Positions 1 to 64,000 of a DNA stretch of 64,000 bases are shown in pieces. The notes beneath the pieces were generated by a model. That model did not search any database. It worked only from the letters and a program-made list of their open reading frames with translations, and was not told the DNA's origin. Origin of the DNA: an uncultured Gammaproteobacteria bacterium (GTDB taxonomy: Bacteria > Patescibacteriota > Patescibacteriia > Magasanikbacterales > GWA2-37-8); the NCBI GenBank assembly GCA_964482695.1, contig CAYZYP010000001.1, positions 68,143 to 132,142 on the forward strand, read 5' to 3'. Position numbers and translations under genes: made by a program. How positions within the stretch are numbered: position 1 is the stretch's first letter; every line of letters begins with the position of its first letter.

Positions 1-1419
1 CCTTTTGTTTACGAACGATTTACTGCCGGTCATATTGGCGTGCTTTTGAGTTACGCGTTACTGCCCTTGGTTATCAAGGCTATTTTTACAGCTTTTGAAG
101 AAAAAACTTGGCGACAAGCGATTTGGGCGGTTTTTTTGTGGACACTACAGATTATTTTTTCCGCGCATTATTTAGTAATAACAGGTGTGTGTGTTGGGGT
201 TATTTTTTTAGTTTATTTAATAGCTAGTTTGTTGTTACATTATAATTGTCATTCCGAGGAGGAGCATAGCGACGACGAGGAATCTCTGTCCAAATTGAGA
301 CAGAGATCCTTCGCTCCGCTCAGGATGACAGAGTCTAGGAGAGTTACTTTTAGCATTGGGATATTATCTATTTTTTTAAAACTTATTCTTTTACTCCTTA
401 TTTTTAACTCTTTTTGGCTTGTTCCCACTTTTTTACTACACCAAAATCCAACCACAGAATTTAGCAATTCTCATTTTACCGCCTATAAGTCATCACCAGA
501 CCAACATTATGGTTTGTTAACAAATTTAGCTGGCATGTATGGTTTTTGGCGCGAACGCACTTCGGAAGGGGAGTTTGTTTTAGCAAAAAATAATTTACCA
601 ATTTGGCCGTTGTTTTTTGTTATTTTTTTAATATCTATTTGTTTTGGTGTTAAGAATTTGCTTAAAGAAAAAAAATACGTTTACATGGGCTCATTGTTAG
701 TTATGGGCGCGTTAGCCGTGGTATTATCGGTGGGGTCGCAGAACGGTTTTGTCGGTTCTGTTAATAATTTTATTTTTACCTATATTCCAGCTTTTAGCGG
801 TTTGCGCGAAAGCCAAAAGTTTATTTCAATTTTAGTTTTTGTTTATTCAGTATTTATCGCTTATGGTTTGTATTGTTTTAGAAGCAATAAGTTGATGTAT
901 TATTTTTTTATCACTATTATTTTTGCCAATATTTTTATCTATAGTTATCCCTTATTTTGGGCCGCCAATAATCAAATTGTGTCTCAACCATATCCGGCTT
1001 CTTTCCAAAAAGCTAAAGAGGTCTTTGATCAAGATAAAAGCGACTACCAAATACTTATTTTGCCTTGGCATATGTATGTTATTGGCCATTCTTTAACTCC
1101 AAAATATACCATAGTTGACCCGGCGCCTAAATATTTTTATCCAAGCAAAATAATAGCTTGTCAAGACGAAGAAGCAGGGTATGTTAAAAATATTTCTCCT
1201 CAACAAACTGCCATTAGAAATTTACAAAACAGCACTAGTTCTACGGTTTGGCTATCATTTTTACGTGATGCCGGTATAAAATATATTTTTATTTCCAAAG
1301 TAACTGACACCATAAAGCATGGTTTTGATTACGATACCTTTTTAGAGGATAAAAATTTTAAGAAAATAGTGGAAGATAATTACGCTGTATTGTTTGTGAA
1401 CCACGAATTTTTACACTAA
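1..1419 (+). CDS. Polytopic membrane protein of unknown function, 5'-partial (the reading frame is open to the window start). It carries an in-frame palindromic element at 247-330.
   Basis: Frame 1 has no stop from nt 1. There are many hydrophobic segments. The peptide 'CHSEEEHSDDEESLSKLRQRSFAPLRMTE' is encoded by the repeat element. Confidence 0.5.
   Translation, partial: PFVYERFTAGHIGVLLSYALLPLVIKAIFTAFEEKTWRQAIWAVFLWTLQIIFSAHYLVITGVCVGVIFLVYLIASLLLHYNCHSEEEHSDDEESLSKLRQRSFAPLRMTESRRVTFSIGILSIFLKLILLLLIFNSFWLVPTFLLHQNPTTEFSNSHFTAYKSSPDQHYGLLTNLAGMYGFWRERTSEGEFVLAKNNLPIWPLFFVIFLISICFGVKNLLKEKKYVYMGSLLVMGALAVVLSVGSQNGFVGSVNNFIFTYIPAFSGLRESQKFISILVFVYSVFIAYGLYCFRSNKLMYYFFITIIFANIFIYSYPLFWAANNQIVSQPYPASFQKAKEVFDQDKSDYQILILPWHMYVIGHSLTPKYTIVDPAPKYFYPSKIIACQDEEAGYVKNISPQQTAIRNLQNSTSSTVWLSFLRDAGIKYIFISKVTDTIKHGFDYDTFLEDKNFKKIVEDNYAVLFVNHEFLH
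247..330. repeat. Nested palindromic element copy A. Termini are tgtcattccgagg...caggatgaca with an internal gaatctctgtc...gacagagatcc palindrome. It is inserted in frame in a CDS.
   Basis: Direct sequence comparison with copies at 21331-21415, 22282-22372 and 10079-10184. Confidence 0.8.
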
Positions 1420-1470
1420 TTTACACAAATATGGAATTTAATTTGTGATTAGTGTAAATTCGTGGTTCAG
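1396..1470. terminator. Long inverted repeat (gaaccacgaatttttacactaa / ttagtgtaaattcgtggttc) overlapping the stop of the first CDS. Putative terminator or structured element.
   Basis: Arms of ~22 bp seen in the sequence. Confidence 0.4.
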
Positions 1471-1571
1471 AGTTATCCACAGGGCTGTTTTTAGCAGGGT
1501 ATACATATATTTTAAAAAATGTTATAATAATTTTAGAAAAATTTTAATTATTTAATTTTAACTTCAAGAGT

Positions 1572-2627
1572 ATGAGAAAAATGTTCTTTGTTCTGTCTCT
1601 TCTAGTGCTTGGGTTACTAATCGTACCAAGTGCGACATACGCCCAATATGGCGGTGGTGGAGGCGGGGGAATTAATTCTACCCCACCAACTTTATCTGGC
1701 TCACTCCAAATCAACAGTGGAGCCGCAAGCACTGCTAATACAAGTGTAACTTTGACCATGCCAACCACCAATGCCGATCAAATGGCAATTTCAAATGATT
1801 CTAGTTTTTCCAATGTTTCTTGGGAGACATTTAGTTCTTCAAAATCTTGGACTTTGACCCCAAGTTATGGCACCAAGACTGTTTACACCATGTTTAGAAT
1901 AGCTAGCACTGGCGCTGCCACACAAATTACTAGCGCAACAATATCATTAACGGCTACTACTACTACCTCAACCACCCCGGCCACCCCGGCCACCCCGGCC
2001 ACCCCGGCCACACCGGCCACCCCGGCCACACCGGCCACCCCGGCCACACCGGCCACCCCGGCCACCCCGGCCACCCCGGCCACCCCGGCCACCCCGGCCA
2101 CACCGGCCACAACCGAAACTAAAACCGCTTATACCTTTACTAAATATCTAGCTGTTGGTTCTAGCGGCACAGAAGTAACAGAATTACAGAATTTATTAAA
2201 AAGTTTAGGCTATTTTAAAGACACAGCCACTGGTTATTATGGTAGTGTTACTCAAGCCGCTGTTGTGGCTTTTCAAAAAGCCAACAGTTTAGCTCCATAT
2301 CCAGGCTATGTCGGCCCAGCCACTAGATTAGCTTTAAGCAAAGTAAAATACAAAGTTACCACTACCCAGACAACAACAGCTACTACTGTTAAATCAACTA
2401 CCAAATATACCTTTAAAAATTATTTGGCCATTGGTTCATCTGGTGAAGAAGTAAAACAATTACAATTAAAACTCAAAGAACTAGGCTATTTCACTTACTC
2501 TGGCGGCGCTACTGGCTATTATGGTTCTGTTACAGCAGCAGCTGTCACAGCCTTTCAGAAAGCCAAAAATCTCGCTCCATATCCAGGTTATGTTGGCCCA
2601 GGTACAAGAACAGAGTTGAATAAGTAA
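1572..2627 (+). CDS. Secreted protein with an N-terminal signal peptide, a Gly run, a (PAT)n linker and two C-terminal peptidoglycan-binding (PG_binding_1-like) repeats.
   Basis: Hydrophobic N-terminus ending 'ATYAQ'. The module 'YLAVGSSGTEV..LQ..LK.LGYF....TGYYGSVT.AAV.AFQKA..LAPYPGYVGP.TR' occurs twice. No catalytic domain is recognisable. Confidence 0.6.
   Translation: MRKMFFVLSLLVLGLLIVPSATYAQYGGGGGGGINSTPPTLSGSLQINSGAASTANTSVTLTMPTTNADQMAISNDSSFSNVSWETFSSSKSWTLTPSYGTKTVYTMFRIASTGAATQITSATISLTATTTTSTTPATPATPATPATPATPATPATPATPATPATPATPATPATPATPATTETKTAYTFTKYLAVGSSGTEVTELQNLLKSLGYFKDTATGYYGSVTQAAVVAFQKANSLAPYPGYVGPATRLALSKVKYKVTTTQTTTATTVKSTTKYTFKNYLAIGSSGEEVKQLQLKLKELGYFTYSGGATGYYGSVTAAAVTAFQKAKNLAPYPGYVGPGTRTELNK
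1972..2110. repeat. Coding tandem repeat of ~15 copies of a 9-bp unit (ccaccccgg/ccacaccgg) encoding (PAT)n.
   Basis: Seen directly. It lies in frame within the 1572-2627 CDS. The antisense ORF 1883-2110 (MAGVAGV...) is an artifact of it. Confidence 0.9.
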
Positions 2628-2654
2628 AAAATACAATACAAATACAAAAAAACA

Positions 2655-2692
2655 CCTCGACTTTAATCGGGGTGTTTTAGTATCCCTTTAAC
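2655..2692 (+). terminator. Rho-independent terminator-like hairpin (cacctcga...tcggggtg followed by a T-run).
   Basis: Hairpin plus U-tract downstream of the stop at 2627. Confidence 0.45.
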
Positions 2693-2738
2693 TTATTTTT
2701 AATATCTGTTATAATATCAACGCTTTAATTATATTTTT

Positions 2739-3998
2739 ATGTTAAAAAAGATTATTTTTCTTTCTTGTTTTTTACTTCTATTATTTTTTGCTACTTCGGT
2801 TTCCGCCAGCGAAGCTTCGGTGCAAATTTCTCCATTACAGGGTACTTACAACGAAGATCAGACATTCACAGTTGATGTTTGGGTGAAAACCGGGGGCTAT
2901 TCTGTGGGGCAGGTAAGCGCTGATATTAGTTTTTCCGAAGATTTTTTACAGGTTGTTAGCATAAGTTTAGCCGATTATTTTAAATCAACAAATGAATATG
3001 GCGTTAATAATTTTGACAATGAAAAGGGTAATATCCACGTAGAAGGAGAAATAGAGAATGGTTTAAAAGAAGACGGCAGTTTGGCGACAATTACTTTTAA
3101 AGTTAAAAAAAGTGGCACTGCCAGAATAGATCTTTTTAAAACCACGCGTGTTCTTACTACCGATAATTTAACCATACCTTTACGCACAGCCGACAGTGTA
3201 TATCAATTAGAAAAAAAAGGCACAACTAGCGTGAATATCCAGCAAGTTAATATCACCGAAACAGACGAGGGTGGTTACAAAGGAATTTCTAATAGTATTA
3301 GCACTTCTTCTATTTTAATAGGCCAGCCACCACAGTTATTTGGCAAGACAGATACGCCAAATGCTTTAATAGAGTTTGATGTTGATCAAGGCCTGGCGAT
3401 AGGCAAAACAACCGCGGATCAACAGGGTGATTGGAATTGGTCTTTGTCCAGAAGATTATTGCCAGGTATATACGCGGTAAAAATTACAGCTACCAACCCG
3501 CAGGACAAAAAAAAGAAGGAAACAGACTGGCAAGAAGTAGAAATGAGAATTATGGATGTTTCGCGTCAGTTGTATAAAATTATAGTAGTTTCTTCTACAT
3601 TGCCAAAAAATGTTTATCCTAATTCTAAATTACCTATTAATTTTAAAATTATTAATTTAGGCAACGCTAGTAGTACTAACCAATTAAAAAATACTTTTAG
3701 AGTTTCTTATTACATAGAAGACCCCAGCAGAAGCCTTATTTACGATAATCAAGAAGATGTAGTATTTACCGGCCAAGACGTAACTTTAACCAGAGAGATA
3801 GAAATATCCAAAGAAGCGGTAAAAGGCAATTATACTATTTATGCCACTATGAAGTTGGATGATGAATTGGTCAGTATGGATTCAGCGACGTTTAAAGTGC
3901 GGGCAAGCACGTATAAGTATCTGATTATTGGCGTGGCGTTAGTAGCAGTATTTTTCGTGGGTTGGGCAGTGTTTAGAAAGTTAAAAACAAGAAAATAA
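2739..3998 (+). CDS. Cell-surface protein with a signal peptide, an N-terminal cohesin-like domain, an Ig-like middle region and a C-terminal transmembrane anchor.
   Basis: The signal peptide ends 'SVSASEA'. 'QISPLQGTY..FTVDVWV.TGGYSVGQVSADISF..DFLQVV' is a cohesin-like beta-sandwich motif. The C-terminus 'YLIIGVALVAVFFVGWAVFRKLK' is a TM helix followed by a basic tail. Confidence 0.5.
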   Translation: MLKKIIFLSCFLLLLFFATSVSASEASVQISPLQGTYNEDQTFTVDVWVKTGGYSVGQVSADISFSEDFLQVVSISLADYFKSTNEYGVNNFDNEKGNIHVEGEIENGLKEDGSLATITFKVKKSGTARIDLFKTTRVLTTDNLTIPLRTADSVYQLEKKGTTSVNIQQVNITETDEGGYKGISNSISTSSILIGQPPQLFGKTDTPNALIEFDVDQGLAIGKTTADQQGDWNWSLSRRLLPGIYAVKITATNPQDKKKKETDWQEVEMRIMDVSRQLYKIIVVSSTLPKNVYPNSKLPINFKIINLGNASSTNQLKNTFRVSYYIEDPSRSLIYDNQEDVVFTGQDVTLTREIEISKEAVKGNYTIYATMKLDDELVSMDSATFKVRASTYKYLIIGVALVAVFFVGWAVFRKLKTRK

Positions 3999-4016
3999 CA
4001 ATAATATTTAGCATAA

Positions 4017-4052
4017 ACGTCTGGTCTTGTGCCGGACGTTTTTTTTTGATAG
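4017..4052 (+). terminator. Rho-independent terminator (acgtctggtc..ccggacgt followed by T9).
   Basis: GC hairpin followed by nine T residues. Confidence 0.6.
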
Positions 4053-4081
4053 AATAAAGAGGATAATTAATTAAAATTTTT

Positions 4082-5083
4082 ATGTTGAATCTCGCCATCA
4101 ATGGTTTTGGCCGTATCGGCCGGCAAACTTTCAAAGCCGCGTTTGGTAGAAAAAATATTAAAATAGTTGGTATTAACGATTTAGCAGATACCAAGACTTT
4201 GGCGCATTTATTAAAATACGATACTGCTTATGGCAGTTATGACAAGCAGGTAACTTATGATGAGAAAAATATTATTGTCAATGGAGAAAAATTTCCAGTT
4301 TTTGCGGAAAAAGATCCTAGTAAATTATCTTGGAAAAAATTGTCAGTTGATGTGGTAGTAGAAAGTACAGGCAGGTTTAGGTCAAAAGAAGACGCTGGCT
4401 TGCATTTAAAAGCAGGAGCCAAAAAGGTAATTATCAGTGCCCCGGCCAAAGGTGGCGATGTGCCGACTTATGTTAGAGCGGTTAATTGTGGCAAAGTTAA
4501 AGATGAAAAAGAATTAATAATTAACAACGCTTCTTGTACTACCAATTGTATCGCGCCAATAATGGCGGTTTTAGAAGAAACTTTTGGCATAGAAAAGGCA
4601 ATGATGAGCACAGTCCACGGTTATACCTCTGACCAAAATTTACAGGATGGTCCGCACAAAGATTTGCGTCGGGCGCGCGCGGCCGCGGAAAATATCGTGC
4701 CCACTTCAACTGGCGCGGCCAAGGCAGTAGGCCTAGTGATGCCAAAATTACAGGGTATTTTTGATGGCGTTGCTTTTCGTGTGCCAGTGCCAACATGCTC
4801 ATTATCTGATATTGTGGTTGTTTTAAAGAAAGATGTTACTAAAGAAGAAATAAACAAAGCTTTAACAGACGCCTCTAAAACCGCTCGCTTTAAAGGTGTT
4901 TTAGCGGTAACCGAAGAGCCGCTTGTGTCAGCTGATTTTGTTGGTAATAGTTATTCTTCTACCGTAGATTTAGCGCTTACCAATGTTGTTGGCGGAAATT
5001 TGGTAAAAGTAGTTGCTTGGTATGACAACGAGGTTGGTTATGCACACCGGCTGGTGGAGATGACAGAGTTATTTGTCAAATAA
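4082..5083 (+). CDS. gap: Glyceraldehyde-3-phosphate dehydrogenase, type I.
   Basis: The N-terminus 'INGFGRIGR' is the NAD-binding motif. The active site 'ASCTTNCIAP' is present. The length is 333 aa. Confidence 0.9.
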   Translation: MLNLAINGFGRIGRQTFKAAFGRKNIKIVGINDLADTKTLAHLLKYDTAYGSYDKQVTYDEKNIIVNGEKFPVFAEKDPSKLSWKKLSVDVVVESTGRFRSKEDAGLHLKAGAKKVIISAPAKGGDVPTYVRAVNCGKVKDEKELIINNASCTTNCIAPIMAVLEETFGIEKAMMSTVHGYTSDQNLQDGPHKDLRRARAAAENIVPTSTGAAKAVGLVMPKLQGIFDGVAFRVPVPTCSLSDIVVVLKKDVTKEEINKALTDASKTARFKGVLAVTEEPLVSADFVGNSYSSTVDLALTNVVGGNLVKVVAWYDNEVGYAHRLVEMTELFVK

Positions 5084-5094
5084 AGTAAAAATTT

Positions 5095-6489
5095 ATGCGT
5101 ACATTATCAATAGAAACAACAAATAAAGTAGGGGCTGAGGTAATTCTAAAAGGTTGGGTAAACGCTCGCCGCAACATGGGCAAAGTGGTATTTTTAGATT
5201 TACGCGATAGAAGCGGAGTCGTGCAGGTGGTTGGAGTTCCAAGCGAATTGAATGAAAAATCTGTTGAAGAAATGAAAAAAATTAGACCGGAGTGGGTAGT
5301 GGAAATTAGTGGAATAGTAAACGAACGCGGCTCCAAACAAAAAAATCCACAGATGTCGACAGGTAATGTAGAAGTTTTGGCCAAAGAAATTAAGGTATTA
5401 AGCGAATCTTTCACGCCACCTTTTGAAATAGACAAAGATACAAAAATTATCGGCGAAGAATTGCGTTTAAAACATCGTTACTTAGATTTGCGTTCAGAAA
5501 GAATGAATAAAAATATTAAATCGCGACACGTTATAAACAAAACAATACGCGATTATTTATCAGAACATGGTTTTACAGAAGTTGAAACGCCGTGTTTGAC
5601 CAAAGGAACCCCCGAAGGCGCGCGTGAATATATTATTCCTTCGCGTCTTTATGCCGGTAAATTTTATGTTTTACCTCAATCGCCGCAACAATTCAAACAA
5701 TTACTGATGGTTGCCGGATTAGAAAGATATTATCAAATCGCTCGTTGTTTTAGAGACGAAGATCAGCGTGGCGATAGACAACCGGAATTTACGCAATTAG
5801 ATGTTGAATTATCATTTACCAACCAAGAAGAGGTTTTAAGTTTAATAGAAAAATTAATGATAGAATTAGTGACTAATTGTTTTTCAGGTTTAACAATCAA
5901 AGAAAAACCATTCCCGCGTTTAACCTACGCCGAAGCAACTCAAAAATACAATTCAGATAAACCGGATTTACGCGATGATAAAAAAAATAAAAATGAAATG
6001 GCCTTTTGTTGGATAACTGATTTTCCATTGTTAGAAAAAAGCGAATCAGAAAATAAATTAGTGGCTGTACACCACCCGTTTACCAGGCCAAGTAAAAATG
6101 ATGAAAATATATTACAGTCAGAACCGCTTAAAGCGCGCGCGATTGCTTATGATTTGGTGTTAAATGGATTTGAAATAGGCGGTGGTAGTATGAGAATTCA
6201 TGAACCAAAATTGCAACAGGAATTATTTGAAATTCTAGGTTTATCGGCAGAAGAAATTAAAACGCGTTTTGGGCACATGTTAGAGGCTTTTGGTTATGGC
6301 GTGCCGCCACACGGTGGAATCGCTTTGGGGCTAGATAGACTGGCGGCTATTTTGCAGAAAGAAGAAAATATTCGTGAAGTAATTGCTTTCCCGAAAACTA
6401 GCGATGCCAAAGATCTGCTAATGAATGCGCCGTGTGGGATGCCCGGTAGAGCGCTAGAAGATGTTCATATTAAATTAGCGAAAGAATAA
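5095..6489 (+). CDS. aspS: Aspartyl-tRNA synthetase, short (archaeal/eukaryal-type, likely non-discriminating) form.
   Basis: Class II motifs 'FRDEDQRGDRQPEFTQLDVE' and 'GGGSMRIHE', plus 'GLDRL' and an N-terminal OB fold. At 464 aa it lacks the bacterial GAD insertion. Confidence 0.8.
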   Translation: MRTLSIETTNKVGAEVILKGWVNARRNMGKVVFLDLRDRSGVVQVVGVPSELNEKSVEEMKKIRPEWVVEISGIVNERGSKQKNPQMSTGNVEVLAKEIKVLSESFTPPFEIDKDTKIIGEELRLKHRYLDLRSERMNKNIKSRHVINKTIRDYLSEHGFTEVETPCLTKGTPEGAREYIIPSRLYAGKFYVLPQSPQQFKQLLMVAGLERYYQIARCFRDEDQRGDRQPEFTQLDVELSFTNQEEVLSLIEKLMIELVTNCFSGLTIKEKPFPRLTYAEATQKYNSDKPDLRDDKKNKNEMAFCWITDFPLLEKSESENKLVAVHHPFTRPSKNDENILQSEPLKARAIAYDLVLNGFEIGGGSMRIHEPKLQQELFEILGLSAEEIKTRFGHMLEAFGYGVPPHGGIALGLDRLAAILQKEENIREVIAFPKTSDAKDLLMNAPCGMPGRALEDVHIKLAKE

Positions 6490-6497
6490 CAAATATC

Positions 6498-7193
6498 ATG
6501 CCCGCCGATTTTAAATTAGACAAATTCGCCGGTCCTTTGGATTTATTATTGCAATTGATTGAAAAAGAAGAATTAAATATCACGGAAATTGCTTTATCAC
6601 AAATAACCGAGCAGTATTTTGCTTATTTAGACAAATTAGAAAAAAATCGCTCAGAGAAATTAGCTGATTTTTTGGTTATTGCCGCTAAATTAGTTTATCT
6701 AAAATCAAGAAATTTATTGCCATACTTATATCCCGAGGAAGAAGAAGAGGGACTAAGTCTGGCCGATCAATTAAAAATGTATAAGGCATATATTGAGGCC
6801 AGTAAAATTTTAGATGATTTATGGGCAAAGAACAGGATTGCTTATGGCCATTTAGAACCGCTGGTAAAACTCACAGAGTTTGTTGTTCCGGCCAATGCTA
6901 ATTTAGAAAATTTGGCCATAAATTTTCAAACAGTTTTAAAACGTTTGTGTCCCATTTCTCCTTTGCCAAAAGTTACGGTAGATCATTCTATTTCTGTAAA
7001 ACAGACAATAGACAAAATTAGAGCTCTGATTAATTCTAAGAAGTATTTTAATTTTAGTAAATTGTTATCTAATAAAAATAATCGTACGGAAATAATTGTT
7101 AGCTTTTTAGCCTTATTGGAATTATTAAAGAACAAAGTAATAAATATCCAACAAAATTCTTCTTATGGAGAATTAGAAATAGTTAAGTTATAA
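6498..7193 (+). CDS. scpA: Segregation and condensation protein A.
   Basis: The N-terminus 'FAGPLDLLLQLIEKEELNITEIALSQITEQY' is a ScpA signature. It is adjacent to scpB. Confidence 0.8.
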   Translation: MPADFKLDKFAGPLDLLLQLIEKEELNITEIALSQITEQYFAYLDKLEKNRSEKLADFLVIAAKLVYLKSRNLLPYLYPEEEEEGLSLADQLKMYKAYIEASKILDDLWAKNRIAYGHLEPLVKLTEFVVPANANLENLAINFQTVLKRLCPISPLPKVTVDHSISVKQTIDKIRALINSKKYFNFSKLLSNKNNRTEIIVSFLALLELLKNKVINIQQNSSYGELEIVKL

Positions 7194-7229
7194 AGTAATT
7201 TTTAACTTTATAAATCTTATAACTTTAAT

Positions 7230-7766
7230 ATGTCAATTTTGTCAAAATTGGAGTCTATCTTGTTTGTCGCTTCTAAACCATTGTCAATTAAAAAAATCGT
7301 TGCTGTTCTAAAAGTAAGCAAAGAAGAGTCCGAGGCCGTGCTTAAAAATTTGCGAGAAAAATACAATCAGCCTGATTCTGGCGTAATATTAATGCAAAAC
7401 AACGATGATTGGCAATTAGTATCAAATCCAGATAATCGCGATGTGGCGGAAAACTTTTTAAAGGCAGAAGTTTCTGGCGAGCTCACTCGTCCGCAGCTAG
7501 AAACGTTGACCGTAATTTCTTATTGTGGGCCAATAACCAAACCAGAATTAGAACAGATCCGCGGAGTTAATTGTGGTATTATTTTACGCAATTTACTTTT
7601 ACGTGGTTTGATAAAAGAAGTAGAAAAACCAGAAAGTTTATTATCGGAATTTGAGGTGACTATGGATTACCTGCGCCATTTAGGAATTAGCAGTTTATCC
7701 GAGTTACCGGATTATGATAAATTACATAAACACCCATACATAGAAGAAATTAAAAAAGGTGATTAG
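7230..7766 (+). CDS. scpB: Segregation and condensation protein B.
   Basis: 'LESILFVASKPLSIKKI' and a winged-helix tandem architecture. It lies immediately downstream of scpA. Confidence 0.75.
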   Translation: MSILSKLESILFVASKPLSIKKIVAVLKVSKEESEAVLKNLREKYNQPDSGVILMQNNDDWQLVSNPDNRDVAENFLKAEVSGELTRPQLETLTVISYCGPITKPELEQIRGVNCGIILRNLLLRGLIKEVEKPESLLSEFEVTMDYLRHLGISSLSELPDYDKLHKHPYIEEIKKGD

Positions 7767-7771
7767 CTATT

Positions 7772-8797
7772 ATGTCTTATCTTTGGAGAATGATTAGCAA
7801 GGTTCTTCCTTACGCCTGTATTACAACTGGCGTGTTGTTGGTGTTGATCGCGCCCTTGTCTTTTTATTCTAATAAAAATTTAGTTGTACCCAATTTTCAC
7901 ATAGCGCCGATTGAAAAAGAAGCGCCAGTAGTTGGCGGCGATATTGCGATTAACAGTTCGGCAATAAATCGTCCTATGGCGCCAGTTTTAAAAAGTAAAA
8001 TCAGTTTTACAGACAAATTAACAGCCAAATCAGTTTTGGTTATTGATGATAAAACTAAGCATGTTTTGTATGAAAAAAATAGTTTTGAAGCGCGCCCATT
8101 GGCTAGTATTACCAAATTGATGACAGCGATGGTTTTGATGGATCTGCCAATTAATTGGTCAAACACTACCACCATAATAGAAACAGATGGCAATAGCGAT
8201 GAACTAGCCAACGAAGGAGAAATTTTTACTCTAGATGAATTGTGGCATTTAGCTCTTGTGGGGTCTTCTAATAAAGCCGTCAACGCTTTGGTAAGAGTGT
8301 CTGGTTTAACTAGTGGAGATTTTATAAAAAAAATGAATGTTAAGGCGCAGGATTTACATTTATCTTCGCTACGTTTTGTTGAGCCAACTGGTTTATCCGC
8401 TTATAATACGGGCAACGCTGTTGATATTGCCGAGCTTTTGCGAGAAGCTTTGCGGTTTGATAAAATTTATATTACCTTACGTATAGGCGAATATTATGCT
8501 AAACCGCTGAATAAAGAAAAGATGCGTCGTGTCTGGAGCACGGATTGGCTACTCACTAATTGGATTCCAAATGATTTTAACAAGAAAGATATTGCTGGTA
8601 AAACCGGCTATATATCTGAATCGCGTTATAATTTTGTAGTTAATTTAGCAGATAAAAGACAACATAAAATAATAGTTGCTGTTTTAGGCTCGGAATCAAA
8701 CGAAAGTCGTTTTAACGAGGCTCGCGATTTGGCTAAATGGATATTTGAAAATTATTTGTGGCCAGATGATGAGAGGTATAATGAACTAGTAGAATAA
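7772..8797 (+). CDS. Serine-type D-Ala-D-Ala carboxypeptidase (PBP5/6-like, peptidase S11).
   Basis: N-terminal TM. The SxxK motif is 'ASITKLMT', with 'SSN' and 'KTG' motifs downstream. Confidence 0.75.
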   Translation: MSYLWRMISKVLPYACITTGVLLVLIAPLSFYSNKNLVVPNFHIAPIEKEAPVVGGDIAINSSAINRPMAPVLKSKISFTDKLTAKSVLVIDDKTKHVLYEKNSFEARPLASITKLMTAMVLMDLPINWSNTTTIIETDGNSDELANEGEIFTLDELWHLALVGSSNKAVNALVRVSGLTSGDFIKKMNVKAQDLHLSSLRFVEPTGLSAYNTGNAVDIAELLREALRFDKIYITLRIGEYYAKPLNKEKMRRVWSTDWLLTNWIPNDFNKKDIAGKTGYISESRYNFVVNLADKRQHKIIVAVLGSESNESRFNEARDLAKWIFENYLWPDDERYNELVE

Positions 8798-8864
8798 AAA
8801 GAGCCTGGAAAGAGCGCAAAAATCGTGGTATAATTCAGTTATAAAGTTTATAACTTTTTAGTTT

Positions 8865-10043
8865 ATGCTTCGTACTATTAAGCAAATTAAAAATCTAAAA
8901 GGCAAACGTGTTTTATTGCGCGTTGATTTTAACGTGCCAATAAAAAATGGCCGAGTAAAAGATGACTTTAAAATTAAAAAGAGCTTGCCGACAATTGAAT
9001 ATCTTTTGGAAAAAGGCGCTAAGATTATTTTAATGAGCCATTTAGGACGTCCTAAGGGTAAGGTTGTGCCTGAACTTAGATTAACAGCGCCGGCAAAAAG
9101 ATTGTCAGAATTATTACATAGAAAAATAAAAAAATTACAAATATCAACAGGCAATGAAGTTGTCAAAAAAATAAATAAAATGAAACCAGCTGATATACTA
9201 TTTTTAGAGAATATTCAATTTGAACCAGGAGAGATTGCCAAAGATGAAAAGCTGGCTAAAGAGTTGGCATCTTATGGCGATTATTTTGTAAACGAGTGTT
9301 TTGCTCAATCGCATCGTGATTATGCTTCTATATCTAAAATCGCGCGATATATACCGGCTTGCGCGGGTTTGTTGTTAGCAGAAGAGGTCGCAGGGCTTAG
9401 TAAAGTTATTTCTAAACCTAAAAAACCGTTTGTGGTAGTTTTAGGCGGCGCCAAATTGGAAACAAAAATTCCGATTTTAGAGAAATTGTTACCAATGGCC
9501 GATCATATTTTGATTGGCGGAGAGATTTTTAATACTTATTTGTGGGCTAAAGGCAACCAAGTTGGTGCTTCCCTGATTGATAAGGAATTTAAAAAGCAAG
9601 TGTTATTATATGGTAGTAAAAAGAAAATAATTATGCCAGTTGATGTAATAGTTGGCAAAGAAGACGGCAAAGAAGCAAAAGCGCTAGCTATTACCGAAAT
9701 TAATAGATTAAAATCAAATATTGGTATATATGACATTGGTCCGATGACCATTAAGTTATTTGCTAAATATATTAAAAAAGCCAATACATTGATTTGGAAT
9801 GGGGCTATGGGATATTTTGAACAGCACCCTTATCAATATGGGACTAATTCTATCGCTCGGCTCGTAGCGTCGCGATCCAAAGGCAAGGCGTATGGCGTTT
9901 GTGGTGGCGGCGAAACAGTAGAAGTTTTGCGTAAATTAAATTTAATATCTGACATAGATTTAGTTTCAACCGGTGGTGGCGCGATGTTGGAATTTTTAAG
10001 CGGTAAGAAGTTGCCGGGTGTAGAGGCGGTTGTAAAATCATAA
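8865..10043 (+). CDS. pgk: Phosphoglycerate kinase.
   Basis: 'KRVLLRVDFNVP' and 'LMSHLGRPKG' motifs. The length is 392 aa. Confidence 0.9.
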   Translation: MLRTIKQIKNLKGKRVLLRVDFNVPIKNGRVKDDFKIKKSLPTIEYLLEKGAKIILMSHLGRPKGKVVPELRLTAPAKRLSELLHRKIKKLQISTGNEVVKKINKMKPADILFLENIQFEPGEIAKDEKLAKELASYGDYFVNECFAQSHRDYASISKIARYIPACAGLLLAEEVAGLSKVISKPKKPFVVVLGGAKLETKIPILEKLLPMADHILIGGEIFNTYLWAKGNQVGASLIDKEFKKQVLLYGSKKKIIMPVDVIVGKEDGKEAKALAITEINRLKSNIGIYDIGPMTIKLFAKYIKKANTLIWNGAMGYFEQHPYQYGTNSIARLVASRSKGKAYGVCGGGETVEVLRKLNLISDIDLVSTGGGAMLEFLSGKKLPGVEAVVKS

Positions 10044-10049
10044 AATTAT

Positions 10050-10218
10050 ACTAATTACCTTGAATTGCAAAACTCGTCTTGTCATCCTGAGTGTAGCGGA
10101 GCGAAACGAAGGATCTTTCTGTTAGAGCGCTTCTTAGCACGGAAAGATTCTTCCCCTTCGCTTCGCTCAGGGTCAGAATGACAGTAAAAATGATAGTTTC
10201 GTAATTCAAGGTAATTAT
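10050..10218. repeat. Intergenic nested palindrome. Outer arms are taattaccttgaattgcaaaac / gtttcgtaattcaaggtaatta. They enclose copy D (10079-10184) of the tgtcatcc...ggatgaca element family.
   Basis: Seen directly. The internal sequence gtcatcctgag..gcgaaacgaaggatctttctg...cagaatgacag is homologous to the in-frame copies. Confidence 0.75.
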
Positions 10219-10325
10219 TGATATTTTAGATCAATCCCGAAGTGATCCTCTAGGGATTAAAATAATTTTTAATTAATTAGAACAAACTTGCTAATTTACG
10301 CAAATTGTTCTTTAAGGGAGGTTTT

Positions 10326-11189
10326 ATGCCTTTAGCAAAAAATAACAATGGCAAATCAGTGTCTTTGCCAAAAGTTAGCGCAATAGATACAAAGTCGTGT
10401 TGCCAAAAAAATAATGATTGCTGTAAAAATAATTGTTGTGGTGATTTTGGTAAAAAAATAATAAAAACTTTGGCTGGAATTTTGTTGGTATATGTAATAT
10501 TTTATGTCGGCACTCTGGTTCATAATAATTTAAAAAAATATGAATATATAGGTAAAGCAGAAAAGGCCGAAAGAACAATGACCATTACCGGTTATGGCAA
10601 GGTAAATGGAACCAATGATATAGCAGTAACCACTATTGGCTATACTAATACCGATCAGGATGTTTCCAAGGCGCAGGTAGCTAACAAAAAAGTAATGGAT
10701 GCGGTAATTCAAGATTTAAAGGCAATGAGTATCGTTGATAAAGACATGCAAAGTGATTATTCTATTTATCCGGAATATACTTATACCTCGGCTAGCGGTA
10801 GCGTATTTAAAGGTTATAAAGTTACCAATCAGGTAACAATTAAAATAAGAGATCTTTCAAAAATTCAGAATGTGTTGTCTTTATCCAGTAAATATGGCGC
10901 TAACCAAATTAGCGGTTTAAGTTTTACTATTGACGATCCAGAAAATTTAAAAGAACAAGCCAGAACAAAAGCGCTAGCCGACGCTCAAAAGAAAGCCAAA
11001 ATAATAGCCCAATCTATGGGGACGCGTTTGGGTGGTGTAATTTCTTATAGTGAATATGAAACAAGCGCCGGTAATGTCTACCCGGTTAATTACGCCCGTG
11101 GTGGCTCATTGGGCGCGGAAACGAGCGCTATTGTAAGTGGTAGCAAGGACGTAGAAATGAGTGTTAGTATTACTTACGAACTTAAGTAG
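10326..11189 (+). CDS. SIMPL/DUF541-family (BP26/OMP28-like) protein with a Cys-rich N-terminal segment and one TM helix.
   Basis: 'ITGYGKV..TNDIAVTTIGY....QVTIKIRDLSKIQNVL......GANQISGLSFTIDDPE.L..QAR..A...A..KAK.IA' matches the SIMPL fold pattern. The start is chosen at 10326 because GGGAGG lies 5 nt upstream. Confidence 0.65.
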   Translation: MPLAKNNNGKSVSLPKVSAIDTKSCCQKNNDCCKNNCCGDFGKKIIKTLAGILLVYVIFYVGTLVHNNLKKYEYIGKAEKAERTMTITGYGKVNGTNDIAVTTIGYTNTDQDVSKAQVANKKVMDAVIQDLKAMSIVDKDMQSDYSIYPEYTYTSASGSVFKGYKVTNQVTIKIRDLSKIQNVLSLSSKYGANQISGLSFTIDDPENLKEQARTKALADAQKKAKIIAQSMGTRLGGVISYSEYETSAGNVYPVNYARGGSLGAETSAIVSGSKDVEMSVSITYELK

Positions 11190-11209
11190 ATCTCATAATT
11201 TTTGTATTT

Positions 11210-12457
11210 ATGAAAATTAAACAAGTGATTGGCCGTGAAATATTAGATTCGCGCGGCAACCCAACTGTTGAAGCCAAAGTAATATTGGAAAATGGTCTTT
11301 TTGCTGTGGCCTCGGTGCCGTCGGGCGCGTCTACTGGCACGCACGAAGCTTTGGAATTAAGAGATGGTGGCAAAAGATACGGCGGTAAAGGAGTTTTAAA
11401 GGCGGTGAAAAATATCAATACGATTATTAATCGATCGTTAGTTGGTAAAGAAATAACAGCTTTAAAAGAAATAGACGAAAAGATGATAAAGGTAGATGGG
11501 TCGGAAAATAAAAATAATTTAGGAGCTAACGCTATCTTGGCTGTTTCATTAGCGGCTACTCGAGCGGGTGCTTTGGCGATAAGAATGCCTTTGTATAAAT
11601 ATATACGCCAGGTGTATAATTTTAATGAAAAGAATTTCCGTTTGCCAGTGCCAACAATGAATATATTAAATGGTGGTCGGCACGCGGATAATGGTTTGAC
11701 AGTGCAAGAATTTATGATTATCCCGCGTAATAAATTATTTCGTGAGCGGGTGCGTATGGGGTCGCAGATTTTTCATAGTTTAGCCAATTTGCTTAGTCAA
11801 AAAGGATATTCTACGGGGGTGGGAGACGAAGGTGGCTTTGCGCCTGAATTATTAAATAACGAACGTGCTATTCAGCTTATAATAGAAGCGATTAAATTAA
11901 CCGGCTGGGAGCCTGGGCGGCATGTATTTTTGGGGTTAGATGTAGCGGCTTCGGAATTTTGCAGTCATGGTAAATATTATTTTATTAATAAAAAACAAGG
12001 CTGGCGAGCGGAAAAGATGATCGCTACTTACTCCAATTGGTTGAAAAAATATCCGATAATTTCCATAGAGGATGGTTTGGGCGAAGACGATTGGTCTAAC
12101 TGGCAAATTTTAACTAAGGAATTAGGGAAAAAAACTATTTTAGTAGGCGATGATTTATTTGTAACTAATACCAAACGTTTGCAGAAAGGTATTACAGAGA
12201 AAGTGGCTAACGCTATTTTGATAAAAGTTAATCAAATTGGCACTTTAAGTGAAACAATAGACGCCATTACATTAGCTAAAAAGAATGGTTACCAAATTAC
12301 TGTTTCCAATCGCAGCGGTGAAACCGAAGACACTTTTATTGCTGATTTGGCAGTGGCTGTTAATTCCGAGTTTATTAAAACCGGCTCTATGTCGCGGTCA
12401 GAGAGAATAGCAAAATATAATCGTCTGATGGAGATAGAAATGGAATTAGGGATATAG
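11210..12457 (+). CDS. eno: Enolase.
   Basis: 'IGREILDSRGNPTVE' and 'SGETEDTFIADLAV' motifs. The length is 415 aa. Confidence 0.92.
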   Translation: MKIKQVIGREILDSRGNPTVEAKVILENGLFAVASVPSGASTGTHEALELRDGGKRYGGKGVLKAVKNINTIINRSLVGKEITALKEIDEKMIKVDGSENKNNLGANAILAVSLAATRAGALAIRMPLYKYIRQVYNFNEKNFRLPVPTMNILNGGRHADNGLTVQEFMIIPRNKLFRERVRMGSQIFHSLANLLSQKGYSTGVGDEGGFAPELLNNERAIQLIIEAIKLTGWEPGRHVFLGLDVAASEFCSHGKYYFINKKQGWRAEKMIATYSNWLKKYPIISIEDGLGEDDWSNWQILTKELGKKTILVGDDLFVTNTKRLQKGITEKVANAILIKVNQIGTLSETIDAITLAKKNGYQITVSNRSGETEDTFIADLAVAVNSEFIKTGSMSRSERIAKYNRLMEIEMELGI

Positions 12458-12469
12458 ATTATCTAAATT

Positions 12470-14017
12470 ATGCAAAGAAATAAAACCACACTTTTAATAA
12501 TCATGGACGGTTGGGGTTTAACAAAACCAAATAAAGGCAATCCAATTACCCCGAAAACCGCGCCAAATTATTTTAATTGGTTAAAAAAATATCCAAATAC
12601 GAAATTAAAAGCCAGTGGCAAAGACGTTGGTTTGTTTACGGGTGAAGACGGAAACAGTGAAGCTGGTCATTTAAATTTAGGTGGAGGGAGAATCGTAAAA
12701 CAAGACGCGTTGTATATTTCTGATGCCATAAAAGACGGCACATTTTTTAAAAATAACGCTTTTAGCCAAGCTATTCATCATGTAAAAAAATATAATACCG
12801 CCGTTCATTTAATGGGGTTGTTATCAAATCATAACAGCGCGCATTCTTGTCCAGAGCACCTGTATGCTTTGTTGGATTTATTTCATAAAAATAATATAGT
12901 TCAGGTTTATTTACATCTTTTTACCGATGGCCGTGATTCTGGCCAGCATGACGCTACCAATCATTTAAAAAAATTAGAAAAACATTTGCGCGCTAATCAA
13001 GAGATCGCTACTGTCATGGGGCGGTTTTACGCCATGGACAGAAACAAACAATGGCGCAGAACTCAACAAGCGTACGAGGCCATGGTTAAAGGCTTAGGTT
13101 GTACTGCTACTAGCGCCGAAGAAGCTTTGGCGCAATCATACAATAGGAATACCACCGACGAATTTATCTGCCCAACCGTAATTATCAAAGACAACAAGCC
13201 GGTCGCGAAAATTAAAGATAATGACGCTATTTTCTTTTTTAACTTGCGCAGCGACAGGGCGCGGCAGTTAACCAAAGTATTTGTTCAGCCGAATTTTAAA
13301 AAAATGAATCAAGGCGCGTTTAACAGAATTCATTTACCAAAGAATACACGTTTTGTGGCCATGACTGATTTTGGCCCTGATTTGCCTGGTGTTTTAGCCG
13401 CTTTTCCTAGCCGTGATGTGGAAAATAGCTTAACACAGATATTATGTCCACGCCGTCAACTATATATTGCTGAATCCGAAAAATACGCTCATGTTACCTA
13501 CTTTTTTAATGGTGGTTATGCTCAGCATTTTTGTGATGAATCTTGGGTAAAAATTGAATCGCCAAACGTGGAAAGTTATGATCAGAAACCAGAAATGAGC
13601 GCTAAAAAAGTGGCTGATTATTTAATTGGCGCTATTGAATCACAAACTTATGATTTTATTTTAGCCAATTTCGCCAATCCGGATATGGTAGGGCACACAG
13701 GAAATTTTTCTGCCGGCGAAATAGCGGTAAATACGGTAGATAAAGAAATAGAAAGGGTAATCAAAAGCTTAGTTAATTGTAATGGTCAAGGTATAATAAC
13801 CGCGGATCATGGCAATATAGAAGAAATGATAAATCCTAGGACAGGAGAAATAGACACTGAACATTCGGCTAATCCAGTACCTTTTATTTTAATAAATTCA
13901 TCAGTTAAAACAAACAAGCATTTACCAACAGGTAAACTAGGAGATGTAGCCCCAACGATTTTGAAATTAATGGCGATAGAAAAGCCAAGAGAAATGAATG
14001 GGAGAGCGTTGGTGTAA
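12470..14017 (+). CDS. gpmI: 2,3-bisphosphoglycerate-independent phosphoglycerate mutase, paralog 1.
   Basis: 'LLIIMDGWG' and the catalytic Ser in 'GNSEAGHLNLG', plus 'ADHGN'. The length is 515 aa. Confidence 0.85.
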   Translation: MQRNKTTLLIIMDGWGLTKPNKGNPITPKTAPNYFNWLKKYPNTKLKASGKDVGLFTGEDGNSEAGHLNLGGGRIVKQDALYISDAIKDGTFFKNNAFSQAIHHVKKYNTAVHLMGLLSNHNSAHSCPEHLYALLDLFHKNNIVQVYLHLFTDGRDSGQHDATNHLKKLEKHLRANQEIATVMGRFYAMDRNKQWRRTQQAYEAMVKGLGCTATSAEEALAQSYNRNTTDEFICPTVIIKDNKPVAKIKDNDAIFFFNLRSDRARQLTKVFVQPNFKKMNQGAFNRIHLPKNTRFVAMTDFGPDLPGVLAAFPSRDVENSLTQILCPRRQLYIAESEKYAHVTYFFNGGYAQHFCDESWVKIESPNVESYDQKPEMSAKKVADYLIGAIESQTYDFILANFANPDMVGHTGNFSAGEIAVNTVDKEIERVIKSLVNCNGQGIITADHGNIEEMINPRTGEIDTEHSANPVPFILINSSVKTNKHLPTGKLGDVAPTILKLMAIEKPREMNGRALV

Positions 14018-14034
14018 AATTATAATTTTCAAAT

Positions 14035-15612
14035 ATGTCTTATCGCCCTGTAGTATTAATAATTTTAGATGGTTGGGGAATAGCGCCAGCTAGCGAAGGT
14101 AACGCCATAACCGAAGCAAGAACACCAAATTTTCTCAAGTATTTGCGCGATTATCCAACCATGACAATACACGCCTCTGGGAATGAGGTTGGTTTATTAT
14201 TCGGGGAAATGGGAAATTCAGAGGTAGGCCATTTAAATATTGGCGCCGGGCGTGTTTATTACCAAACTTGCCCGCGCATTAATAAAGAAATTAGTGATGG
14301 TACATTTTTCAAAAATGAAGCTCTGCTTAAGGCAGTTAATAAAGCAAAAGAAAACAAATCGCAATTACATTTAATTGGTTTATTAAGCTCTGGCAATGTT
14401 CATTCTAGCAATGATCATCTTTATGCTTTGCTAGAGTTGTGCAAACAACACAAATTAACTGATAATGTATTTATTCATGCTATTTTAGATGGCCGTGATT
14501 GTGTTTATAATTCTGGCAAGGAATTTATTAAAGATTTACAGGAAAAAATAAAGCAATTACGTATTGGCAAAATAGCCACCTTGTCTGGTCGCTATTATGC
14601 CATGGACAGAGATAATCGTTGGGAACGAACAGAAAAAGCTTATCAAGCGATTGCCGAGGGTAAGGCCGAAAGAACTGGTGAAAATCCGCTTAAAATTATA
14701 GAAGAATCATACAATAAAAAGAACTATGATGAAGAATTTATCCCTACGGTTATCACCAAAGATGGTGCTCCAATAACTACTATTAAAAATGGCGACGCGG
14801 CGATTTTTTTTAATTTTCGTCCCGATCGAGCGCGGCAATTAACAAAAGCTTTTGTTGTTCCTAGTTTTGAAAAATTTAATAAAAATTTCTTATCAGATTT
14901 AACCTTTGTTACTCTAAGTGAATATGAAAAACAATTACCCGCCACAGTCGCTTTCGCGCCAATGGTGGTGCATAATTGTTTGGCCGAAGTAATTAGTAAA
15001 GCCGGTAAGTGGCAATTACACATCGCAGAAACAGAAAAATACGCTCATGTCACTTTTTTCTTGAATGGCACTGTAGAGGAGCCATTTCGGGGCGAGGAAC
15101 GTTTACTGGTGCCATCACCAAGAGTTTCTAGCTATGATCAAAAGCCAGAGATGTCAGCATCGGAAGTAACTAAATTAGTTAATAAAGCTATTGACGATGG
15201 CAAATACGATTTTATAGTTGTAAATTTTGCTAATCCAGATATGGTTGGCCATACCGGGGTTTTGGAAGCTGGTATAAAGTCGTGCGAAGTAACAGATAAA
15301 TGTTTGGGAAATGTGGTAGAAAATGTCTTAGCTCACGGCGGTGTGGCTTTGGTAACAGCCGACCATGGCAACGCAGAAGAAATGGTTAATTTACAGACAG
15401 GCGAGATAGACAAAGAACATTCTACCAACCCAGTGCCATTTTTAGTAATAAGCAAAGATTATATGGGGCAGGCAGGGTCAGGTGGCGATGCTCCAGAAGG
15501 GGATTTAAGTCTATTGCAACCAGTAGGTATGTTAGCCGATGTGGCGCCGACTGTTTTAAAATTAATGGGTATTGATAAACCAGAAGAAATGACCGGGCAG
15601 GCGTTGATATAA
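14035..15612 (+). CDS. gpmI: 2,3-bisphosphoglycerate-independent phosphoglycerate mutase, paralog 2.
   Basis: 'VLIILDGWG', 'GNSEVGHLNIG' and 'ADHGN'. The length is 525 aa. Confidence 0.85.
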   Translation: MSYRPVVLIILDGWGIAPASEGNAITEARTPNFLKYLRDYPTMTIHASGNEVGLLFGEMGNSEVGHLNIGAGRVYYQTCPRINKEISDGTFFKNEALLKAVNKAKENKSQLHLIGLLSSGNVHSSNDHLYALLELCKQHKLTDNVFIHAILDGRDCVYNSGKEFIKDLQEKIKQLRIGKIATLSGRYYAMDRDNRWERTEKAYQAIAEGKAERTGENPLKIIEESYNKKNYDEEFIPTVITKDGAPITTIKNGDAAIFFNFRPDRARQLTKAFVVPSFEKFNKNFLSDLTFVTLSEYEKQLPATVAFAPMVVHNCLAEVISKAGKWQLHIAETEKYAHVTFFLNGTVEEPFRGEERLLVPSPRVSSYDQKPEMSASEVTKLVNKAIDDGKYDFIVVNFANPDMVGHTGVLEAGIKSCEVTDKCLGNVVENVLAHGGVALVTADHGNAEEMVNLQTGEIDKEHSTNPVPFLVISKDYMGQAGSGGDAPEGDLSLLQPVGMLADVAPTVLKLMGIDKPEEMTGQALI

Positions 15613-16758
15613 CTAATGAAGTTGTTTTTTAATATTTTCCACTACTTCTTTTTCTACATCCGCGAGCTTTTTATTTTCTATTGTAAAAGAAGCTCGTTTT
15701 TTATTACCAACAGGATTAAAAGGCAAAGCAAGCATTTTAGCGTCATAACGGTCCTCTACCGAGATTAGGCCGTTAATTTTGTTTGTCGTGGTTTGTGTCG
15801 TGTCTTCGTATAATAGTAAGGTAACTTTTGCTTCTGGTGAATTAATGATTAATTCATCAATAACTTCGTGCAGATCTTCTTCATTAGCTTGCGAGCGGGC
15901 AAAATCTTCACGAGTGATAGTTGTCCAAACCAAACCGGTTTGGCGATCACTTTGTAAATGGGTTAAAGCTTGCCCCCAAATTTTTAAAGAAGAAATAGAA
16001 CGGTTATGATAAAGGTGCTTAATTATTTTTTCTCTGTCAGCCCCCAGTTTCATTAGTTGGCTGGCGGTATTTAAAGTGTCAGGAGTGATATTAGTTGCTT
16101 TAAAACCGCGGGTTTGGCTGATGATTCCTGATAGTAAGGCAGTGGCGATATTTTCATCAATATTGGTTTCTTTGATTTGTAGCATGATCTTAAAAGAATT
16201 TTCCGCGGTAGAAGCAGAAGGCAAATCAATTAAATTAATTAGGCCGTAATGTTCATTGTTAACATTATGGTCCAGATTGATTATTGGTAGGCGATAGAAC
16301 AAGTCGGTGTTGTTGGTAAAAATTTCGCCCAAAGATTCTAGATCGGGCGTATTGATCGTCATTATGGTATCGTATTTAAAAGAAGATTGAGCGGTTCGCA
16401 GTTCATTTTTAGTGATTACTCCTTGTTTAGGGTTAATATGAATAGACAGCCAACCGTCTTTAATATCATAGCTTAAAGAATCTACTTTTGATTTGGAAAC
16501 ATCTACTTTAATGGTAAATTTTTGTAGGTGAGTGATTTCTGATTTTATTTCTTCATAACCGGTTAAGAATCTTAAATTTTTTGTCGCGCCAAAATTTTGC
16601 GAGACAATATCTACTTGTTTGTATTGTTTTTCTAAAAATATTTTCCAAGCCAAAGCGCAACCTATAGCGTCTAGATCATATTTTGGTTCAAAAACAATCA
16701 AAATATAGTGACTGTTTTCTAGTATCTTGGTTAGTTGTTGGATATCATTTAACGCCAT
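15613..16758 (-). CDS. DHH-family phosphoesterase (NrnA-like oligoribonuclease/pAp phosphatase).
   Basis: An N-terminal 'D..A..C' motif in 'DLDAIGCALAWK' and a DHH-like motif, here 'NLDHNVN'. The C-terminal half resembles DHHA1. Confidence 0.55.
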   Translation of the reverse strand: MALNDIQQLTKILENSHYILIVFEPKYDLDAIGCALAWKIFLEKQYKQVDIVSQNFGATKNLRFLTGYEEIKSEITHLQKFTIKVDVSKSKVDSLSYDIKDGWLSIHINPKQGVITKNELRTAQSSFKYDTIMTINTPDLESLGEIFTNNTDLFYRLPIINLDHNVNNEHYGLINLIDLPSASTAENSFKIMLQIKETNIDENIATALLSGIISQTRGFKATNITPDTLNTASQLMKLGADREKIIKHLYHNRSISSLKIWGQALTHLQSDRQTGLVWTTITREDFARSQANEEDLHEVIDELIINSPEAKVTLLLYEDTTQTTTNKINGLISVEDRYDAKMLALPFNPVGNKKRASFTIENKKLADVEKEVVENIKKQLH

Positions 16759-16815
16759 AATGAACTGGGCATTTTATCAATATTTGGCTAAACAGTCAAT
16801 AGATATAGGTGTGGA

Positions 16816-19587
16816 TTGATTTTTTGGAGTAAATCTAGTAAAATACAGCCATTGTCTATAGATATTATGCCAGAATTAGCCAAAGCTTACGAGCCGCAAA
16901 AATACGAAGATAGAATATATAAACGCTGGGAAGAAAGCGGGTTTTTTAATCCGGATGTTTGTGTTGAGCATGGTGTTTGTAAAAAAGACGCCAATTCTTT
17001 TACTATTATTTTGCCACCACCTAATGTTACCGGTACTTTGCATATGGGCCATGCCGCCATGTTGGCCATAGAAGATGTCATGGTTCGTTATCACCGTATG
17101 AAGGGCGAAAAAACACTGTGGCTCCCGGGCACGGATCACGCGGCTATTGCCACGCAAACCAAAGTAGAAAAACTTTTGATAGCTAAGGGGATGAAAGATC
17201 CGCGTCAAGAATTGGGCAGGGAAAAATTTTTGAGTGAAGTGGATAAATTTGCCAAAGAATCTCACGATATTATAGTTAATCAAACAAAAAAAATTGGTTC
17301 ATCTTTGGATTGGAGCAGGGAAGCGTTTACATTGGATGAAAAGAGAAATTTAGCGGTTAGAACTGTTTTTAAGAAAATGTATGATGATGGTTTGATTTAT
17401 CGCGGTTACCGGATTGTTAATTGGTGTCCACGGTGTCATTCTACTTTGGCTGATGACGAGGTGGAGTATAAACCTGCTAAAACAAAATTGTATTGGATAA
17501 AATACGGTCCTTTTATTTTGGCGACAACTCGTCCAGAAACAAAATTGGGCGATACGGCAGTCGCGGTGCATCCGAAAGATAAAAGATATAAAAATATGGT
17601 AGGTAAGAAGTATATGATACCTGGGGTGTTGGGTGAATTTGAAGTCATAGTGGTGGCCGACGAAGCAGTGGATATGGAATTTGGCACGGGAGTCATTAAA
17701 GTTACGCCATACCATAGTTTTGCTGATTACGATATAGCTCAGAGACAACATTTAGTAGGCAAACAGATTATTGATGAGGATGGTAAAATGATGGCCAATT
17801 GTGGCAAGTATGCTGGCATGAAAACTGAAGAGGCGCGTAAGGTGATCGCAGAAGATATGGAAAAAATGGGTTTAATAGATCGCGTAGATGAAAATTATGA
17901 AAACAGTTTATCTGTTTGTTATCGTTGTGGGCATACAATAGAGCCAATTCCTTCTCGTCAATGGTTTATAGATGTTAATAAAGAATTTAAAATAGCAGAT
18001 AGTAAACTGCAAAATATTAAAAAAGGGCAGAAAGTGACTTTGAAAAAGTTAATGCAAGTAGTGGTAAAAAGCAATCAGATAGAAATTATTCCAGATAGGT
18101 TTAATAAAACATATTTTAGTTGGATAAATAATTTACGCGATTGGTGTATATCTAGACAAATTTGGTATGGTCACAGAATCCCAGTGTGGTATAAAGATGA
18201 AGAAATTTTTGTTGGTACAGAAGCGCCCGCGGAAGATGGTTGGAAACAAGATCCAGATACTTTAGACACTTGGTTTAGCTCTGGGCTTTGGACTTTTTCT
18301 ACTCTTGGTTATCCGGATTTAAATTCAACAGATTTAAAAAATTATCACCCAACCTCGGTTTTAGAAACTGGTTATGACATCTTATTTTTCTGGGTGGCTA
18401 GAATGATACTCATGACAACTTACGTTTTAGGCGACATTCCTTTTAAAAAAGTATATTTGCATGGATTGGTTCGAGATGAAAAAGGGCAAAAAATGAGCAA
18501 GTCCTTGGGCAACGTGATTGACCCATTGGATATGATAAAAAAGTATGGCGCGGATGCCACCAGATTGTCATTACTTGTTGGTACCACGCCAGGCAATGAC
18601 ATGAAGCTATCCGAAGAAAAAATCGCTGGTTTTAGGAATTTTGCCAATAAGTTGTGGAATATTAGTAGATTTATTTTATTAAATATAGATAAGCCACAAA
18701 GTAAATTAGATAGCCCAATACCCAGAACTTTTTTTGATAGATGTATATTGCACCAATTAAACAAACAAGCATCATTTGTCACAAACGATATAGAAGAATT
18801 TAGGCTCTCCGCCGCGGGTGAAAGACTGAGAGCTTTTACTTGGAATATTTTAGCTGATTGGTATTTGGAGATAGCTAAGATAGAGGGAAATAAATCTGAA
18901 ATATTAAATTATATTTTAAATAGTCTGCTTAAATTATGGCATCCATTCATGCCTTTTGTAACCGAAGCGATTTGGCAAGAGATTTATGGGAAAGAAAATA
19001 TATTAATGATCCAGTCTTGGGTTGATGTATTTAATGTTGAAACTACTGTTAATAATAAAAATGAACCAATTGCAAGATGGCCGAAAGTTGGTAGCCAGCA
19101 GGCATTGGAGATGTTTGATTTGGATGAAGGGTGGAATATTATTATAGGAGTAATTGGACATATTAGAAAGTTGCGCGCTGATTATAAAATAGAGCCAGCC
19201 AAAAAATTAAACGTGGTAATTAACGCTGGCAAAAAGATCGGCTTATTAAAAGAAAACGAAGCAGTTATCAAAGGTTTGGCCAGATTAGAGAGTGTTAAGA
19301 TAGAAGAAAAAATAGCTAAGCCAAAAAATTCCATTGGCTTTGTTGAAAGTGGTATAGAGGTGTATATTGATCTAGAGGGGGTTGTTGATGCGGGAAAAGA
19401 ACAGAAAAGGTTAGAAAAAGAAATAGTGGAATTAAAAAAATATACTGGTAATTTAGAAAAAAAATTAACTAATAAAGAATTTATTAAAAACGCGCCAAAG
19501 GAAATTATAGAAAAAGAAAAACAAAAGTTAAGCGAAGCCCAAGAAAAGTTAGAAAAATTACAAAAACAATTAACAGATTTAAAATAG
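16816..19587 (+). CDS. valS: Valyl-tRNA synthetase. The true start is probably near 16867.
   Basis: HIGH motif 'PPNVTGTLHMGHA', 'KMSKSLGN' and a C-terminal coiled coil. The length is ~920 aa. Confidence 0.9.
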   Translation: MIFWSKSSKIQPLSIDIMPELAKAYEPQKYEDRIYKRWEESGFFNPDVCVEHGVCKKDANSFTIILPPPNVTGTLHMGHAAMLAIEDVMVRYHRMKGEKTLWLPGTDHAAIATQTKVEKLLIAKGMKDPRQELGREKFLSEVDKFAKESHDIIVNQTKKIGSSLDWSREAFTLDEKRNLAVRTVFKKMYDDGLIYRGYRIVNWCPRCHSTLADDEVEYKPAKTKLYWIKYGPFILATTRPETKLGDTAVAVHPKDKRYKNMVGKKYMIPGVLGEFEVIVVADEAVDMEFGTGVIKVTPYHSFADYDIAQRQHLVGKQIIDEDGKMMANCGKYAGMKTEEARKVIAEDMEKMGLIDRVDENYENSLSVCYRCGHTIEPIPSRQWFIDVNKEFKIADSKLQNIKKGQKVTLKKLMQVVVKSNQIEIIPDRFNKTYFSWINNLRDWCISRQIWYGHRIPVWYKDEEIFVGTEAPAEDGWKQDPDTLDTWFSSGLWTFSTLGYPDLNSTDLKNYHPTSVLETGYDILFFWVARMILMTTYVLGDIPFKKVYLHGLVRDEKGQKMSKSLGNVIDPLDMIKKYGADATRLSLLVGTTPGNDMKLSEEKIAGFRNFANKLWNISRFILLNIDKPQSKLDSPIPRTFFDRCILHQLNKQASFVTNDIEEFRLSAAGERLRAFTWNILADWYLEIAKIEGNKSEILNYILNSLLKLWHPFMPFVTEAIWQEIYGKENILMIQSWVDVFNVETTVNNKNEPIARWPKVGSQQALEMFDLDEGWNIIIGVIGHIRKLRADYKIEPAKKLNVVINAGKKIGLLKENEAVIKGLARLESVKIEEKIAKPKNSIGFVESGIEVYIDLEGVVDAGKEQKRLEKEIVELKKYTGNLEKKLTNKEFIKNAPKEIIEKEKQKLSEAQEKLEKLQKQLTDLK

Positions 19588-19590
19588 TAT

Positions 19591-20793
19591 ATGAAAATAA
19601 ATACCGACAATCAAAAAATAGAAGAAGTTTTAACTCGTTCAATTGACACAATTTATCCAAGTAAAAAAGATTTTACAGAGATGTTAAAATCCGGCAAACA
19701 GTTACGTGTATACATGGGTATAGATCCAACTGCTACTTATGCTCATTTGGGCCACGCTACTAACTATATTATTTTGCGTCGCCTCCATGAATTAGGGCAT
19801 AAAATAATTGTTTTAATAGGCGATTTTACCGCTATGATTGGCGACCCGAGCGATAAAAGTTCTCTGCGTCAACGCCTTACCAAAGAACAAGTTCAAGAAA
19901 ACATGAAAACATTTAAAGCGCAAATAGGAAAAATTTTAGATTTTAATAATAAAGAAAATCCAATTGAATTAGCGTTTAATTCTGATTGGTTGGCGAAATT
20001 AACTTTTAGTGACGCCGTTGAATTGGCTTCTCATTTCACTGTCCAACGCATGTTAGAAAGAGATAATTTTGAAAAAAGAATAAAAGAAGAAAAGCCTTTG
20101 TATGTTCATGAATTTTTTTATCCTTTAATGCAAGGTTATGATTCTGTGGCTCTAAATGCCGATGTAGAAATAGGTGGCACAGATCAGACTTTTAATATGT
20201 TAGCTGGCCGTACTTTGGTTAAGGCTTATCAAAACAGAGAGAAGGTGGTTATTACCACGACTCTTTTGGAAAACCCGGTTACTGGGGAAAAATTAATGAG
20301 TAAGAGTTTGGGTACTGGCATTGGTTTAGACGAAACGCCAAATGATATGTTTGGCAAAACAATGGCTTTGCCGGACGAAGCCATAATACAGGTATTTATA
20401 GATTGTACTTATTTAAAAATGACAGAAATTAAAGAAATGGAAAAAGCTTTAAAAAGTGGTGCCAATCCGCGTGATTTAAAATTAAAGTTGGCTTATGAAA
20501 TAGTGAAAATGTATCATTCGTCAGAAGACGCTGAAAAAGCTAAAGAATATTTTATTAGCACCTTTAGTAAAAAAGAAATACCAACAGAAATACCAGAAAT
20601 CAAGCCAACAAATTATGATATTATTACAGTGCTGACCGAAGCCAAAATTTGCGCCAGTAAAACCCAAGCACGACAGGTAATAGCGCAAGGCGGAGTAAAG
20701 ATAAATGATAAAAAGATAAATGATATCGCCACTAAAGTTAGCACTGGCGATGTGATACAAAAGGGGAGTAGATGGTTTGTAAAGGTAAAATAA
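19591..20793 (+). CDS. tyrS: Tyrosyl-tRNA synthetase with a C-terminal S4 domain.
   Basis: 'GIDPTATYAHLGH' is the HIGH-type motif. 'KMSKSLGT' and a C-terminal S4-like domain ('QARQVIAQGGVKINDKKI') are present. Confidence 0.8.
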   Translation: MKINTDNQKIEEVLTRSIDTIYPSKKDFTEMLKSGKQLRVYMGIDPTATYAHLGHATNYIILRRLHELGHKIIVLIGDFTAMIGDPSDKSSLRQRLTKEQVQENMKTFKAQIGKILDFNNKENPIELAFNSDWLAKLTFSDAVELASHFTVQRMLERDNFEKRIKEEKPLYVHEFFYPLMQGYDSVALNADVEIGGTDQTFNMLAGRTLVKAYQNREKVVITTTLLENPVTGEKLMSKSLGTGIGLDETPNDMFGKTMALPDEAIIQVFIDCTYLKMTEIKEMEKALKSGANPRDLKLKLAYEIVKMYHSSEDAEKAKEYFISTFSKKEIPTEIPEIKPTNYDIITVLTEAKICASKTQARQVIAQGGVKINDKKINDIATKVSTGDVIQKGSRWFVKVK

Positions 20794-20799
20794 TTTTCT

Positions 20800-22641
20800 A
20801 TGTCTCTAATTAAAGCAGAAATTATAAAAATATTAAACAAAGCTGGCGTAAAAGGCGAATTTGAATTAGTAGTTCCTCCAAAATCAGAGATGGGTGATTT
20901 TTCGTTTGCCTGTTTTGAACTAGCAAAAGCAGAGAAGAAAAATCCGGTAGAAGTGGCAAAAGAAATAGTAAAAACCGTAGGGGCAGGTCGTGACCTGCCC
21001 GTACAAATATTAGAAAAAATCACAGCCATTGGCCCATACGTCAATTTCTATTTAAACAGTGCCGCAATAGCCGAAGTGGTATTAAAAGAAGTTAAAGATA
21101 AAAATTTTGGTAAAAGTAAAATTGGCGATAAGAAGAAAATAATGGTGGAATTCGCGCATCCTAACACTCACAAAGCGTTTCATATTGGCCATTTACGCAA
21201 CGCGATTACTGGCGAAAGCATGGTGCGAATTTTGGAAAATGCCGGTTACAAAGTAGTTAGGGCAAATTATCAAGGCGACGTGGGAATGCATATCGCGAAA
21301 TGTTTGTGGGGAATTTGGCATAATAATTTTTGTCATTCCGAGGAGCGAAGCGACGAGGAATCTCTGTCTCAAAAAATGTTAAGACAGAGATCCCTCGCTG
21401 CGGCTCGGGATGACAAATTGGAAACCATTGACGACAAAGTAAAATTTTTGGGTGAAGCGTACGTGCGAGGGAGTACGGCATTTGAAGAAGATGAAAAAGT
21501 TAAAGAGGAAATTATAGAAATAAACGATAAAATATATTCACAAGATAAAAGTATTAAAGAATTATACAAAACAACTAGAAAATGGAGTTTGGCATATTTT
21601 GATAAAATATATAAGCGGTTGGGGACGCGTTTTGATCGTTTATATTTTGAATCAGAAACATTTAAAAAAGGCAAAGAAATTGTCTTAAAATTTTTATCCA
21701 AAGGCGTGTTTATTGTTGGTGAAGGCGGGGCAATTGTTTTTGAAGGTTCCAAATACGGCTTGCACGACCGAGTGTTTGTCAATAGCAAAGGTTTTCCAAC
21801 TTATGAAGCAAAAGATTTGGCTTTGGCGGAATTGCAATTTAAAGAATATAAGCCAGAGATGATTTTGCATTTGGTGGCCAAAGAGCAGACCGAATATTTT
21901 AAAGTAATGTTTAAGTCTTTGGAATTTACTTTCCCCAAAAGCAAAGAGCGAGAAAAACATTTAGAATATGGCTGGGTAAGTTTAAAAGAAGGCAAAATGA
22001 GTTCACGTACCGGGCAAGTGGTATTAGGAGAATGGTTGCTTGATGAAGTAAAAAATAAAATTGCTGAAATAATGAAAGATAATAAATTTTCTGATAAAGA
22101 AAAAGTGATAGAAAAAATAGCTATCGCGGCAGTAAAGTATTCCATGTTAAAAACTGGCGTTAGAAATGATATTAAATTTGATTTTAATGAATCAATTAGT
22201 TTAACAGGTGATTCCGGACCGTATCTACTGTATATCGTGGCGAGAATAAATAGCATTTTGGCAAAAAGTCAAAATGTGGATTGTCATTCCGAACCCCGAC
22301 TAAGTCGGGGTGAGGAAGCTCTGCCCCAAAAAACATTAAGACAGAGATCCCTCGCTGTGGCTCGGGATGACAAGAAAACATTGTTAGAAAAAAGTCTTTT
22401 GTTGCACTTGTCTGAATTTTCAACAATAACAAAATTAGCGGCCGAGAGTTTTGACCCATCTAAAATCGCTAAATACTTGTTGGATTTAGCGCAAAAATTT
22501 AATGAATTTTACAGCCAATGTCCAATACTCCAAGCCGAAGAAGAAACACAAAAGTTTCGGTTACGGTTAATTAAAGAGGTTAGGCAGGTAATGGAAAGGG
22601 GATTATATTTATTGGGGATAGAGACGGTAAAAGAAATGTAA
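20800..22641 (+). CDS. argS: Arginyl-tRNA synthetase containing two in-frame palindromic-element insertions.
   Basis: 'AHPNTHKAFHIGHLRNA' is the HIGH motif and there is a C-terminal DALR-like anticodon-binding region. Removing the two ~29-aa inserts (CHSEE...RDDK) gives a typical ~555 aa ArgRS. Confidence 0.85.
   Translation: MSLIKAEIIKILNKAGVKGEFELVVPPKSEMGDFSFACFELAKAEKKNPVEVAKEIVKTVGAGRDLPVQILEKITAIGPYVNFYLNSAAIAEVVLKEVKDKNFGKSKIGDKKKIMVEFAHPNTHKAFHIGHLRNAITGESMVRILENAGYKVVRANYQGDVGMHIAKCLWGIWHNNFCHSEERSDEESLSQKMLRQRSLAAARDDKLETIDDKVKFLGEAYVRGSTAFEEDEKVKEEIIEINDKIYSQDKSIKELYKTTRKWSLAYFDKIYKRLGTRFDRLYFESETFKKGKEIVLKFLSKGVFIVGEGGAIVFEGSKYGLHDRVFVNSKGFPTYEAKDLALAELQFKEYKPEMILHLVAKEQTEYFKVMFKSLEFTFPKSKEREKHLEYGWVSLKEGKMSSRTGQVVLGEWLLDEVKNKIAEIMKDNKFSDKEKVIEKIAIAAVKYSMLKTGVRNDIKFDFNESISLTGDSGPYLLYIVARINSILAKSQNVDCHSEPRLSRGEEALPQKTLRQRSLAVARDDKKTLLEKSLLLHLSEFSTITKLAAESFDPSKIAKYLLDLAQKFNEFYSQCPILQAEEETQKFRLRLIKEVRQVMERGLYLLGIETVKEM
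21331..21415. repeat. Nested palindromic element copy B, in frame within argS.
   Basis: tgtcattccgaggagcgaagcgacgaggaatctctgtct...agacagagatccctcgctgcggctcgggatgaca. Confidence 0.85.
22282..22372. repeat. Nested palindromic element copy C, in frame within argS, with an extra internal hairpin ccccgactaagtcgggg.
   Basis: tgtcattccgaaccccgac...gacagagatccctcgctgtggctcgggatgaca. Confidence 0.85.
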
Positions 22642-22642
22642 A

Positions 22643-22672
22643 ACCACGGATTTTTACGTGGTTTTTTTATCC
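22643..22672 (+). terminator. Rho-independent terminator after argS (aaccacg..cgtggtt followed by T7).
   Basis: Hairpin plus T-run. Confidence 0.6.
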
Positions 22673-22700
22673 ACAGAAGGTATACTTTACAGTGTAACTA

Positions 22701-22934
22701 ATGAGGTGTACTGTACCATTAAATGGATTGACCATAGATATGACCAAAGCAGACAGTATTGAACGTTTGGTGATAAAAATCCCCAAAAGCGTGGCGGATT
22801 ATTTTCGTAGTGCTTTTCCGCACGGCAAACGCAGTGAGTTTTTAGCCAAATGTATTTTGGATTATAAACACCAAGAGGAAATAAAACAGATGGAAGATGA
22901 TTTGCGAGAGGCGGCAAAAAATAGACAAGAATAG
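22701..22934 (+). CDS. Putative type II antitoxin (MazE/PemI-like small DNA-binding protein).
   Basis: It is a 77-aa acidic C-tailed protein sitting directly upstream of a MazF/PemK-like toxin, with a stop/start spacing of 1 nt. Confidence 0.45.
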   Translation: MRCTVPLNGLTIDMTKADSIERLVIKIPKSVADYFRSAFPHGKRSEFLAKCILDYKHQEEIKQMEDDLREAAKNRQE

Positions 22935-22935
22935 T

Positions 22936-23304
22936 ATGAATCATGATATAGAAAAAATGTATTGTGGAGTAATAAATCGCGGGGATATTTTTGTCTGTGA
23001 ATATGAGAAAAAACAATTAGAAGTAGTTGTTTTGCAAGATGGTATTTTAAATAGTAGTTTGCCAACCGTTGTCTGCGCTCTTGCTAGGTCTATTGCCAAA
23101 GATGAAAAATTTTTTCCTAACGAAGTTTTATTACAAGCCAAAGAAACATTATTTATCGCAGATTATATTTGTCAGTTGCACAAAATAATAACAATAGACA
23201 GAAGAGCGATGTTAAAAAAAATAGGCAAGGTAAGCGAAGAAAAGTTAAAAAGTATTTATAAAGCGTTGGATGTGAATTTGGGGAGGTTTCGGGATAGAAA
23301 TTAA
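22936..23304 (+). CDS. MazF/PemK-family toxin (putative mRNA interferase).
   Basis: 'RGDIFVCEY...QLEVVVLQDGILNSSLPTVVCALARS' and 'TIDRRAMLKKIGKVSEEKLKSIYKALDVNLG' fit the PemK/MazF SH3-barrel pattern. The start at 22936 follows the antitoxin stop. Confidence 0.55.
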   Translation: MNHDIEKMYCGVINRGDIFVCEYEKKQLEVVVLQDGILNSSLPTVVCALARSIAKDEKFFPNEVLLQAKETLFIADYICQLHKIITIDRRAMLKKIGKVSEEKLKSIYKALDVNLGRFRDRN

Positions 23305-23342
23305 TTTAAAAACACGCGCAAATGTTATTCATTGCGCCAGCG

Positions 23343-23452
23343 GTCAGTATATATTTTAAAAGAAAAAAACAGTTATCCGTTTGCCTTTTTGCCTTTCGGC
23401 AAAAAGTTTTCCGACTACTTTTTTCTTTTAAAATATATACTGACCGCTGGCG
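23343..23452. repeat. Long nested palindrome E with ~35-bp perfect arms (cgccagcggtcagtatatattttaaaagaaaaaa) around an inner hairpin.
   Basis: Seen directly. It shares the 'cattgcgccagcgg' terminus with the element at 43958-44030. Confidence 0.8.
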
Positions 23453-23654
23453 AATCGTAAAAAAGATAATATTTTTATTTGCTCTTTAAAATCAAAATAT
23501 ATTTTGGGCGAGTTGCCCTTGTTTTTGTTTGTTTTGACGTTTTTGGTAACGTCTTTTTTGTTGATGTGGGTTTTAAGCAGATAAAGACAAGGGTAATGGT
23601 GCCCTTTTTTATTTTTTTCCAAGAGCCCACCAAATGGGCGGAAGGAGTTGATTC

Positions 23655-24956
23655 ATGGACACCAACCATGGAAACCCCACCCGCCCGGGGAAATGGGCGA
23701 AAATTCCGCGTGTGGCCTTTGTGGCTCACGCGTTATTGCCCGGCTATAGCTCCACGGCGCTGATTGAACAGCGCTTGCATGAGCTTGGCCGGGACTGCTG
23801 GCCTGGATCTGGCGAGGATCCGGGTTGGATAAAATGGTTTAGTTTTCCTGTCTGCCCCCCGTCGCAGTCTAGCGGCCAGCCGATCTGGGTTGACTTTTAC
23901 GTCATCCCAGTGTTGGCGCCACGGTTTCTTAAAGCCGTGGTGGCTGGGCAGGCATACAATTGGGCCGAGGAAGTGGCACTCGCCGCCATTTCCGAAGCCC
24001 AAGCCGATGGAGTTGAACTGACCCTGGGTTGGGGTGCTCTGACCAAGTTGGCCACTAATCACGGCCAGCTGTTTCTGGAAAAGCACCCCGAACTTAGTGG
24101 GCAGTTTAATTCTACACACGGTGATGCCGGCACCGCCCTGTTGGTAACAGAGGGTTTGATGCGGGCGGGCGTGGAGCCCGGTTGTCGTGTTGCCGTGATG
24201 GGCGCCAATGGCGCCATCGGCGACGCGGTGAGCCGGGTAATCACCACAGTAATTCAGCCGGAGAGTATTCTCTTGGTCGGCAAGGCGGACCGACCGGGAG
24301 AGACAAAAAATCTCTCCAGGCTGGAGGAACTCAAGTCGCGGGTGCGAGGTCATGTCCGCGGTGGAGCCACTGAGGTGGCCATTCACCAGGATAAGACACG
24401 CGCTTGCCGCGATCATCGCAGCGATGTGGTGGTCGTGGCGACCACCGGCATGGATCTCTCTCCGAGAGAAGTGCCGGTGGGGGCGCTGGTTATGGATATG
24501 ACCACGCCCGCTGCTTGCCAGCTTGACCCGAGCTGGGGCGGTCATCTAGTTTTGACCGCCGGATGCGGGGAATTCTCTCCCGAGGTTCTGCCCTCGGGGT
24601 TTGGAAATATAGGCGGCCGCCGACTGATTGATGCCGGCGCCGGTGGTCCTCGAATCATCTGGGGCTGTACGGGCGAAACCATCGCCCGGGCGGTCTTCGG
24701 ATGGCGAGGCCATTTGGCCGGGACGGCGATTCCCATGGACGCTCTGGAGTGGTGTTCTGACCACTTCGAGCGTCTGGGATTAGTCTCCCAGCCGCCTCTG
24801 AGTTTTAACAACCCAATCAGTTGGTCGCGCGTGCGAGAATTTGTCCAATTCTCGCGGTCGGCGCGGCCGCTGAAGGGGTTGATGAGGCGTTCTCCTCCCG
24901 CCAAGGAGGCGCCTATGGATTTGGGCGGCGTTCGCGCCGTCCTGTATCCAAAATAA
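23655..24956 (+). CDS. GC-rich foreign gene encoding an acyl-ACP reductase-like / COG5322-family NAD(P)-binding oxidoreductase. The conserved core begins near the GTG at 23712.
   Basis: 'VAFVAHALLPGYSS..IEQ', 'TLGWGALTKL' and the Rossmann motif 'VAVMGANGAIGDAVSRVI' parallel the cyanobacterial acyl-ACP reductase architecture. GC is ~60% against ~33% background. GGAAGGAG lies 8 nt upstream of the ATG. Confidence 0.5.
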   Translation: MDTNHGNPTRPGKWAKIPRVAFVAHALLPGYSSTALIEQRLHELGRDCWPGSGEDPGWIKWFSFPVCPPSQSSGQPIWVDFYVIPVLAPRFLKAVVAGQAYNWAEEVALAAISEAQADGVELTLGWGALTKLATNHGQLFLEKHPELSGQFNSTHGDAGTALLVTEGLMRAGVEPGCRVAVMGANGAIGDAVSRVITTVIQPESILLVGKADRPGETKNLSRLEELKSRVRGHVRGGATEVAIHQDKTRACRDHRSDVVVVATTGMDLSPREVPVGALVMDMTTPAACQLDPSWGGHLVLTAGCGEFSPEVLPSGFGNIGGRRLIDAGAGGPRIIWGCTGETIARAVFGWRGHLAGTAIPMDALEWCSDHFERLGLVSQPPLSFNNPISWSRVREFVQFSRSARPLKGLMRRSPPAKEAPMDLGGVRAVLYPK

Positions 24957-24997
24957 CCGCCCCGCGTGTTCACACCGCGGGGCGTTCTCTTTTTGTT
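24957..24997 (+). terminator. Rho-independent terminator (ccccgcgtgttcacaccgcgggg followed by a T-run).
   Basis: Strong GC hairpin and a U-tract immediately after the stop. Confidence 0.7.
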
Positions 24998-25057
24998 AGT
25001 ATTTTTTTGTGGTATAATATTATTATCATTCTTCTTAACTTCGTAATTTTTATTTTC

Positions 25058-26665
25058 ATGTTTACAGAAGTTTTTACTATTTTACCATTAGCCTGTGCCA
25101 TATCAGTGGCATTATTTGGTTTTTTTATTTTGTCAAATAATTATAGATCAAGAATGAATCAATTGATGTTTGGTTTTTGTTTATCTATGTTTTTTTGGCA
25201 ATTTGGTACTTTTATGATGTTTGGCACCAGAGTAGACGACACGCATACAGCTGTTTTTTGGGATAGATTTGTTTATATAGGCGTGGTGTTTATGCCATCT
25301 TTAATGCATCATTTTAGTTTGATTTTTACTGATAATAAAAAACAGAGAAGTTTATTGGTTATAAATTATATTTTATCTTTTTTATTTTTAGTTGCTAGCC
25401 GTTCGGAATATTTTGTTAGTGATTTATTTATATACTCTTGGGGCGCTCATTCAAAAGCAAAAATTTTACACACAGTATTTTTAGGTTATTTTTTCTTGGG
25501 CACAGGTCTATTTTTCTTTAATGTTTATAGATATTACCGAGCGGCAAAAGAAAAAATAGTTAAAATACAATCTATCTATGTATTTTTGGCTTTTGCTATT
25601 GTTATTTTTATTGGTGGCTCGGCCTATTTATATGCTTATGGCATAGACACAAAATTTCCTTTTGCCTATTTTACTGGTTTAATTTTTCCTGTTTTACTTT
25701 TTTACGCGGTTACCAAACACCATTTATTAGGTGGTAAAATGATACTTATCGAAGTATTAGTTGGTTTGGCTTGTTTTGTTTTGTTAACAGAGATGTTTTT
25801 GGCGAGATCAACTAGCGAATTAATTATCAGAATATTGATTGCTTTGATTATAACAATGATTGGCGTGCTATTAGTTATTTCCGTACGCAAAGAAATCCAG
25901 CGTCGCGAAGAAATCACCCAACTAGCCCACTCGCTAGAAAAAGCCAATTTGCGGCTAAAAGAATTAGACCAGCAAAAAACAGAATTTTTATCCATTGCTT
26001 CACACCAATTGCGCACGCCATTGTCGGTTTTAAATGGTTATCTGGAACTGTTAAAAGATGGCGACTATGGCAAGCCCACCAAAGGCATGTTAGAAGTAAT
26101 AGACAATATGGAAATCAGTAATGGTCATTTGGTAAAATTAATAGATAACTTTTTAGATATTTCGCGCATAGAACAAGGCCGAACCAAATTTAATTTTATT
26201 CAAGTAGATTTGTGTAAATTAGTCGCTAGCGTGGTAGAAGAATTACGCCAGCGCGCTTTGGATAAAGGCTTAAAAATTATTTGGCAGACAGAAGCTTGTT
26301 CTACCACCAAAGTAGAAGTAGACGAAGAGAAGATTAGGCATGTGGTGTTTAATTTTATAGATAATGCTATTAAATATACCGACAGTGGCACAATTAAGGT
26401 TAAGATGGAGCCAGAAGATAATGGCTTCGCAATAATGATAAAAGACCATGGGCTTGGTTTTGGTAAAGTAGACGAAGCTAATTTTTTTCAGAAATTTTAT
26501 CGCGGTGAAAATGTTAAGGGCATTAATGTCAATGGCACCGGTTTGGGCCTTTATGTCTGTCGCAAGTTTATAGAAGCCCATAATGGCAAAATTTGGGGCC
26601 ATAGCCAGGGCAAAAATAAGGGCAGTGAATTTGGTTTTTGGATACCGGCGAAGAGAAATGGGTAA
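25058..26665 (+). CDS. Sensor histidine kinase with an N-terminal multi-TM sensing domain. No adjacent response regulator.
   Basis: H-box 'FLSIASHQLRTPLSVLNGYLELL' and HATPase_c G-boxes 'GLGFGK' and 'GTGLGLYVCRKFIEAHNG'. The start is moved to the ATG at 25058, where composition switches back to AT-rich. Confidence 0.75.
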   Translation: MFTEVFTILPLACAISVALFGFFILSNNYRSRMNQLMFGFCLSMFFWQFGTFMMFGTRVDDTHTAVFWDRFVYIGVVFMPSLMHHFSLIFTDNKKQRSLLVINYILSFLFLVASRSEYFVSDLFIYSWGAHSKAKILHTVFLGYFFLGTGLFFFNVYRYYRAAKEKIVKIQSIYVFLAFAIVIFIGGSAYLYAYGIDTKFPFAYFTGLIFPVLLFYAVTKHHLLGGKMILIEVLVGLACFVLLTEMFLARSTSELIIRILIALIITMIGVLLVISVRKEIQRREEITQLAHSLEKANLRLKELDQQKTEFLSIASHQLRTPLSVLNGYLELLKDGDYGKPTKGMLEVIDNMEISNGHLVKLIDNFLDISRIEQGRTKFNFIQVDLCKLVASVVEELRQRALDKGLKIIWQTEACSTTKVEVDEEKIRHVVFNFIDNAIKYTDSGTIKVKMEPEDNGFAIMIKDHGLGFGKVDEANFFQKFYRGENVKGINVNGTGLGLYVCRKFIEAHNGKIWGHSQGKNKGSEFGFWIPAKRNG

Positions 26666-26734
26666 CCCTTTCCTCATTCCTCAAAATATAGTATTATATA
26701 CCCACTAACTTAACTTAATTTAATTTTAACAAGT

Positions 26735-27220
26735 ATGATTTTTCAAAAGAAAACGACATTTTTAGAAGAAATGACAAATAATAACGCCAATTTAGTCACA
26801 CCTGCGCAATCCAGAGAAGATGATGACGTAGAGACAGTCGTTGGCCCATCTGTTCACGTAGAAGGGGATTTAAGCTCTTCTGGCAATATTCTGGTAAAAG
26901 GCATGGTATCCGGCAATGTAAATACTACCAAACATCTAACAGTAGAGCCAGGAGCCAAAATAGTAGCCAACGTACATGCCGGAAGTGCCAAGGTATCAGG
27001 TGAAATAAAAGGCAATGTTAAAATAAAAGATTCTTTAGAACTTACTTCTTCAGCGCGGATTTTGGGCGATATTTCGGTAAAAGTATTGACTGTTGAACCA
27101 GGCGCTGTTTTATACGGCAAAATTTCCATGCCAGGGATAGAAGCAACAGAAAAGCAAACACCAGGGAAAAGGATAATTAAGAAAAGCACTGGCGAGTCAA
27201 TGAATAATAACGAGGCATAA
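26735..27220 (+). CDS. Bactofilin (DUF583) family cytoskeletal protein.
   Basis: Repetitive beta-helical segment 'VHVEGDLSSSGNILVKGMVSGNV.....LTVEPGAKIVANVHAGSAKVSGEIKGNVKI' is typical of bactofilins. Confidence 0.6.
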   Translation: MIFQKKTTFLEEMTNNNANLVTPAQSREDDDVETVVGPSVHVEGDLSSSGNILVKGMVSGNVNTTKHLTVEPGAKIVANVHAGSAKVSGEIKGNVKIKDSLELTSSARILGDISVKVLTVEPGAVLYGKISMPGIEATEKQTPGKRIIKKSTGESMNNNEA

Positions 27221-27267
27221 ATCCTAAATTGACATAATGGGATTTTGGATTTCAGTTTTTTTAAGTT

Positions 27268-28032
27268 ATGTACGTCTATCTTTACGACAATTTTTTGCGT
27301 CATAAAAGTTTTTCTTCTACAATTAAAGCCATGGAAGTTAAATTAACAGACTATGGTATTGCCGGGAAAATTTTACGTTTGCATAATTATATTGACGTAA
27401 AACCGATAATTGATGATGAGATAAAAAAAGGCGCTAAAACCATTGTAATAGTGGGTAATGACGCCACCTTTGGCCAAGTATTATCGCGGGGAGCAACTTG
27501 TGATTGTGTTTTTGGTTTTTTGCCAGTAGGCCCGGATAATACCATTGCCGATGTGCTCGGTGTTTCAATTGGAGTTGATGCTTGTGACGTGTTATCACGT
27601 CGTCGCAAAGAAAAACTAGATGTAGGCTGGATGAACAATCGTTATTTTGTTTCCCAACTTAGAGTACCGCCAGCAAAAGTAGAAGTAATTTATGATGAAA
27701 AGTTTAAAGCTAGTTCTAGAGATAAAATGGAAGTTGTTGTCTGTAATTTACAGCCATTTTATTGGAAACGAGATAAAAAAGATTCCGAACAGCAAGTAGT
27801 TCATCCACAGGATGGAAAATTAGAAGCTTTTTTGCGGCCATTGACAAAAAAGCGTTGGTGGGGTTATAACTACGAAGAGCCGAGCGTCTTTCCGTTTGAA
27901 GAAATGGAAATAATCGGTGACGAGGCTTTTGCCGTAGAAGCAGATGGTAAATATTCAAAAGAAGTGCGGTTAAAAATACGTTTGGCGAGGAATAAGATAG
28001 AGATGATAGTAGGGAGAAATAGGAAGTTTTAG
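27268..28032 (+). CDS. Diacylglycerol-kinase-catalytic-domain (DAGK_cat/YegS/NAD-kinase-like) family protein with a degenerate GGDGT motif.
   Basis: 'TIVIVGNDATFGQVL' aligns to the GGDGT region but reads GNDAT. Overall size and layout are consistent with the family. Confidence 0.35.
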   Translation: MYVYLYDNFLRHKSFSSTIKAMEVKLTDYGIAGKILRLHNYIDVKPIIDDEIKKGAKTIVIVGNDATFGQVLSRGATCDCVFGFLPVGPDNTIADVLGVSIGVDACDVLSRRRKEKLDVGWMNNRYFVSQLRVPPAKVEVIYDEKFKASSRDKMEVVVCNLQPFYWKRDKKDSEQQVVHPQDGKLEAFLRPLTKKRWWGYNYEEPSVFPFEEMEIIGDEAFAVEADGKYSKEVRLKIRLARNKIEMIVGRNRKF

Positions 28033-28055
28033 TAAAAAACAAGTGTCATTCATTT

Positions 28056-28137
28056 GCCCGGGTGGTGAAATTGGTAAACACGCCATTTTGAGGTGATGGT
28101 GTCGCAAGGCTTGGAGGTTCGAGTCCTCTCCCGGGCA
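28056..28137 (+). tRNA. tRNA-Leu (anticodon GAG), type II with a long variable arm.
   Basis: Manual fold: acceptor gcccggg/cccgggc, D-arm gtg-aaattggtaaa-cac, anticodon stem ccatt/gatgg with loop ttGAGgt, 13-nt variable arm, T-arm ggagg-ttcgagt-cctct, discriminator A. CCA is not encoded. Confidence 0.8.
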
Positions 28138-28152
28138 CTAAAATTAATTTTT

Positions 28153-28395
28153 ATGCGTTATTTAATCGGCTTGGCAATGGTTGGTTTTGGTGTTATATTA
28201 ATAATAAAGACCAAGTGGTTTGTAGAGAATTTTGGCACCAGTGCTTGGGCCGAAGAAAAAATGGGCACTGCTGGCGGCACGCGTTTGATGTATAAATTAA
28301 TTGGTTTGGGCTTTATATTTTTCGGCATGATGGTAATAACCAATATGATCGGTGGATTTTTAATGGCAACGATTGGGAAATTATTTATGAGATAA
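28153..28395 (+). CDS. Small membrane protein (two TM helices), unknown function.
   Basis: Hydrophobic ORF. The start is moved to 28153 to avoid overlapping the tRNA. Confidence 0.35.
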   Translation: MRYLIGLAMVGFGVILIIKTKWFVENFGTSAWAEEKMGTAGGTRLMYKLIGLGFIFFGMMVITNMIGGFLMATIGKLFMR

Positions 28396-28406
28396 ATTTA
28401 ATTATT

Positions 28407-28952
28407 ATGTCTCACTCGGGCACCGCTTTAATTGATCCGTATAAAGTTTTTGAAAAAGTAGGCTTATCTCCTGGGATGCGGGTGGCTGATTTTGGTTGTG
28501 GCCGCACTGGTCATTTTGTTTTCCCTAGCGCCAAAATAGTAGGTGAAAAGGGGATAGTTTACGCCATAGATATTATTAAAAACATATTAGAAAGCATCAA
28601 GAGCTTGGCAAAAAGCGAAGGTTATGATAATGTGCAAGTGATTTGGTCTGATGTTGAGCTTGTTGGGAAAACACCAATACCGGAAAATAGCCTAAATGCC
28701 TGCTTTTTTATCAATTTATTGTCCCAAGTAAAAGAAAGAGAAGCTGTTATCAAAGAAGCTTCGCGCTTATTGAAAAACGATGGTTATTTGGCCGTAATAG
28801 ACTGGCATAAAAAATTAGGTCTTTTGGGGCCCAGTGAAGCACAAAAAGTTTTGCCGGAATTGGTAATTAATTTTGCTAAAGATAGTAATTTAAAATTACA
28901 AGAAAGCACCATGATGAGCGATTACCATTATTTGTTGATTTTTAGAAAATAA
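28407..28952 (+). CDS. Class I SAM-dependent methyltransferase.
   Basis: Motif I 'VADFGCGRTGHF' and an acidic residue after beta-2 in 'VYAIDI'. Confidence 0.55.
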   Translation: MSHSGTALIDPYKVFEKVGLSPGMRVADFGCGRTGHFVFPSAKIVGEKGIVYAIDIIKNILESIKSLAKSEGYDNVQVIWSDVELVGKTPIPENSLNACFFINLLSQVKEREAVIKEASRLLKNDGYLAVIDWHKKLGLLGPSEAQKVLPELVINFAKDSNLKLQESTMMSDYHYLLIFRK

Positions 28953-28958
28953 TATATT

Positions 28959-29351
28959 ATGAGTATACAAAATATTTTTATTATTAATTATTGGCTTAGC
29001 CAACCTTTGCCAGCTTATGGTTTTACACTATTATTATTAGTAGGCGGCTTTTTGTTTTTTATAATTGTTGGTTTAGTGCTAAGAATAGTGATACAGACTA
29101 AAAAAGACAAATCAATAAGAGTGGCTTTGAAACGTTTGAGTAATTTTTGTATGGTTATGGGGTTGCTTGGCCTGATGTGGATGTTTTTTCGTCAACAAAA
29201 CGTATTTTTTTTATCTTGGCGATTTTGGTTATTGATTTTGATAGGCATCGCCGCTTGGTGGTTAGTGCGTATTTTAGAATATGTTATTCGTCGCGTACCA
29301 GTAATTAAACAAGAGCAAGCTGAACGAGAGATAAAGGCTAGATATTTATAA
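28959..29351 (+). CDS. Membrane protein of unknown function.
   Basis: Three predicted TM segments and a basic C-terminus. Confidence 0.35.
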   Translation: MSIQNIFIINYWLSQPLPAYGFTLLLLVGGFLFFIIVGLVLRIVIQTKKDKSIRVALKRLSNFCMVMGLLGLMWMFFRQQNVFFLSWRFWLLILIGIAAWWLVRILEYVIRRVPVIKQEQAEREIKARYL

Positions 29352-29360
29352 CTATATATT

Positions 29361-29720
29361 ATGTCAAGGAGGGCAAAAAATATAGGCGACTGGGGTGAAA
29401 ATCAAGCCGTAGAATTTTTAAGACGGCATGGTTTTGAAGTAAGAGAACGCAATTATCATGCCACAGTCGGAGAAATAGATATAATCGCCGTCAAAGACGG
29501 TGATTTTTATTTTATTGAAGTAAAGACAAGGTGTGGTAGATCTGATTTGGCTAATGATTTAACTATTACTAAAAACAAGAAATTCCGCTTGTCTAAAACC
29601 GTTAGACATTATTGCTATCATCGCCAAATAGTTAATACATCTTTGATTTTGGCTGGTCTGGTAGTGGCGGTAGATAGATATATCAAGAGGGTAAAATTTC
29701 GATTTTGCGTATTCTATTGA
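29361..29720 (+). CDS. YraN/UPF0102-family endonuclease-like protein.
   Basis: 'GENQAVEFLRRHGFEVRERNYHATVGEIDIIAVKDGDFYFIEVKTR' matches the UPF0102 core (PD-(D/E)xK-like). Confidence 0.7.
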   Translation: MSRRAKNIGDWGENQAVEFLRRHGFEVRERNYHATVGEIDIIAVKDGDFYFIEVKTRCGRSDLANDLTITKNKKFRLSKTVRHYCYHRQIVNTSLILAGLVVAVDRYIKRVKFRFCVFY

Positions 29721-29778
29721 CTGTTATTAGTTTTTTTGTTAAAATGTTGTTAATTAATAAAATTTAATATAATTTAGT

Positions 29779-30357
29779 ATGAATTTCAAACAAGAACGCA
29801 CTTATGTTATGATAAAACCAGACGGTGTTAAAAAGGGTTTGATTGGCGAAATTATTCGTCGTTTTGAACAGCGTGATTTAAAGATTGTTGCTTTGGAAAT
29901 GTTTATGCCCACCAGAGAGCAAATTGACAATCACTATCCAAAAGATGAAAGTTGGATAAGGCGTTTGGGGCAAAAAACATTAACCACTTATGAAAAATAT
30001 AAACTAGATCCAATGAAAGAATTAGGTGTTAACGACGAGTTTGAAATAGGGAAAATGGTACGTGGTTGGTTGGTAGATTACATGGTTTCTGCTCCTTTGG
30101 TACGAATGGTAGTAGAAGGCGTGCACGCTGTTGATATGGTAAGAAAAATTTGCGGGAATACTCTGCCATATTTAGCTGATATGGGAACAATCAGAGGTGA
30201 TTATTCTGCCGATTCGCCAGCCGTGGCCAATATGGAAAAAAGAGCTGTGATGAATTTGGCGCACGCGTCGGAAACAGCCACCGAAGCAGAGCACGAAATT
30301 AAACACTGGTTTGGGGATAGAGAAGTAATTTTTAAATATTCACGATTTACGGATTAG
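29779..30357 (+). CDS. ndk: Nucleoside diphosphate kinase with a ~45-aa internal insertion.
   Basis: 'ERTYVMIKPDGVKKGLIGEIIRRFEQ', 'NLAHASETATEAEHEIKHWF' and the catalytic His in 'NLAHAS'. At 192 aa it exceeds the usual ~140 aa. Confidence 0.75.
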   Translation: MNFKQERTYVMIKPDGVKKGLIGEIIRRFEQRDLKIVALEMFMPTREQIDNHYPKDESWIRRLGQKTLTTYEKYKLDPMKELGVNDEFEIGKMVRGWLVDYMVSAPLVRMVVEGVHAVDMVRKICGNTLPYLADMGTIRGDYSADSPAVANMEKRAVMNLAHASETATEAEHEIKHWFGDREVIFKYSRFTD

Positions 30358-30394
30358 CAACCTTTATAGGTACGCCTTATAGGCACGCCTAAAT

Positions 30395-30480
30395 GTTACG
30401 CATGGCGCCAAGGGATATGACTTTTTGGATCACAGGCTTTCGCCTGATGCCCAAAAAGTAATATCCCTTGGCGTGACGCA
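30395..30480. repeat. Nested palindrome G. Outer arms are gcgccaagggatat.actttttgg. An inner hairpin is atcacaggctttcgcctgatg.
   Basis: Seen directly. The right terminus 'ggcgtgacgc' is shared with the element at 43958-44030. Confidence 0.7.
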
Positions 30481-30578
30481 TTAATGAATAATTAAGACGC
30501 TGAGAAGCGTCTTTTGGATTAAGTTGAATAATGGTATAATATAGGATATATTTTGGCTAAAATATAAATTTAATTTTT

Positions 30579-31583
30579 ATGTCTAATACAAAATTAGTTG
30601 TCGCGGTTTTAGGCGCTGGCAATATGGGTACGGCAATTTCCCAGGTAATTGCCCAAAATGGTTATCAGGTTAATCTTTGGAATCACGAAGGTGACAAAGA
30701 ACCACTAGAGCAAATAGAAAAATATAGTGAAAATAAAAAATATTTATTAGGCGTAAAATTATCTAAAAATATTTTTCCTCAGCCGGATATTGCCAAGGCA
30801 GTAGAAAAAGTAAAGATAGTATTTTTTGTGGTACCTAGTTTTTTTATGGAGGCGGTAGTGAAAAAAGCGAGTAAATATTTGCAACTACGAACAGTTTGCG
30901 TGGACGTGTCAAAAGGCTTGGATGAAAAATCTTTGGGGCTTATTCCTGATATAATAAAAAAGAATTTACCGGTTTTATCGCGCCCACTGGTAGCTACTAT
31001 TTCTGGTCCAGCCATAGCTGGCGATATGGCTCGTGGCGGTTTTACGGCTATGAACGTAGCCTCGGCCAGTATTGATAGTATAAAATTAATTAAACAAGTA
31101 TTGGAAAATAATAATCTTAAACTTTTTCCGTCCAAAGATATAATTGGCATAGAGGTCACTGGTTCGTTTAAAAATGTATATGCTATAGCGATGGGGCTTT
31201 GCGATGGTTTAAAACTACCCATGAACACCAAAGCAGCGTTGCTTGTCTTTGCTTTAAGAGAAATTAGCGCATTGGTTAAAAAAATGGGCGGTCAAGCCAG
31301 TACTGTTTATGATTTGGCTGGCTTAGGGGATTTGGTTGGTACTGGTTTATGTGTTAGCAGTCGCAATCGTCATTTTGGCGAATTAATAGCGCTTGGCAAT
31401 AATATTGAAACCGCGATAAAGCAAGTAGGTCAGGTTGTAGAAGGGGTAAAAGCAGCCAAGGTTTTGCATGAATTAGGTAAAAAATATAAAATAAAAACTC
31501 CATTCGCGGAAATGATTTTTCGTGTGAGTAGCGGCAAGTTAAAATCCAAAGAAGCCATGAATAGATTTTTGAGGAGTTTATAA
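30579..31583 (+). CDS. gpsA: NAD(P)H-dependent glycerol-3-phosphate dehydrogenase.
   Basis: 'KLVVAVLGAGNMGTAIS' is the Rossmann motif, with 'GPAIA' and 'KN.YAIA.G' motifs. The length is 334 aa. Confidence 0.8.
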   Translation: MSNTKLVVAVLGAGNMGTAISQVIAQNGYQVNLWNHEGDKEPLEQIEKYSENKKYLLGVKLSKNIFPQPDIAKAVEKVKIVFFVVPSFFMEAVVKKASKYLQLRTVCVDVSKGLDEKSLGLIPDIIKKNLPVLSRPLVATISGPAIAGDMARGGFTAMNVASASIDSIKLIKQVLENNNLKLFPSKDIIGIEVTGSFKNVYAIAMGLCDGLKLPMNTKAALLVFALREISALVKKMGGQASTVYDLAGLGDLVGTGLCVSSRNRHFGELIALGNNIETAIKQVGQVVEGVKAAKVLHELGKKYKIKTPFAEMIFRVSSGKLKSKEAMNRFLRSL

Positions 31584-31603
31584 AATTTAGGATTTGCCAA
31601 GTT

Positions 31604-33331
31604 ATGCATAAAAAATCTGAAATAGATACACCATTACGCGTTGTTTGCGTATTTTTATTATTAATAGTTTTAGCCATAATTGCTAAATTATTTATTTTGC
31701 AGGTGCTTGAAAATAAATATTATTCTGCTTTGGCCATGGATACCCAAGAAATATATAAACAGATAATTCCTCGTCGTGGTAATATTTATATTCAGGATAG
31801 CCGTGATAAAAAAGAATATCCAGCCGCTATTAATCGGCCGTATTATTTGGTTTATGCTGTTCCGCGGGATATTTTACCTAGTCAGCTGGTGTCAACCACT
31901 GATTTTATAGTTAAATTATTCAATTATGACGATCAAAAAAAACAAGAACTTTATAAAAGTTTTTCTAAGAAAGATGATCCATACGAACCAATAGCCAAAA
32001 AAGTATCCGAAGAAAATGTTAATAAAATTAAAGCCGCTCAATTAAAAGGTATTAGCTATGCTAGCCAGGAGTTTCGTTATTACCCCGAAGCCAATACAAT
32101 AGCGCACATAACTGGCTTTGTCGGCATGGAAAGAGACGGGCAAGCTATTGGTCGTTATGGATTAGAGGGGGCTTGGGAAAAAGAGTTGGCTGGGCGTAGT
32201 GGTTTTATGCTTGGAAAAAAGAGCGCGCTAGGAGGGCTAATTACTTTGGCCGGGCGTACTTTTAAACCATCAGAAAATGGCGCTGATTTAGTATTAACCA
32301 TTGATCGCGCTTTACAAAACAAAGCTTGCGTTACTTTAAAAAATGGCTATATTAGCTACAAAGCCAAGAGCGCGGCATTGGTAATGTTAGATCCTAACAC
32401 CGGAGCTATTTTAGCAATGTGCAGCCAGCCTGATTTTGATCCAAATGAATATAGCAAAGTGAGTGATATTAATGTTTATAATAATACCGCTATTTTTACC
32501 GCGTATGAACCTGGCTCTGTTTTTAAGCCAATAACCATGGCAATTGCTTTGGATTTAAATTTAGTTAATCCAACTACTTTATTTACTGATCCAGGCATGC
32601 GTTTAGTTAGTGGCTATAAAGTGTACAATGCTTTAAAAGCAACCTATGGCACAGTTAGCATGACAAAAGTGTTAGAGCAATCAATTAATACAGGCATGAT
32701 CTGGGTAGAAGAGAAAATAGGTATTAAGCGATTTAAAGAATATTTGAAAAATTTTGGTTTTGGACAAAAAATTGGAATAAAAATGGATACAGAAGTTGCT
32801 GGCGATATTTCTCCACTAGATCAACCAGCAGAAATTTATGGCGCTAACGCTTCTTTTGGACAAGGATTTAGCACGACCCCATTACAGTTGGCCATGGCAT
32901 ATGGCGCGTTAGCCAATGAAGGAAAATTATTAAAACCATATATAATAAAAGAAGTGCGATACGCGGATGGTCGGATAGAAAAAACCGAATCGCAAACTAT
33001 TGGAACAATTATTTCTAGCCGCGCTCAGAAATTAATTACCGGCATGTTAGTATCGGTAGTAGAAAATGGCGGCGGCATGTTTGCTAAACTAGAAGATTAT
33101 TATATAGCTGGCAAAACAGGCACGGCGCAAATAGCTAGCCCTACTGGCGGCTATAGCGAAGCTAGTAATCATACTTTTACTGGTTTTTTTCCTGCTAATA
33201 GCCCTAAATTTGTTTTAGTGGTAAAATACGAAGCGCCGCAACGTCAATGGGCAGAATCAACAGCTGCCATAACATTTAAAGAAATAGCTGATTTTGCTCT
33301 TAAATATTATGGTGTGAAAGGAGATAAATAA
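31604..33331 (+). CDS. Class B penicillin-binding protein (PBP2/FtsI-type transpeptidase).
   Basis: N-terminal TM and a dimerisation domain. The SxxK motif is 'PGSVFKPIT', with 'SIN' and 'KTGTAQ'. Confidence 0.8.
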   Translation: MHKKSEIDTPLRVVCVFLLLIVLAIIAKLFILQVLENKYYSALAMDTQEIYKQIIPRRGNIYIQDSRDKKEYPAAINRPYYLVYAVPRDILPSQLVSTTDFIVKLFNYDDQKKQELYKSFSKKDDPYEPIAKKVSEENVNKIKAAQLKGISYASQEFRYYPEANTIAHITGFVGMERDGQAIGRYGLEGAWEKELAGRSGFMLGKKSALGGLITLAGRTFKPSENGADLVLTIDRALQNKACVTLKNGYISYKAKSAALVMLDPNTGAILAMCSQPDFDPNEYSKVSDINVYNNTAIFTAYEPGSVFKPITMAIALDLNLVNPTTLFTDPGMRLVSGYKVYNALKATYGTVSMTKVLEQSINTGMIWVEEKIGIKRFKEYLKNFGFGQKIGIKMDTEVAGDISPLDQPAEIYGANASFGQGFSTTPLQLAMAYGALANEGKLLKPYIIKEVRYADGRIEKTESQTIGTIISSRAQKLITGMLVSVVENGGGMFAKLEDYYIAGKTGTAQIASPTGGYSEASNHTFTGFFPANSPKFVLVVKYEAPQRQWAESTAAITFKEIADFALKYYGVKGDK

Positions 33332-33357
33332 CTATTTTATAATATTTTTATTTTTTT

Positions 33358-34650
33358 ATGTTTAGATCTCTTGTTCAATATCTCTTGCGCGTGTTATCAA
33401 AAAAAATAATAAAGAAGTATAAGCCAGATGTAATTGGAATTACTGGTTCTATCGGCAAAACTTCGACCAAAGAAGCTATAACTGCTGTTTTGACCAAGAG
33501 TTTTTTTGTTCGTCGTAGTAATAAAAATTATAACAATGAATTTGGCTTGCCACTAGCTGTAATAGGCGTGGAAAAAAGCCCCAATAGTTCTGGTTTTGGT
33601 TGGTTGGGGGTTTTATTTAAGGCTATAAAATTGCTTTGCACGCGTGATAAGAATTACCCAGACATTCTAGTTTTAGAAATGGGCGCGGATAAACCGGGAG
33701 ATATCCAATATCTTACCGAAATAGCACCCTGTAAAATAGGTGTTTTAACTTTTATATCACACGCGCACACTGAATTTTTTAAGACAATTAAGAAAATAGC
33801 CCAAGAGAAACGAGTGATTGTTTCTCATTTACAGCGCGATGGTTTCGCGGTTTTAAATTATGACAATGAATTAGTTTTGCAATGCGCTCAAACCACCAAA
33901 GCCGAAGTAATAACCTATGGTTTTAAGCAAGGCGCTGATTTGCGAGCCTCTGATGTTAAAGTGATAAAAGACGAAACAACCGGTTGGCCAAAAGGTTTGA
34001 ATTTTAAAGTGATCTATAAGGGGAATATTATTCCGGTATTTTTGCCTGGAGTTATCGCTCAGCCACTGATAAACTCTGCTTTGGCCGCTTTAGCAGTAGG
34101 TATAATTTTGGGAGTAAATTTAATAGAAGGTGTTCAGGCTTTAAGAGAGCTGCCGGTTCTAGCTGGACATTTAACTATTGTGCCTGGCATCAAGAATACA
34201 TTAATTATAGATGATACTTGCAATTCTAGCCCAGAACCAACCAAAGCAGCTCTAACAGCCATAAAAGATATTGATATAAAACCAGGTGACAGAAGAATAG
34301 CTGTTTTAGCTGACATGTTAGAACTTGGCAAAGAAACTGAAAATGCTCATCGCGAGGTTGGTTTTAAGGTAGCCGAAGTTGGAATAGATTATTTAATAAC
34401 TGTTGGTGAAGCTGCCAAGCATATTGCTTTGGCCGCCAAAGAAGCTGGCTTAAACGAAGATAAAATTGCCAGTTTTAGCGACAGTGTTTCGGCTGGTAAA
34501 TTTTTACAAGAAAAACTAAAAGAAGGCGATGTGGTTTTGGTAAAAGGTTCACAGAGTATGCGAATGGAAAAAATAGTAAAAGAAGTTATGGCCGAACCGC
34601 TATTAGCGGAAAAGTTGTTGGTAAGACAGGGAGAAGAATGGATTTCATAA
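33358..34650 (+). CDS. murF: UDP-N-acetylmuramoyl-tripeptide--D-alanyl-D-alanine ligase.
   Basis: P-loop 'GITGSIGKTSTKE' and a Mur ligase middle and C-terminal domain layout. The length is 430 aa. Confidence 0.8.
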   Translation: MFRSLVQYLLRVLSKKIIKKYKPDVIGITGSIGKTSTKEAITAVLTKSFFVRRSNKNYNNEFGLPLAVIGVEKSPNSSGFGWLGVLFKAIKLLCTRDKNYPDILVLEMGADKPGDIQYLTEIAPCKIGVLTFISHAHTEFFKTIKKIAQEKRVIVSHLQRDGFAVLNYDNELVLQCAQTTKAEVITYGFKQGADLRASDVKVIKDETTGWPKGLNFKVIYKGNIIPVFLPGVIAQPLINSALAALAVGIILGVNLIEGVQALRELPVLAGHLTIVPGIKNTLIIDDTCNSSPEPTKAALTAIKDIDIKPGDRRIAVLADMLELGKETENAHREVGFKVAEVGIDYLITVGEAAKHIALAAKEAGLNEDKIASFSDSVSAGKFLQEKLKEGDVVLVKGSQSMRMEKIVKEVMAEPLLAEKLLVRQGEEWIS

Positions 34651-34925
34651 TTTTTTTAATATTGTTTTAATAAAACTTCATAATTTATCCCCAAAATTTA
34701 CTTGCCAAAAAAATTTTGATGATGTAAAAAATATTTAAGGAGGGGAAAATATATAGCAAGTGCTTTATATTTTTCTAAAAGTATTTTTTACATTGTCCTT
34801 AGTACCCCTCCAAATACCCGGCCGCTTATAGCGAGCAAGCAGCGGGCAGAAAAAGGAGGGTTTTTTGTTCTGCTTTGTTCGCTTAAGCGGCGGGAAAGGG
34901 CGAATTAATTTAATAATTAAGCAAT

Positions 34926-35375
34926 ATGCGTAGCAAATTTTTTTTAGTAGCACTTTTTATATTTTTAGTTTTATTTATTTTAATTATGGTTTTGTATTTT
35001 TGGTTCACAAACAAACAAGAAAGGCTGAACGAATCAAATAAAATGTTATCTACACAATATATAAACGAAAACGTAGCGACTTTGCAAACACCGGAACAAA
35101 CTTATGAAAAATTAAGAGAATATTTAAATCAAGGAGAAATAAACAAAGCAACCGATCTTTTTATAGGCAAGTACCAGAGTAGATATCAAGAAATTTTTTC
35201 TCAGGCTAAAAAAGAAAATAAATTAAAAGAATTAGCCGGCAAGTTAGATAGCAAGATAAAAAAGTCAGCTACTGATTGTTTGATTACTCATTGTACCTAC
35301 ATTATGGAAAACAGCAGAGTAGAGATTGATTTTATTAAGGATGAGAATGGAGTGTGGCGAGTAGAAGCCTTATAA
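34926..35375 (+). CDS. Small N-terminally anchored protein of unknown function.
   Basis: N-terminal TM helix followed by a soluble ~110-aa domain. No recognisable motif. Confidence 0.35.
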   Translation: MRSKFFLVALFIFLVLFILIMVLYFWFTNKQERLNESNKMLSTQYINENVATLQTPEQTYEKLREYLNQGEINKATDLFIGKYQSRYQEIFSQAKKENKLKELAGKLDSKIKKSATDCLITHCTYIMENSRVEIDFIKDENGVWRVEAL

Positions 35376-35427
35376 TTTAAGATTTGTCGTCTAAATCTAA
35401 AATCTTAAATCATAAATTTTAAATTAT

Positions 35428-38400
35428 ATGAGGAGGGATAAATTTAAAATATTTTTTGTTATTTTTAGTATTGTTTTAATCATAGTCGTGGGAGTAATTT
35501 ACGAGCGCGCTAGTAGTTATGATTCTGTTTTAACGCATCCTGGAATTGTTGTTCTGGCGGCTAAATTACATAATGACAAGGCGGAAAGAAAATTAACACT
35601 TCAAGAAATAAATTGGTTGGCCGAAGGAGCAGAGTTAGAAGATACACCTACTCGCTGGCTTAACCATTTTTATGATCCAGTAAGTAGCCGTGGCTTAAAA
35701 GGTATTTATTTGTCAGCCAAAAAATGGGCTAAAAACAGTGATAAACAGAAAAATTATGCCTTAGGCGACAATAGTTGGCTTAGAGCAATAGATGATTATA
35801 AAAAAGGGAATTATGAACAGGCTTTCAAAGCTTTAGGCCATGTTTTGCATTTAATAGCCGACGTATCTGTGCCGGCTCATACGCGCGACGATATTCATAT
35901 TTACAGCGATTCTTACGAAGAATTTGTAAAGCAGAATTGGCATGCTTTAAAATCGCGATTAGATCAAGAAAATTTAACTGTCAATAATTTGGAAAATATT
36001 TTTGATCAATTAGCTTTTTACAGCAATAATAATTTTTTTAGCGATGATACAATAGTAGATTCTAAGTATAAACTGCCAAGTTTAGAATTTTTAGATGTCC
36101 AAGGTGATTATTTAATCAGTAATTTAGACAATAAAGATTATAAGTTAGCTTACAAATTAGCGCGTTTTAGACAATCTATATTTGATCAGCGTTTTATTAT
36201 TTACAAACTAGACGCGTCTGTTTTGTCTGACTATGCCAGATTTCTTTTGCCAAAAGCCATCAGTTATAGCGCTAGTGTAATAAATTTATTTTTTGCTGAA
36301 ATACAAAATAATGTTCCACGAAATTTATCATCAGAGCGTGTTAATGTTTTGGGGCAAGTTAATCAGGCGGTTGGCGCTGTAGTTAGTAAAGGAGAAGAAA
36401 TAATAGAAAAAATTAGTTTATTAGAAGACCAAAAAGATGTTATTTACGAAAATGTTTTAAACCTAGGTGACAAATTAGACCCAAACGAAAGTATGGCAGA
36501 ATTTTTTGTAGTAGAAGATAAAGAAAAAAACGATGACGATATAAATAATATAGAAAACGTGCCAATTGAGACAAGTAAAGAAGAGGTAAAGTTAATAGAA
36601 TTGCCATCAATTATTTTGGAAAATAATGAAAATAATAGCTATGCTTATTTATTTACCGCGATAGCGGCCGATAGTGATAATTTAACAGCTTCAAATACAG
36701 TGGCGTCTGTTGTTGCTAGTAGTACGATAGTGGCGACATCTACTCTTTTTACTACAACAACAATATTTGTTACCTCTACTTTAGTTACTTCCACTACAGC
36801 TGTTACTTCTACTATTGTAATTTCTACCAGCAGTATTATTAACAGCTCTCTTGTTTTTGACGCAGCAACAACTACCGATGATTATTATGTCGCAACTTCT
36901 ACTAATCAATCTGGCGTTGTTTCTCCATCCTCAACAGTTAGCGATGATTTAAGTATGGAGGTAATAATAAATGAGATAGCTTGGGCAGGTGTATCTAGCG
37001 ATTTTCCCAAAGATGAGTGGTTTGAATTATATAATAATACCGATAAAGAGATAGATATTACTAATTGGAAAATTTTAGTGTCTGGCCGAGAAATTAAGTT
37101 AGAAAATATAAAAAATATTATAATAAAGCCTTACGGATATTATTTATTAGAAGCAAACAGAACAGAGCGGATGATCGGCCTAGAGCCGGATGCTTTGTAT
37201 GACCTAACTTACGGCATTAATAATCAAGGGGCTAAAATAGAATTATTTAATGAACAGGGTGTAAAGATAGATGAAGTAGATTGTTCTAATGGCTGGTTTT
37301 TTGGCGACAATGTTAAATATCGTTCTATGGAAAGATTAGATTCTTTGGCTGATGGTAATGATATAAATAATTGGCAGAGTAATTATGGTCCGCGGGCAGA
37401 GCCGCGCACTTATTTGGGCGGACCAATTTATGGCTCGCCAGGCATGCCTAATTTTGGTTTTATTTCTTTGCGTGGCGCGCAAGAAAACAATATTGTTGAT
37501 TTAACTTATGAAAATAATCCTTATGTGTTAGAAAATTACGAAATTCCCGTTGGAAAAATATTAAATATTCAGCCAGGAGTGATTGTTAAGGGTTATAGCC
37601 AGTTGGCTAGAATAGATGTTAAGGGGGAGTTAAATATAAACGGTACGATTGCCGAGCCAGTAGTTTTTACTTCTGGCCGGGATAATACTTTTGGCTACGA
37701 TTTGTATGATACAATGGTCGGCCAATGGAACAGTGAACTGGCTGTTGGCAAAGATTGGCAAGGATTTAGATTTTATCCAGAGTCAACAGGCAAAATAGAT
37801 TATTTAGAAATGCGTTATGCCGGAGCAGATTTTAAATTACTAGATAACGATGCTAATACAGTTTCCGAAGCAATTAGGGCGGATGGAGCCAATATTAATA
37901 TAAATAGCAGCACATTTTATTACAATGGGTCTAAAACAGTAGTTTTAGATAATACTTTTACTAGTATTAAAAATACCGCCTTTGTTGGCGGAGAAGTAGC
38001 AATAGAATCAAAAGACAGTAATTTGAATTTATTTAATCTTAACTTTGATTATTACAGCGCTATTGATGGCATTTTATCAATTAGCGGTGATTGGCCTAAA
38101 CTAGAAAATTTAGTAGCCGGAGAAGGAACAAATAATTTGTTTAAATTTGAAAAAATAGAAATGAAGCCAGATGATTTATTGAATATAGCGGCGGCGTTTA
38201 TTGGAGATGACGATTTAGATGGTGGCGTAGTTAACAATAGTAAAGTAATAACCCTGTTTAATGATTGGCAATATTTGTTTAGTGAATTATCGGTAGAAGC
38301 AGGTGTTACTTTGCGTATCAAAGAGGGAACTAATATTTATTTAAATAATCGTGGAGTTATTGATATCAAAGGCCAATTAGAGTCTTTGGGAACCGCAGAT

Positions 38401-38895
38401 AAGCCAATTAATATTTTACCTTTTTCTGGCTCGTGGGCTTATATAATATTTAATAATACTAGTTCAACTTTAAATTATACAAATATTATTAGTGGTGGCG
38501 CTTTTCCAGAAATTTATAACACAGCGTTACTAGTCAATAATTCTAATCTTAATTTAAATAATTGTTATTTGTGGAATCACCGCCAGCCAGGGAACGTGAT
38601 AAAAGCAACTAATTCAATTTTGAACTTAGTAGTTAGTGAAATTGGCGCGGACAATCGTTGGCCCAACCCGCTTTTCCCAGGTATGTCTTATTCTACTGGC
38701 ATTGATTTAACTGGTGGAGAAATTTATTTAGAGAGTACGAATTTTGAGAATTTAAATTTTGGTGTTTATTCTCATCAGTTAAATAATCAAATGCCAATAA
38801 TTAAAATTAAAGATATGTTTTTGGATAATTTTATCAATGTTTACAATCAATGGGAACCTTGGGTTGCTTGGCACTATGTGCCATTTGCTTCTTAA
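35428..38895 (+). CDS. Large (1155 aa) secreted/surface protein. It has an N-terminal zinc-phospholipase-C/P1-nuclease-like domain, a Ser/Thr-rich linker, a lamin-tail domain (LTD) and a C-terminal right-handed beta-helix region.
   Basis: N-terminal TM. 'HVLHLIADVSVPAHTRDD' is His/Asp-rich. The linker is 'ASSTIVATSTLFTTTTIFVTSTLVTSTT'. 'VIINEIAWAGVSSDFPKDEWFELYNNTDKEIDITNWKI' has the LTD motif pattern. Gly/Asn-rich repeats follow. Confidence 0.55.
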   Translation: MRRDKFKIFFVIFSIVLIIVVGVIYERASSYDSVLTHPGIVVLAAKLHNDKAERKLTLQEINWLAEGAELEDTPTRWLNHFYDPVSSRGLKGIYLSAKKWAKNSDKQKNYALGDNSWLRAIDDYKKGNYEQAFKALGHVLHLIADVSVPAHTRDDIHIYSDSYEEFVKQNWHALKSRLDQENLTVNNLENIFDQLAFYSNNNFFSDDTIVDSKYKLPSLEFLDVQGDYLISNLDNKDYKLAYKLARFRQSIFDQRFIIYKLDASVLSDYARFLLPKAISYSASVINLFFAEIQNNVPRNLSSERVNVLGQVNQAVGAVVSKGEEIIEKISLLEDQKDVIYENVLNLGDKLDPNESMAEFFVVEDKEKNDDDINNIENVPIETSKEEVKLIELPSIILENNENNSYAYLFTAIAADSDNLTASNTVASVVASSTIVATSTLFTTTTIFVTSTLVTSTTAVTSTIVISTSSIINSSLVFDAATTTDDYYVATSTNQSGVVSPSSTVSDDLSMEVIINEIAWAGVSSDFPKDEWFELYNNTDKEIDITNWKILVSGREIKLENIKNIIIKPYGYYLLEANRTERMIGLEPDALYDLTYGINNQGAKIELFNEQGVKIDEVDCSNGWFFGDNVKYRSMERLDSLADGNDINNWQSNYGPRAEPRTYLGGPIYGSPGMPNFGFISLRGAQENNIVDLTYENNPYVLENYEIPVGKILNIQPGVIVKGYSQLARIDVKGELNINGTIAEPVVFTSGRDNTFGYDLYDTMVGQWNSELAVGKDWQGFRFYPESTGKIDYLEMRYAGADFKLLDNDANTVSEAIRADGANININSSTFYYNGSKTVVLDNTFTSIKNTAFVGGEVAIESKDSNLNLFNLNFDYYSAIDGILSISGDWPKLENLVAGEGTNNLFKFEKIEMKPDDLLNIAAAFIGDDDLDGGVVNNSKVITLFNDWQYLFSELSVEAGVTLRIKEGTNIYLNNRGVIDIKGQLESLGTADKPINILPFSGSWAYIIFNNTSSTLNYTNIISGGAFPEIYNTALLVNNSNLNLNNCYLWNHRQPGNVIKATNSILNLVVSEIGADNRWPNPLFPGMSYSTGIDLTGGEIYLESTNFENLNFGVYSHQLNNQMPIIKIKDMFLDNFINVYNQWEPWVAWHYVPFAS

Positions 38896-38980
38896 AAGAG
38901 ATACTGAAGGCTCCGGCTGGCTTTTGAACAAGGCAAAATCGCCATTGTCTTGAGCCAGCCGGAACCCGGTTGTGGTGCTG

Positions 38981-39232
38981 TTAGTACTGAGCGTTGTACT
39001 CCTCCTGGCTCATCGAGAGAGCCTTCTTCAATTCGTTGTACATTTTTGTTGCTGCGCGATTCAGAGGCTCAGAGCCTCTTTTCCCCTCGATGTAGTTATC
39101 GAGGTGAGTCGCCGTCAGCAGTACCACACCTCCTTGGATTGATCCTCCTACTTCGGCCGGCTTGAGCCGGCTCAAAGCCTCCCTTACCAGTTTCAATGCT
39201 TCTGTTACTGTCGGTTTTTTGGCCGTTATCAT
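38981..39232 (-). CDS. Small (83 aa) hypothetical protein encoded by a locally GC-richer segment.
   Basis: AGGAGG lies 7 nt upstream of the ATG on the minus strand. A hairpin ccggctggct..agccagccgg follows its 3' end. No family was recognised. Confidence 0.4.
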   Translation of the reverse strand: MITAKKPTVTEALKLVREALSRLKPAEVGGSIQGGVVLLTATHLDNYIEGKRGSEPLNRAATKMYNELKKALSMSQEEYNAQY

Positions 39233-39371
39233 TTTACAACCTCCTGTGTTTGGGAGAACATAGCTACTTTATATTATATTTTAGCCAAAAAGTCAAGTTT
39301 GCTGTTTGACTTTTGGCGGTTTTAATATTAAAATATCCAGTATCTAATATTTTAATATCTAATATTTTGTT

Positions 39372-41453
39372 ATGAAAAAACATATTGAACTAGTTGTTAA
39401 GATTTTAATTTACGCCACTTTTCTTGTCCCTTTAATAGTTATACCCAGTTCTTTTATATTTCCCTTTATCGTGCCGAAAATATTAATTTTCCGTTCTTTG
39501 GTAACAGCCATGCTTGCTGGCTATATATTGCTTTTGATAATTAATTGGCAGGAATACAAGCCAAAACTAACAATTTTAAATATAGTTTTAGCCGCTTTTT
39601 TACTTAGTTTTGCTATTTCTACTTTTGTTGGCACAGACGCATACCACAGCTTTTGGGATAATCACGAACGCATGTTGGGTTTGTTTACTATTTTTCATTA
39701 TGTTGCCTATTATTTTGTCTGTACCGCGGTTTTTAAAAACTGGAAAGATTGGCAAATGGCTTTGCGCATTTTTTTAATTGCCGGCACTTTGGTAGCAATA
39801 ATTGGCTTGCTGCAAGTAGGTAATCCGTATTTATTGCTCAATCAGGGAGGCACTCGTGTTGCCAGCACATTAGGCAATTCTATTTATTTAGGCGGTTATG
39901 GATTATTTTTATCTTTTGTCGCTTTTTTATTAATTATCAGAGAAAAATACACTATTTGGCGTTTAGCAGAGGGATTTTTGGGATTATTAGCGGTTTTAGC
40001 CATGTTTTATAGTGGCACGCGCGGTTCTATGCTTGGCTTGGTAGCTGGTGTCGGCGTTTTGTTGGTTGGTTATGTCATTGTTTTAAGAGAACATCCCAAA
40101 ACACGTTTAATTATAGGCGGAATTATTTTGGCAGGAATAGTTTTATTGGGGATTCTTTATACTTATCGACAAACTAATTTTGTTAGCAGTATCCCAGCAG
40201 TTGGTCGTTCGCTTAACACCAGTTTGACCTCGTTAAAAAACAGCCCTCGTTGGATAGCTTGGGAAATAGCCATAGACAGCTTTAAGCAACGGCCAATATT
40301 TGGCTGGGGGCCAAATAACTTTTTTTACGCTTTTAACGATAATTACAATCCACGTTCTTTGGAATTTGGTTATGGTGAAACGTGGTTTGACAACGCACAC
40401 AATATTATTGTCAATACTTTGGCTGTACAAGGGATATTTGGTTTGGTTGTTTATTTATCTATTTTTGTCTTATCAATTTTAGTTTTGTGGAAAACCTTTT
40501 ATCATCAAGGAATTAATAAACATTTAGTTGTTGCTGGCGCTGCTTTTTTAGTGGCTCATTTAGTACAGAATGTTACAGTGTTTGAAAATCCAACTTCATA
40601 TCTTTATTTTATGTTTTGGTTGGCAATGATTAATCAATTAACAATTGCCAGTCCTAAATTTTTAGAAAAAAATAGTGGAGTAGACGAATACAAAACGGCC
40701 AACAGGGCAGATAATAAAAACGGCAGAAAAGACCAAGAGATTGGATATTGGGCGTTTTCTACAGTTAGCGCTTTAACTTTGCTCTTAATTTTTATTTTTA
40801 ATATCCAGCCAGCCAGAGCTAACATGAAAACCCTAGAGGCTTTAAGAATGATTTCTTCGGAATACCCATCTTTGGGTGTAGAGCCAATGAAAGAGGCTTT
40901 GGCTTTTAGCTCTCCGCATATAGATGATATTCGCGCTGATATAGGTCGTACAGTTGGGCAAATAATCAACAGTTCTTATCAAAAGTTAGGATTAGACAAG
41001 AGCAAAGAAATTTTAGATATTGCTTATAATGCTTTGTCGGAAAATTTAACTTTGCATCCTTTGGATATTCGTAATCAATTAACTATTGCTCAATTAGCAC
41101 AGACAAAAGCAATTTTAGAAAATAATGCCAACTATTTGTTAGAAGCGGAAAAATTTTTAGAAGACGCGTTAAAAAAATCTCCTAAACGCCAGCAGATTAT
41201 TTATAATTTATCAAGTATTAAACTACAAGTTAATAAACAAACAGAAGCGGTTCAATTGATGGAGCAGACTATTAAAGACAATTATAAAATAGCCGAAAGT
41301 TATTGGCGTTTGGCTTATACTTATAAAGCTATTGGCCAATCGCAAAAAGCCAAAGAAACTATAGATCTGGCTTATAAAAATAATATTCAATTTAGTGACA
41401 ATGAAAAAGAAATTATCAAACAAATTTTAACAACAGCGACAACAACAAAATAG
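39372..41453 (+). CDS. O-antigen ligase/polymerase-like (Wzy_C family) membrane protein with a C-terminal TPR-repeat domain.
   Basis: ~10 TM helices with 'YSGTRGSMLGLVAGVGV' typical of Wzy_C. The C-terminal 250 aa contain TPR-like helices ('AESYWRLAYTYKAIGQSQKAKE'). Confidence 0.6.
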   Translation: MKKHIELVVKILIYATFLVPLIVIPSSFIFPFIVPKILIFRSLVTAMLAGYILLLIINWQEYKPKLTILNIVLAAFLLSFAISTFVGTDAYHSFWDNHERMLGLFTIFHYVAYYFVCTAVFKNWKDWQMALRIFLIAGTLVAIIGLLQVGNPYLLLNQGGTRVASTLGNSIYLGGYGLFLSFVAFLLIIREKYTIWRLAEGFLGLLAVLAMFYSGTRGSMLGLVAGVGVLLVGYVIVLREHPKTRLIIGGIILAGIVLLGILYTYRQTNFVSSIPAVGRSLNTSLTSLKNSPRWIAWEIAIDSFKQRPIFGWGPNNFFYAFNDNYNPRSLEFGYGETWFDNAHNIIVNTLAVQGIFGLVVYLSIFVLSILVLWKTFYHQGINKHLVVAGAAFLVAHLVQNVTVFENPTSYLYFMFWLAMINQLTIASPKFLEKNSGVDEYKTANRADNKNGRKDQEIGYWAFSTVSALTLLLIFIFNIQPARANMKTLEALRMISSEYPSLGVEPMKEALAFSSPHIDDIRADIGRTVGQIINSSYQKLGLDKSKEILDIAYNALSENLTLHPLDIRNQLTIAQLAQTKAILENNANYLLEAEKFLEDALKKSPKRQQIIYNLSSIKLQVNKQTEAVQLMEQTIKDNYKIAESYWRLAYTYKAIGQSQKAKETIDLAYKNNIQFSDNEKEIIKQILTTATTTK

Positions 41454-41471
41454 AATATAACGTAATTTTTT

Positions 41472-42791
41472 ATGCCGCAGGATGATAAAATTATTCAGAA
41501 AATAAAAGAATTTCCTCGACAAAAAGTTCTGGTAGTTGGTGATATGATGTTGGATAAATTTACTTATGGTGATATTTCTCGTATTTCTCCAGAAGCGCCA
41601 GTACCAGTTTTAAAGAAAATAGCTGATAAATATATTTTGGGAGGAGCTGGAAATGTTGCCAGTAATATTAAAGCATTGGGCGCGCAGGTTTTTTTAGTTA
41701 GCATGGTAGGAGCGGATGAAGCAAAAATACGAGTTTTTTCTTTATTGAAAAAAGCAAAGTTATCTTCGCGTTCTGTTCTTGTTAGTAAAGATGGATCAAC
41801 AACCATAAAACAGAGATTTGTTGTTGGCTCAACACAACAGTTGTTGCGGTTAGACGAAGAAAGCACAGAAGAAATGAATTTAAAAGAAGAAACAGCATTT
41901 TTAAAACAGTTAAAAAAGGTAATACCAGAATGCGATATAATAATTGTGTCCGATTATTGCAAAGGTTGTATAACTTTTAATATAGCCAGAGAGTTGATAA
42001 AATTAGCGAAAAAACATAAAAAAAGGGTGATAGTAGACACCAAGCCAATGCACAGAGATTTTTTCTTAGGAGCGGACATATTTACACCTAATATTAAAGA
42101 AGCGCAAGAAATGTCTGGCGAAGAAAATGTAGAAGAAGCCGGTAAAAAATTAGCTAAATTATTAAAAGCGACGATTTTGTTAACCAGATCGTCGGAAGGC
42201 ATGACGATTTTTAATAAAGATAATTTGGTTCAACACGTGCCGGCAAAATCAGCGCACAGAGTATTTGACGTAACCGGGGCAGGTGATACGGTAGTAGCCA
42301 TTTTAGCTTTATCTTTGGCTAGTGGCCTTAATTTAAAGGAGTCAGCAGAATTGGCCAATAATGCCGGTAGCATAGTAGTACAAAAGCCCGGGACATCAGT
42401 GTTGTCGGCGGCAGAACTGATTTCTAGTTTGGCGGAAATTGATAATGTAGCCACTACGAAAATAGTGCCAAAAGTTTGGGGTTATGAAAAATGGTTGGAA
42501 AATAATGAAAAATATTGTTGTAAGATTTTAGTGATTAAAAAAGATTTCCAATGCAGTTTGCATTTTCATAAAATTAAAGACGAAACTTTTTTATTGGTTA
42601 AGGGTTATTTACAAATGGAAGTGAATAAAAAAACAATTTATTTAAAACCAGGAGATTATATACGCATAAAACCCGGCGACAAACATCGTTTTACTGGGCT
42701 AGAAGAATCAGAAATTTTAGAAATTAGCACTCATCACGAAGAAAAAGATTCTTATCGTTTAATAAAGAGCAGAAGAGTGTTAGTAAAATAA
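41472..42791 (+). CDS. D-glycero-beta-D-manno-heptose-7-phosphate kinase (HldE/RfaE domain I, PfkB family) fused to a C-terminal cupin domain.
   Basis: 'VLVVGDMMLDKFTYGD' and 'DVTGAGDTVVA' are the PfkB anion hole motif. The C-terminal ~115 aa 'KVWGYEKWL...HFHKIKDETFLLVKGYL.....PGDYIRIKPGDKHRF' is a cupin. Confidence 0.65.
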   Translation: MPQDDKIIQKIKEFPRQKVLVVGDMMLDKFTYGDISRISPEAPVPVLKKIADKYILGGAGNVASNIKALGAQVFLVSMVGADEAKIRVFSLLKKAKLSSRSVLVSKDGSTTIKQRFVVGSTQQLLRLDEESTEEMNLKEETAFLKQLKKVIPECDIIIVSDYCKGCITFNIARELIKLAKKHKKRVIVDTKPMHRDFFLGADIFTPNIKEAQEMSGEENVEEAGKKLAKLLKATILLTRSSEGMTIFNKDNLVQHVPAKSAHRVFDVTGAGDTVVAILALSLASGLNLKESAELANNAGSIVVQKPGTSVLSAAELISSLAEIDNVATTKIVPKVWGYEKWLENNEKYCCKILVIKKDFQCSLHFHKIKDETFLLVKGYLQMEVNKKTIYLKPGDYIRIKPGDKHRFTGLEESEILEISTHHEEKDSYRLIKSRRVLVK

Positions 42792-42807
42792 GAATTTACA
42801 AAAGTTT

Positions 42808-43389
42808 ATGAAAAGAGCTATCTTTTTGGACCGGGATGGCGTAATAAATAAAGATCGCGGTTATACTTTTAAAATATTTGATTACGAATTATTGCCCGGT
42901 GTTAAACAAGGATTACAAAAATTACAAAAAGCGGGCTTTGGCTTATATGTTTTAACTAATCAATCGGGGATAGGCCGCGGTTTTTACACAGAAAATGATT
43001 ATTATAAATTTACTAACTATCTATTATCCGATTTAAATTCAGCCGGCATAAAAATAGCAGGCTGTTATTTTTGTCCGCACCATCCAACAAATGGGCAAGG
43101 GGAGTATAAAAAAGATTGTCATTGCCGTAAGCCAAAATCAGGTTTGTTGTTGCAGGCAGAAAAAAAAGATGGGCCGTTTGATTATAGAAAAAGCTGGGTT
43201 ATAGGAGACAGTATCAGGGATATTGAAACAGTAAAAAATATCCATCCCGAAGCAAGAGGTATTCTGTTGCCTAAAAATTACGATACCAATGATGAACTGT
43301 CTATTGAAGCAAAAGAAAAAAATAATAAATCAGTTAATTATTTTGTTGAAAATTTTTTACAGGCTGTTGATTTTATTTTATCTGAATAG
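42808..43389 (+). CDS. gmhB: D,D-heptose 1,7-bisphosphate phosphatase (HAD-IIIA).
   Basis: 'AIFLDRDGVIN', the Zn-binding 'CYFCPHHP....C.CRKP' and 'GDS..D'. Confidence 0.7.
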   Translation: MKRAIFLDRDGVINKDRGYTFKIFDYELLPGVKQGLQKLQKAGFGLYVLTNQSGIGRGFYTENDYYKFTNYLLSDLNSAGIKIAGCYFCPHHPTNGQGEYKKDCHCRKPKSGLLLQAEKKDGPFDYRKSWVIGDSIRDIETVKNIHPEARGILLPKNYDTNDELSIEAKEKNNKSVNYFVENFLQAVDFILSE

Positions 43390-43453
43390 TCATACAACGA
43401 GTAAATATTCCTTGATGTTGACGCTTCGAAGACTATTATTTAATAATTTAGAT

Positions 43454-43936
43454 ATGACAAAGAACAAAATAAAAAAAATAAATGAATTAGTTAAAATCAG
43501 ACAGCAGTTAAGAAAGCAGGGGAAGAAAGTAGTTACCACCAATGGTTCTTATGACATTTTTCATGTTGGCCATGTTCGTAGTTTAGAAGAATCCAAAGCC
43601 CAAGGAGATATTTTAATAGTAGGGGTAAATAGCGATAGTTCGGTAAAAAAATACAAATCAAAAGAAAGGCCTATTGTGCCAGAAAAATTGCGAGCAGAAT
43701 TAGTGGCATCGCTCGCCTGCGTTGATTATGTTTTTATTTTTTCCGAAATTAACCCAATTAAATTTATTAAAAAGTTAAAGCCAGATGTCCATACCAATAG
43801 CGTTGATTATGGTGAAAATTGCGTTGAAAAAGAAACAGTGGAAAAAAATGGCGGTAAAATTTATCTTTTAAAAAAATACAGTGATATATCTAGTTCAGTA
43901 ATTATCAAAAAAATTTTAGCGATGAATCGTAAATAG
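43454..43936 (+). CDS. D-beta-D-heptose 1-phosphate adenylyltransferase (HldE/RfaE domain II, cytidylyltransferase-like), encoded separately.
   Basis: 'VVTTNGSYDIFHVGHVRSL' is the (H/T)xGH nucleotidyltransferase motif. 'ILIVGVNSDSSVKKYK' is present. Confidence 0.7.
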   Translation: MTKNKIKKINELVKIRQQLRKQGKKVVTTNGSYDIFHVGHVRSLEESKAQGDILIVGVNSDSSVKKYKSKERPIVPEKLRAELVASLACVDYVFIFSEINPIKFIKKLKPDVHTNSVDYGENCVEKETVEKNGGKIYLLKKYSDISSSVIIKKILAMNRK

Positions 43937-43957
43937 CAGAGTGTAAATTATATGCAT

Positions 43958-44030
43958 TGCGCCAGCGGAAAACACTTTTTAGAGCACTTGACGTAAGTCA
44001 AGTGGAGCTAAAAAGTGTTTTCCGCTGGCG
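43958..44030. repeat. Nested palindrome F. Outer arms are gcgccagcggaaaacactttttag. An inner hairpin is cacttgacgtaagtcaagtg.
   Basis: Seen directly. It shares termini with E (23343-23452) and G (30395-30480). Confidence 0.75.
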
Positions 44031-44058
44031 TGACGCGTGAAGTTAGACCTAAGAATTT

Positions 44059-45174
44059 ATGTTTTTTGTGAAATTGATATTGAAGAAGATAGTAATGAAT
44101 TTGAGTTATAGTTTTTTAGAATTGTGGGGGAAATTAAAGCAAAATCAGCTTAAAGATATAGAAAAAATTGGCATTTTATTTTTACCGCCATTAGGCATAG
44201 GCGATTTAGTAATGTTATCGCCAGCTACCCAAGAAATAAAAAATATTTTTCCTAAAGCAAAAATAAGTTTGATAACTTGGATACCAACTATTATCAATTT
44301 CAATGGAATAGAATTTGTACCTTATCAAAAAGAAAAAATTAAGCAGGAAAAATTTGATTTATTAATTTCGCCCACTTTGAATTTGCATCATTTACCTTTT
44401 ATTTTTTCTGCTAAATATTGGGTTGGTTACTTTGCCAAAGAAAGATTACAGGCGAATTTTAAAATTGAAAAATGCGATTATGATCCGCAAAATGAACATT
44501 ATTTTTGGCGATCCGTTTGTTTAATAAAATCTCTTAATAAAGAAAGCGGACAAAAGCTGCAAGAGCTAGCTCAAAAAAAGCGTCTGTCGTACCCAGAAAT
44601 AAAAGTTGGAGAACTAAAAGATTATCAAGAAAACGAATTGTTAAAAAGTCGCTATTTAGCAGTGGCTGTATTTTCTAAAATACCGGATAGATTGTGGCCA
44701 ATAGAAAAATACGCGCAAGTAATAGAGCAGGTTTATAATAATAAATATGTTGAAAAAATAGTTTTGCTTGGCGATGATAGTAAAAATAACGCCGCGACAG
44801 CGCGAAAATTAATTGATAATTTAACTTTGCCCAAAACAGCTATCTTAAATTTAACCGGTCAATGTAGTTTGTCCCAAGCAGCCTATATTATTAAAAATAG
44901 TTATTTATTTTTAGGTGCTGATTCCGGGCCGGCTCATTTGGCTTATTTTTTGGCTAAAAAGCCGGTAGCTATTTTTATCACTGTTGAACCCAATTTACGT
45001 TTGCCGTTGTTTATTGGTTTAGATAAAATTAAAACTGTTTATCCTTTTCCATCGCCACCATGTTCTTTGTATAATGGTTTAATGCCAGTGCCGGAAAAGG
45101 TGGTTAAGCAGTACAAAGAGAGGATTACAGTAGACGATGTTTTAAAAAAATTTGCTGAACTTGTAAAATTTTAA
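44059..45174 (+). CDS. Glycosyltransferase family 9 (ADP-heptose-dependent heptosyltransferase-like).
   Basis: 'GILFLPPLGIGDLVMLSPA' and 'FLGADSGPAHLA' are hallmark GT9 motifs. Confidence 0.65.
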   Translation: MFFVKLILKKIVMNLSYSFLELWGKLKQNQLKDIEKIGILFLPPLGIGDLVMLSPATQEIKNIFPKAKISLITWIPTIINFNGIEFVPYQKEKIKQEKFDLLISPTLNLHHLPFIFSAKYWVGYFAKERLQANFKIEKCDYDPQNEHYFWRSVCLIKSLNKESGQKLQELAQKKRLSYPEIKVGELKDYQENELLKSRYLAVAVFSKIPDRLWPIEKYAQVIEQVYNNKYVEKIVLLGDDSKNNAATARKLIDNLTLPKTAILNLTGQCSLSQAAYIIKNSYLFLGADSGPAHLAYFLAKKPVAIFITVEPNLRLPLFIGLDKIKTVYPFPSPPCSLYNGLMPVPEKVVKQYKERITVDDVLKKFAELVKF

Positions 45175-45176
45175 TT

Positions 45177-45767
45177 TTGATTATGAAATATTTACGTTAT
45201 TTATTTAATTATTTATTATCATTACTGTACGATGTTTATTATTTTTTCTTTGGCGATATTCGTTCGCGTGTACAAAACATAAAATATTATCAGACAAGCA
45301 AAGCTTATCCCGGTTATTTAAAAAAAGGAAACATGGCCGAAGCGGTTAAATCTTTGGCTTTGTTTTATTGCCAAGGCAAAGGCTTGGATATTGGCGCTGG
45401 TAAGTGGGCTTTGACAGGATCTAGACCAATAGAAAATAGCAAAGAAGAAAATGCTTACAAAATATCCGAGCCAGATAATAGTTGTAATTTTGTTTTTTCT
45501 TCTCATAGTTTAGAACATTTGTCAGATTGGGAAAACGCTCTGCAAGAATGGTTTAGAGTATTGAAAACAGACGGTGTTATCTTTTTATATCTACCGCATC
45601 CGGTTTGCGAAATGTGGCACGTTGGCGTAAATAAACAACATTTGTGGGCGCCAGACAGCGAATTATGCCAGAAATTTTTGGTTGATAAATTAAAGATGAA
45701 AATTGAATTAGCAACTACGTTACCAGATGGCTATTTAAGTTTTGTAGTAGTAGCTAGAAAGGTTTAA
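45177..45767 (+). CDS. Class I SAM-dependent methyltransferase.
   Basis: 'GKGLDIGAG' motif I and a downstream 'VIFLYLPHP' motif. Confidence 0.5.
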   Translation: MIMKYLRYLFNYLLSLLYDVYYFFFGDIRSRVQNIKYYQTSKAYPGYLKKGNMAEAVKSLALFYCQGKGLDIGAGKWALTGSRPIENSKEENAYKISEPDNSCNFVFSSHSLEHLSDWENALQEWFRVLKTDGVIFLYLPHPVCEMWHVGVNKQHLWAPDSELCQKFLVDKLKMKIELATTLPDGYLSFVVVARKV

Positions 45768-45769
45768 CT

Positions 45770-47047
45770 ATGTCGGAATTATTCTTTCACCAGTTAGATA
45801 TTACAAAATTAAATAATTATTTAATCCTGCTTGATATTGACGGCACAATTGTTTGTGATGGCAGTGAAAAAATAGAAGAGGACGCAGTTTTGAAGATAAA
45901 AGAATTAGCCAAAAATAACAAATTATATTTTTGTTCTAACAAAGGTGCTTGTAAACAAAGAGAAAATATTTTGAATTTAACAGGCGTGTCTTGTTTGGAC
46001 GCGCCACATCGCAAGCCAAGTAAAAAAATTTTACGATATATTGAAAACAAAGAATCACTGCCTTTGCTAATAATAGGCGATAAATATTTAACCGATGGCT
46101 TTTTCGCGAAAAATATCGGCGCGGAATTTATTAAAGTAAAAAGGTTAAAGTCTGCCAGTGATAGCTTGTTCGTTAAATTAACTTACTTGATAGATAATTT
46201 TGTCTATTTTGTGAAAGATTATTTTATATTATTGCGTCCTTGGCAATGGATAAAGAATTTTTTTGTTTTTGTACCGATATTTTTTGCCAAGGAAATTTTT
46301 TTGCCAACTAAATTATCAACGGCTTTTCTGGCGTTTATTGTTTTTTGTCTAACAGCCAGCGCCATGTATGTGATTAATGATATTTTTGATAAAAAAGCAG
46401 ATCAGGCTCATACCAAAAAGAACAAAAGGCCGATAGCGACAGGCAGGCTAAAGATTTGGCAGGCGATTATTATACTATTTTTGTTATTATTGTCGGCCGT
46501 GGCGATTATTTTTTATAAATTGCCGACTATTTGGCCGGTGATGGCTATTTATGTTATTTTAAATTTATTGTATTCTTCTTATTTTAAAAAGGTGGTTATT
46601 TTGGATCTTTTATTTATTTCCGTGTTTTATTTATTACGTGTTTTGGCCGGTGGCATCGCTACCAATACCTATATTTCACACTGGTTAATATTATGCGTAT
46701 TGTTCGTTACCTTGCTTATCATCATTGGTAAAAGAATAGCGGAATTTAAACAGCCTAACAAAAGGGAAGTCTTAAAATCATACAGTTTGAATTTTCTAGA
46801 ACATTTGCTTTCTGTTAGCGCTGGATTAACTCTGGTTTCTTATGGCCTGTATAGTTTTTTGGGCGTTAGTTCCCCCTGGATGGTTTATTCAACTTTGTTT
46901 ATAGTTTTAGGCGTTTTTCGTTTTCTTTTTTTAGTATATACTACCGACAAAACAGAATTTCCAGAAAAATTAATTTTGACTGACAGAGTATTATTGAGCT
47001 CTATTGTTTGTTGGCTATTGTATATGTATATAATTTTTTATCATTAA
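45770..47047 (+). CDS. Fusion protein with an N-terminal HAD-IIIA-like phosphatase domain and a C-terminal UbiA-family prenyltransferase (decaprenyl-phosphate phosphoribosyltransferase-like) domain.
   Basis: HAD motifs 'LLDIDGTIV', 'KPSKK' and 'IGDKYLTDG'. Then ~8 TM helices with the UbiA Asp-rich motif 'NDIFDKKADQAHTKKNKRPIATGRL'. Confidence 0.6.
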   Translation: MSELFFHQLDITKLNNYLILLDIDGTIVCDGSEKIEEDAVLKIKELAKNNKLYFCSNKGACKQRENILNLTGVSCLDAPHRKPSKKILRYIENKESLPLLIIGDKYLTDGFFAKNIGAEFIKVKRLKSASDSLFVKLTYLIDNFVYFVKDYFILLRPWQWIKNFFVFVPIFFAKEIFLPTKLSTAFLAFIVFCLTASAMYVINDIFDKKADQAHTKKNKRPIATGRLKIWQAIIILFLLLLSAVAIIFYKLPTIWPVMAIYVILNLLYSSYFKKVVILDLLFISVFYLLRVLAGGIATNTYISHWLILCVLFVTLLIIIGKRIAEFKQPNKREVLKSYSLNFLEHLLSVSAGLTLVSYGLYSFLGVSSPWMVYSTLFIVLGVFRFLFLVYTTDKTEFPEKLILTDRVLLSSIVCWLLYMYIIFYH

Positions 47048-47091
47048 CTTAAATTAAGCCAGAATAATATTGTTTTTAAAGTAAAAATTTT

Positions 47092-48129
47092 ATGTCACAT
47101 TTTTTAGTCACAGGAGGATCAGGTTTTTTGGGAATTAATTTAATCCGCCATTTGTTATCTCGCGGCCACAAAGTCCGTTCATTAGACATTGTGCCGTTTG
47201 ATTATCCGGAAAAAGATAAAGTAGAAACAATCTTGGGAGATATTAGAAATAAAGAAACAGTAGAAAGAAGTCTGGAAGGCATAGATATTGTGATACATTG
47301 TGCCGCCGCTTTGCCATTGTACAAAAAAGAAGATATTTTTTCTACTGATATAGAAGGCGCTAGAAACATGTTGCAAGCCGCGTATAAAAATAAAATTGAT
47401 CGCTTTATTCATATTTCTTCTACCGCTGTTTATGGCATTCCTGACCACCACCCATTGTGCGAAGAAGATAAGCTAGAAGGCGTTGGCCCTTATGGCCAAT
47501 CCAAAATAATGGCCGAATATCTTTGCCTAGAATACGCCCGCCGCGGCATGTGTGTGTCAATAATTCGCCCTAAATCATTCATTGGTCCAGAAAGATTAGG
47601 AGTATTTGCTTTATTGTATGATTGGGCTAAAGATGGTAAAAATTTCCCAATGATTGGCAGTGGCAACAATAGGTATCAGTTATTAGATGTAGAAGATTTG
47701 TGCGATGCGGTTTATTTGTGCGCCACCAAAGAAAAAAATATTGTTAATGATACTTTTAACATAGGCGCTAAAGAATTTACCACCATGAAAGAAGATTATC
47801 AAGCTGTTTTGGATAAGGCTGGCAAACACAAGAAAATAATTGGTTTCCCAGCCGGTCCGGCAATTTGGTTTTTGCGAGTTTTAGAAAAATTACATCTGTC
47901 ACCACTATATAAATGGGTATATGAAACAGCCAGCCACGACAGTTTTGTTTCTATAGAAAAAGCAGAAAAAAAATTAGGCTATTCGCCAAAATTTTCTAAT
48001 AAGCAAGCGCTTGTTAGAAATTATGATTGGTATTTGGCTAATTTAGAAAAATTTAAAGGTCAAAAAGGGGTATCTCATCGCGTGCCTTGGGGGCAGGGGG
48101 TATTGAAAATTGTTAAATTGTTTTTTTAA
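47092..48129 (+). CDS. NAD-dependent epimerase/dehydratase (extended SDR).
   Basis: 'LVTGGSGFLGINLIRHLL' is the Rossmann motif. The catalytic 'YGQSK' is present. Confidence 0.7.
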   Translation: MSHFLVTGGSGFLGINLIRHLLSRGHKVRSLDIVPFDYPEKDKVETILGDIRNKETVERSLEGIDIVIHCAAALPLYKKEDIFSTDIEGARNMLQAAYKNKIDRFIHISSTAVYGIPDHHPLCEEDKLEGVGPYGQSKIMAEYLCLEYARRGMCVSIIRPKSFIGPERLGVFALLYDWAKDGKNFPMIGSGNNRYQLLDVEDLCDAVYLCATKEKNIVNDTFNIGAKEFTTMKEDYQAVLDKAGKHKKIIGFPAGPAIWFLRVLEKLHLSPLYKWVYETASHDSFVSIEKAEKKLGYSPKFSNKQALVRNYDWYLANLEKFKGQKGVSHRVPWGQGVLKIVKLFF

Positions 48130-48135
48130 TGGCTT

Positions 48136-49839
48136 ATGAAATGGTTGAAAATAGACAATTTTATCTTTAATCGTTGGCAAGGCACGGTAATGGTGATATT
48201 AGTTTTTGTTATTGCTTCGGTATTTGGCGTTAATCAATATAGATATGGTTGGAGCGACCAAACGATAACTATCCCTTTTATCAAATTTTTTCTAAATCCA
48301 GAATTATTTTCTGGTGATTATTTATTAACGCAAATCCCGTATTATTATACTTTTTTGTGGTTTGGCTTGGCTGTTATAATCAAATATCTGCATCTTAGTA
48401 CCCCTGTTATTTTTTTTATCACTTATTTTTTATTAGTGGTTGCTTTATATTCAGCTATTTATTTAATTGCTCGGGAAATTTTTAAGAAAAAGGAAGTGGC
48501 TTTTTTATCGTTATTTTTTCTTTTGTTTGCCAATACTACTTTAGCTGGAGCAAATATTTTGGATGACATGTTGGTTACTAGAACAGCTGTTTTGCCATTT
48601 TTACTTTTTGCCCTTTATTTTTTTCTTAAAGAAAAGTATTTTATTACCTATTTACTTTTGGGTATTGGCTTTTTGATTCATCCTTTAACTGCTTTATACG
48701 TTTTTGCAATGATTTTTGTAGCTTCAATAGTAAATATTAAAAAAATAGGAGCTAAAAAATTATTTTCTGCCGGTGGATTTTTTTTAATTACAATACTGCC
48801 ATTAATAGTTTGGAAAACAGTATATTCACCGCAGTCATTTGGTTTGCTTCATGTAGATGCCAGTTGGTTGGAACTATTACGTTTACGTTCTAGTCATCAT
48901 ATTTTTCCATTTTCATGGAATTTAGATATTTTTTTAAAAGCAGTTTTAACAGCTGTATTATTTTTTTTCTCTTTCAGACGTGTGCCCTTTGGTAGCAGGA
49001 AGCGGGCAACCAGTATGTTTGTTGTCGCGATTGCCACTATGATGATAATTGGTATAATTTTTACCGAAATTTGGCCAGCTTCTTTCGCGTTGGAATTACA
49101 GTTTTTGAGGAGTTGGCAATTTTTTGTTTATCTAACAATAATTTATTTTTCTAATTATTTTGTTAATCAGTTAGAAGAAGGGAAAAAGATATTACCATGG
49201 TTATTATTGGTTATTGGCTCAATCGCTTTTTTCTATAATACCTCGGAAAAACGTTTAACTGATTATTCCTTATTTATTTACGCCGGATTTATAGGAGGTT
49301 TTATTTTGTTGTTTTTATTTTTAAAATTCTTAAAAAGAAAAGAATTACTATTAAAAGGTTTTATTTATTTTATTGTTTGTTTTTCTTTGGCGGTTGGTGG
49401 CGTAGCCTATGCTATGCAGAAAAATTTTACTATTTACAACGCTCAAGATAAATTATGGTTAGATGTTCAGTATTGGGCCAACAAAAATACCAGCTCAACC
49501 GCTATGTTTATTGTTCCGCCCAGCATAGAAGGTTTTAGAGTAGAATCAGAAAGAACAATATATGCTGACTGGAAGGATGGCACATTACTTAATTTTAATC
49601 CTCAGTTTGGCACAGAATGGCTTAGAAGGATGAAAAAATTAGGTTATAAAAAAGGGGATAGGGATTCTTTGGAGCGTGGCTACATGAGTTTAGCTGAAAA
49701 GGATTTTATAGGAATAATCAAAGAACAGTCTTTGGACAAAGGGCCTTGGTATGTGGTAATGTATAAGGAACGCGGAGATTTAAACTTGCCTATTGTATAT
49801 CAAAATGGTAAGTTTATTGTTTACAGGACAACTAAATAG
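48136..49839 (+). CDS. Large polytopic membrane protein with a C-terminal soluble domain. Putative GT-C-fold glycosyltransferase using polyprenyl-phospho-sugar.
   Basis: ~12 TM helices over ~430 aa, then a ~140-aa soluble tail. It sits next to the UbiA-fusion and epimerase genes. No family was firmly recognised. Confidence 0.35.
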   Translation: MKWLKIDNFIFNRWQGTVMVILVFVIASVFGVNQYRYGWSDQTITIPFIKFFLNPELFSGDYLLTQIPYYYTFLWFGLAVIIKYLHLSTPVIFFITYFLLVVALYSAIYLIAREIFKKKEVAFLSLFFLLFANTTLAGANILDDMLVTRTAVLPFLLFALYFFLKEKYFITYLLLGIGFLIHPLTALYVFAMIFVASIVNIKKIGAKKLFSAGGFFLITILPLIVWKTVYSPQSFGLLHVDASWLELLRLRSSHHIFPFSWNLDIFLKAVLTAVLFFFSFRRVPFGSRKRATSMFVVAIATMMIIGIIFTEIWPASFALELQFLRSWQFFVYLTIIYFSNYFVNQLEEGKKILPWLLLVIGSIAFFYNTSEKRLTDYSLFIYAGFIGGFILLFLFLKFLKRKELLLKGFIYFIVCFSLAVGGVAYAMQKNFTIYNAQDKLWLDVQYWANKNTSSTAMFIVPPSIEGFRVESERTIYADWKDGTLLNFNPQFGTEWLRRMKKLGYKKGDRDSLERGYMSLAEKDFIGIIKEQSLDKGPWYVVMYKERGDLNLPIVYQNGKFIVYRTTK

Positions 49840-49845
49840 GGTTTT

Positions 49846-50838
49846 ATGTATTATACTGATAAAATTAACTCACTAAAAAGGATTTTTGGCACAGAAAATA
49901 TTGTTTTAGAAGAGCAGTCCTTGCGAGTTGATAATAAAAACTATCCTATTATAGACGATGTTATTATACTTTCTGATCAGACTAAATACACTGATTTTGT
50001 TAGAAAAAAGTTGGTTATTAAAGCTGATTTTAGTCAGCAAGAAAAAGATTTTTCCAAAGACATTCAATACACATTTGGCAGTGAATGGGAAGAATATAGC
50101 AAGATTTTGCCAGAACACCAGAAAGAATTTTTGCAATATTTTGACATCGTGGATTTAAAAGAATTACAAAATAGCGCGATTTGTGATTTGGGTTGCGGTA
50201 ATGGACGCTGGAGTTATTTTTTGAGAGAACAGTGTCAAGAGATAATATTGGTAGATTTTTCTGATGCCATATTTATTGCTAGAAAGAATTTAACAACAGT
50301 GAACAATTGTTTGTTTTTTATGTGTGATTTAAAGTCGTTGCCTTTTAAAAATAATTTTGTGAATTTCTTGTTTAGTATTGGCGTGTTGCATCATTTACCA
50401 ACCCCTTGTTTAGACGAGGTGCGTGTTTTGCGCAAGTATTCCCCAAAGTTGCTTGTTTATCTTTATTACGCGCTTGACAATCGGCCAATATATTTTCGTA
50501 TTTTATTAAAGTTAGTTACCAAGGCGCGTGTTATTGCTAGCAAGGTAAAAAGTAAATTTTTCCGCAAAATTTTTTGTTTTTTTGTCGCCTATCTAATTTA
50601 TGCGCCGCTTATTATTTTAGGACGGTTTTTAAACTTAATTAAATTAGGCAAATTTGTTCCTTTATATGAATTTTATAATAAAAAAAGCATGTTAAGAATA
50701 AAGCAAGATGTTTATGACAGGTTTTTTACTGGCATAGAACAAAGAGTGGCGCGTTTGGATATTTTAAAATTAAAAGATACTTTTAATGAAGTTATTATTT
50801 CTGATAATAAGCCTTACTGGCATTTTTTATGTAAGTAA
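49846..50838 (+). CDS. SAM-dependent methyltransferase domain with a C-terminal membrane segment.
   Basis: Motif I 'ICDLGCGNGRWSYFL'. C-terminal hydrophobic helices 'FFVAYLIYAPLIILGRFL'. Confidence 0.45.
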   Translation: MYYTDKINSLKRIFGTENIVLEEQSLRVDNKNYPIIDDVIILSDQTKYTDFVRKKLVIKADFSQQEKDFSKDIQYTFGSEWEEYSKILPEHQKEFLQYFDIVDLKELQNSAICDLGCGNGRWSYFLREQCQEIILVDFSDAIFIARKNLTTVNNCLFFMCDLKSLPFKNNFVNFLFSIGVLHHLPTPCLDEVRVLRKYSPKLLVYLYYALDNRPIYFRILLKLVTKARVIASKVKSKFFRKIFCFFVAYLIYAPLIILGRFLNLIKLGKFVPLYEFYNKKSMLRIKQDVYDRFFTGIEQRVARLDILKLKDTFNEVIISDNKPYWHFLCK

Positions 50839-50866
50839 TAATTTATAACAAGTTAGGATAAAATGT

Positions 50867-51799
50867 ATGTTTAATTCAATTAAAAATTTCGCTGTTATCG
50901 GTGTGGCTGGTTATATAGCCCCCAGACATTTGGAAGCTATTAAGGCTACAGGCAACAGGTTGGTTGCCGCTTATGATCCGCATGATTCCGTTGGTGTATT
51001 GGATAAATATGGTGATGATATAGATTTTTTTACTGAATTTGAGAGATTTGATCGTTATGTTGAAAAACACAAAAGGGATCCAAAGAGCGCGAAAAAAATA
51101 GATTATGTTTCAATCTGTTCGCCAAATTATCTGCATGACGCACATATACGATTTGGTTTGCGTATAGCCGCTAATGTTATTTGTGAAAAGCCTTTGGTAT
51201 TAAATCCATGGAATATTGATCCACTTATTGAATTAGAAAAAGAAAGTGGCAAAAAAGTTTTTACCATATTACAACTACGTCTGCACCCGTCTATTATCGC
51301 GCTTAAGGAAAAGATTCAAAACTCGCCAGCCGACCACAAGTATGATATCCGATTAATTTACATTACACCCAGAGGAAAGTGGTATCATAATTCTTGGAAA
51401 GGCAAACTTGATAAATCCGGTGGCGTGGCTACTAATATCGGCATTCATTTTTTTGATATGTTGATTTGGATTTTTGGTGAAGTATCAGGTCAAGAAGTTC
51501 ATGAGCGTAACGACAAGAAGGTAGCCGGGGTCATCAAGCTAAAGAGAGCTACTGTTAAATGGTTTTTATCTATTGATAAGAGTGATTTATCGGAAGTACA
51601 AAGAGAAAGAGGCGGGGCGTATCGTTCCATCACTGTTGACGGCCAGGAGATTGTTTTTTCTGACGGTTTCACTGACTTGCATACTAAGGTATATGAGAAT
51701 GTGCTTCGCGGAAAAGGTTACGGACTTGAAGACGTGCGACCTTCAATTCAGTTGGCACATGATATAAGAAACTCTGTAATAACGAAAGGATTCTTTTAA
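50867..51799 (+). CDS. Gfo/Idh/MocA-family NAD(P)-dependent sugar oxidoreductase (WbpB-like).
   Basis: 'NFAVIGVAGYIAPRHLEAI' and 'EKPL' motifs. It lies in the context of DegT and acetyltransferase genes. Confidence 0.65.
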   Translation: MFNSIKNFAVIGVAGYIAPRHLEAIKATGNRLVAAYDPHDSVGVLDKYGDDIDFFTEFERFDRYVEKHKRDPKSAKKIDYVSICSPNYLHDAHIRFGLRIAANVICEKPLVLNPWNIDPLIELEKESGKKVFTILQLRLHPSIIALKEKIQNSPADHKYDIRLIYITPRGKWYHNSWKGKLDKSGGVATNIGIHFFDMLIWIFGEVSGQEVHERNDKKVAGVIKLKRATVKWFLSIDKSDLSEVQRERGGAYRSITVDGQEIVFSDGFTDLHTKVYENVLRGKGYGLEDVRPSIQLAHDIRNSVITKGFF

Positions 51800-51851
51800 A
51801 AGATTTATCACATGTCAGAATCGTCTTCTCAAGCAATTTAAAGACAAAAAT

Positions 51852-52637
51852 ATGAATAAGTCACATCGGTCGGTTTGTAATTTTACATTGGAACATTATA
51901 ATGATATTTTAAAATTGCTTAAGAAACACAATTACCGTTTTAGCTTCTTTACTGATAGACAGGATAGTAAAGAGAGGCAGGTGTATATAAGGCATGATGT
52001 GGACTATTCACCACGAGTCGCTTTAAAAATGGCAGAGGCGGAGAAAGGACATGAAGTTAAATCTACGTATTTTTTCAGGTTACGAGCACCATTTTATAAT
52101 GTATTTGATTCAACGAATGCAGAGGCTATTAAAGAAATCGAGGAAATGGGTCATTGTGTAGGGTTGCACTACGAAGGACAAATGACAAGTCAATCAGTTA
52201 GTCTAGGGACTGTTGAAAAAGAGATAAAAAAGCAAATTAAGATATTTAATGATCTGGGTATTTACATGAAACAGGTTGTTTCTTTTCATAGACCAAGGCA
52301 AATCAAACCGTTGGTGGTTGGCTGCACATTGAGGGGGGGGGTATTGAGTGCGTATGATCCAAAATTTTTTTCCACTGATGAAGAATATGCCAAAGATCCT
52401 GTCAATAAAACAAAATATATTTCTGATTCAAGAGGGAAATGGCATGGTGATGAGTGTGTATGTCAAATTAACGCAACAGATATTAAAAAAATACAAATGC
52501 TTGTCCATCCAATTTGGTGGGTGGAGAGGATTGAAAACGCTAATATTCATTTGCAGAAATTCTTAAATGATGAATTTAGATACTTGGACGAATCCATGCG
52601 TTTGGATAGCAATATTTACGTTAATAAAATTTTTTAA
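51852..52637 (+). CDS. Polysaccharide deacetylase-like (CE4/NodB-related) protein. It contains a G9 homopolymer at 52332-52340.
   Basis: The 'IRHDVDYSP' His/Asp motif and size are consistent with divergent deacetylases. Confidence 0.45.
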   Translation: MNKSHRSVCNFTLEHYNDILKLLKKHNYRFSFFTDRQDSKERQVYIRHDVDYSPRVALKMAEAEKGHEVKSTYFFRLRAPFYNVFDSTNAEAIKEIEEMGHCVGLHYEGQMTSQSVSLGTVEKEIKKQIKIFNDLGIYMKQVVSFHRPRQIKPLVVGCTLRGGVLSAYDPKFFSTDEEYAKDPVNKTKYISDSRGKWHGDECVCQINATDIKKIQMLVHPIWWVERIENANIHLQKFLNDEFRYLDESMRLDSNIYVNKIF

Positions 52638-52802
52638 CCATGAAATCGATAATCGTGTTGAAAATAGGTGTAAGCGCGCCCGGTATTATTAAAAGCCCGA
52701 GGCTTGTAAAAGAGCGCGTGGCTGAATGTCCGCTTTTTCTTGTGGTCTTGCCGTGAGTAAATTTTTTAAATATAATATAGTCTTAAACATTAAACACTAC
52801 AT

Positions 52803-53753
52803 ATGAAGAATAAATTAAAAATTCTAGTTACAGGTGGTGGGGGTTTCATAGGCAGTGCTTTTCTGGTAAATAGCACAAAAGAAATGGAAGTAATATCGTT
52901 AGACCATGGTACAAACTATCCGAAATTGAAGAGTATTGTACCTTCAAATGTAGAACTTGTTCAAGGTAGCTTAAATAATGAAGATTTATTAGATGAAATT
53001 TTAAGAGGGGTTGAAGTAATTATTCATTTTGCAGGAGGAGGAGGCAACCGAGCTTGTTTGGAAGATCCGACAAAATCTTTGCTGAATAATGTATTAGGTA
53101 CAAGATTATTACTCAAAAAGGCTCTCCAATATAAAATAAAAAGATTTTTTTTTGCGTCAACTCAGTCGGTATACGGAACATTTTCAGAACGAGAGATGCC
53201 TTTAGTAGAAAAAAAATTACAGGAACCCGACGATTTTTATGCGGCTTTAAAAACATGTGCTGAAGCGACAATTATGGATCTGTTTAATAATTATGTTATA
53301 TTCCGCTTTGCTAATGTATATGGTTATGGAAGTGGATTGGGCGCTCAGTGGGGTGGTGTTATAGGCAAATTCATTAAATCTGGTTGTGATAATGCTGAAA
53401 TTTCTGTCTTTGGTACGGGTGAACAGAAAATTGATTTCGTTCATATAAATGATGTTGTTAAAGTTTTATTATTAACTTTAGGAAATCAAACAATTAAGAG
53501 CGAAATAATAAATGTAGGAAGCGGCAAAGGGACATCGATTAAAGAAGTCGGATTAACTGTAGCTCATGTCGCTCAAAGGAATTATAATCGATCCGTCAAT
53601 ATAAATTATAAACCAGCTCCTCCGGATAAAATTTGGCCTGATCGATGGCTATCAATCAATAAGGCAAAAGAACTCCTTCACTGGCAACCGCAAGTCTCTC
53701 TTGAAGAAGGTGTTAATGAAATGATGAATAAATATTTAAATGCATCAAAATAA
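52803..53753 (+). CDS. NAD-dependent epimerase/dehydratase (extended SDR).
   Basis: 'ILVTGGGGFIGSAF' and the catalytic 'YAALK'. Confidence 0.7.
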   Translation: MKNKLKILVTGGGGFIGSAFLVNSTKEMEVISLDHGTNYPKLKSIVPSNVELVQGSLNNEDLLDEILRGVEVIIHFAGGGGNRACLEDPTKSLLNNVLGTRLLLKKALQYKIKRFFFASTQSVYGTFSEREMPLVEKKLQEPDDFYAALKTCAEATIMDLFNNYVIFRFANVYGYGSGLGAQWGGVIGKFIKSGCDNAEISVFGTGEQKIDFVHINDVVKVLLLTLGNQTIKSEIINVGSGKGTSIKEVGLTVAHVAQRNYNRSVNINYKPAPPDKIWPDRWLSINKAKELLHWQPQVSLEEGVNEMMNKYLNASK

Positions 53754-53761
53754 ATATAAAT

Positions 53762-54883
53762 ATGAATATAAATTCAACAAAACCTTATTTCCCTGCTGAA
53801 GATATTGAAAATATTATTCTCGATATTCGAGAAATGTTTCGGACAGGCATGCTCGCTCAATCAATAAATGTAAAACAATTTGAAGATGAGTTTGCTAAAT
53901 ATGTTGGCACAAAATTCGCCATTGCTACTAATTCGGGCACCTCTACTTTAGAAATAATATTGCGATATTTTAATGTTAAAGATAAAGAAGTTATAGTACC
54001 GACGAATACTTTTATTGCTTCATCGAATGCTGTTATATTTGCAGGTGGCAAACCTGTTTTAGCCGATATAAAGGCAGATTCTTTATGTATAAATCCCAAA
54101 GATATTGAAAATAAACTTACTGACAAGACCTGTGGAATTATGATTGTTCATTTGGCAGGTCTGATTTGTCCTGACTTGGAGGAAATAAAGACGATATGTA
54201 ATAAGAACAATTTGTTTTTAATTGAGGATGCTGCCCATGCACATGGTGCGTCAGTGAGAGGTGTAAAAGCTGGGAATTTAAGTGATGCCGGTTCTTTCTC
54301 CTTCTTCCCATCGAAAGTAATGACGACTGGGGAAGGGGGAATGATAACTACTAATAACAAGGAACTTGCTGAATTGGCTCGTAGCATGCGTCATCATGGT
54401 ATTGGTGATGCACGAGGTGAGCTTGTTCGTCTTGGGTATAATTGGAGAATGAGCGAAATTAATGCTATTTTAGGAAAATATCAGTTAAGGAGATTAGATC
54501 AGTTTATTGATAAAAGAATTCATATTGCAGAAATATATAATTCGCAATTCAAACATTGTGAACGCGTTCATACAATTTCAGTTCCACCAGACGTTAGACA
54601 CAGTTATTATAAATTTCCGCTCATATTAAACAAGGGAATTGATAGGGAGTTTGTTAGTATTAAATTAAAGCAGGATTATAATATAGGTGTTGGTTCTATT
54701 TACTGGCCTCCTTGTCACCTTCAACCTGTTTATCTAGATCTTTTTAAATTTAAAAAAGGTATGCTTCCTGTAGCCGAGGATATATTAAATAGGACGATCG
54801 CCCTTCCAATATTTATTGAAATGACAGACCTAGAAATTGAATATGTGGTTGATAGCGTAATAAAAATAATAAAGAATTATTGA
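53762..54883 (+). CDS. DegT/DnrJ/EryC1/StrS-family PLP-dependent sugar aminotransferase.
   Basis: 'ATNSGTSTLEI', 'DAAHAHG' and the lysine in 'FSFFPSKVMTTGEGGMI'. Confidence 0.8.
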   Translation: MNINSTKPYFPAEDIENIILDIREMFRTGMLAQSINVKQFEDEFAKYVGTKFAIATNSGTSTLEIILRYFNVKDKEVIVPTNTFIASSNAVIFAGGKPVLADIKADSLCINPKDIENKLTDKTCGIMIVHLAGLICPDLEEIKTICNKNNLFLIEDAAHAHGASVRGVKAGNLSDAGSFSFFPSKVMTTGEGGMITTNNKELAELARSMRHHGIGDARGELVRLGYNWRMSEINAILGKYQLRRLDQFIDKRIHIAEIYNSQFKHCERVHTISVPPDVRHSYYKFPLILNKGIDREFVSIKLKQDYNIGVGSIYWPPCHLQPVYLDLFKFKKGMLPVAEDILNRTIALPIFIEMTDLEIEYVVDSVIKIIKNY

Positions 54884-55599
54884 AAGACAATTGTATGATC
54901 ATTGGAATTCATCAACCGAATTTCTTACCGTGGATTAGTTATTTTCATAAAATTAAATCAGTAGATAAGTTTGTTTTTTTAGATGATGTCCAAATTCCCC
55001 GAGGTAAAAGTTATTGCTCAAGAACTAAAATTTTAATACAAAATTCTGAAGCATGGTTAACCATACCTATCTTAAATAAATCAGAGATGTTGTTAATTAA
55101 AGATGTGAAGGTAAATAATAATTTAAATTGGAAAAAAAAACATCTTAGAACTTTGGAATTAAATTACCGCAAAAGTCTATTTTTCCATGAAGTTATAGAT
55201 ATTATAAATAATGTTTATGAGGATGATTCCGAGTATTTGATTGATTATAATATGCCATTAATAACAAAAATTTCTCAATATTTGGATTTAAAAACGGAAT
55301 TTATAAAATCATCTGAAATTTCATTAAATAGGGAAATAACTGGTTTGGAAAAAATACTTGAGATAAATAAAATTCTAAAATCTGATAGCTATCTTTCTGG
55401 TTCTGGAAGGGGTTCACAAAGATATATCGACGAAGCTCGATTTAAACCTGAAAATATAAACTTGATCTGGCAAGAATTTGTTCATTCAACTTATCCTCAA
55501 CTTTCAAAAAATTTTATTCGTAATCTTTCAATTATTGATTTACTTTTTAATTGTGGTAAAAACAGCAGCCAGATATTAAATGGTATCTCGTTAAGTTAA
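54880..55599 (+). CDS. WbqC-like family protein.
   Basis: 'IIGIHQPNFLPWISYFHKI...KFVFLDDVQ' is the WbqC-family N-terminal signature. Confidence 0.65.
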   Translation: MKDNCMIIGIHQPNFLPWISYFHKIKSVDKFVFLDDVQIPRGKSYCSRTKILIQNSEAWLTIPILNKSEMLLIKDVKVNNNLNWKKKHLRTLELNYRKSLFFHEVIDIINNVYEDDSEYLIDYNMPLITKISQYLDLKTEFIKSSEISLNREITGLEKILEINKILKSDSYLSGSGRGSQRYIDEARFKPENINLIWQEFVHSTYPQLSKNFIRNLSIIDLLFNCGKNSSQILNGISLS

Positions 55600-55684
55600 T
55601 AGTGAACAACCCTGTGGGTGCCTGTGAGGGCACACCACAGGGTGTGCTAATTATAAAATCAATTTATTTATTAAACAACGTAGT

Positions 55685-56440
55685 ATGAAAAATTTGATTC
55701 AAATGAAACGCAACTTAATGGATTTTTTTAGAAAAATATTTTTATTGAGCGTCGCATTAAAACCGAAAGATCCCGAGGCCTACCGTATAGGTAAATGGAG
55801 TCACGGCAGCCTGAAGCGTAAACGCTTAGATATTATTTTTCCGCATATAAAGGATATTGTAGACGAAATAAAAATTTTAAATCCGTTTGATCGTATGATA
55901 GGAACGTCATTAGATACTTTAGAGATGGTGATACTTGCAAGTATTGTAAAATATACCAATTCCAATAATATTTTAGAAATAGGAACTTATGATGGCAACA
56001 CTGCTTTAAATATCGCGGCAAATTCTTCATCTGATGCCAAAATTTTCACGGTAGATTTGCCGCTTGAATGGGATGGATTGCCAAAGATAAAAGTGCCGGA
56101 GAATTATTTCCATATACCCGATAGATCTATTACTGGACGCCAATTCAAGAATACTATTTATGAAAAAAAAATAACACAAATTTTGTGTGATTCAGCCGCG
56201 TTAGATTATGACGCCTTACCCCTTTTTGATCTCATATTTATTGACGGCTGTCATTTTTATGAATATGTAAAAAATGATACGTTCAATGCTATGAAGCATG
56301 TTAAAAAAGGAGGAAGCATAATTTGGCATGATTATGGTCAGATAAGGCATGTTTCGAAAGCCGTGGATGAAGTTAAACAGGAGATGAGTGATATATGCGC
56401 TATCTCCGGCACTAGATTTGCCGTAGGTATAAAGAAATAA
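55685..56440 (+). CDS. Class I SAM-dependent methyltransferase (Methyltransf_24/TylF-like sugar O-methyltransferase).
   Basis: 'ILEIGTYDGNTALNIAAN' and 'LIFIDGCHFYEYVKND'. Confidence 0.5.
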   Translation: MKNLIQMKRNLMDFFRKIFLLSVALKPKDPEAYRIGKWSHGSLKRKRLDIIFPHIKDIVDEIKILNPFDRMIGTSLDTLEMVILASIVKYTNSNNILEIGTYDGNTALNIAANSSSDAKIFTVDLPLEWDGLPKIKVPENYFHIPDRSITGRQFKNTIYEKKITQILCDSAALDYDALPLFDLIFIDGCHFYEYVKNDTFNAMKHVKKGGSIIWHDYGQIRHVSKAVDEVKQEMSDICAISGTRFAVGIKK

Positions 56441-56488
56441 TATATAGTAGCATCAAATCTATTATCACACGCAACTTAATCTAGATAT

Positions 56489-57190
56489 ATGAAGTCAAAA
56501 ATAAGTACAAAGATCAGGAAGAATGTGCATACAGGTCAAAATATTTCTATCGGCAATAATGTTATTGTCTACGAAGGGGTTGTTGTCAGAGATAATGTTC
56601 GGATTGATGACAACGTTATCCTTGGTAAATCGCCATTGGTATCTAAAAATTCCGCCACCACAAAAGAAAAAAAATTATCGACATTAATTATTGGTGATGG
56701 CACATTGATTGGTTCCGGAGTAACTATTTATGCTGGTGCGAAAATTGGAAACAATTGTTTGATAGCGGATAATGCCACGGTTCGTGAGGATGTTGTTGTC
56801 GGAGATAACACTATAATCGGTAGCAGGGCTTTGATAGAAAATCAAGTCGAGATAGGAAGTCGCTGTAAAATTCAATCAAATGTTCACATTGTTCCGTATT
56901 CAAAAATAGAAGATTTCGTTTTCATTGCGCCGGGCGTGCTAACCTCTAACGACGTGTATGTGGGCAGGACAAAGGAAAGATTGACGAAGTTCAAAGGGGT
57001 CCATATAAAGAAAGGCGCGCGTATTGGAGTGGGCGTGGTGCTATTGCCAGGAATCACAATTAATGAAGACGCGTTAGTTGGTGCTGGCTCTGTGGTAACA
57101 AAAGACGTTCCGGCGAGAACAGTAGTTGTGGGCGTGCCCGCGAAATATTTGAAAGATGTTCCTAATGAACAGTTATTGGAAAATCAATAG
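56489..57190 (+). CDS. Hexapeptide-repeat (left-handed beta-helix) sugar N-acetyltransferase (WbpD/PglD-like).
   Basis: Repeated [LIV]-G-x-x-x-x hexapeptides throughout ('IGDGTLIGSGVTIYAGAKIGNNCLIADNATV'). Confidence 0.7.
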   Translation: MKSKISTKIRKNVHTGQNISIGNNVIVYEGVVVRDNVRIDDNVILGKSPLVSKNSATTKEKKLSTLIIGDGTLIGSGVTIYAGAKIGNNCLIADNATVREDVVVGDNTIIGSRALIENQVEIGSRCKIQSNVHIVPYSKIEDFVFIAPGVLTSNDVYVGRTKERLTKFKGVHIKKGARIGVGVVLLPGITINEDALVGAGSVVTKDVPARTVVVGVPAKYLKDVPNEQLLENQ

Positions 57191-57206
57191 ATTGAATTTA
57201 GTTTTT

Positions 57207-58304
57207 ATGCAAACTATTCCCTTTATCGATCTGAAAAAGCAGTATCAGAATCTAAAATCAGAGATCACACCTAGAGTTGAGAAAGTTCTTGAAGAGAGCT
57301 CTTTTATTTTGGGAGAGGTAGTGGAAAATTTTGAAAAAAATGTTTCTGATTATTTAGGCCAAAAATCTTTAGGCTGCGCTTCTGGTAGCGATGCTTTGCT
57401 GTTGTCTTTGATGGCTATTGGAATTAAGATGGGTGATGAGGTGATTACCACACCCTTTACCTTTTTTGCCACCGCTGGCGCTGTCGCGCGTTTGGGAGTC
57501 AAGCCGGTATTTGTGGATATAAATGAAAATGATTTTAATATTGATGTTTCTAAAATAGAAGCAGTTATAACCAAAAAAACCAAAGCAATTTTGATTGTTC
57601 ATCTTTTTGGCCAGGCAGTTGACATGGATAGCATTATGTCATTGGCTAAAAAACATAATTTAAAAGTAATAGAAGACGCCTGTCAGGCATTTGGCGCGGA
57701 GTATAAAGGTAAAAAAGTTGGCACGATAGGTGATTTTGGCTGTTTTTCTTTTTTCCCTACCAAAAATTTAGGCGGTGCTGGCGATGGTGGTTTGATTACT
57801 TGTAAGTCATTAATTGATTATGAATTAATTAAAAAGTTGCGAGTTCATGGTTCTAAAAATAAATATTTTCATGAATATATTGGTATAAATTCTCGTTTGG
57901 ACGCCATTCAGGCGGCTATTCTAGATGTAAAATTAGCGTATGTTGATAATTGGAATGAGAAAAGAAGGGAAATAGCCAGTAAATATTCAAAAGAATTAAG
58001 CGATTTTGTGCGAACACCCCAGAGAAATGATTATGCAAAACATATTTATCATCAGTACGCGGTTTTAACAGACAGACGAGACGAATCATTGTCTCGTTTA
58101 CAGGAAAATGGCGTGGCTGCCGGTGTTTATTATCCACTGCCACTGCACTTGCAGGATTGTTTTAAATATCTGAATTACGCGCAAGGAGATTTTCCTATTA
58201 CCGAAGAGGTGAGCAAACAAATTTTAAGTTTGCCAATTTACCCAGAAATGACAGGCGCGCAGATAGATTACGTAATAAAATCCATGAAGTCATTTTTTGT
58301 ATGA
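57207..58304 (+). CDS. DegT/DnrJ/EryC1/StrS-family PLP-dependent sugar aminotransferase, second copy.
   Basis: 'CASGSDALLLSL', 'DACQAFGA' and the lysine in 'FSFFPTKNLGGAGDGGLI'. The start is set at the ATG at 57207. Confidence 0.8.
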   Translation: MQTIPFIDLKKQYQNLKSEITPRVEKVLEESSFILGEVVENFEKNVSDYLGQKSLGCASGSDALLLSLMAIGIKMGDEVITTPFTFFATAGAVARLGVKPVFVDINENDFNIDVSKIEAVITKKTKAILIVHLFGQAVDMDSIMSLAKKHNLKVIEDACQAFGAEYKGKKVGTIGDFGCFSFFPTKNLGGAGDGGLITCKSLIDYELIKKLRVHGSKNKYFHEYIGINSRLDAIQAAILDVKLAYVDNWNEKRREIASKYSKELSDFVRTPQRNDYAKHIYHQYAVLTDRRDESLSRLQENGVAAGVYYPLPLHLQDCFKYLNYAQGDFPITEEVSKQILSLPIYPEMTGAQIDYVIKSMKSFFV

Positions 58305-60472
58305 AACAAATTTATTTTCTTTCCGCCTTTTTCCCTTCTTTTGCTGGCGGAGCGGAAAAATCTATTTTAGAGGAGTTTAAATTATATACAACAAAAGGTT
58401 ATGGAATAACTGGTTTAACTTTTGATAATTTGTTTAAAAGCAATTCTTACGACTTTGGCTGTATTCAAGGTAAAAATTTTCATTTATCTTTTTCTTTTTT
58501 GCTTCGCCATTCTCGCTTGGCTTATTTATTTTTTAATCGTTCGCGAGTTAATAGAATTTTAGAAAAAGAAAAGCAAAATATTAAACAGGCGGAGTTTGTT
58601 ATTTTACAAGGACTATACACGCCGTATATTGCTAAATGGTGTTTTAATAACGGTATTAAATACCATTATTATTTAAGAGACGGAGCTAGTATCAACTTTT
58701 TTTTAAATCAGGCGCGTGGGCTTAGACGACTGCGTAAGTACTTAAAGTTATTCATAGAGATGCCTTTTATAATTGATTTTCGCGTTGGCAATAGGAATGC
58801 CTTAAAAAGAGCATCTAAAATTATAGCTAACTCTGATAAAATGGCTGAACTATTATTCCAACGTTTTGACTTAAAGGCAACCGAAGTGGTTTATCCGAAG
58901 GTTTGCATTAATAAAATAACAAATTTTGTTTTAGACTCGGCTAAACAGGAATTTATTACGTTGATTGGAGGCAGAGACTCAGACAAGGCGTATGAAATTT
59001 TTCTTCGCACTGCCAAAAAAATGCCAGAGCATGAATTTATGGTCGTTGAAAAAAGAAATGGTTCGTATAAAAAAGGAAACATTACCTTTGCTCCGAGGCA
59101 GGATGACGTTCGAAAGATATATGAAAAAACAAAGGTGGCTATTAGTATCTCCAGATGGAATAACGCATTTTCTGGACGAGTAGGCATGGAGGCTGGACGT
59201 CTGGGTATACCTGTTATCTCTAGCTCGTCGATTCCAGACGCTCAAGTCGATAGCCGGAAAATTTATATTTTGAAAGACATTGATGATGTGGATGAATGGA
59301 TTGAGGCGATCAGATCATTTGAGACAAAAAGAGGTATTTTTATTTTTAATTCCGATTTTGGAGTTAGAAATACTATTGGGGCAAGGGCTCATCAAATTTG
59401 GAAAAGATTGACTTATAAAAACGGTGTGAACGTTTTTTGTCGAAATTACCGTAGAAGCACTTTGCCGAGCTCGCTTGTAAAAAAGGTTGTACCAGGGGGA
59501 GCCGTTTTAATGAAATTTATCAACGCGCTCCATATTTATTTTCCATTGGTCAATAGAATTGACCTTAATAAATTAAAGGTTGATATTTTCCAATATTTCC
59601 TTTTAAAGAAATTGAAAAAAGTAAATTTACGGAACATTGATTTTGTCCATTCTTGGGATTTTTTGCCAAAAACATATGCTTGGCTGAAAAAAAATAATCC
59701 ACAAATTAAAATTTTTCAAGATGTGCCAATGGCGTTTAGTTCTATTTTGGAGCGTGTTTTAAAAACAGAAGAAGTTTATGACAAAATAGATCTATCTATT
59801 CCCGCTTACATAAAAGAAACGTTTAAATATGTAGATAAATATATTGTACCGTCTGCCTTTGTTAAAGATTCTTTGTTAAATGAAAACATTGATCAAAATA
59901 AAATTGCGGTAGTTCCTTTTGGCGTTGACGCCACTGTCTTTCAACCAAAAGAAAAAGTTCAAGACGAAATTTTCCGCGTTGCTTTTTCTGGGGCAGTAAA
60001 TAATCGTAAAGGGGCAAGTTATCTTGTAGAGGCATGGAAACAACTTAAATTAGAAAAAGCGGAATTACATTTATATGGCAGAGTTTACCCCGAAGCTTTT
60101 GCGTATTTGTCGGAATTAAAAGAAAATAGTATTTTTATTCATGGTTTTGTAAATATTGTAGAGGAATTGCCCAAAAACGACATTTTCGTCTTTCCGTCTC
60201 TACTAGAAGGCTCTTCCAAAGCTGTTTACGAGGCCTTGGCCTGTGGTTTGCCGGTTGTTACCACTTATAACGCCGGATCTATTATTAAAGACGGCGTAGA
60301 GGGTTTTATTGTGCCTACTCAAGACGTTAATTCGCTTAAAAATAAGATATTATTTTTTTATCAGAATAGAGAAGCGGTTATGGAATTTGGGCAACGAGCT
60401 CGCAAATTAGCATTGGAATATAGTTGGCAAAAATATGGCAAGCAAGTGGCTAAAGAGTATATAAATCTATGA
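58301..60472 (+). CDS. Two-domain glycosyltransferase. The C-terminal half is GT4 (glycosyl transferase group 1). The N-terminal half is GT4-like.
   Basis: C-terminal half has 'FSGAVNNRKGASYLVEAW' and 'FPSLLEGSSKAVYEALACGLPVVTT'. N-terminal half has 'ISISRWNNAFSGRVGMEAGRLGIPVISS'. Confidence 0.65.
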   Translation: MKQIYFLSAFFPSFAGGAEKSILEEFKLYTTKGYGITGLTFDNLFKSNSYDFGCIQGKNFHLSFSFLLRHSRLAYLFFNRSRVNRILEKEKQNIKQAEFVILQGLYTPYIAKWCFNNGIKYHYYLRDGASINFFLNQARGLRRLRKYLKLFIEMPFIIDFRVGNRNALKRASKIIANSDKMAELLFQRFDLKATEVVYPKVCINKITNFVLDSAKQEFITLIGGRDSDKAYEIFLRTAKKMPEHEFMVVEKRNGSYKKGNITFAPRQDDVRKIYEKTKVAISISRWNNAFSGRVGMEAGRLGIPVISSSSIPDAQVDSRKIYILKDIDDVDEWIEAIRSFETKRGIFIFNSDFGVRNTIGARAHQIWKRLTYKNGVNVFCRNYRRSTLPSSLVKKVVPGGAVLMKFINALHIYFPLVNRIDLNKLKVDIFQYFLLKKLKKVNLRNIDFVHSWDFLPKTYAWLKKNNPQIKIFQDVPMAFSSILERVLKTEEVYDKIDLSIPAYIKETFKYVDKYIVPSAFVKDSLLNENIDQNKIAVVPFGVDATVFQPKEKVQDEIFRVAFSGAVNNRKGASYLVEAWKQLKLEKAELHLYGRVYPEAFAYLSELKENSIFIHGFVNIVEELPKNDIFVFPSLLEGSSKAVYEALACGLPVVTTYNAGSIIKDGVEGFIVPTQDVNSLKNKILFFYQNREAVMEFGQRARKLALEYSWQKYGKQVAKEYINL

Positions 60473-61545
60473 AACTAGCTTATATCACCAACATTAAAAC
60501 ACCAGCCGGAGACGCACAGTCTATTCAGGTGCAAGCAATGAGCCGTACCTTTTTTAAAGTGTTGGGCGATGATTTTTTGTTTATTTCTCCGTTAGATGAA
60601 AAAAATAAAGAATTTAGAAGCGCGTACCAGTGGGTAAAAATTAAATCTCCTTTTTCCGAACGTCGGTCCATAAGATATTTTTGGCTGACTCTTTTATCTT
60701 GGAAAATGGTAAGAAAATTTAAGCCAGATTATATTTATAGCCGGGATATTGGAGTTATCTTTTTTTATCATTTATTAGGTTGCAAGGTAATTTACGAAAT
60801 TCACAAACCATTTGAAACTAAGATAGGTTATAGATTATTTTCATTTTTAGCTTCAAAAATAAAGGTAGTAGCCATTTCGCAAGCTTTAAGTAATTTTGTG
60901 ATAGAGAAATATAAAATAAAGTCGGATAAAATTTTGGTGGCTCATGACGGGGTATTTTTGGAGGATTTTATAAATTTAAATAAACAAAAATGTCGTCAAG
61001 AACTTTTATTAGAAACTAATTTACCACTGCCTGCCTTTGTTGTTTTATATAGCGGCAACTTATACATTGGTAAAGGATTAGAAATAATAATAAATACAGC
61101 CAAGCAATTACCGGAAATATTTTTTGTTATTGTTGGCACTGTGGCAGATAAGGTTAACCATGATATCCCCAAAAATATAATATTTTTAGGGCGTAAGACA
61201 AGTAAACAAATCCCAACTTATTTAGCAGGCGCGAACTTGCTTATTTTACCATTTACAAAAAATTTAAAAACATGGCAATATCATTCGGCTTTAAAAATGT
61301 TTGAATACATGGCTTCTAAAACACCTATTCTAGCCTCTGGCATAGGTTCTGTACTTGAAATTTATAACACAGAAAATGCTTACTTATTTTCCCCAGACTT
61401 AAAAGAAGACAGTGTGATAAAAATCAAAGAAATCAAAGAAAATTATAAAAAAGCGCGAGAAAAAGCCGATCTGGCATTTTCGCAAGTTAAGCAGTATACT
61501 TGGTGTGGCCGCGCTGATAATATTTTAAATTTTTTAAAAAAGTAA
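60469..61545 (+). CDS. Glycosyltransferase family 4.
   Basis: 'LYSGNLYIGKGLEIII' and 'LKMFEYMASKTPILASGIGSVLEI' (E-x7-E-like region). Confidence 0.65.
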   Translation: MKLAYITNIKTPAGDAQSIQVQAMSRTFFKVLGDDFLFISPLDEKNKEFRSAYQWVKIKSPFSERRSIRYFWLTLLSWKMVRKFKPDYIYSRDIGVIFFYHLLGCKVIYEIHKPFETKIGYRLFSFLASKIKVVAISQALSNFVIEKYKIKSDKILVAHDGVFLEDFINLNKQKCRQELLLETNLPLPAFVVLYSGNLYIGKGLEIIINTAKQLPEIFFVIVGTVADKVNHDIPKNIIFLGRKTSKQIPTYLAGANLLILPFTKNLKTWQYHSALKMFEYMASKTPILASGIGSVLEIYNTENAYLFSPDLKEDSVIKIKEIKENYKKAREKADLAFSQVKQYTWCGRADNILNFLKK

Positions 61546-61551
61546 AGTAAT

Positions 61552-63465
61552 ATGTGCGGTATTGTTGGTGGTATCAGCAAAACAATTAAAAAAGATGAGA
61601 TTGAAAAAATAGTTTCTAGCTTAAAGCATCGCGGGCCAGATGGTAGCGGCAGTTTTTATAATAAAGAAAATAATATTTTTTTAGGCCACACTAGGCTATC
61701 TATTATAGATTTATCGTCTAGAGGCAGTCAGCCAATGAAGAGCGTTAAAGAAGGCGGCGAGACGTGGATTAGTTTTAATGGCGAAATATATAATTATAAA
61801 GAGATAAAGGAAGATTTGTCTTTGAAAGGTTATGTTTTTACTAGTGATTCTGATACTGAAGTAGTTTTAAAATCATACATAGAATGGGGGGTAGAATGTG
61901 TCAAAAAATTTCGCGGCATGTTTGCTTTTGCTATTTGGGATGATAGAAAAAAGAAATTATTTTTGTTTCGCGACCGTTTTGGCGTTAAGCCTTTGTATTA
62001 TTATAAAAACGAAGCGTCTTTTGTCTTTGCTTCAGAATTAAAGGCAATTTACAGTTTTCCCGGTTACCAGAAAGAATTAAATTATTTAGCTTTAGGTCAA
62101 TATTTACAGTTTGGCTATATACCGGCGCCACTAACTATTTTTAAAAATACCTTTAAAATAAAGCCAGGGAGTTATTTAGAGGTTGATTTAGCAGGTAATT
62201 ATAAGGAATATAATTATTGGCAGCCAATGGATAGTATTAAAGAAAGGAATATAAAAGACAAAACAGTAGACGAAATAACTATTGAGCTGGAGAAAATTTT
62301 AGAAACCAGTTTTCAATATCGCATGGTAGCAGATGTTGATGTTGGTATTTTTTTGAGCAGTGGCGTTGATTCTTCTTTGGTAGCGGCTTTATTACAGAAA
62401 GATAACAACAAAAAGATAAAAACTTTTACCATTGGTTTTAAGGAAAAGGAATATAACGAAGCAGAAATTGCTAAAAAAATAGCTAATAATCTTGGTACCG
62501 ACCACCATGAGTATTATCTTTCGGCTAATGATGTTAAAGATTCACTAAATGAATACGTAGAAATTTTTGATGAGCCGTTTGGCGATAGTTCGGCTTTGGT
62601 CACCTATTTGCTAGCTAAAAATACCAGACAACAAGTAAAAGTGGCTTTGTCTGGCGATGGCGGCGATGAATTATTCGCTGGTTATAGCAAATACGAAGCG
62701 TTAGATTTTATTAAACATCGCAGCCGAGTTGGCCGTATTTCAGCTTTTTCATTACTATATTTCAGTCCAATAATTATTGATTCTATTTATAAAAATTTGG
62801 CCCCATTATTTGGTTTGCCAAAATATACTAATTTTAGAGAAAAAATAAATAAGTTGAGGAATGTTTTATCAGCTAGGAATTTTTCAGAAATGTTTACAAA
62901 CAGCAGTTCTTATCATCTGCCAAACGAAATTACAAGTTTATTGTCTAATAGCAATAATATAATTAGCCAAGAAAATTTTGTATCGCAGATTGTTGATCCT
63001 CGCGAACAAATGCAGGTATGGGATTTACAGCAATACTTGCCAGATGATATTTTGGTTAAAACCGACAGAACAACAATGGCAGTTGGCCTAGAAGCCCGCG
63101 AGCCATTTTTAGATCAATCAATTTGGAATTTTATTACAGAATTGCCATTAGAAATACGTTATAAAAATATCGGCTCTAAATATTTATTAAAGAAAATTTT
63201 GGCTAAGTATTTGCCAGAAGAATTATTAGACAGACCAAAAACAGGTTTTAAACCGCCAATATATGAATGGTTAAAAAGAGATTGGGCTGATTTAATAGAT
63301 AAATATTTATCAGTAGATTATATTAAAAAACAAAATATATTTAATATAGATTATATACAAATTTTAGTAACGCGCTGGCAAAAGGGTAAATATGTTAATC
63401 CGGATAAATTGTGGCTACTTATAGCTTTTCAATTATGGTATGAGAGGTGGTTGAGGATTGGTTAA
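61552..63465 (+). CDS. Asparagine synthase (glutamine-hydrolysing)-family amidotransferase (AsnB/WbpS-like).
   Basis: N-terminal nucleophile 'MCGIVGG' and PP-loop 'SGGVDSS'. The length is 637 aa. Confidence 0.8.
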   Translation: MCGIVGGISKTIKKDEIEKIVSSLKHRGPDGSGSFYNKENNIFLGHTRLSIIDLSSRGSQPMKSVKEGGETWISFNGEIYNYKEIKEDLSLKGYVFTSDSDTEVVLKSYIEWGVECVKKFRGMFAFAIWDDRKKKLFLFRDRFGVKPLYYYKNEASFVFASELKAIYSFPGYQKELNYLALGQYLQFGYIPAPLTIFKNTFKIKPGSYLEVDLAGNYKEYNYWQPMDSIKERNIKDKTVDEITIELEKILETSFQYRMVADVDVGIFLSSGVDSSLVAALLQKDNNKKIKTFTIGFKEKEYNEAEIAKKIANNLGTDHHEYYLSANDVKDSLNEYVEIFDEPFGDSSALVTYLLAKNTRQQVKVALSGDGGDELFAGYSKYEALDFIKHRSRVGRISAFSLLYFSPIIIDSIYKNLAPLFGLPKYTNFREKINKLRNVLSARNFSEMFTNSSSYHLPNEITSLLSNSNNIISQENFVSQIVDPREQMQVWDLQQYLPDDILVKTDRTTMAVGLEAREPFLDQSIWNFITELPLEIRYKNIGSKYLLKKILAKYLPEELLDRPKTGFKPPIYEWLKRDWADLIDKYLSVDYIKKQNIFNIDYIQILVTRWQKGKYVNPDKLWLLIAFQLWYERWLRIG

Positions 63466-63632
63466 TAATTAATTTTATTTTCGAGCGTAGCGAGTGAAGA
63501 GAAAAATATAAATATTTTTCTCTTCCGAGCAAGCGAAGATAAATACACCGCGGCTTGCCGCTATGCATATGCGAGCGAAAGCGAGCTTGGGTGCAGGGCT
63601 TGCCCTGCGGATTAATACCATTTATTTTAGTT

Positions 63633-64000
63633 ATGTTAAAAAGTTTAGTAAAAAATTTAAAATTAACACTATTATTGTGCTGCGTGGTATTTAGACGTGT
63701 AGTTTACGGTAAGGCCACCAGGAGTGTTGGCGTGCCGCGTAAGATTGTTATAGCTCAATTTTCTAAATTGGGAGATATGGTGTGCACTACCCCCATGTTC
63801 AGAGCAGTTAAAGAACATTTTCCAGAAGTTAAGTTGTATGTTATCGGCAATGCCACTAACAAGTTTATTCTAGATGAAAATAAAGATGTAGATCACTATT
63901 TTATTTATAATCATAATTTTTTTAGATTATTATTAAAATTAAAAACAGAACAGGCCGATTTTGCCTGCATGTGTGCGCCGAATTTTATCGGCTTGGCATT
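63633..64000 (+). CDS. Glycosyltransferase family 9 (heptosyltransferase-like), 3'-partial at the window end.
   Basis: 'KIVIAQFSKLGDMVCTTPMFRAVKEHFPEVKLYVIGN' is the GT9 N-terminal motif. The ORF runs off the window. Confidence 0.55.
   Translation, partial: MLKSLVKNLKLTLLLCCVVFRRVVYGKATRSVGVPRKIVIAQFSKLGDMVCTTPMFRAVKEHFPEVKLYVIGNATNKFILDENKDVDHYFIYNHNFFRLLLKLKTEQADFACMCAPNFIGLA

Follow-up and report, generated by a model that had tools for sequence, protein, structure and literature searches.

The ADP-heptose pathway has been well studied. ADP-heptose is a precursor of LPS and a potent innate-immune agonist that the ALPK1-TIFA pathway recognizes as its ligand, and GmhA, which catalyzes the first step, is an antibiotic-adjuvant target. 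GmhA (Escherichia coli, PDB 2i22; B. pseudomallei, 2x3y) has the alpha/beta SIS fold, relies on a divalent metal held by His/Glu-type ligands, and isomerizes sedoheptulose-7-phosphate ahead of the kinase step. HldE of Gram-negative bacteria joins an N-terminal kinase to a second, C-terminal pathway domain, the adenylyltransferase.

Aldose-ketose isomerases are also found in the unrelated cupin fold, a beta-barrel. D-Lyxose/D-mannose isomerases (PF07385; YdaE, 2y0o; TsLI, 7nzo) are cupins with a His-x-His...Lys-x-Glu...His signature. They act on lyxo/manno sugars, the configuration that D-glycero-D-manno-heptose shares, and the characterized D-lyxose isomerases, of about 170-230 aa, take unphosphorylated substrates. 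In the Thermofilum D-lyxose isomerase, H75, H77, E88, and H143 bind Mn2+ and K86 stabilizes the cis-enediol (PMC8378251). Type II phosphomannose isomerase (PMI) carries a cupin domain (PF01050; AlgA/ManC/XanB), acts on a hexose, and is fused to a nucleotidyltransferase, so that a first-step isomerase is linked to a later enzyme of its own sugar-nucleotide pathway. Finally, small Thermococcus proteins (7zvm, 7zvy; TK0503) of about 110 aa consist of a single cupin domain; their name, "phosphomannose isomerase," is an annotation rather than a measurement of activity.

The locus described here lies in a 64,000-nucleotide stretch of DNA, analyzed as a whole and called the window below, and its features are as follows.

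39372..41453, + strand: Wzy_C (O-antigen ligase/polymerase-like) membrane protein with C-terminal TPR repeats (PF04932, 80 bits)
41472-42791, + strand: kinase-cupin fusion gene, 439 aa
41472..42434, + strand: heptose-7-phosphate kinase domain of the fusion (TIGR02198, PfkB)
42447..42791, + strand: cupin domain, aa 326-439 of the fusion (Cupin_2, PF01050, and Lyx_isomer matches)
42808..43389, + strand: GmhB, D-glycero-D-manno-heptose-1,7-bisphosphate 7-phosphatase (HAD-IIIA; TIGR00213)
43415..43936, + strand: HldC, an RfaE domain II-type heptose-1-phosphate adenylyltransferase, 173 aa (TIGR02199, PF01467)
44059..45174, + strand: first GT9 (heptosyltransferase-family) glycosyltransferase (PF01075; the public gene call starts at 44095)
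63633..64000, + strand: 5' part of a second GT9 gene, cut by the window end (PF01075 on the full-length version)

All genes from 39372 to beyond 63465 lie on a single strand. The gap between the Wzy_C gene and the kinase-cupin gene downstream of it is 18 nt, and since the four core genes are spaced by only 16-25 nt, they look like an operon. In another locus from the candidate phyla radiation (CPR; L089), Wzy_C genes likewise stand directly ahead of the kinase-cupin gene.

How secure are the individual assignments? Residues 11-320 of the fusion score 343 bits against TIGR02198 (rfaE_dom_I; cutoff, 345), covering model positions 2-314 of 315, and the kinase domain matches PF00294 (PfkB) at 3.7e-45; the next-best kinase family, ribokinase, reaches 98 bits. 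GmhB, at 152.3 bits, passes its cutoff of 149.6. The adenylyltransferase scores 159.2 bits on TIGR02199, below the cutoff of 181.5, though this is by far its best family and is covered over the full length; it also matches PF01467 (1.7e-19), and we treat it, judging by context, as a divergent member of HldC. Its start at 43415, as in the public gene call (L001), is more likely than that of the longest open reading frame (ORF), which begins at 43289. HldD was considered for the two short-chain dehydrogenase/reductase (SDR) proteins in the window and rejected for both; their 44 and 99 bits fall far short of the cutoff, 274.6. The product of the pathway is probably the D-glycero form.

The first GT9 gene scores 73.5 bits on PF01075 (gathering score, 22), and a GT9 gene comes after the heptose genes in most related loci. 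Searched alone, the partial ORF at 63633 has no Pfam match and gives weak N-terminal heptosyltransferase matches (E about 2e-5); the same gene on a public contig (L171) encodes a 387-aa product that carries PF01075. The preliminary description of this DNA, made from the sequence alone, had proposed separate adjacent genes for the kinase, phosphatase, and adenylyltransferase, a cupin at the C terminus of the kinase, and two GT9 genes, all of which these assignments bear out. The same two-domain kinase-cupin architecture recurs in more than 120 clusters at 44-54% identity, so the fusion is not an assembly artefact. The host is an ultra-small groundwater bacterium, and its nearest relatives are Patescibacteria, which makes it plausible that LPS is not to be expected in it. 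Expression of hldE has been noted in ultra-small groundwater lineages (PMC9938205).

What, then, is the cupin domain? Like HldE, the fusion protein has an N-terminal kinase and a second domain at its C terminus, but the cupin takes the place of the adenylyltransferase, for which this locus has a gene of its own. Cupin_2 is matched by residues about 327-420 at 4.2e-8, above the cutoff, and residues 329-408 match the C-terminal MannoseP_isomer family PF01050 at 28.8 bits (cutoff, 23.6). Among named families, PF01050 and TIGR01479 (GMP-PMI) match the sequence best; a match to Lyx_isomer (PF07385) is weak and partial, at 22.6 bits over profile positions 83-112 of 222. The preliminary description had also named homology to a dTDP-sugar epimerase as a point that would speak against an isomerase, and a His/Glu metal site as a feature to look for. 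At E<=0.01 the protein matches neither PF00908 (RmlC type) nor PF06560 (cupin-type phosphoglucose isomerase), and both assignments were rejected. The metal site is present, in the motifs LHFHKIKDE and GDKHRF, which supply HxH(x)3-4E and the His of motif 2. H364, H366, E371, and H405 are invariant across the cupin family, as is K369-D370-E371; the four are the predicted metal ligands and K369 is the predicted catalytic Lys. Invariant R406, R429, K334, and K351 are candidates for binding phosphate.

The fold agrees with these assignments. An AF2 model of the domain is all-beta with a pLDDT of 95.5, and its top Foldseek matches are small archaeal "PMI" cupins, KdgF, and D-lyxose isomerase. The Thermococcus cupins are the best structural matches (TM 0.80) yet are only 19-24% identical in sequence. 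With E=3e-6, the profile of the family matches the D-lyxose isomerase of B. subtilis (2y0o), the two having in common the motifs N..YC.K.L, HxH...K.ETF, PN.KH.F, and E.S, and the alignment spans both motif regions of YdaE with the ligands and the Lys conserved. Compared with D-lyxose isomerases, to which it is about 23-25% identical, the window domain is about 60-100 aa shorter, its family has invariant Arg and Lys residues of its own (R406, R429, K334, and K351), and the substrate proposed for it below is phosphorylated. With the type II PMI cupin it shares WG, metal, and His-Arg motifs; its first metal ligand is His rather than Gln, and its fusion partner is a PfkB kinase rather than a nucleotidyltransferase. 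Sequence comparison thus supports aldose-ketose isomerases, namely the type II PMI cupin domain and the D-lyxose/D-mannose isomerases, as its closest characterized relatives, not RmlC-type epimerases.

CapF, an SDR joined to a cupin, is also among the structural matches, and one cupin subfamily is fused to an RmlD-like reductase (199 bits on TIGR01214) together with NUDIX. Could the domain instead be an epimerase or ketoisomerase of the CapF or RmlC/FdtA type that alters the finished ADP-heptose? We consider this quite improbable. No PF00908 or FdtA match is found, a 4-keto sugar would be needed and yet the minimal operons described below have no dehydratase, and the kinase, to which the cupin is usually fused, is the earliest committed enzyme rather than the last.

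Cupins often serve as ligand-binding modules, and the domain might accordingly be a noncatalytic sensor of sugar or metal that regulates the kinase. The cupin, however, is the most conserved part of the fusion protein, and from CPR to DPANN archaea its family keeps 30 invariant residues that include the full His/His/Glu/His site and the catalytic-type Lys. The domain also occurs as a standalone protein within operons, at either end of the kinase, or on HldC instead, an arrangement that suits an enzyme better. A purely regulatory role is therefore very improbable.

We infer that the cupin isomerizes sedoheptulose-7-phosphate in a metal-dependent reaction and passes the product to the kinase to which it is fused, a reading to which we give about an even chance. 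It would convert sedoheptulose-7-phosphate to D-glycero-D-manno-heptose-7-phosphate by a divalent-metal-dependent aldose-ketose isomerization, normally the work of SIS-fold GmhA and the C7 counterpart of converting fructose-6-phosphate to mannose-6-phosphate. The PfkB kinase would then phosphorylate O1 of the cupin product, GmhB would take off the 7-phosphate, HldC would add AMP, and the GT9 enzymes would transfer the heptose. Since the anomeric carbon has to be free for enediol chemistry at C1/C2, the cupin, if it belongs to the pathway, must act before the kinase. Like type II PMI, it would be a first-step isomerase fused to a later enzyme of its own pathway, with a heptose in place of a hexose. 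With GmhA it would share the reaction, the position in the pathway, and a divalent metal with His/Glu-type ligands, but the folds are unrelated and there is no sequence similarity; the cupin is at most a functional analogue of GmhA, not a member of its family.

The proposed role draws much of its support from relatives of the domain. Clustering at 50% identity divides the cupin family, which spans Patescibacteria (CPR) and DPANN archaea, into about 1,200 clusters; the family is currently labeled only "cupin domain-containing" or "quercetin dioxygenase-like." Two matches were excluded from it: that of L011, an ordinary type II GMP-PMI drawn in by profile iteration, and the weak cupin of L173, which lies outside the family. 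Members occur joined to HldC, to HldE, or to the kinase, which may come before or after the cupin. The best 150 cluster representatives include 13 kinase-cupin and 7 cupin-kinase fusions and one each of kinase-HldC-cupin, cupin-kinase-HldC, and HldC-cupin; three-domain relatives that combine kinase, HldC, and cupin are rare (P0261, P0284). On a tree, fusions with a C-terminal cupin group into at least two distinct clades, and one with an N-terminal cupin (L023) branches elsewhere.

The cupin of DPANN archaea is encoded on its own, as a protein of about 120 aa with 50-58% identity to the window domain. Its gene comes first in its operons, which read cupin-SDR-kinase-GmhB-HldC in L084/L085 and cupin-kinase-GmhB-HldC-GT9 in L086. 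The SDR of L007 passes TIGR02197 (ADP-glyceromanno-heptose 6-epimerase) at 284.7 bits against a cutoff of 274.6. The DPANN operons of the form cupin-HldD-kinase-GmhB-HldC thus hold all known enzymes of the pathway except GmhA, plus the cupin as one extra conserved gene. The survey of relatives suggested in the preliminary description accordingly turns up both multiple independent fusion architectures and operons in which GmhA alone is missing. Linkage was also counted across 28 informative cupin loci, defined as distinct genes flanked on each side by 3 kb of sequence or more. The kinase is fused to the cupin or lies within 3 kb of it in 21 of these, and heptose genes are absent nearby in 6 (two nonulosonic-acid-type clusters, one locus between gyrB and gyrA, and others). 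The 30 invariant residues are kept in the cupins of nonheptose contexts and in the RmlD/NUDIX-fused subfamily as well.

These exceptions bear on another reading, that the cupin is a small isomerase of mannose-6-phosphate, or another hexose phosphate, that serves general sugar-nucleotide synthesis, its link to the kinase reflecting shared regulation or a kinase that acts on mannose-6-phosphate toward ADP-mannose. PF01050 and TIGR01479 are, as mentioned, the best named matches, one family member (P0281) is fused to an NTP_transferase in the manner of type II PMI-GMP enzymes, and mannose-6-phosphate could be a precursor both in the NeuB/CTP_transf_3 clusters where some members reside and for the RmlD-like plus NUDIX fusions. 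Against this, the great majority of fusion partners come from the heptose pathway, the heptose-7-phosphate kinase model gives the kinase 343 bits where those of other sugar kinases give it no more than 98, the DPANN operon has an ADP-heptose 6-epimerase at the curated threshold that would have no role on a hexose, and GT9 heptosyltransferase-family genes come after the module. We regard a hexose phosphate substrate as improbable.

Does a SIS-type GmhA exist alongside the cupin? The preliminary description had reported none in the cluster, and none is found in about 78 kb around the locus. Tblastn with E. coli GmhA (2i22) finds no GmhA in the window, a SIS profile run with filters off finds no SIS in the window and its two recovered flanks, and the kinase-cupin fusion protein has no SIS similarity. 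Nor does a SIS gene lie within 10 kb of the cupin on CPR contigs 1.14 Mb, 550 kb, and 820 kb long, or within 8-10 kb of the minimal DPANN cupin operons. For comparison, in control loci of mostly unfused Gram-negative HldE, canonical GmhA lies within 10 kb in 11 of 76, among the matches listed.

GmhA-like SIS proteins are nevertheless widespread in CPR, with 1,526 matches, the best 120 of which are 72-91% identical. In many CPR, a conserved GmhA-like SIS belongs to a separate GDP-heptose-type module, and one of the best 120 SIS matches shares a 47,267-bp contig with a fusion protein (P0453/P0054). In four lineages (L086, L094, L114, L175), the SIS gene is only 4-8 kb from the cupin-linked kinase, which is a kinase-cupin fusion in L094, L114, and L175; in DPANN L086 the SIS belongs to a second module (SIS, PfkB, CTP-transferase) beside the cupin module. 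Wherever a SIS was found near a cupin, it belongs to a module of its own, with a GHMP kinase or a second PfkB and its own nucleotidyltransferase. In these four lineages a missing isomerase alone would not account for the cupin. Compared with canonical GmhA, the SIS proteins of the four carry substitutions at catalytic or Zn positions (E65D, Q172E).

Such co-occurrence might mean that a SIS GmhA encoded elsewhere performs the isomerization and that the cupin has some other action on free-anomeric heptose-7-phosphate. It could be (i) a C2 epimerase working through the ketose, from gluco- to manno-heptose-7-phosphate, (ii) an isomerase with another stereochemical outcome, or (iii) an anomerase that gives the beta-anomer to a beta-specific kinase. 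The cupin is fully conserved in the four SIS-bearing loci, and the E65D and Q172E changes in the neighboring SIS proteins suggest that the two isomerases may not be equivalent. The arrangement of each SIS in its own module, however, is what would be expected if every module had one isomerase, no SIS lies near the minimal DPANN operons, and curated models recognize the kinase, GmhB, and HldD as orthodox enzymes, a point in favor of the orthodox manno product. On balance this family of alternatives is unlikely, if deserving of some weight.

Returning to the cupin as the isomerase, the earlier proposal that it replaces GmhA stands in part. The domain is isomerase-like, its metal site is intact, and it is linked to heptose genes; "replacement" is too simple a word because GmhA-like SIS proteins are common in related CPR and, in four lineages, close to the cupin-linked kinase. 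A second, nonhomologous isomerase dedicated to the ADP module fits better. More broadly, the family may be an unrecognized class of cupin-fold sedoheptulose-7-phosphate isomerases that serves as the dedicated first enzyme of ADP-heptose synthesis in Patescibacteria and DPANN, a tentative proposal whose chances we put a little short of even. In the literature on cupins with sedoheptulose or phosphoheptose isomerase and on heptose in CPR or DPANN, no description of such an enzyme was found.

Should the proposal hold, a nonhomologous first-step enzyme would be a clear case of nonorthologous displacement, CPR and DPANN genomes now scored as devoid of heptose synthesis would need their pathway calls corrected, and a family with only generic labels would gain a name. 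The SIS proteins of neighboring GDP-type modules would serve a separate pool of heptose, possibly of other stereochemistry. Both ultra-small bacteria without LPS and archaea would then make ADP-heptose and use it in their surface glycans, pointing to heptose-containing surface glycans in Patescibacteria and DPANN, groups whose surface contacts with their hosts are central to their biology.

The glycan-synthesis genes of the window, all on one strand, run from 39372 to the window end. They lie on a low-GC chromosome (~34%) that also encodes aminoacyl-tRNA synthetases, lower glycolysis, a PBP, and a Mur ligase, and groundwater metagenome contigs contain the window sequence again.

Table. Heptose-locus and GT9 genes, all on the same strand.
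41472-42791: kinase-cupin protein, 439 aa; TIGR02198 at residues 11-320, cupin models at ~327-420
42808-43389: GmhB; score above the curated cutoff
43415-43936: RfaE-domain-II-type adenylyltransferase (HldC); best family match, score below the cutoff
44059/44095-45174: GT9 glycosyltransferase
From 63633: second GT9, 5' part, truncated ORF; its full product, 387 aa, is seen on a public contig that carries this gene

As the preliminary description had it, the kinase, GmhB, and adenylyltransferase are separate genes and the kinase is fused to a cupin; family models confirm this arrangement, and both GT9 genes stand as well. Gaps of only 16-25 nt lie between the four core heptose-locus genes. The kinase domain reaches 343 bits on TIGR02198, the heptose-7-phosphate kinase model (cutoff, 345), versus 98 for the next kinase family. 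The cluster was also said to lack a SIS-fold GmhA, the usual sedoheptulose-7-phosphate isomerase, and none appears within ~78 kb: the E. coli GmhA query (sequence verified against PDB 2i22) had no match in the window, nor did an unfiltered SIS profile run over the window and the two flanks that were recovered.

A HAD-phosphatase/UbiA-prenyltransferase fusion (45770-47047) is followed, up to 51799, by an SDR, a GT-C protein (PMT_2/DUF6798), and a GFO/IDH/MocA oxidoreductase. This block is similar to routes that supply polyprenyl-phosphate-sugar donors, e.g., mycobacterial decaprenyl-phosphoribose synthesis, and its gene order is also found after the kinase-cupin module of L089, a locus from Patescibacteria (CPR). 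A second sugar-modification block (52803-58304: SDR, two DegT aminotransferases, WbqC, methyltransferase, and hexapeptide acyltransferase) suggests an acylated amino-dideoxy sugar as a further component of the same glycan. The gene at 35428-38895, which immediately precedes the glycan cluster, encodes a 1,155-aa secreted-type protein; its N terminus gives a weak Zn-phospholipase-C-like match, and it also has a stretch rich in Ser/Thr and a lamin-tail domain. Elsewhere, two tandem cofactor-independent phosphoglycerate mutase paralogues (515 and 525 aa; 12470-15612) directly follow enolase. The stretch at 23655-26665 has a GC content of 45.5% versus ~35% elsewhere; it covers an unassigned 433-aa ORF and a gene for a 7TM-receptor histidine kinase, and it matches no Rfam family, rRNA included.

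What kind of cupin is fused to the kinase? Residues ~327-420 match Cupin_2, PF01050 (the type II mannose-6-phosphate isomerase [PMI] C-terminal domain, above cutoff), and, in part only, the D-lyxose isomerase model. [quoted passage not shown] An AlphaFold model built from standalone homologues is confident (pLDDT 95.5). Its best PDB matches (TM 0.80) are a pair of small cupins from Thermococcus; their deposited name, phosphomannose isomerase, comes from annotation alone, and their paper contains no activity measurement. KdgF, D-lyxose isomerase, and the CapF cupin domain come next. More informative about the kind of cupin is the alignment of the family profile with B. subtilis D-lyxose isomerase 2y0o (E=3e-6), which covers both motif regions and reveals the shared elements N..YC.K.L, HxH...K.ETF, PN.KH.F, and E.S. 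In the Thermofilum D-lyxose isomerase, Mn2+ is bound by H75, H77, E88, and H143, and K86 is the proposed cis-enediol stabiliser (PMC8378251). The predicted counterparts in the window protein are H364, H366, E371, H405, and K369, respectively. The type II PMI domain has the family's WG, metal, and His-Arg motifs, but Gln replaces the first His. Neither the RmlC-type (PF00908) nor the cupin-PGI (PF06560) model matched.

From the corresponding ketoses, D-lyxose/D-mannose isomerases and PMI form aldoses that are manno-configured at C2. Turning sedoheptulose-7-P into D-glycero-D-manno-heptose-7-P is the C7 equivalent of the PMI reaction, fructose-6-P to mannose-6-P. As C1/C2 enediol chemistry needs an unblocked anomeric carbon, such a cupin could act only before the kinase phosphorylates C1. 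Together with operon logic, this makes an isomerase of the ADP-heptose pathway, acting ahead of the kinase, the most economical reading of the cupin.

How consistently is the cupin tied to heptose genes? Kinase-cupin fusions form a family of more than 120 clusters in a large protein collection (44-54% identity, all ~430-460 aa, PfkB plus cupin); the clusters with names are Patescibacteria, e.g., Daviesbacteria and Parcubacteria. When 26 of the fusion proteins are aligned, conservation is highest in the cupin. Searching cluster representatives with the cupin alone gave 1,199 clusters (50% identity level; E<=1e-10), mostly standalone proteins of 110-160 aa. The best 150 of these representatives include kinase-cupin (13), cupin-kinase (7), and kinase-HldC-cupin, cupin-kinase-HldC, HldC-cupin, and cupin-NTP_transferase (1 each). 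A distance tree built from 83 cupins puts the window protein in a large CPR clade made up of C-terminal fusions, while a second fused clade and a Peribacteria N-terminal fusion (L023) are placed elsewhere, and the fusion therefore had more than one origin. HldC and GmhB are themselves a single protein in many CPR loci (L088, 11293-12294; L089, 11321-12370), and HldC, GmhB, and GT9 appear joined as one ORF in L112 (5976-8297).

Genomes and metagenomes yielded 82 distinct cupin genes: the kinase is the fusion partner of 31 and an unfused neighbour within 3 kb of another 17; 2, each where a contig ends, adjoin HldC or GmhB; an SDR is the fusion partner of 2; and 30 have nothing nearby, 24 of them on short contigs. 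Where at least 3 kb of sequence is available on each side, 21 of 28 are kinase-linked. Six informative loci carry the same fully conserved cupin outside heptose settings. Family cupins occur inside nonulosonic-acid-type clusters (L158, L162), after pyruvate kinase (L154), and alone between gyrB and gyrA (L161 and L167, ~9872-10378), where no sugar genes lie within 10 kb. One subfamily is fused to other enzymes: a 544-aa protein with three domains (L160, 9989-11623; P0277) joins the cupin, all key residues kept, to a NUDIX hydrolase and to an RmlD-like reductase that scores 199 bits on TIGR01214.

Standalone cupins are mostly from Woesearchaeota, Pacearchaeota, and Nanoarchaeota (50-58% identity to the window domain), annotated merely as "cupin domain-containing" or "quercetin dioxygenase-like." A 322-kb archaeal contig has the order cupin, SDR, PfkB kinase, HAD phosphatase, HldC-type transferase, GT2; another DPANN lineage has cupin, kinase, GmhB, HldC, GT9. 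At locus L007, the SDR adjoining the cupin scores 284.7 bits on the curated ADP-glyceromanno-heptose 6-epimerase model (cutoff, 274.6). These operons therefore hold the full ADP-L-glycero-beta-D-manno-heptose enzyme set minus GmhA, plus one extra conserved gene.

Why, then, do some genomes also carry SIS proteins? GmhA-like proteins are not generally missing from CPR: a SIS protein of L094 has 1,526 relatives, with 72-91% identity across several CPR lineages among those listed. This type scores 56-107 bits on TIGR00441 (cutoff, 209), has E65D and Q172E at canonical GmhA Zn-binding/catalytic positions, and may be a distinct phosphoheptose isomerase subtype. It is found at 15911-16519 in L094 and ~10001-10612 in L173, L174, and L175, always in a module of GHMP kinase, SIS, and NTP_transferase (with or without HAD), the gene set of the GDP-D-glycero-alpha-D-manno-heptose route. 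That module lies 4-8 kb from the kinase-cupin gene in L094, L114, and L175. The last, a Patescibacteria contig, sets ADP-type beside GDP-type heptose modules in one 15-kb glycan cluster (980-15925: kinase-cupin, 790-aa GT9, GHMP-SIS-NTP_transferase module, and a lone HldC-type gene). DPANN locus L086 has a second module after its cupin module, made up of SIS, a divergent PfkB, and a CTP-transferase. Both isomerase types thus co-exist in some genomes. Wherever a SIS gene lies near a cupin, it is accompanied by a separate kinase and nucleotidyltransferase, and the cupin modules themselves have no SIS gene, which fits, without proving, one isomerase per module; an alternative role for the cupin would be the tuning of stereochemistry or of anomer supply.

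The cupin very probably works as an enzyme in the ADP-heptose route, an isomerase to judge by its ancestry and active-site residues. The proposal that it replaces GmhA is partly supported: it draws on the isomerase-like site and heptose-gene linkage but is weakened by the co-existing SIS modules and by the six loci in other settings, and the absence of GmhA is local, covering ~78 kb; that it is the non-homologous counterpart of GmhA is an evenly balanced call. The searchable literature holds no description of such a cupin enzyme, which would represent a widespread cupin variant of the known ADP-heptose pathway, spanning both prokaryotic domains.

Follow-up and report, generated by a model that had tools for sequence, protein, structure and literature searches.

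Three adjacent genes in the genome of a groundwater member of the Patescibacteria (CPR), which is Magasanikbacteria-like, are most likely responsible for producing a lipid-linked pentose and for linking it to a glycan of the cell surface. They are probably the Patescibacteria version of a "three-component" extracytoplasmic pentofuranose glycosylation pathway. The logic of this pathway has already been published for Citrobacter in 2024, and the genes represent a lineage-specific variant rather than a new principle. In the published system, a HAD-phosphatase::PPPRS fusion, an SDR epimerase, a small flippase and a GT-C enzyme add Ribf or Xylf to the Citrobacter O-antigen (Kelly et al., PNAS 2024, PMC11127046). 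The C. youngae O1/O2 parts, namely ORF15 (PRP::PPPRS), ORF13 (SDR epimerase), ORF14 (flippase) and ORF12 (GT-C/GT136), give a biochemical precedent for every step (PMC11127046). The preliminary description considered such chemistry unexpected in this lineage. This was overstated, because such systems are published and widespread (PMC11127046), although a literature search found no such pathway for CPR.

The window, that is, the whole analysed stretch of 64,000 nucleotides, contains the following features.

39372..41453, + strand: Wzy_C (O-antigen ligase/polymerase-like) membrane protein with C-terminal TPRs (PF04932, 80 bits; TPR matches)
41472..45767, + strand: heptose-type sugar nucleotide and transfer genes (Pfam and NCBIfam matches)
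45770-47047, + strand: ORF of the 425-aa HAD-UbiA fusion
45770..46204, + strand: N-terminal HAD-IIIA domain of the fusion (YqeG/PGP-phosphatase-like, capless)
46205..47047, + strand: C-terminal UbiA-superfamily domain of the fusion
47092-48129, + strand: ORF of the 345-aa SDR (PF01370)
48136-49839, + strand: ORF of the 567-aa polytopic membrane protein (GT-C fold, C-terminal DUF6798)

The last three ORFs, separated by gaps of 44 nt and then 6 nt, are real and lie exactly at the coordinates given in the preliminary description. They are long, match profiles strongly and have dozens of homologues, which indicates that they are not chance features.

The UbiA domain is predicted to be a polyprenyl-phosphate 5-phosphoribosyltransferase (PPPRS/DPPRS-like) using PRPP. 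It occupies residues 150-423 (PF01040, 81 bits) and contains the NDxxDxxxD motif (N203-D204-x-x-D207-x-x-x-D211) and the segment KRPIATG (K219-G225). As had been proposed, it groups with sugar-phosphate transferases: its scores against the three NCBIfam DPPRS models are 203.7, 193.4 and 143.7 bits, the first two below their equivalog cutoffs of 234 and 207, while quinone, heme and chlorophyll family models give at most 51 bits. DPPRS models were also the best matches for all 21 fusion homologues. The only PDB sequence match was M. tuberculosis Rv3806c (E 1.3e-36, 30% identity), and a Foldseek search likewise placed Rv3806c (8j8j) first, with a TM-score of 0.83 and an rmsd of 2.9 Å, other UbiA structures being at about 0.7. 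The residues of Rv3806c that bind the PRPP 5'-phosphate, ribose, pyrophosphate and lipid phosphate have been determined (PMC10994848), and these residues are reportedly not conserved among ordinary UbiA enzymes. Twelve of the 13 mapped substrate-binding positions are identical in the UbiA domain, the PRPP- and lipid-phosphate-binding ones corresponding to R156, K162, Y200, N203, D207, K217, R220, Y268, K273, Y287 and K321; the one substitution is Q135 to N265. Some sources label homologues of this domain 4-hydroxybenzoate polyprenyltransferase.

The N-terminal domain, of about 130 aa, is predicted to be a polyprenyl-P-ribose-5-phosphate 5'-phosphatase. Residues ~19-131 match PF09419 (24.6 bits, cutoff 20.4); TIGR01662 and TIGR01668 also match this region, both under cutoff, and TIGR01668 is matched by 21/21 fusion homologues (best E 3e-17). 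In the AF2 model, the domain adopts a minimal, capless Rossmannoid fold. The catalytic motifs are intact (D22/D24/T26; N57 after S56 in motif II; K82; D104/D109) and invariant over the 21 homologues. This invariance, together with the proven precedent of C. youngae ORF15 (PMC11127046), supports the earlier suggestion that synthase and 5'-phosphatase are fused in one polypeptide.

The 345-aa protein matches PF01370 Epimerase with 145 bits and 3Beta_HSD with 88 bits, and reading of its sequence reveals TGGSGFLG and YGQSK, which fit TGxxGxxG and YxxxK. Its best NCBIfam matches are all far under cutoff and include an HpnA-like model at the top, OleD-type, the sterol-demethylase SdmB and nucleotide-sugar dehydratase models. 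By analogy with ORF13 of C. youngae O2, the functional precedent (PMC11127046), this cytoplasmic extended SDR is predicted to be an epimerase acting on polyprenyl-P-ribofuranose. It belongs to a tightly co-conserved clade, whose members (530-630 bits) directly adjoin HAD/PPPRS genes in L001, L083-86, L089-92, L099 and L113, and scores only 18 bits against the extra SDR of a Burkholderia system.

HAD, PPPRS and SDR thus form a conserved module: a HAD-IIIA domain, PPPRS and an SDR orthologue are adjacent in 12 loci, namely these 11 and the window. The order is shuffled; the arrangements comprise the fusion, PPPRS followed by HAD, the order HAD-SDR-PPPRS, and a fusion between HAD and a MOP flippase. 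Small EamA/SMR-like transporters adjoin the module in six related loci. In the 64-kb window, no flippase candidate was found, as judged by small ORFs with at least three TM segments and by EamA- or GtrA-type comparator homologues.

The 567-aa protein is predicted to be an extracytoplasmic pentofuranosyltransferase. Its C-terminal residues ~430-567 match DUF6798 (PF20604, 45.9 bits), and PMT_2 is near threshold (25.8 bits versus a cutoff of 26.1). No similarity to solved structures was detectable by sequence. The AF2 model (pLDDT 92.4, pTM 0.93) has a GT-C fold: the top 15 PDB matches in Foldseek are all GT-C enzymes (PglB, STT3, ArnT, AftA, ALG12, DPY19), with ArnT best by TM-score (0.52/0.54) and AftA at 0.34-0.37, and transporters appear at E>0.1 only. 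Residues D61 in the first external loop, R468, R473, W495 and R498 are invariant. With a GT-C rather than a transporter fold here, and a UbiA domain that stands apart from quinone and heme enzymes, the initial interpretation as a lipid-linked pentose donor route plus a GT-C transferase is supported.

The GT-C partner of the module varies between loci. A GT-C of some family flanks it in L083, L084 and L096, where an L080_820-like, PMT_2-positive protein is encoded, and probably in L085 and L113, which have an L113_547-like one. Conversely, 72 of the 75 DUF6798 loci, from diverse phyla, have neither a PPPRS nor an SDR orthologue less than 10 kb away, including close homologues at 48% identity (L005, L007, L008). 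In Vicinamibacteria (Acidobacteriota), DUF6798 genes adjoin a GT2 and a UXS-like SDR, so that DUF6798 enzymes clearly use other donors elsewhere. It is conceivable, if unlikely, that in the window too the DUF6798 enzyme uses a different polyprenyl-P-sugar, and that the pentofuranose made by HAD-PPPRS and the SDR is consumed by a GT-C encoded elsewhere or in the pathway of the Wzy_C-TPR protein, homologues of which recur near the module (L001, L084, L086, L091, L113). However, the DUF6798 gene begins 6 nt after the SDR gene on the same strand. The linkage to the module recurs in L001, where the fusion protein is 48% identical, although another gene sits between the SDR and DUF6798 genes there, and in L016 a DUF6798 gene has a PPPRS gene nearby. 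Glycos_transf_2 (GT2, the family of GtrB/DPM1-type polyprenyl-P-sugar synthases) had no match among the cluster proteins scanned, and the published systems show exactly such a variable GT-C partner (PMC11127046, Fig. S12 legend). What ties the pathway to the DUF6798 GT-C is gene adjacency in two or three genomes, and this link is not general for DUF6798.

With the DUF6798 enzyme as the putative consumer, the pathway would proceed as follows. At the cytoplasmic membrane face, the UbiA-type domain would move ribose-5-phosphate from PRPP onto polyprenyl phosphate, and the fused HAD-IIIA domain would strip the 5'-phosphate to give polyprenyl-P-ribofuranose. The NAD-dependent SDR would then convert this lipid-linked ribose into a different pentofuranose by epimerisation; if it acts like ORF13, the product may be the C3 epimer Xylf. 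The donor would be flipped over the membrane by a transporter encoded outside the window, and the GT-C enzyme would transfer the pentofuranose to the surface glycan. The acceptor is probably a heptose-containing, methylated polymer built by the genes at 41472..45767, which encode a PfkB kinase with a cupin domain, a GmhB-like HAD protein, a cytidylyltransferase-like protein, a GT9 heptosyltransferase-like protein and a methyltransferase, in a gene order identical in L001.

The mycobacterial decaprenyl-phosphoarabinose pathway comprises the DPPRS Rv3806c, the PAP2 phosphatase Rv3807c, DprE1/DprE2, Rv3789 and the Emb/Aft GT-C enzymes. The window shares with it a homologous first enzyme, and the predicted dephosphorylation and subsequent epimerisation on the lipid carrier, with a GT-C enzyme as the final user. 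It differs in that the phosphatase is a fused HAD and not a separate PAP2 protein, a single extended SDR replaces the FAD oxidase DprE1 and the classical short SDR DprE2, the GT-C is closest to ArnT and the carrier is presumably not decaprenyl-P. It seems improbable that the product is polyprenyl-P-D-arabinofuranose, with the SDR performing the C2 epimerisation of mycobacterial and Pseudomonas DprE1 + DprE2. The PPPRS is equally similar to Rv3806c, an enzyme of the Araf pathway, an NAD-retaining SDR could in principle oxidise and re-reduce C2, and the SDR belongs to a distinct clade that is not necessarily orthologous to ORF13. But surveyed candidate Araf systems had DprE1/E2 homologues and Xylf systems an ORF13-type SDR, a lone SDR having made Xylf in the sole characterised case (PMC11127046). 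No DprE1/E2 homologue was found within the window, and the comparator loci with DprE1/E2-like genes (L080, L107, L108, L111) do not have the window-type SDR. The "arabinan-like" label of the preliminary description thus applies to the logic of the pathway only.

A reading of the UbiA domain as an aromatic or isoprenoid prenyltransferase of the ordinary kind (quinone, heme O, ether lipid) in a coincidental neighbourhood would agree with its superfamily and some annotations of homologues, but is effectively refuted by the DPPRS scores, the Rv3806c-specific binding residues, Rv3806c being the only UbiA structure matched by sequence, and the conserved linkage to phosphatase and SDR.

The predicted pentofuranose pathway is closest to C. 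youngae O1/O2 in its design: a HAD phosphatase fused N-terminally to a DPPRS-like UbiA domain with the same Asn/Asp-rich and K-R-x-x-E motifs, a cytoplasmic SDR with TGxxGxxG and YxxxK motifs encoded next to the fusion, a membrane enzyme of GT-C fold that bears an additional extracytoplasmic domain at its C-terminus, and a location inside a surface-glycan locus. Besides the co-conserved SDR clade, the lack of DprE1/E2 and of a small flippase in the window, and a CPR host instead of a proteobacterium, the local differences include the GT-C, which belongs to the uncharacterised DUF6798 family and carries DUF6798 (an alpha/beta domain) and not an Ig-like CBM. The HAD domain is capless HAD-IIIA, whereas PRK08238-type fusions have a capped domain of HAD-IB type; ORF15 probably belongs to these fusions, judging by its length, its residue numbering and the overlap in taxa. 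No similarity was detected between the HAD domain of the window and the HAD-IB domains accompanying PPPRS elsewhere. In Pseudomonas aeruginosa Pa5196/PA7, D-Araf glycosylation of pilin involves PsPA7_6245-6249 and TfpW (bioRxiv 10.1101/2020.04.19.049825), also a DPPRS homologue used with a GT-C outside actinobacteria, but its phosphatase is a separate protein, and it relies on a GtrA-like protein and on DprE1/E2; homologues of DprE1/DprE2 and of the GtrA-type comparator were not found in the window. TfpW carries periplasmic TPRs, as does the neighbouring Wzy_C protein of the window. Like ArnC/ArnT- and GtrA/B/V-type glycosylation, the predicted pathway would make a lipid-P-monosaccharide donor in the cytoplasm for use outside by a GT-C enzyme, the donor being derived from PRPP via a UbiA-type enzyme and not from a nucleotide sugar via GT2.

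In the present study, ORF calling recovered three consecutive genes exactly where the preliminary description had placed them, separated by gaps of 44 nt (425-aa/345-aa) and 6 nt (345-aa/567-aa):

45770-47047, + strand, 425-aa ORF, N-terminal HAD domain and C-terminal UbiA-type domain
47092-48129, + strand, 345-aa ORF, extended SDR
48136-49839, + strand, 567-aa ORF, GT-C-fold membrane protein with DUF6798 (PF20604)

The window is AT-rich (GC about 35%), with nearly all genes on the + strand, and the three ORFs are embedded in a long surface-glycan locus extending from about 39 kb to the window end. This locus also encodes a TPR-bearing Wzy_C membrane protein, a PfkB-cupin fusion kinase, GmhB-like HAD, cytidylyltransferase-like and GT9 heptosyltransferase-like proteins, several methyltransferases, WbqC, GT4s, an AsnB-like protein and, judging by Pfam matches, a putative WbpB/WbpE/WbpD-like trio. 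The contig is of groundwater-metagenome origin, and the window enolase shares 75-78% identity with proteins carrying the names Candidatus Magasanikbacteria, Patescibacteria or Parcubacteria; on these grounds the host is assigned to the CPR bacteria.

A pathway built from similar parts was described in Citrobacter youngae by Kelly, Duong, Nothof, Lowary and Whitfield (PNAS 2024; PMC11127046). There, ORF15, which combines an N-terminal HAD "phosphoribose phosphatase" with a DPPRS-like UbiA domain, was shown biochemically to lead from PRPP to polyprenyl-P-ribofuranose; the cytoplasmic SDR ORF13 changes Ribf in the side chain into Xylf, ORF14 is a predicted small flippase, and the GT-C protein ORF12, the founder of GT136, performs periplasmic pentofuranose transfer (PMC11127046). 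In the most likely reading of the window genes, the UbiA-type domain of the 425-aa protein, a polyprenyl-phosphate phosphoribosyltransferase (PPPRS), would convert PRPP to polyprenyl-P-ribose-5-P on a putative polyprenyl carrier, and the fused HAD-IIIA-type domain would take off the 5′-phosphate. The SDR would then epimerise the lipid-linked ribofuranose, with Xylf expected by analogy with ORF13, the donor would be exported by a flippase not encoded in the window, and the DUF6798 GT-C protein would attach the pentofuranose to its presumed acceptor, the heptose-containing glycan encoded alongside. This agrees with the mechanism outlined in the preliminary description, since the UbiA domain proved to be of the DPPRS type and the membrane protein a GT-C protein. 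The route had also been called unexpected in this lineage, but the pathway type is already published and widespread (PMC11127046). As its logic was established in 2024, no new biochemical principle is involved here; the local differences from the published systems are the HAD subfamily, the uncharacterised GT-C family and the CPR host.

Residues 150-423 of the 425-aa protein match UbiA (PF01040). The NCBIfam DPPRS models NF008977, NF008978 and NF008976 score 203.7, 193.4 and 143.7 bits, the top model of the remaining UbiA families (quinone, heme, chlorophyll, ether-lipid) reaches 51 bits, and the DPPRS-first ranking is repeated in all 21 full-length fusion homologues. Because the scores lie slightly under the equivalog cutoffs (203.7 against 234, 193.4 against 207 and 143.7 against 474), the domain is named, on its profile matches, DPPRS-like (PPPRS) instead of a decaprenyl-specific orthologue; the unfused relative in comparator locus L113 narrowly clears the NF008978 cutoff (209.2 vs 207). 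The sole solved structure found by sequence was that of Rv3806c, the M. tuberculosis DPPRS (E 1.3e-36; residues 154-417 vs 20-293), and the AF2 model of the 425-aa protein (pLDDT 89) fits this structure (8j8j) with a TM of 0.83 and an rmsd of 2.9 Å, other UbiA structures giving a TM of about 0.7. The suggestion that the domain is of the sugar-phosphate transferase type is borne out by the three DPPRS models (144-204 bits vs 51 for other families), and the quinone-prenyltransferase reading is ruled out by these profile scores together with the sequence and structure matches to Rv3806c.

In Rv3806c, the PRPP 5′-phosphate is held by K28, Y70 and Y157, and the ribose by N73 and Q135; D77 is the Mg2+ residue, R22, K87, R90, K143 and Y138 are pyrophosphate residues, and K191 holds the lipid phosphate (PMC10994848). 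According to the same paper, ordinary UbiA enzymes do not share this phosphoribose site (PMC10994848). In the sequence alignment, the 5′-phosphate residues correspond to K162, Y200 and Y287 of the 425-aa protein, the ribose residues to N203 and N265 (Q to N), the Mg2+ residue to D207, the lipid-phosphate residue to K321, and the pyrophosphate residues to R156, K217, R220, K273 and Y268, respectively. With the exception of N265, all mapped substrate residues are invariant across the fusion family, and the PPPRS is predicted to transfer ribose-5-P from PRPP to polyprenyl phosphate.

The N-terminal 130-145 residues of the same protein constitute a HAD phosphatase domain, modelled by AF2 as a minimal Rossmannoid fold without a cap. 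The domain exceeds the cutoff of PF09419 (PGP phosphatase; 24.6 vs 20.4) and is below those of TIGR01662 (27.4 vs 44.6) and TIGR01668 (26.1 vs 89.1). TIGR01668 (YqeG) is matched by 21 of the 21 fusion homologues (best E 3e-17), the models matched throughout this set being the HAD-IIIA (YqeG-type) and PGP-phosphatase ones. The phosphatase that the preliminary description associated with the synthase is found as this fused HAD domain, with all its catalytic motifs invariant in the fusion family, namely DxDxT (D22, D24, T26), S/T-N (S56, N57), K82 and GDxxxTD (D104, D109), and a 5′-phosphatase role is predicted. PRPP is a cytoplasmic metabolite, and R22, a member of the PRPP-binding K/R cluster, lies on the first TM helix of Rv3806c, which leads us to infer that the fused HAD is cytoplasmic and adjoins the synthase active site.

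The HAD subfamily differs from that of comparable enzymes, being probably HAD-IIIA in the window and HAD-IB in PRK08238 fusions and the Lactococcus enzyme. Proteobacterial HAD::UbiA fusions are full members of PRK08238 (594 bits vs a cutoff of 351 for comparator protein P0106), their N-terminal region of about 190 residues being of the HAD-IB/PF12710 type, and the stand-alone phosphatase of Lactococcus also belongs to HAD-IB. Pairwise comparison of the window HAD with the HAD-IB domains of PRK08238 fusions and Lactococcus revealed no similarity beyond motif I. The length and residue numbering (D18, N247) of ORF15 and the overlap in recovered taxa (Burkholderia multivorans, Rhizobium) suggest that it is also PRK08238-type. 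This difference suggests that the same synthase was joined independently to another kind of HAD. The synthase-phosphatase fusion would then have at least two origins, with a HAD-IIIA-type domain here and HAD-IB in Proteobacteria, which underlines the tight coupling of the two steps.

The extended SDR of the window is tightly linked to these genes. Its orthologues (530-630 bits) are located directly beside HAD/PPPRS genes in comparator loci L001, L083-L086, L089-L092, L099 and L113, and a truncated orthologue occupies the same position in L096. The layout varies by locus and includes fused HAD-PPPRS, PPPRS followed by HAD, and HAD-SDR-PPPRS. The retention of the linkage despite shuffled gene and domain order is strong evidence that the HAD, PPPRS and SDR activities work together. 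The NCBIfam matches of the SDR are all far below cutoffs, with an HpnA-like model on top and OleD-type, sterol-demethylase and nucleotide-sugar dehydratase models mixed in, and hint weakly at a lipid-linked substrate. The further SDR of the Burkholderia stagnalis system, used as a proxy for ORF13, aligns with the window SDR at 18 bits only.

A PDB sequence search with the 567-aa protein gave no match. Its AF2 model, built with 63 homologues, is of high quality (pLDDT 92.4, pTM 0.93), and each of its 15 best Foldseek hits in the PDB is a GT-C glycosyltransferase, including PglB (7.7e-6), AftA (8.5e-5) and ArnT (TM 0.52/0.54), as well as STT3, ALG12 and DPY19, with E values for these folds ranging from 8e-6 to 3e-4. 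The membrane protein is therefore GT-C, as had been proposed, and not a transporter; MFS/APC matches appeared only at E>0.1 with a TM of 0.12 or less. D61 in the first external loop (after TM1) is invariant across the 63 homologues and is a candidate catalytic base, and R468, R473, W495 and R498 are invariant in the C-terminal DUF6798 alpha/beta domain. The protein narrowly misses the Pfam cutoff of PMT_2 (PF13231; GT39/GT83-type) with 25.8 vs 26.1 bits. It shows no similarity to the 614-aa neighbour of a PRK08238-type fusion in L081, taken as a GT136 proxy, and its C-terminal domain is an alpha/beta DUF6798, whereas that of C. youngae ORF12 (GT136) is an Ig-like CBM. No mention of DUF6798 was found in the literature searched.

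The tie between this DUF6798 protein and the donor module of HAD, PPPRS and SDR genes is moderately supported. Its gene follows the SDR gene after a gap of 6 nt, the linkage recurs with one gene inserted in L001/L006 (fusion protein 48% identical), and in L016 a PPPRS gene is found 4 kb from the DUF6798 gene. Glycos_transf_2 (GT2; the GtrB/DPM1-type lipid-P-sugar synthase family) had no match among the cluster proteins scanned. Beyond these cases, PPPRS is absent within 10 kb in 72 of 75 DUF6798 loci drawn from Patescibacteria, Chloroflexota, Bacteroidota, Acidobacteriota, Verrucomicrobiota and Planctomycetota, the loci of the close homologues L005, L007 and L008 among them, and a general DUF6798-PPPRS partnership is rejected on this count. 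Of the trio that the preliminary description treated as a unit, the HAD/PPPRS/SDR linkage is conserved, but DUF6798 is not the general partner. In Vicinamibacteria (L019-L060), the surroundings of the DUF6798 genes include a GT2 (252 aa), an extended SDR similar to UXS and another two or three large polytopic proteins that lack a Pfam match, an arrangement that resembles an ArnC/ArnT-like lipid-P-sugar route with a different donor. Conversely, the membrane partner at other module loci is a PMT_2-positive protein similar to L080_820 (L083, L084, L096) or a protein similar to L113_547 (L113, L085). The variable GT-C partner agrees with published systems and indicates that the DUF6798 family is not pentofuranose-specific.

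Comparators from cultured bacteria carry the same building blocks: DPPRS, DprE1, DprE2 and GT39s in Chondrinema; a membrane protein, DPPRS, HAD-IB and GtrA in Lactococcus; heptose genes, HAD::UbiA and EamA in Vibrio alfacsensis; HAD::UbiA, DprE1, DprE2, a further SDR and GtrA in Burkholderia stagnalis. The D-Araf system of P. aeruginosa pilin is a further non-actinobacterial case (bioRxiv 10.1101/2020.04.19.049825). Literature searches found nothing on a decaprenylphosphoryl pathway in Patescibacteria and no follow-up to GT136. In L080 and L107, PRK08238-type HAD::UbiA genes adjoin a gene for an FAD oxidase resembling DprE1; L080 additionally has a short SDR resembling DprE2. Large proteins of 619-922 aa without a Pfam match are encoded alongside. 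Distant homologues of these large proteins border the module of CPR bacteria in L083, L084 and L096, the L084 copy matching PMT_2; they probably represent an unannotated family of GT-C pentofuranosyltransferases.

The window shares the PPPRS-linked phosphatase and the GT-C protein with the system of Kelly et al., but the small flippase was found only in related loci, six of which (L084, L086, L089, L099, L101, L113) have an EamA/SMR-like gene adjoining the module. The 64-kb window contains no small ORF with at least three TM segments and no homologues of the EamA-like (L113/L110) or GtrA (L109) proteins; the flippase gene may lie elsewhere in this genome. In L113, the operon order is PPPRS, SDR, a 547-aa membrane protein, an EamA-like protein of 119 aa and HAD::MOP. 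The last of these (P0102; L113 9001-10698) is a HAD-IIIA-type domain, 40% identical over 146 aa to the window HAD, fused to a MOP/Wzx-type flippase, a Rosetta-stone fusion connecting the phosphatase domain with the export of lipid-linked sugars.

The pathway had been termed arabinan-like. The term suits its logic and does not stand for a demonstrated arabinose. The 64-kb window has no homologues of DprE1/DprE2, the mycobacterial two-enzyme epimerase. In the candidate Araf-adding systems of the published survey, DprE1/E2 homologues replace the SDR (PMC11127046). It seems improbable that the single NAD-dependent SDR converts polyprenyl-P-ribofuranose to the arabinofuranose form, or to another pentofuranose unseen in glycans (e.g., lyxofuranose), and that DUF6798 is a new CAZy family of pentofuranosyltransferases. 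If this were true, Patescibacteria would have an arabinan-like or novel furanose decoration on a heptose-containing polymer without DprE1/DprE2.

The locus predicts pentofuranose decoration, from a lipid-linked donor, of a heptose-containing surface polymer in a Magasanikbacteria-like organism, and the uncharacterised DUF6798 GT-C family gains its first testable function. Patescibacteria live attached to host cells and, to our knowledge, there is almost no experimental knowledge of their cell-surface glycans.

Some further features of the window were noted. The protein encoded at 41472-42791 (+) combines a PfkB (heptose-kinase-like) domain with a C-terminal cupin/mannose-6-P-isomerase-like domain, a fusion also kept in L001. 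As the glycan cluster showed no GmhA isomerase of the SIS type, the cupin may provide the isomerase step of heptose synthesis. The GmhB-like HAD and cytidylyltransferase-like proteins are encoded at 42808-43936 (+) by separate, overlapping ORFs, and in L001 the two domains form a single 349-aa fusion. A 433-aa ORF at 23655-24956 (+), with a GC of about 45% vs the 35% background, encodes an Ala/Gly/Arg/Pro-rich protein with a Rossmann-like "VAVMGANGAIGDAV" stretch and no Pfam match, and may have been acquired horizontally. Two tandem paralogues of iPGM (cofactor-independent phosphoglycerate mutase) are located at 12470-14017 and 14035-15612 (+). About 15 copies of a 9-bp tandem repeat, CCACCCCGG, occupy positions 1972-2110 within an ORF with a peptidoglycan-binding domain (1572-2627) and should encode a short peptide-repeat linker.
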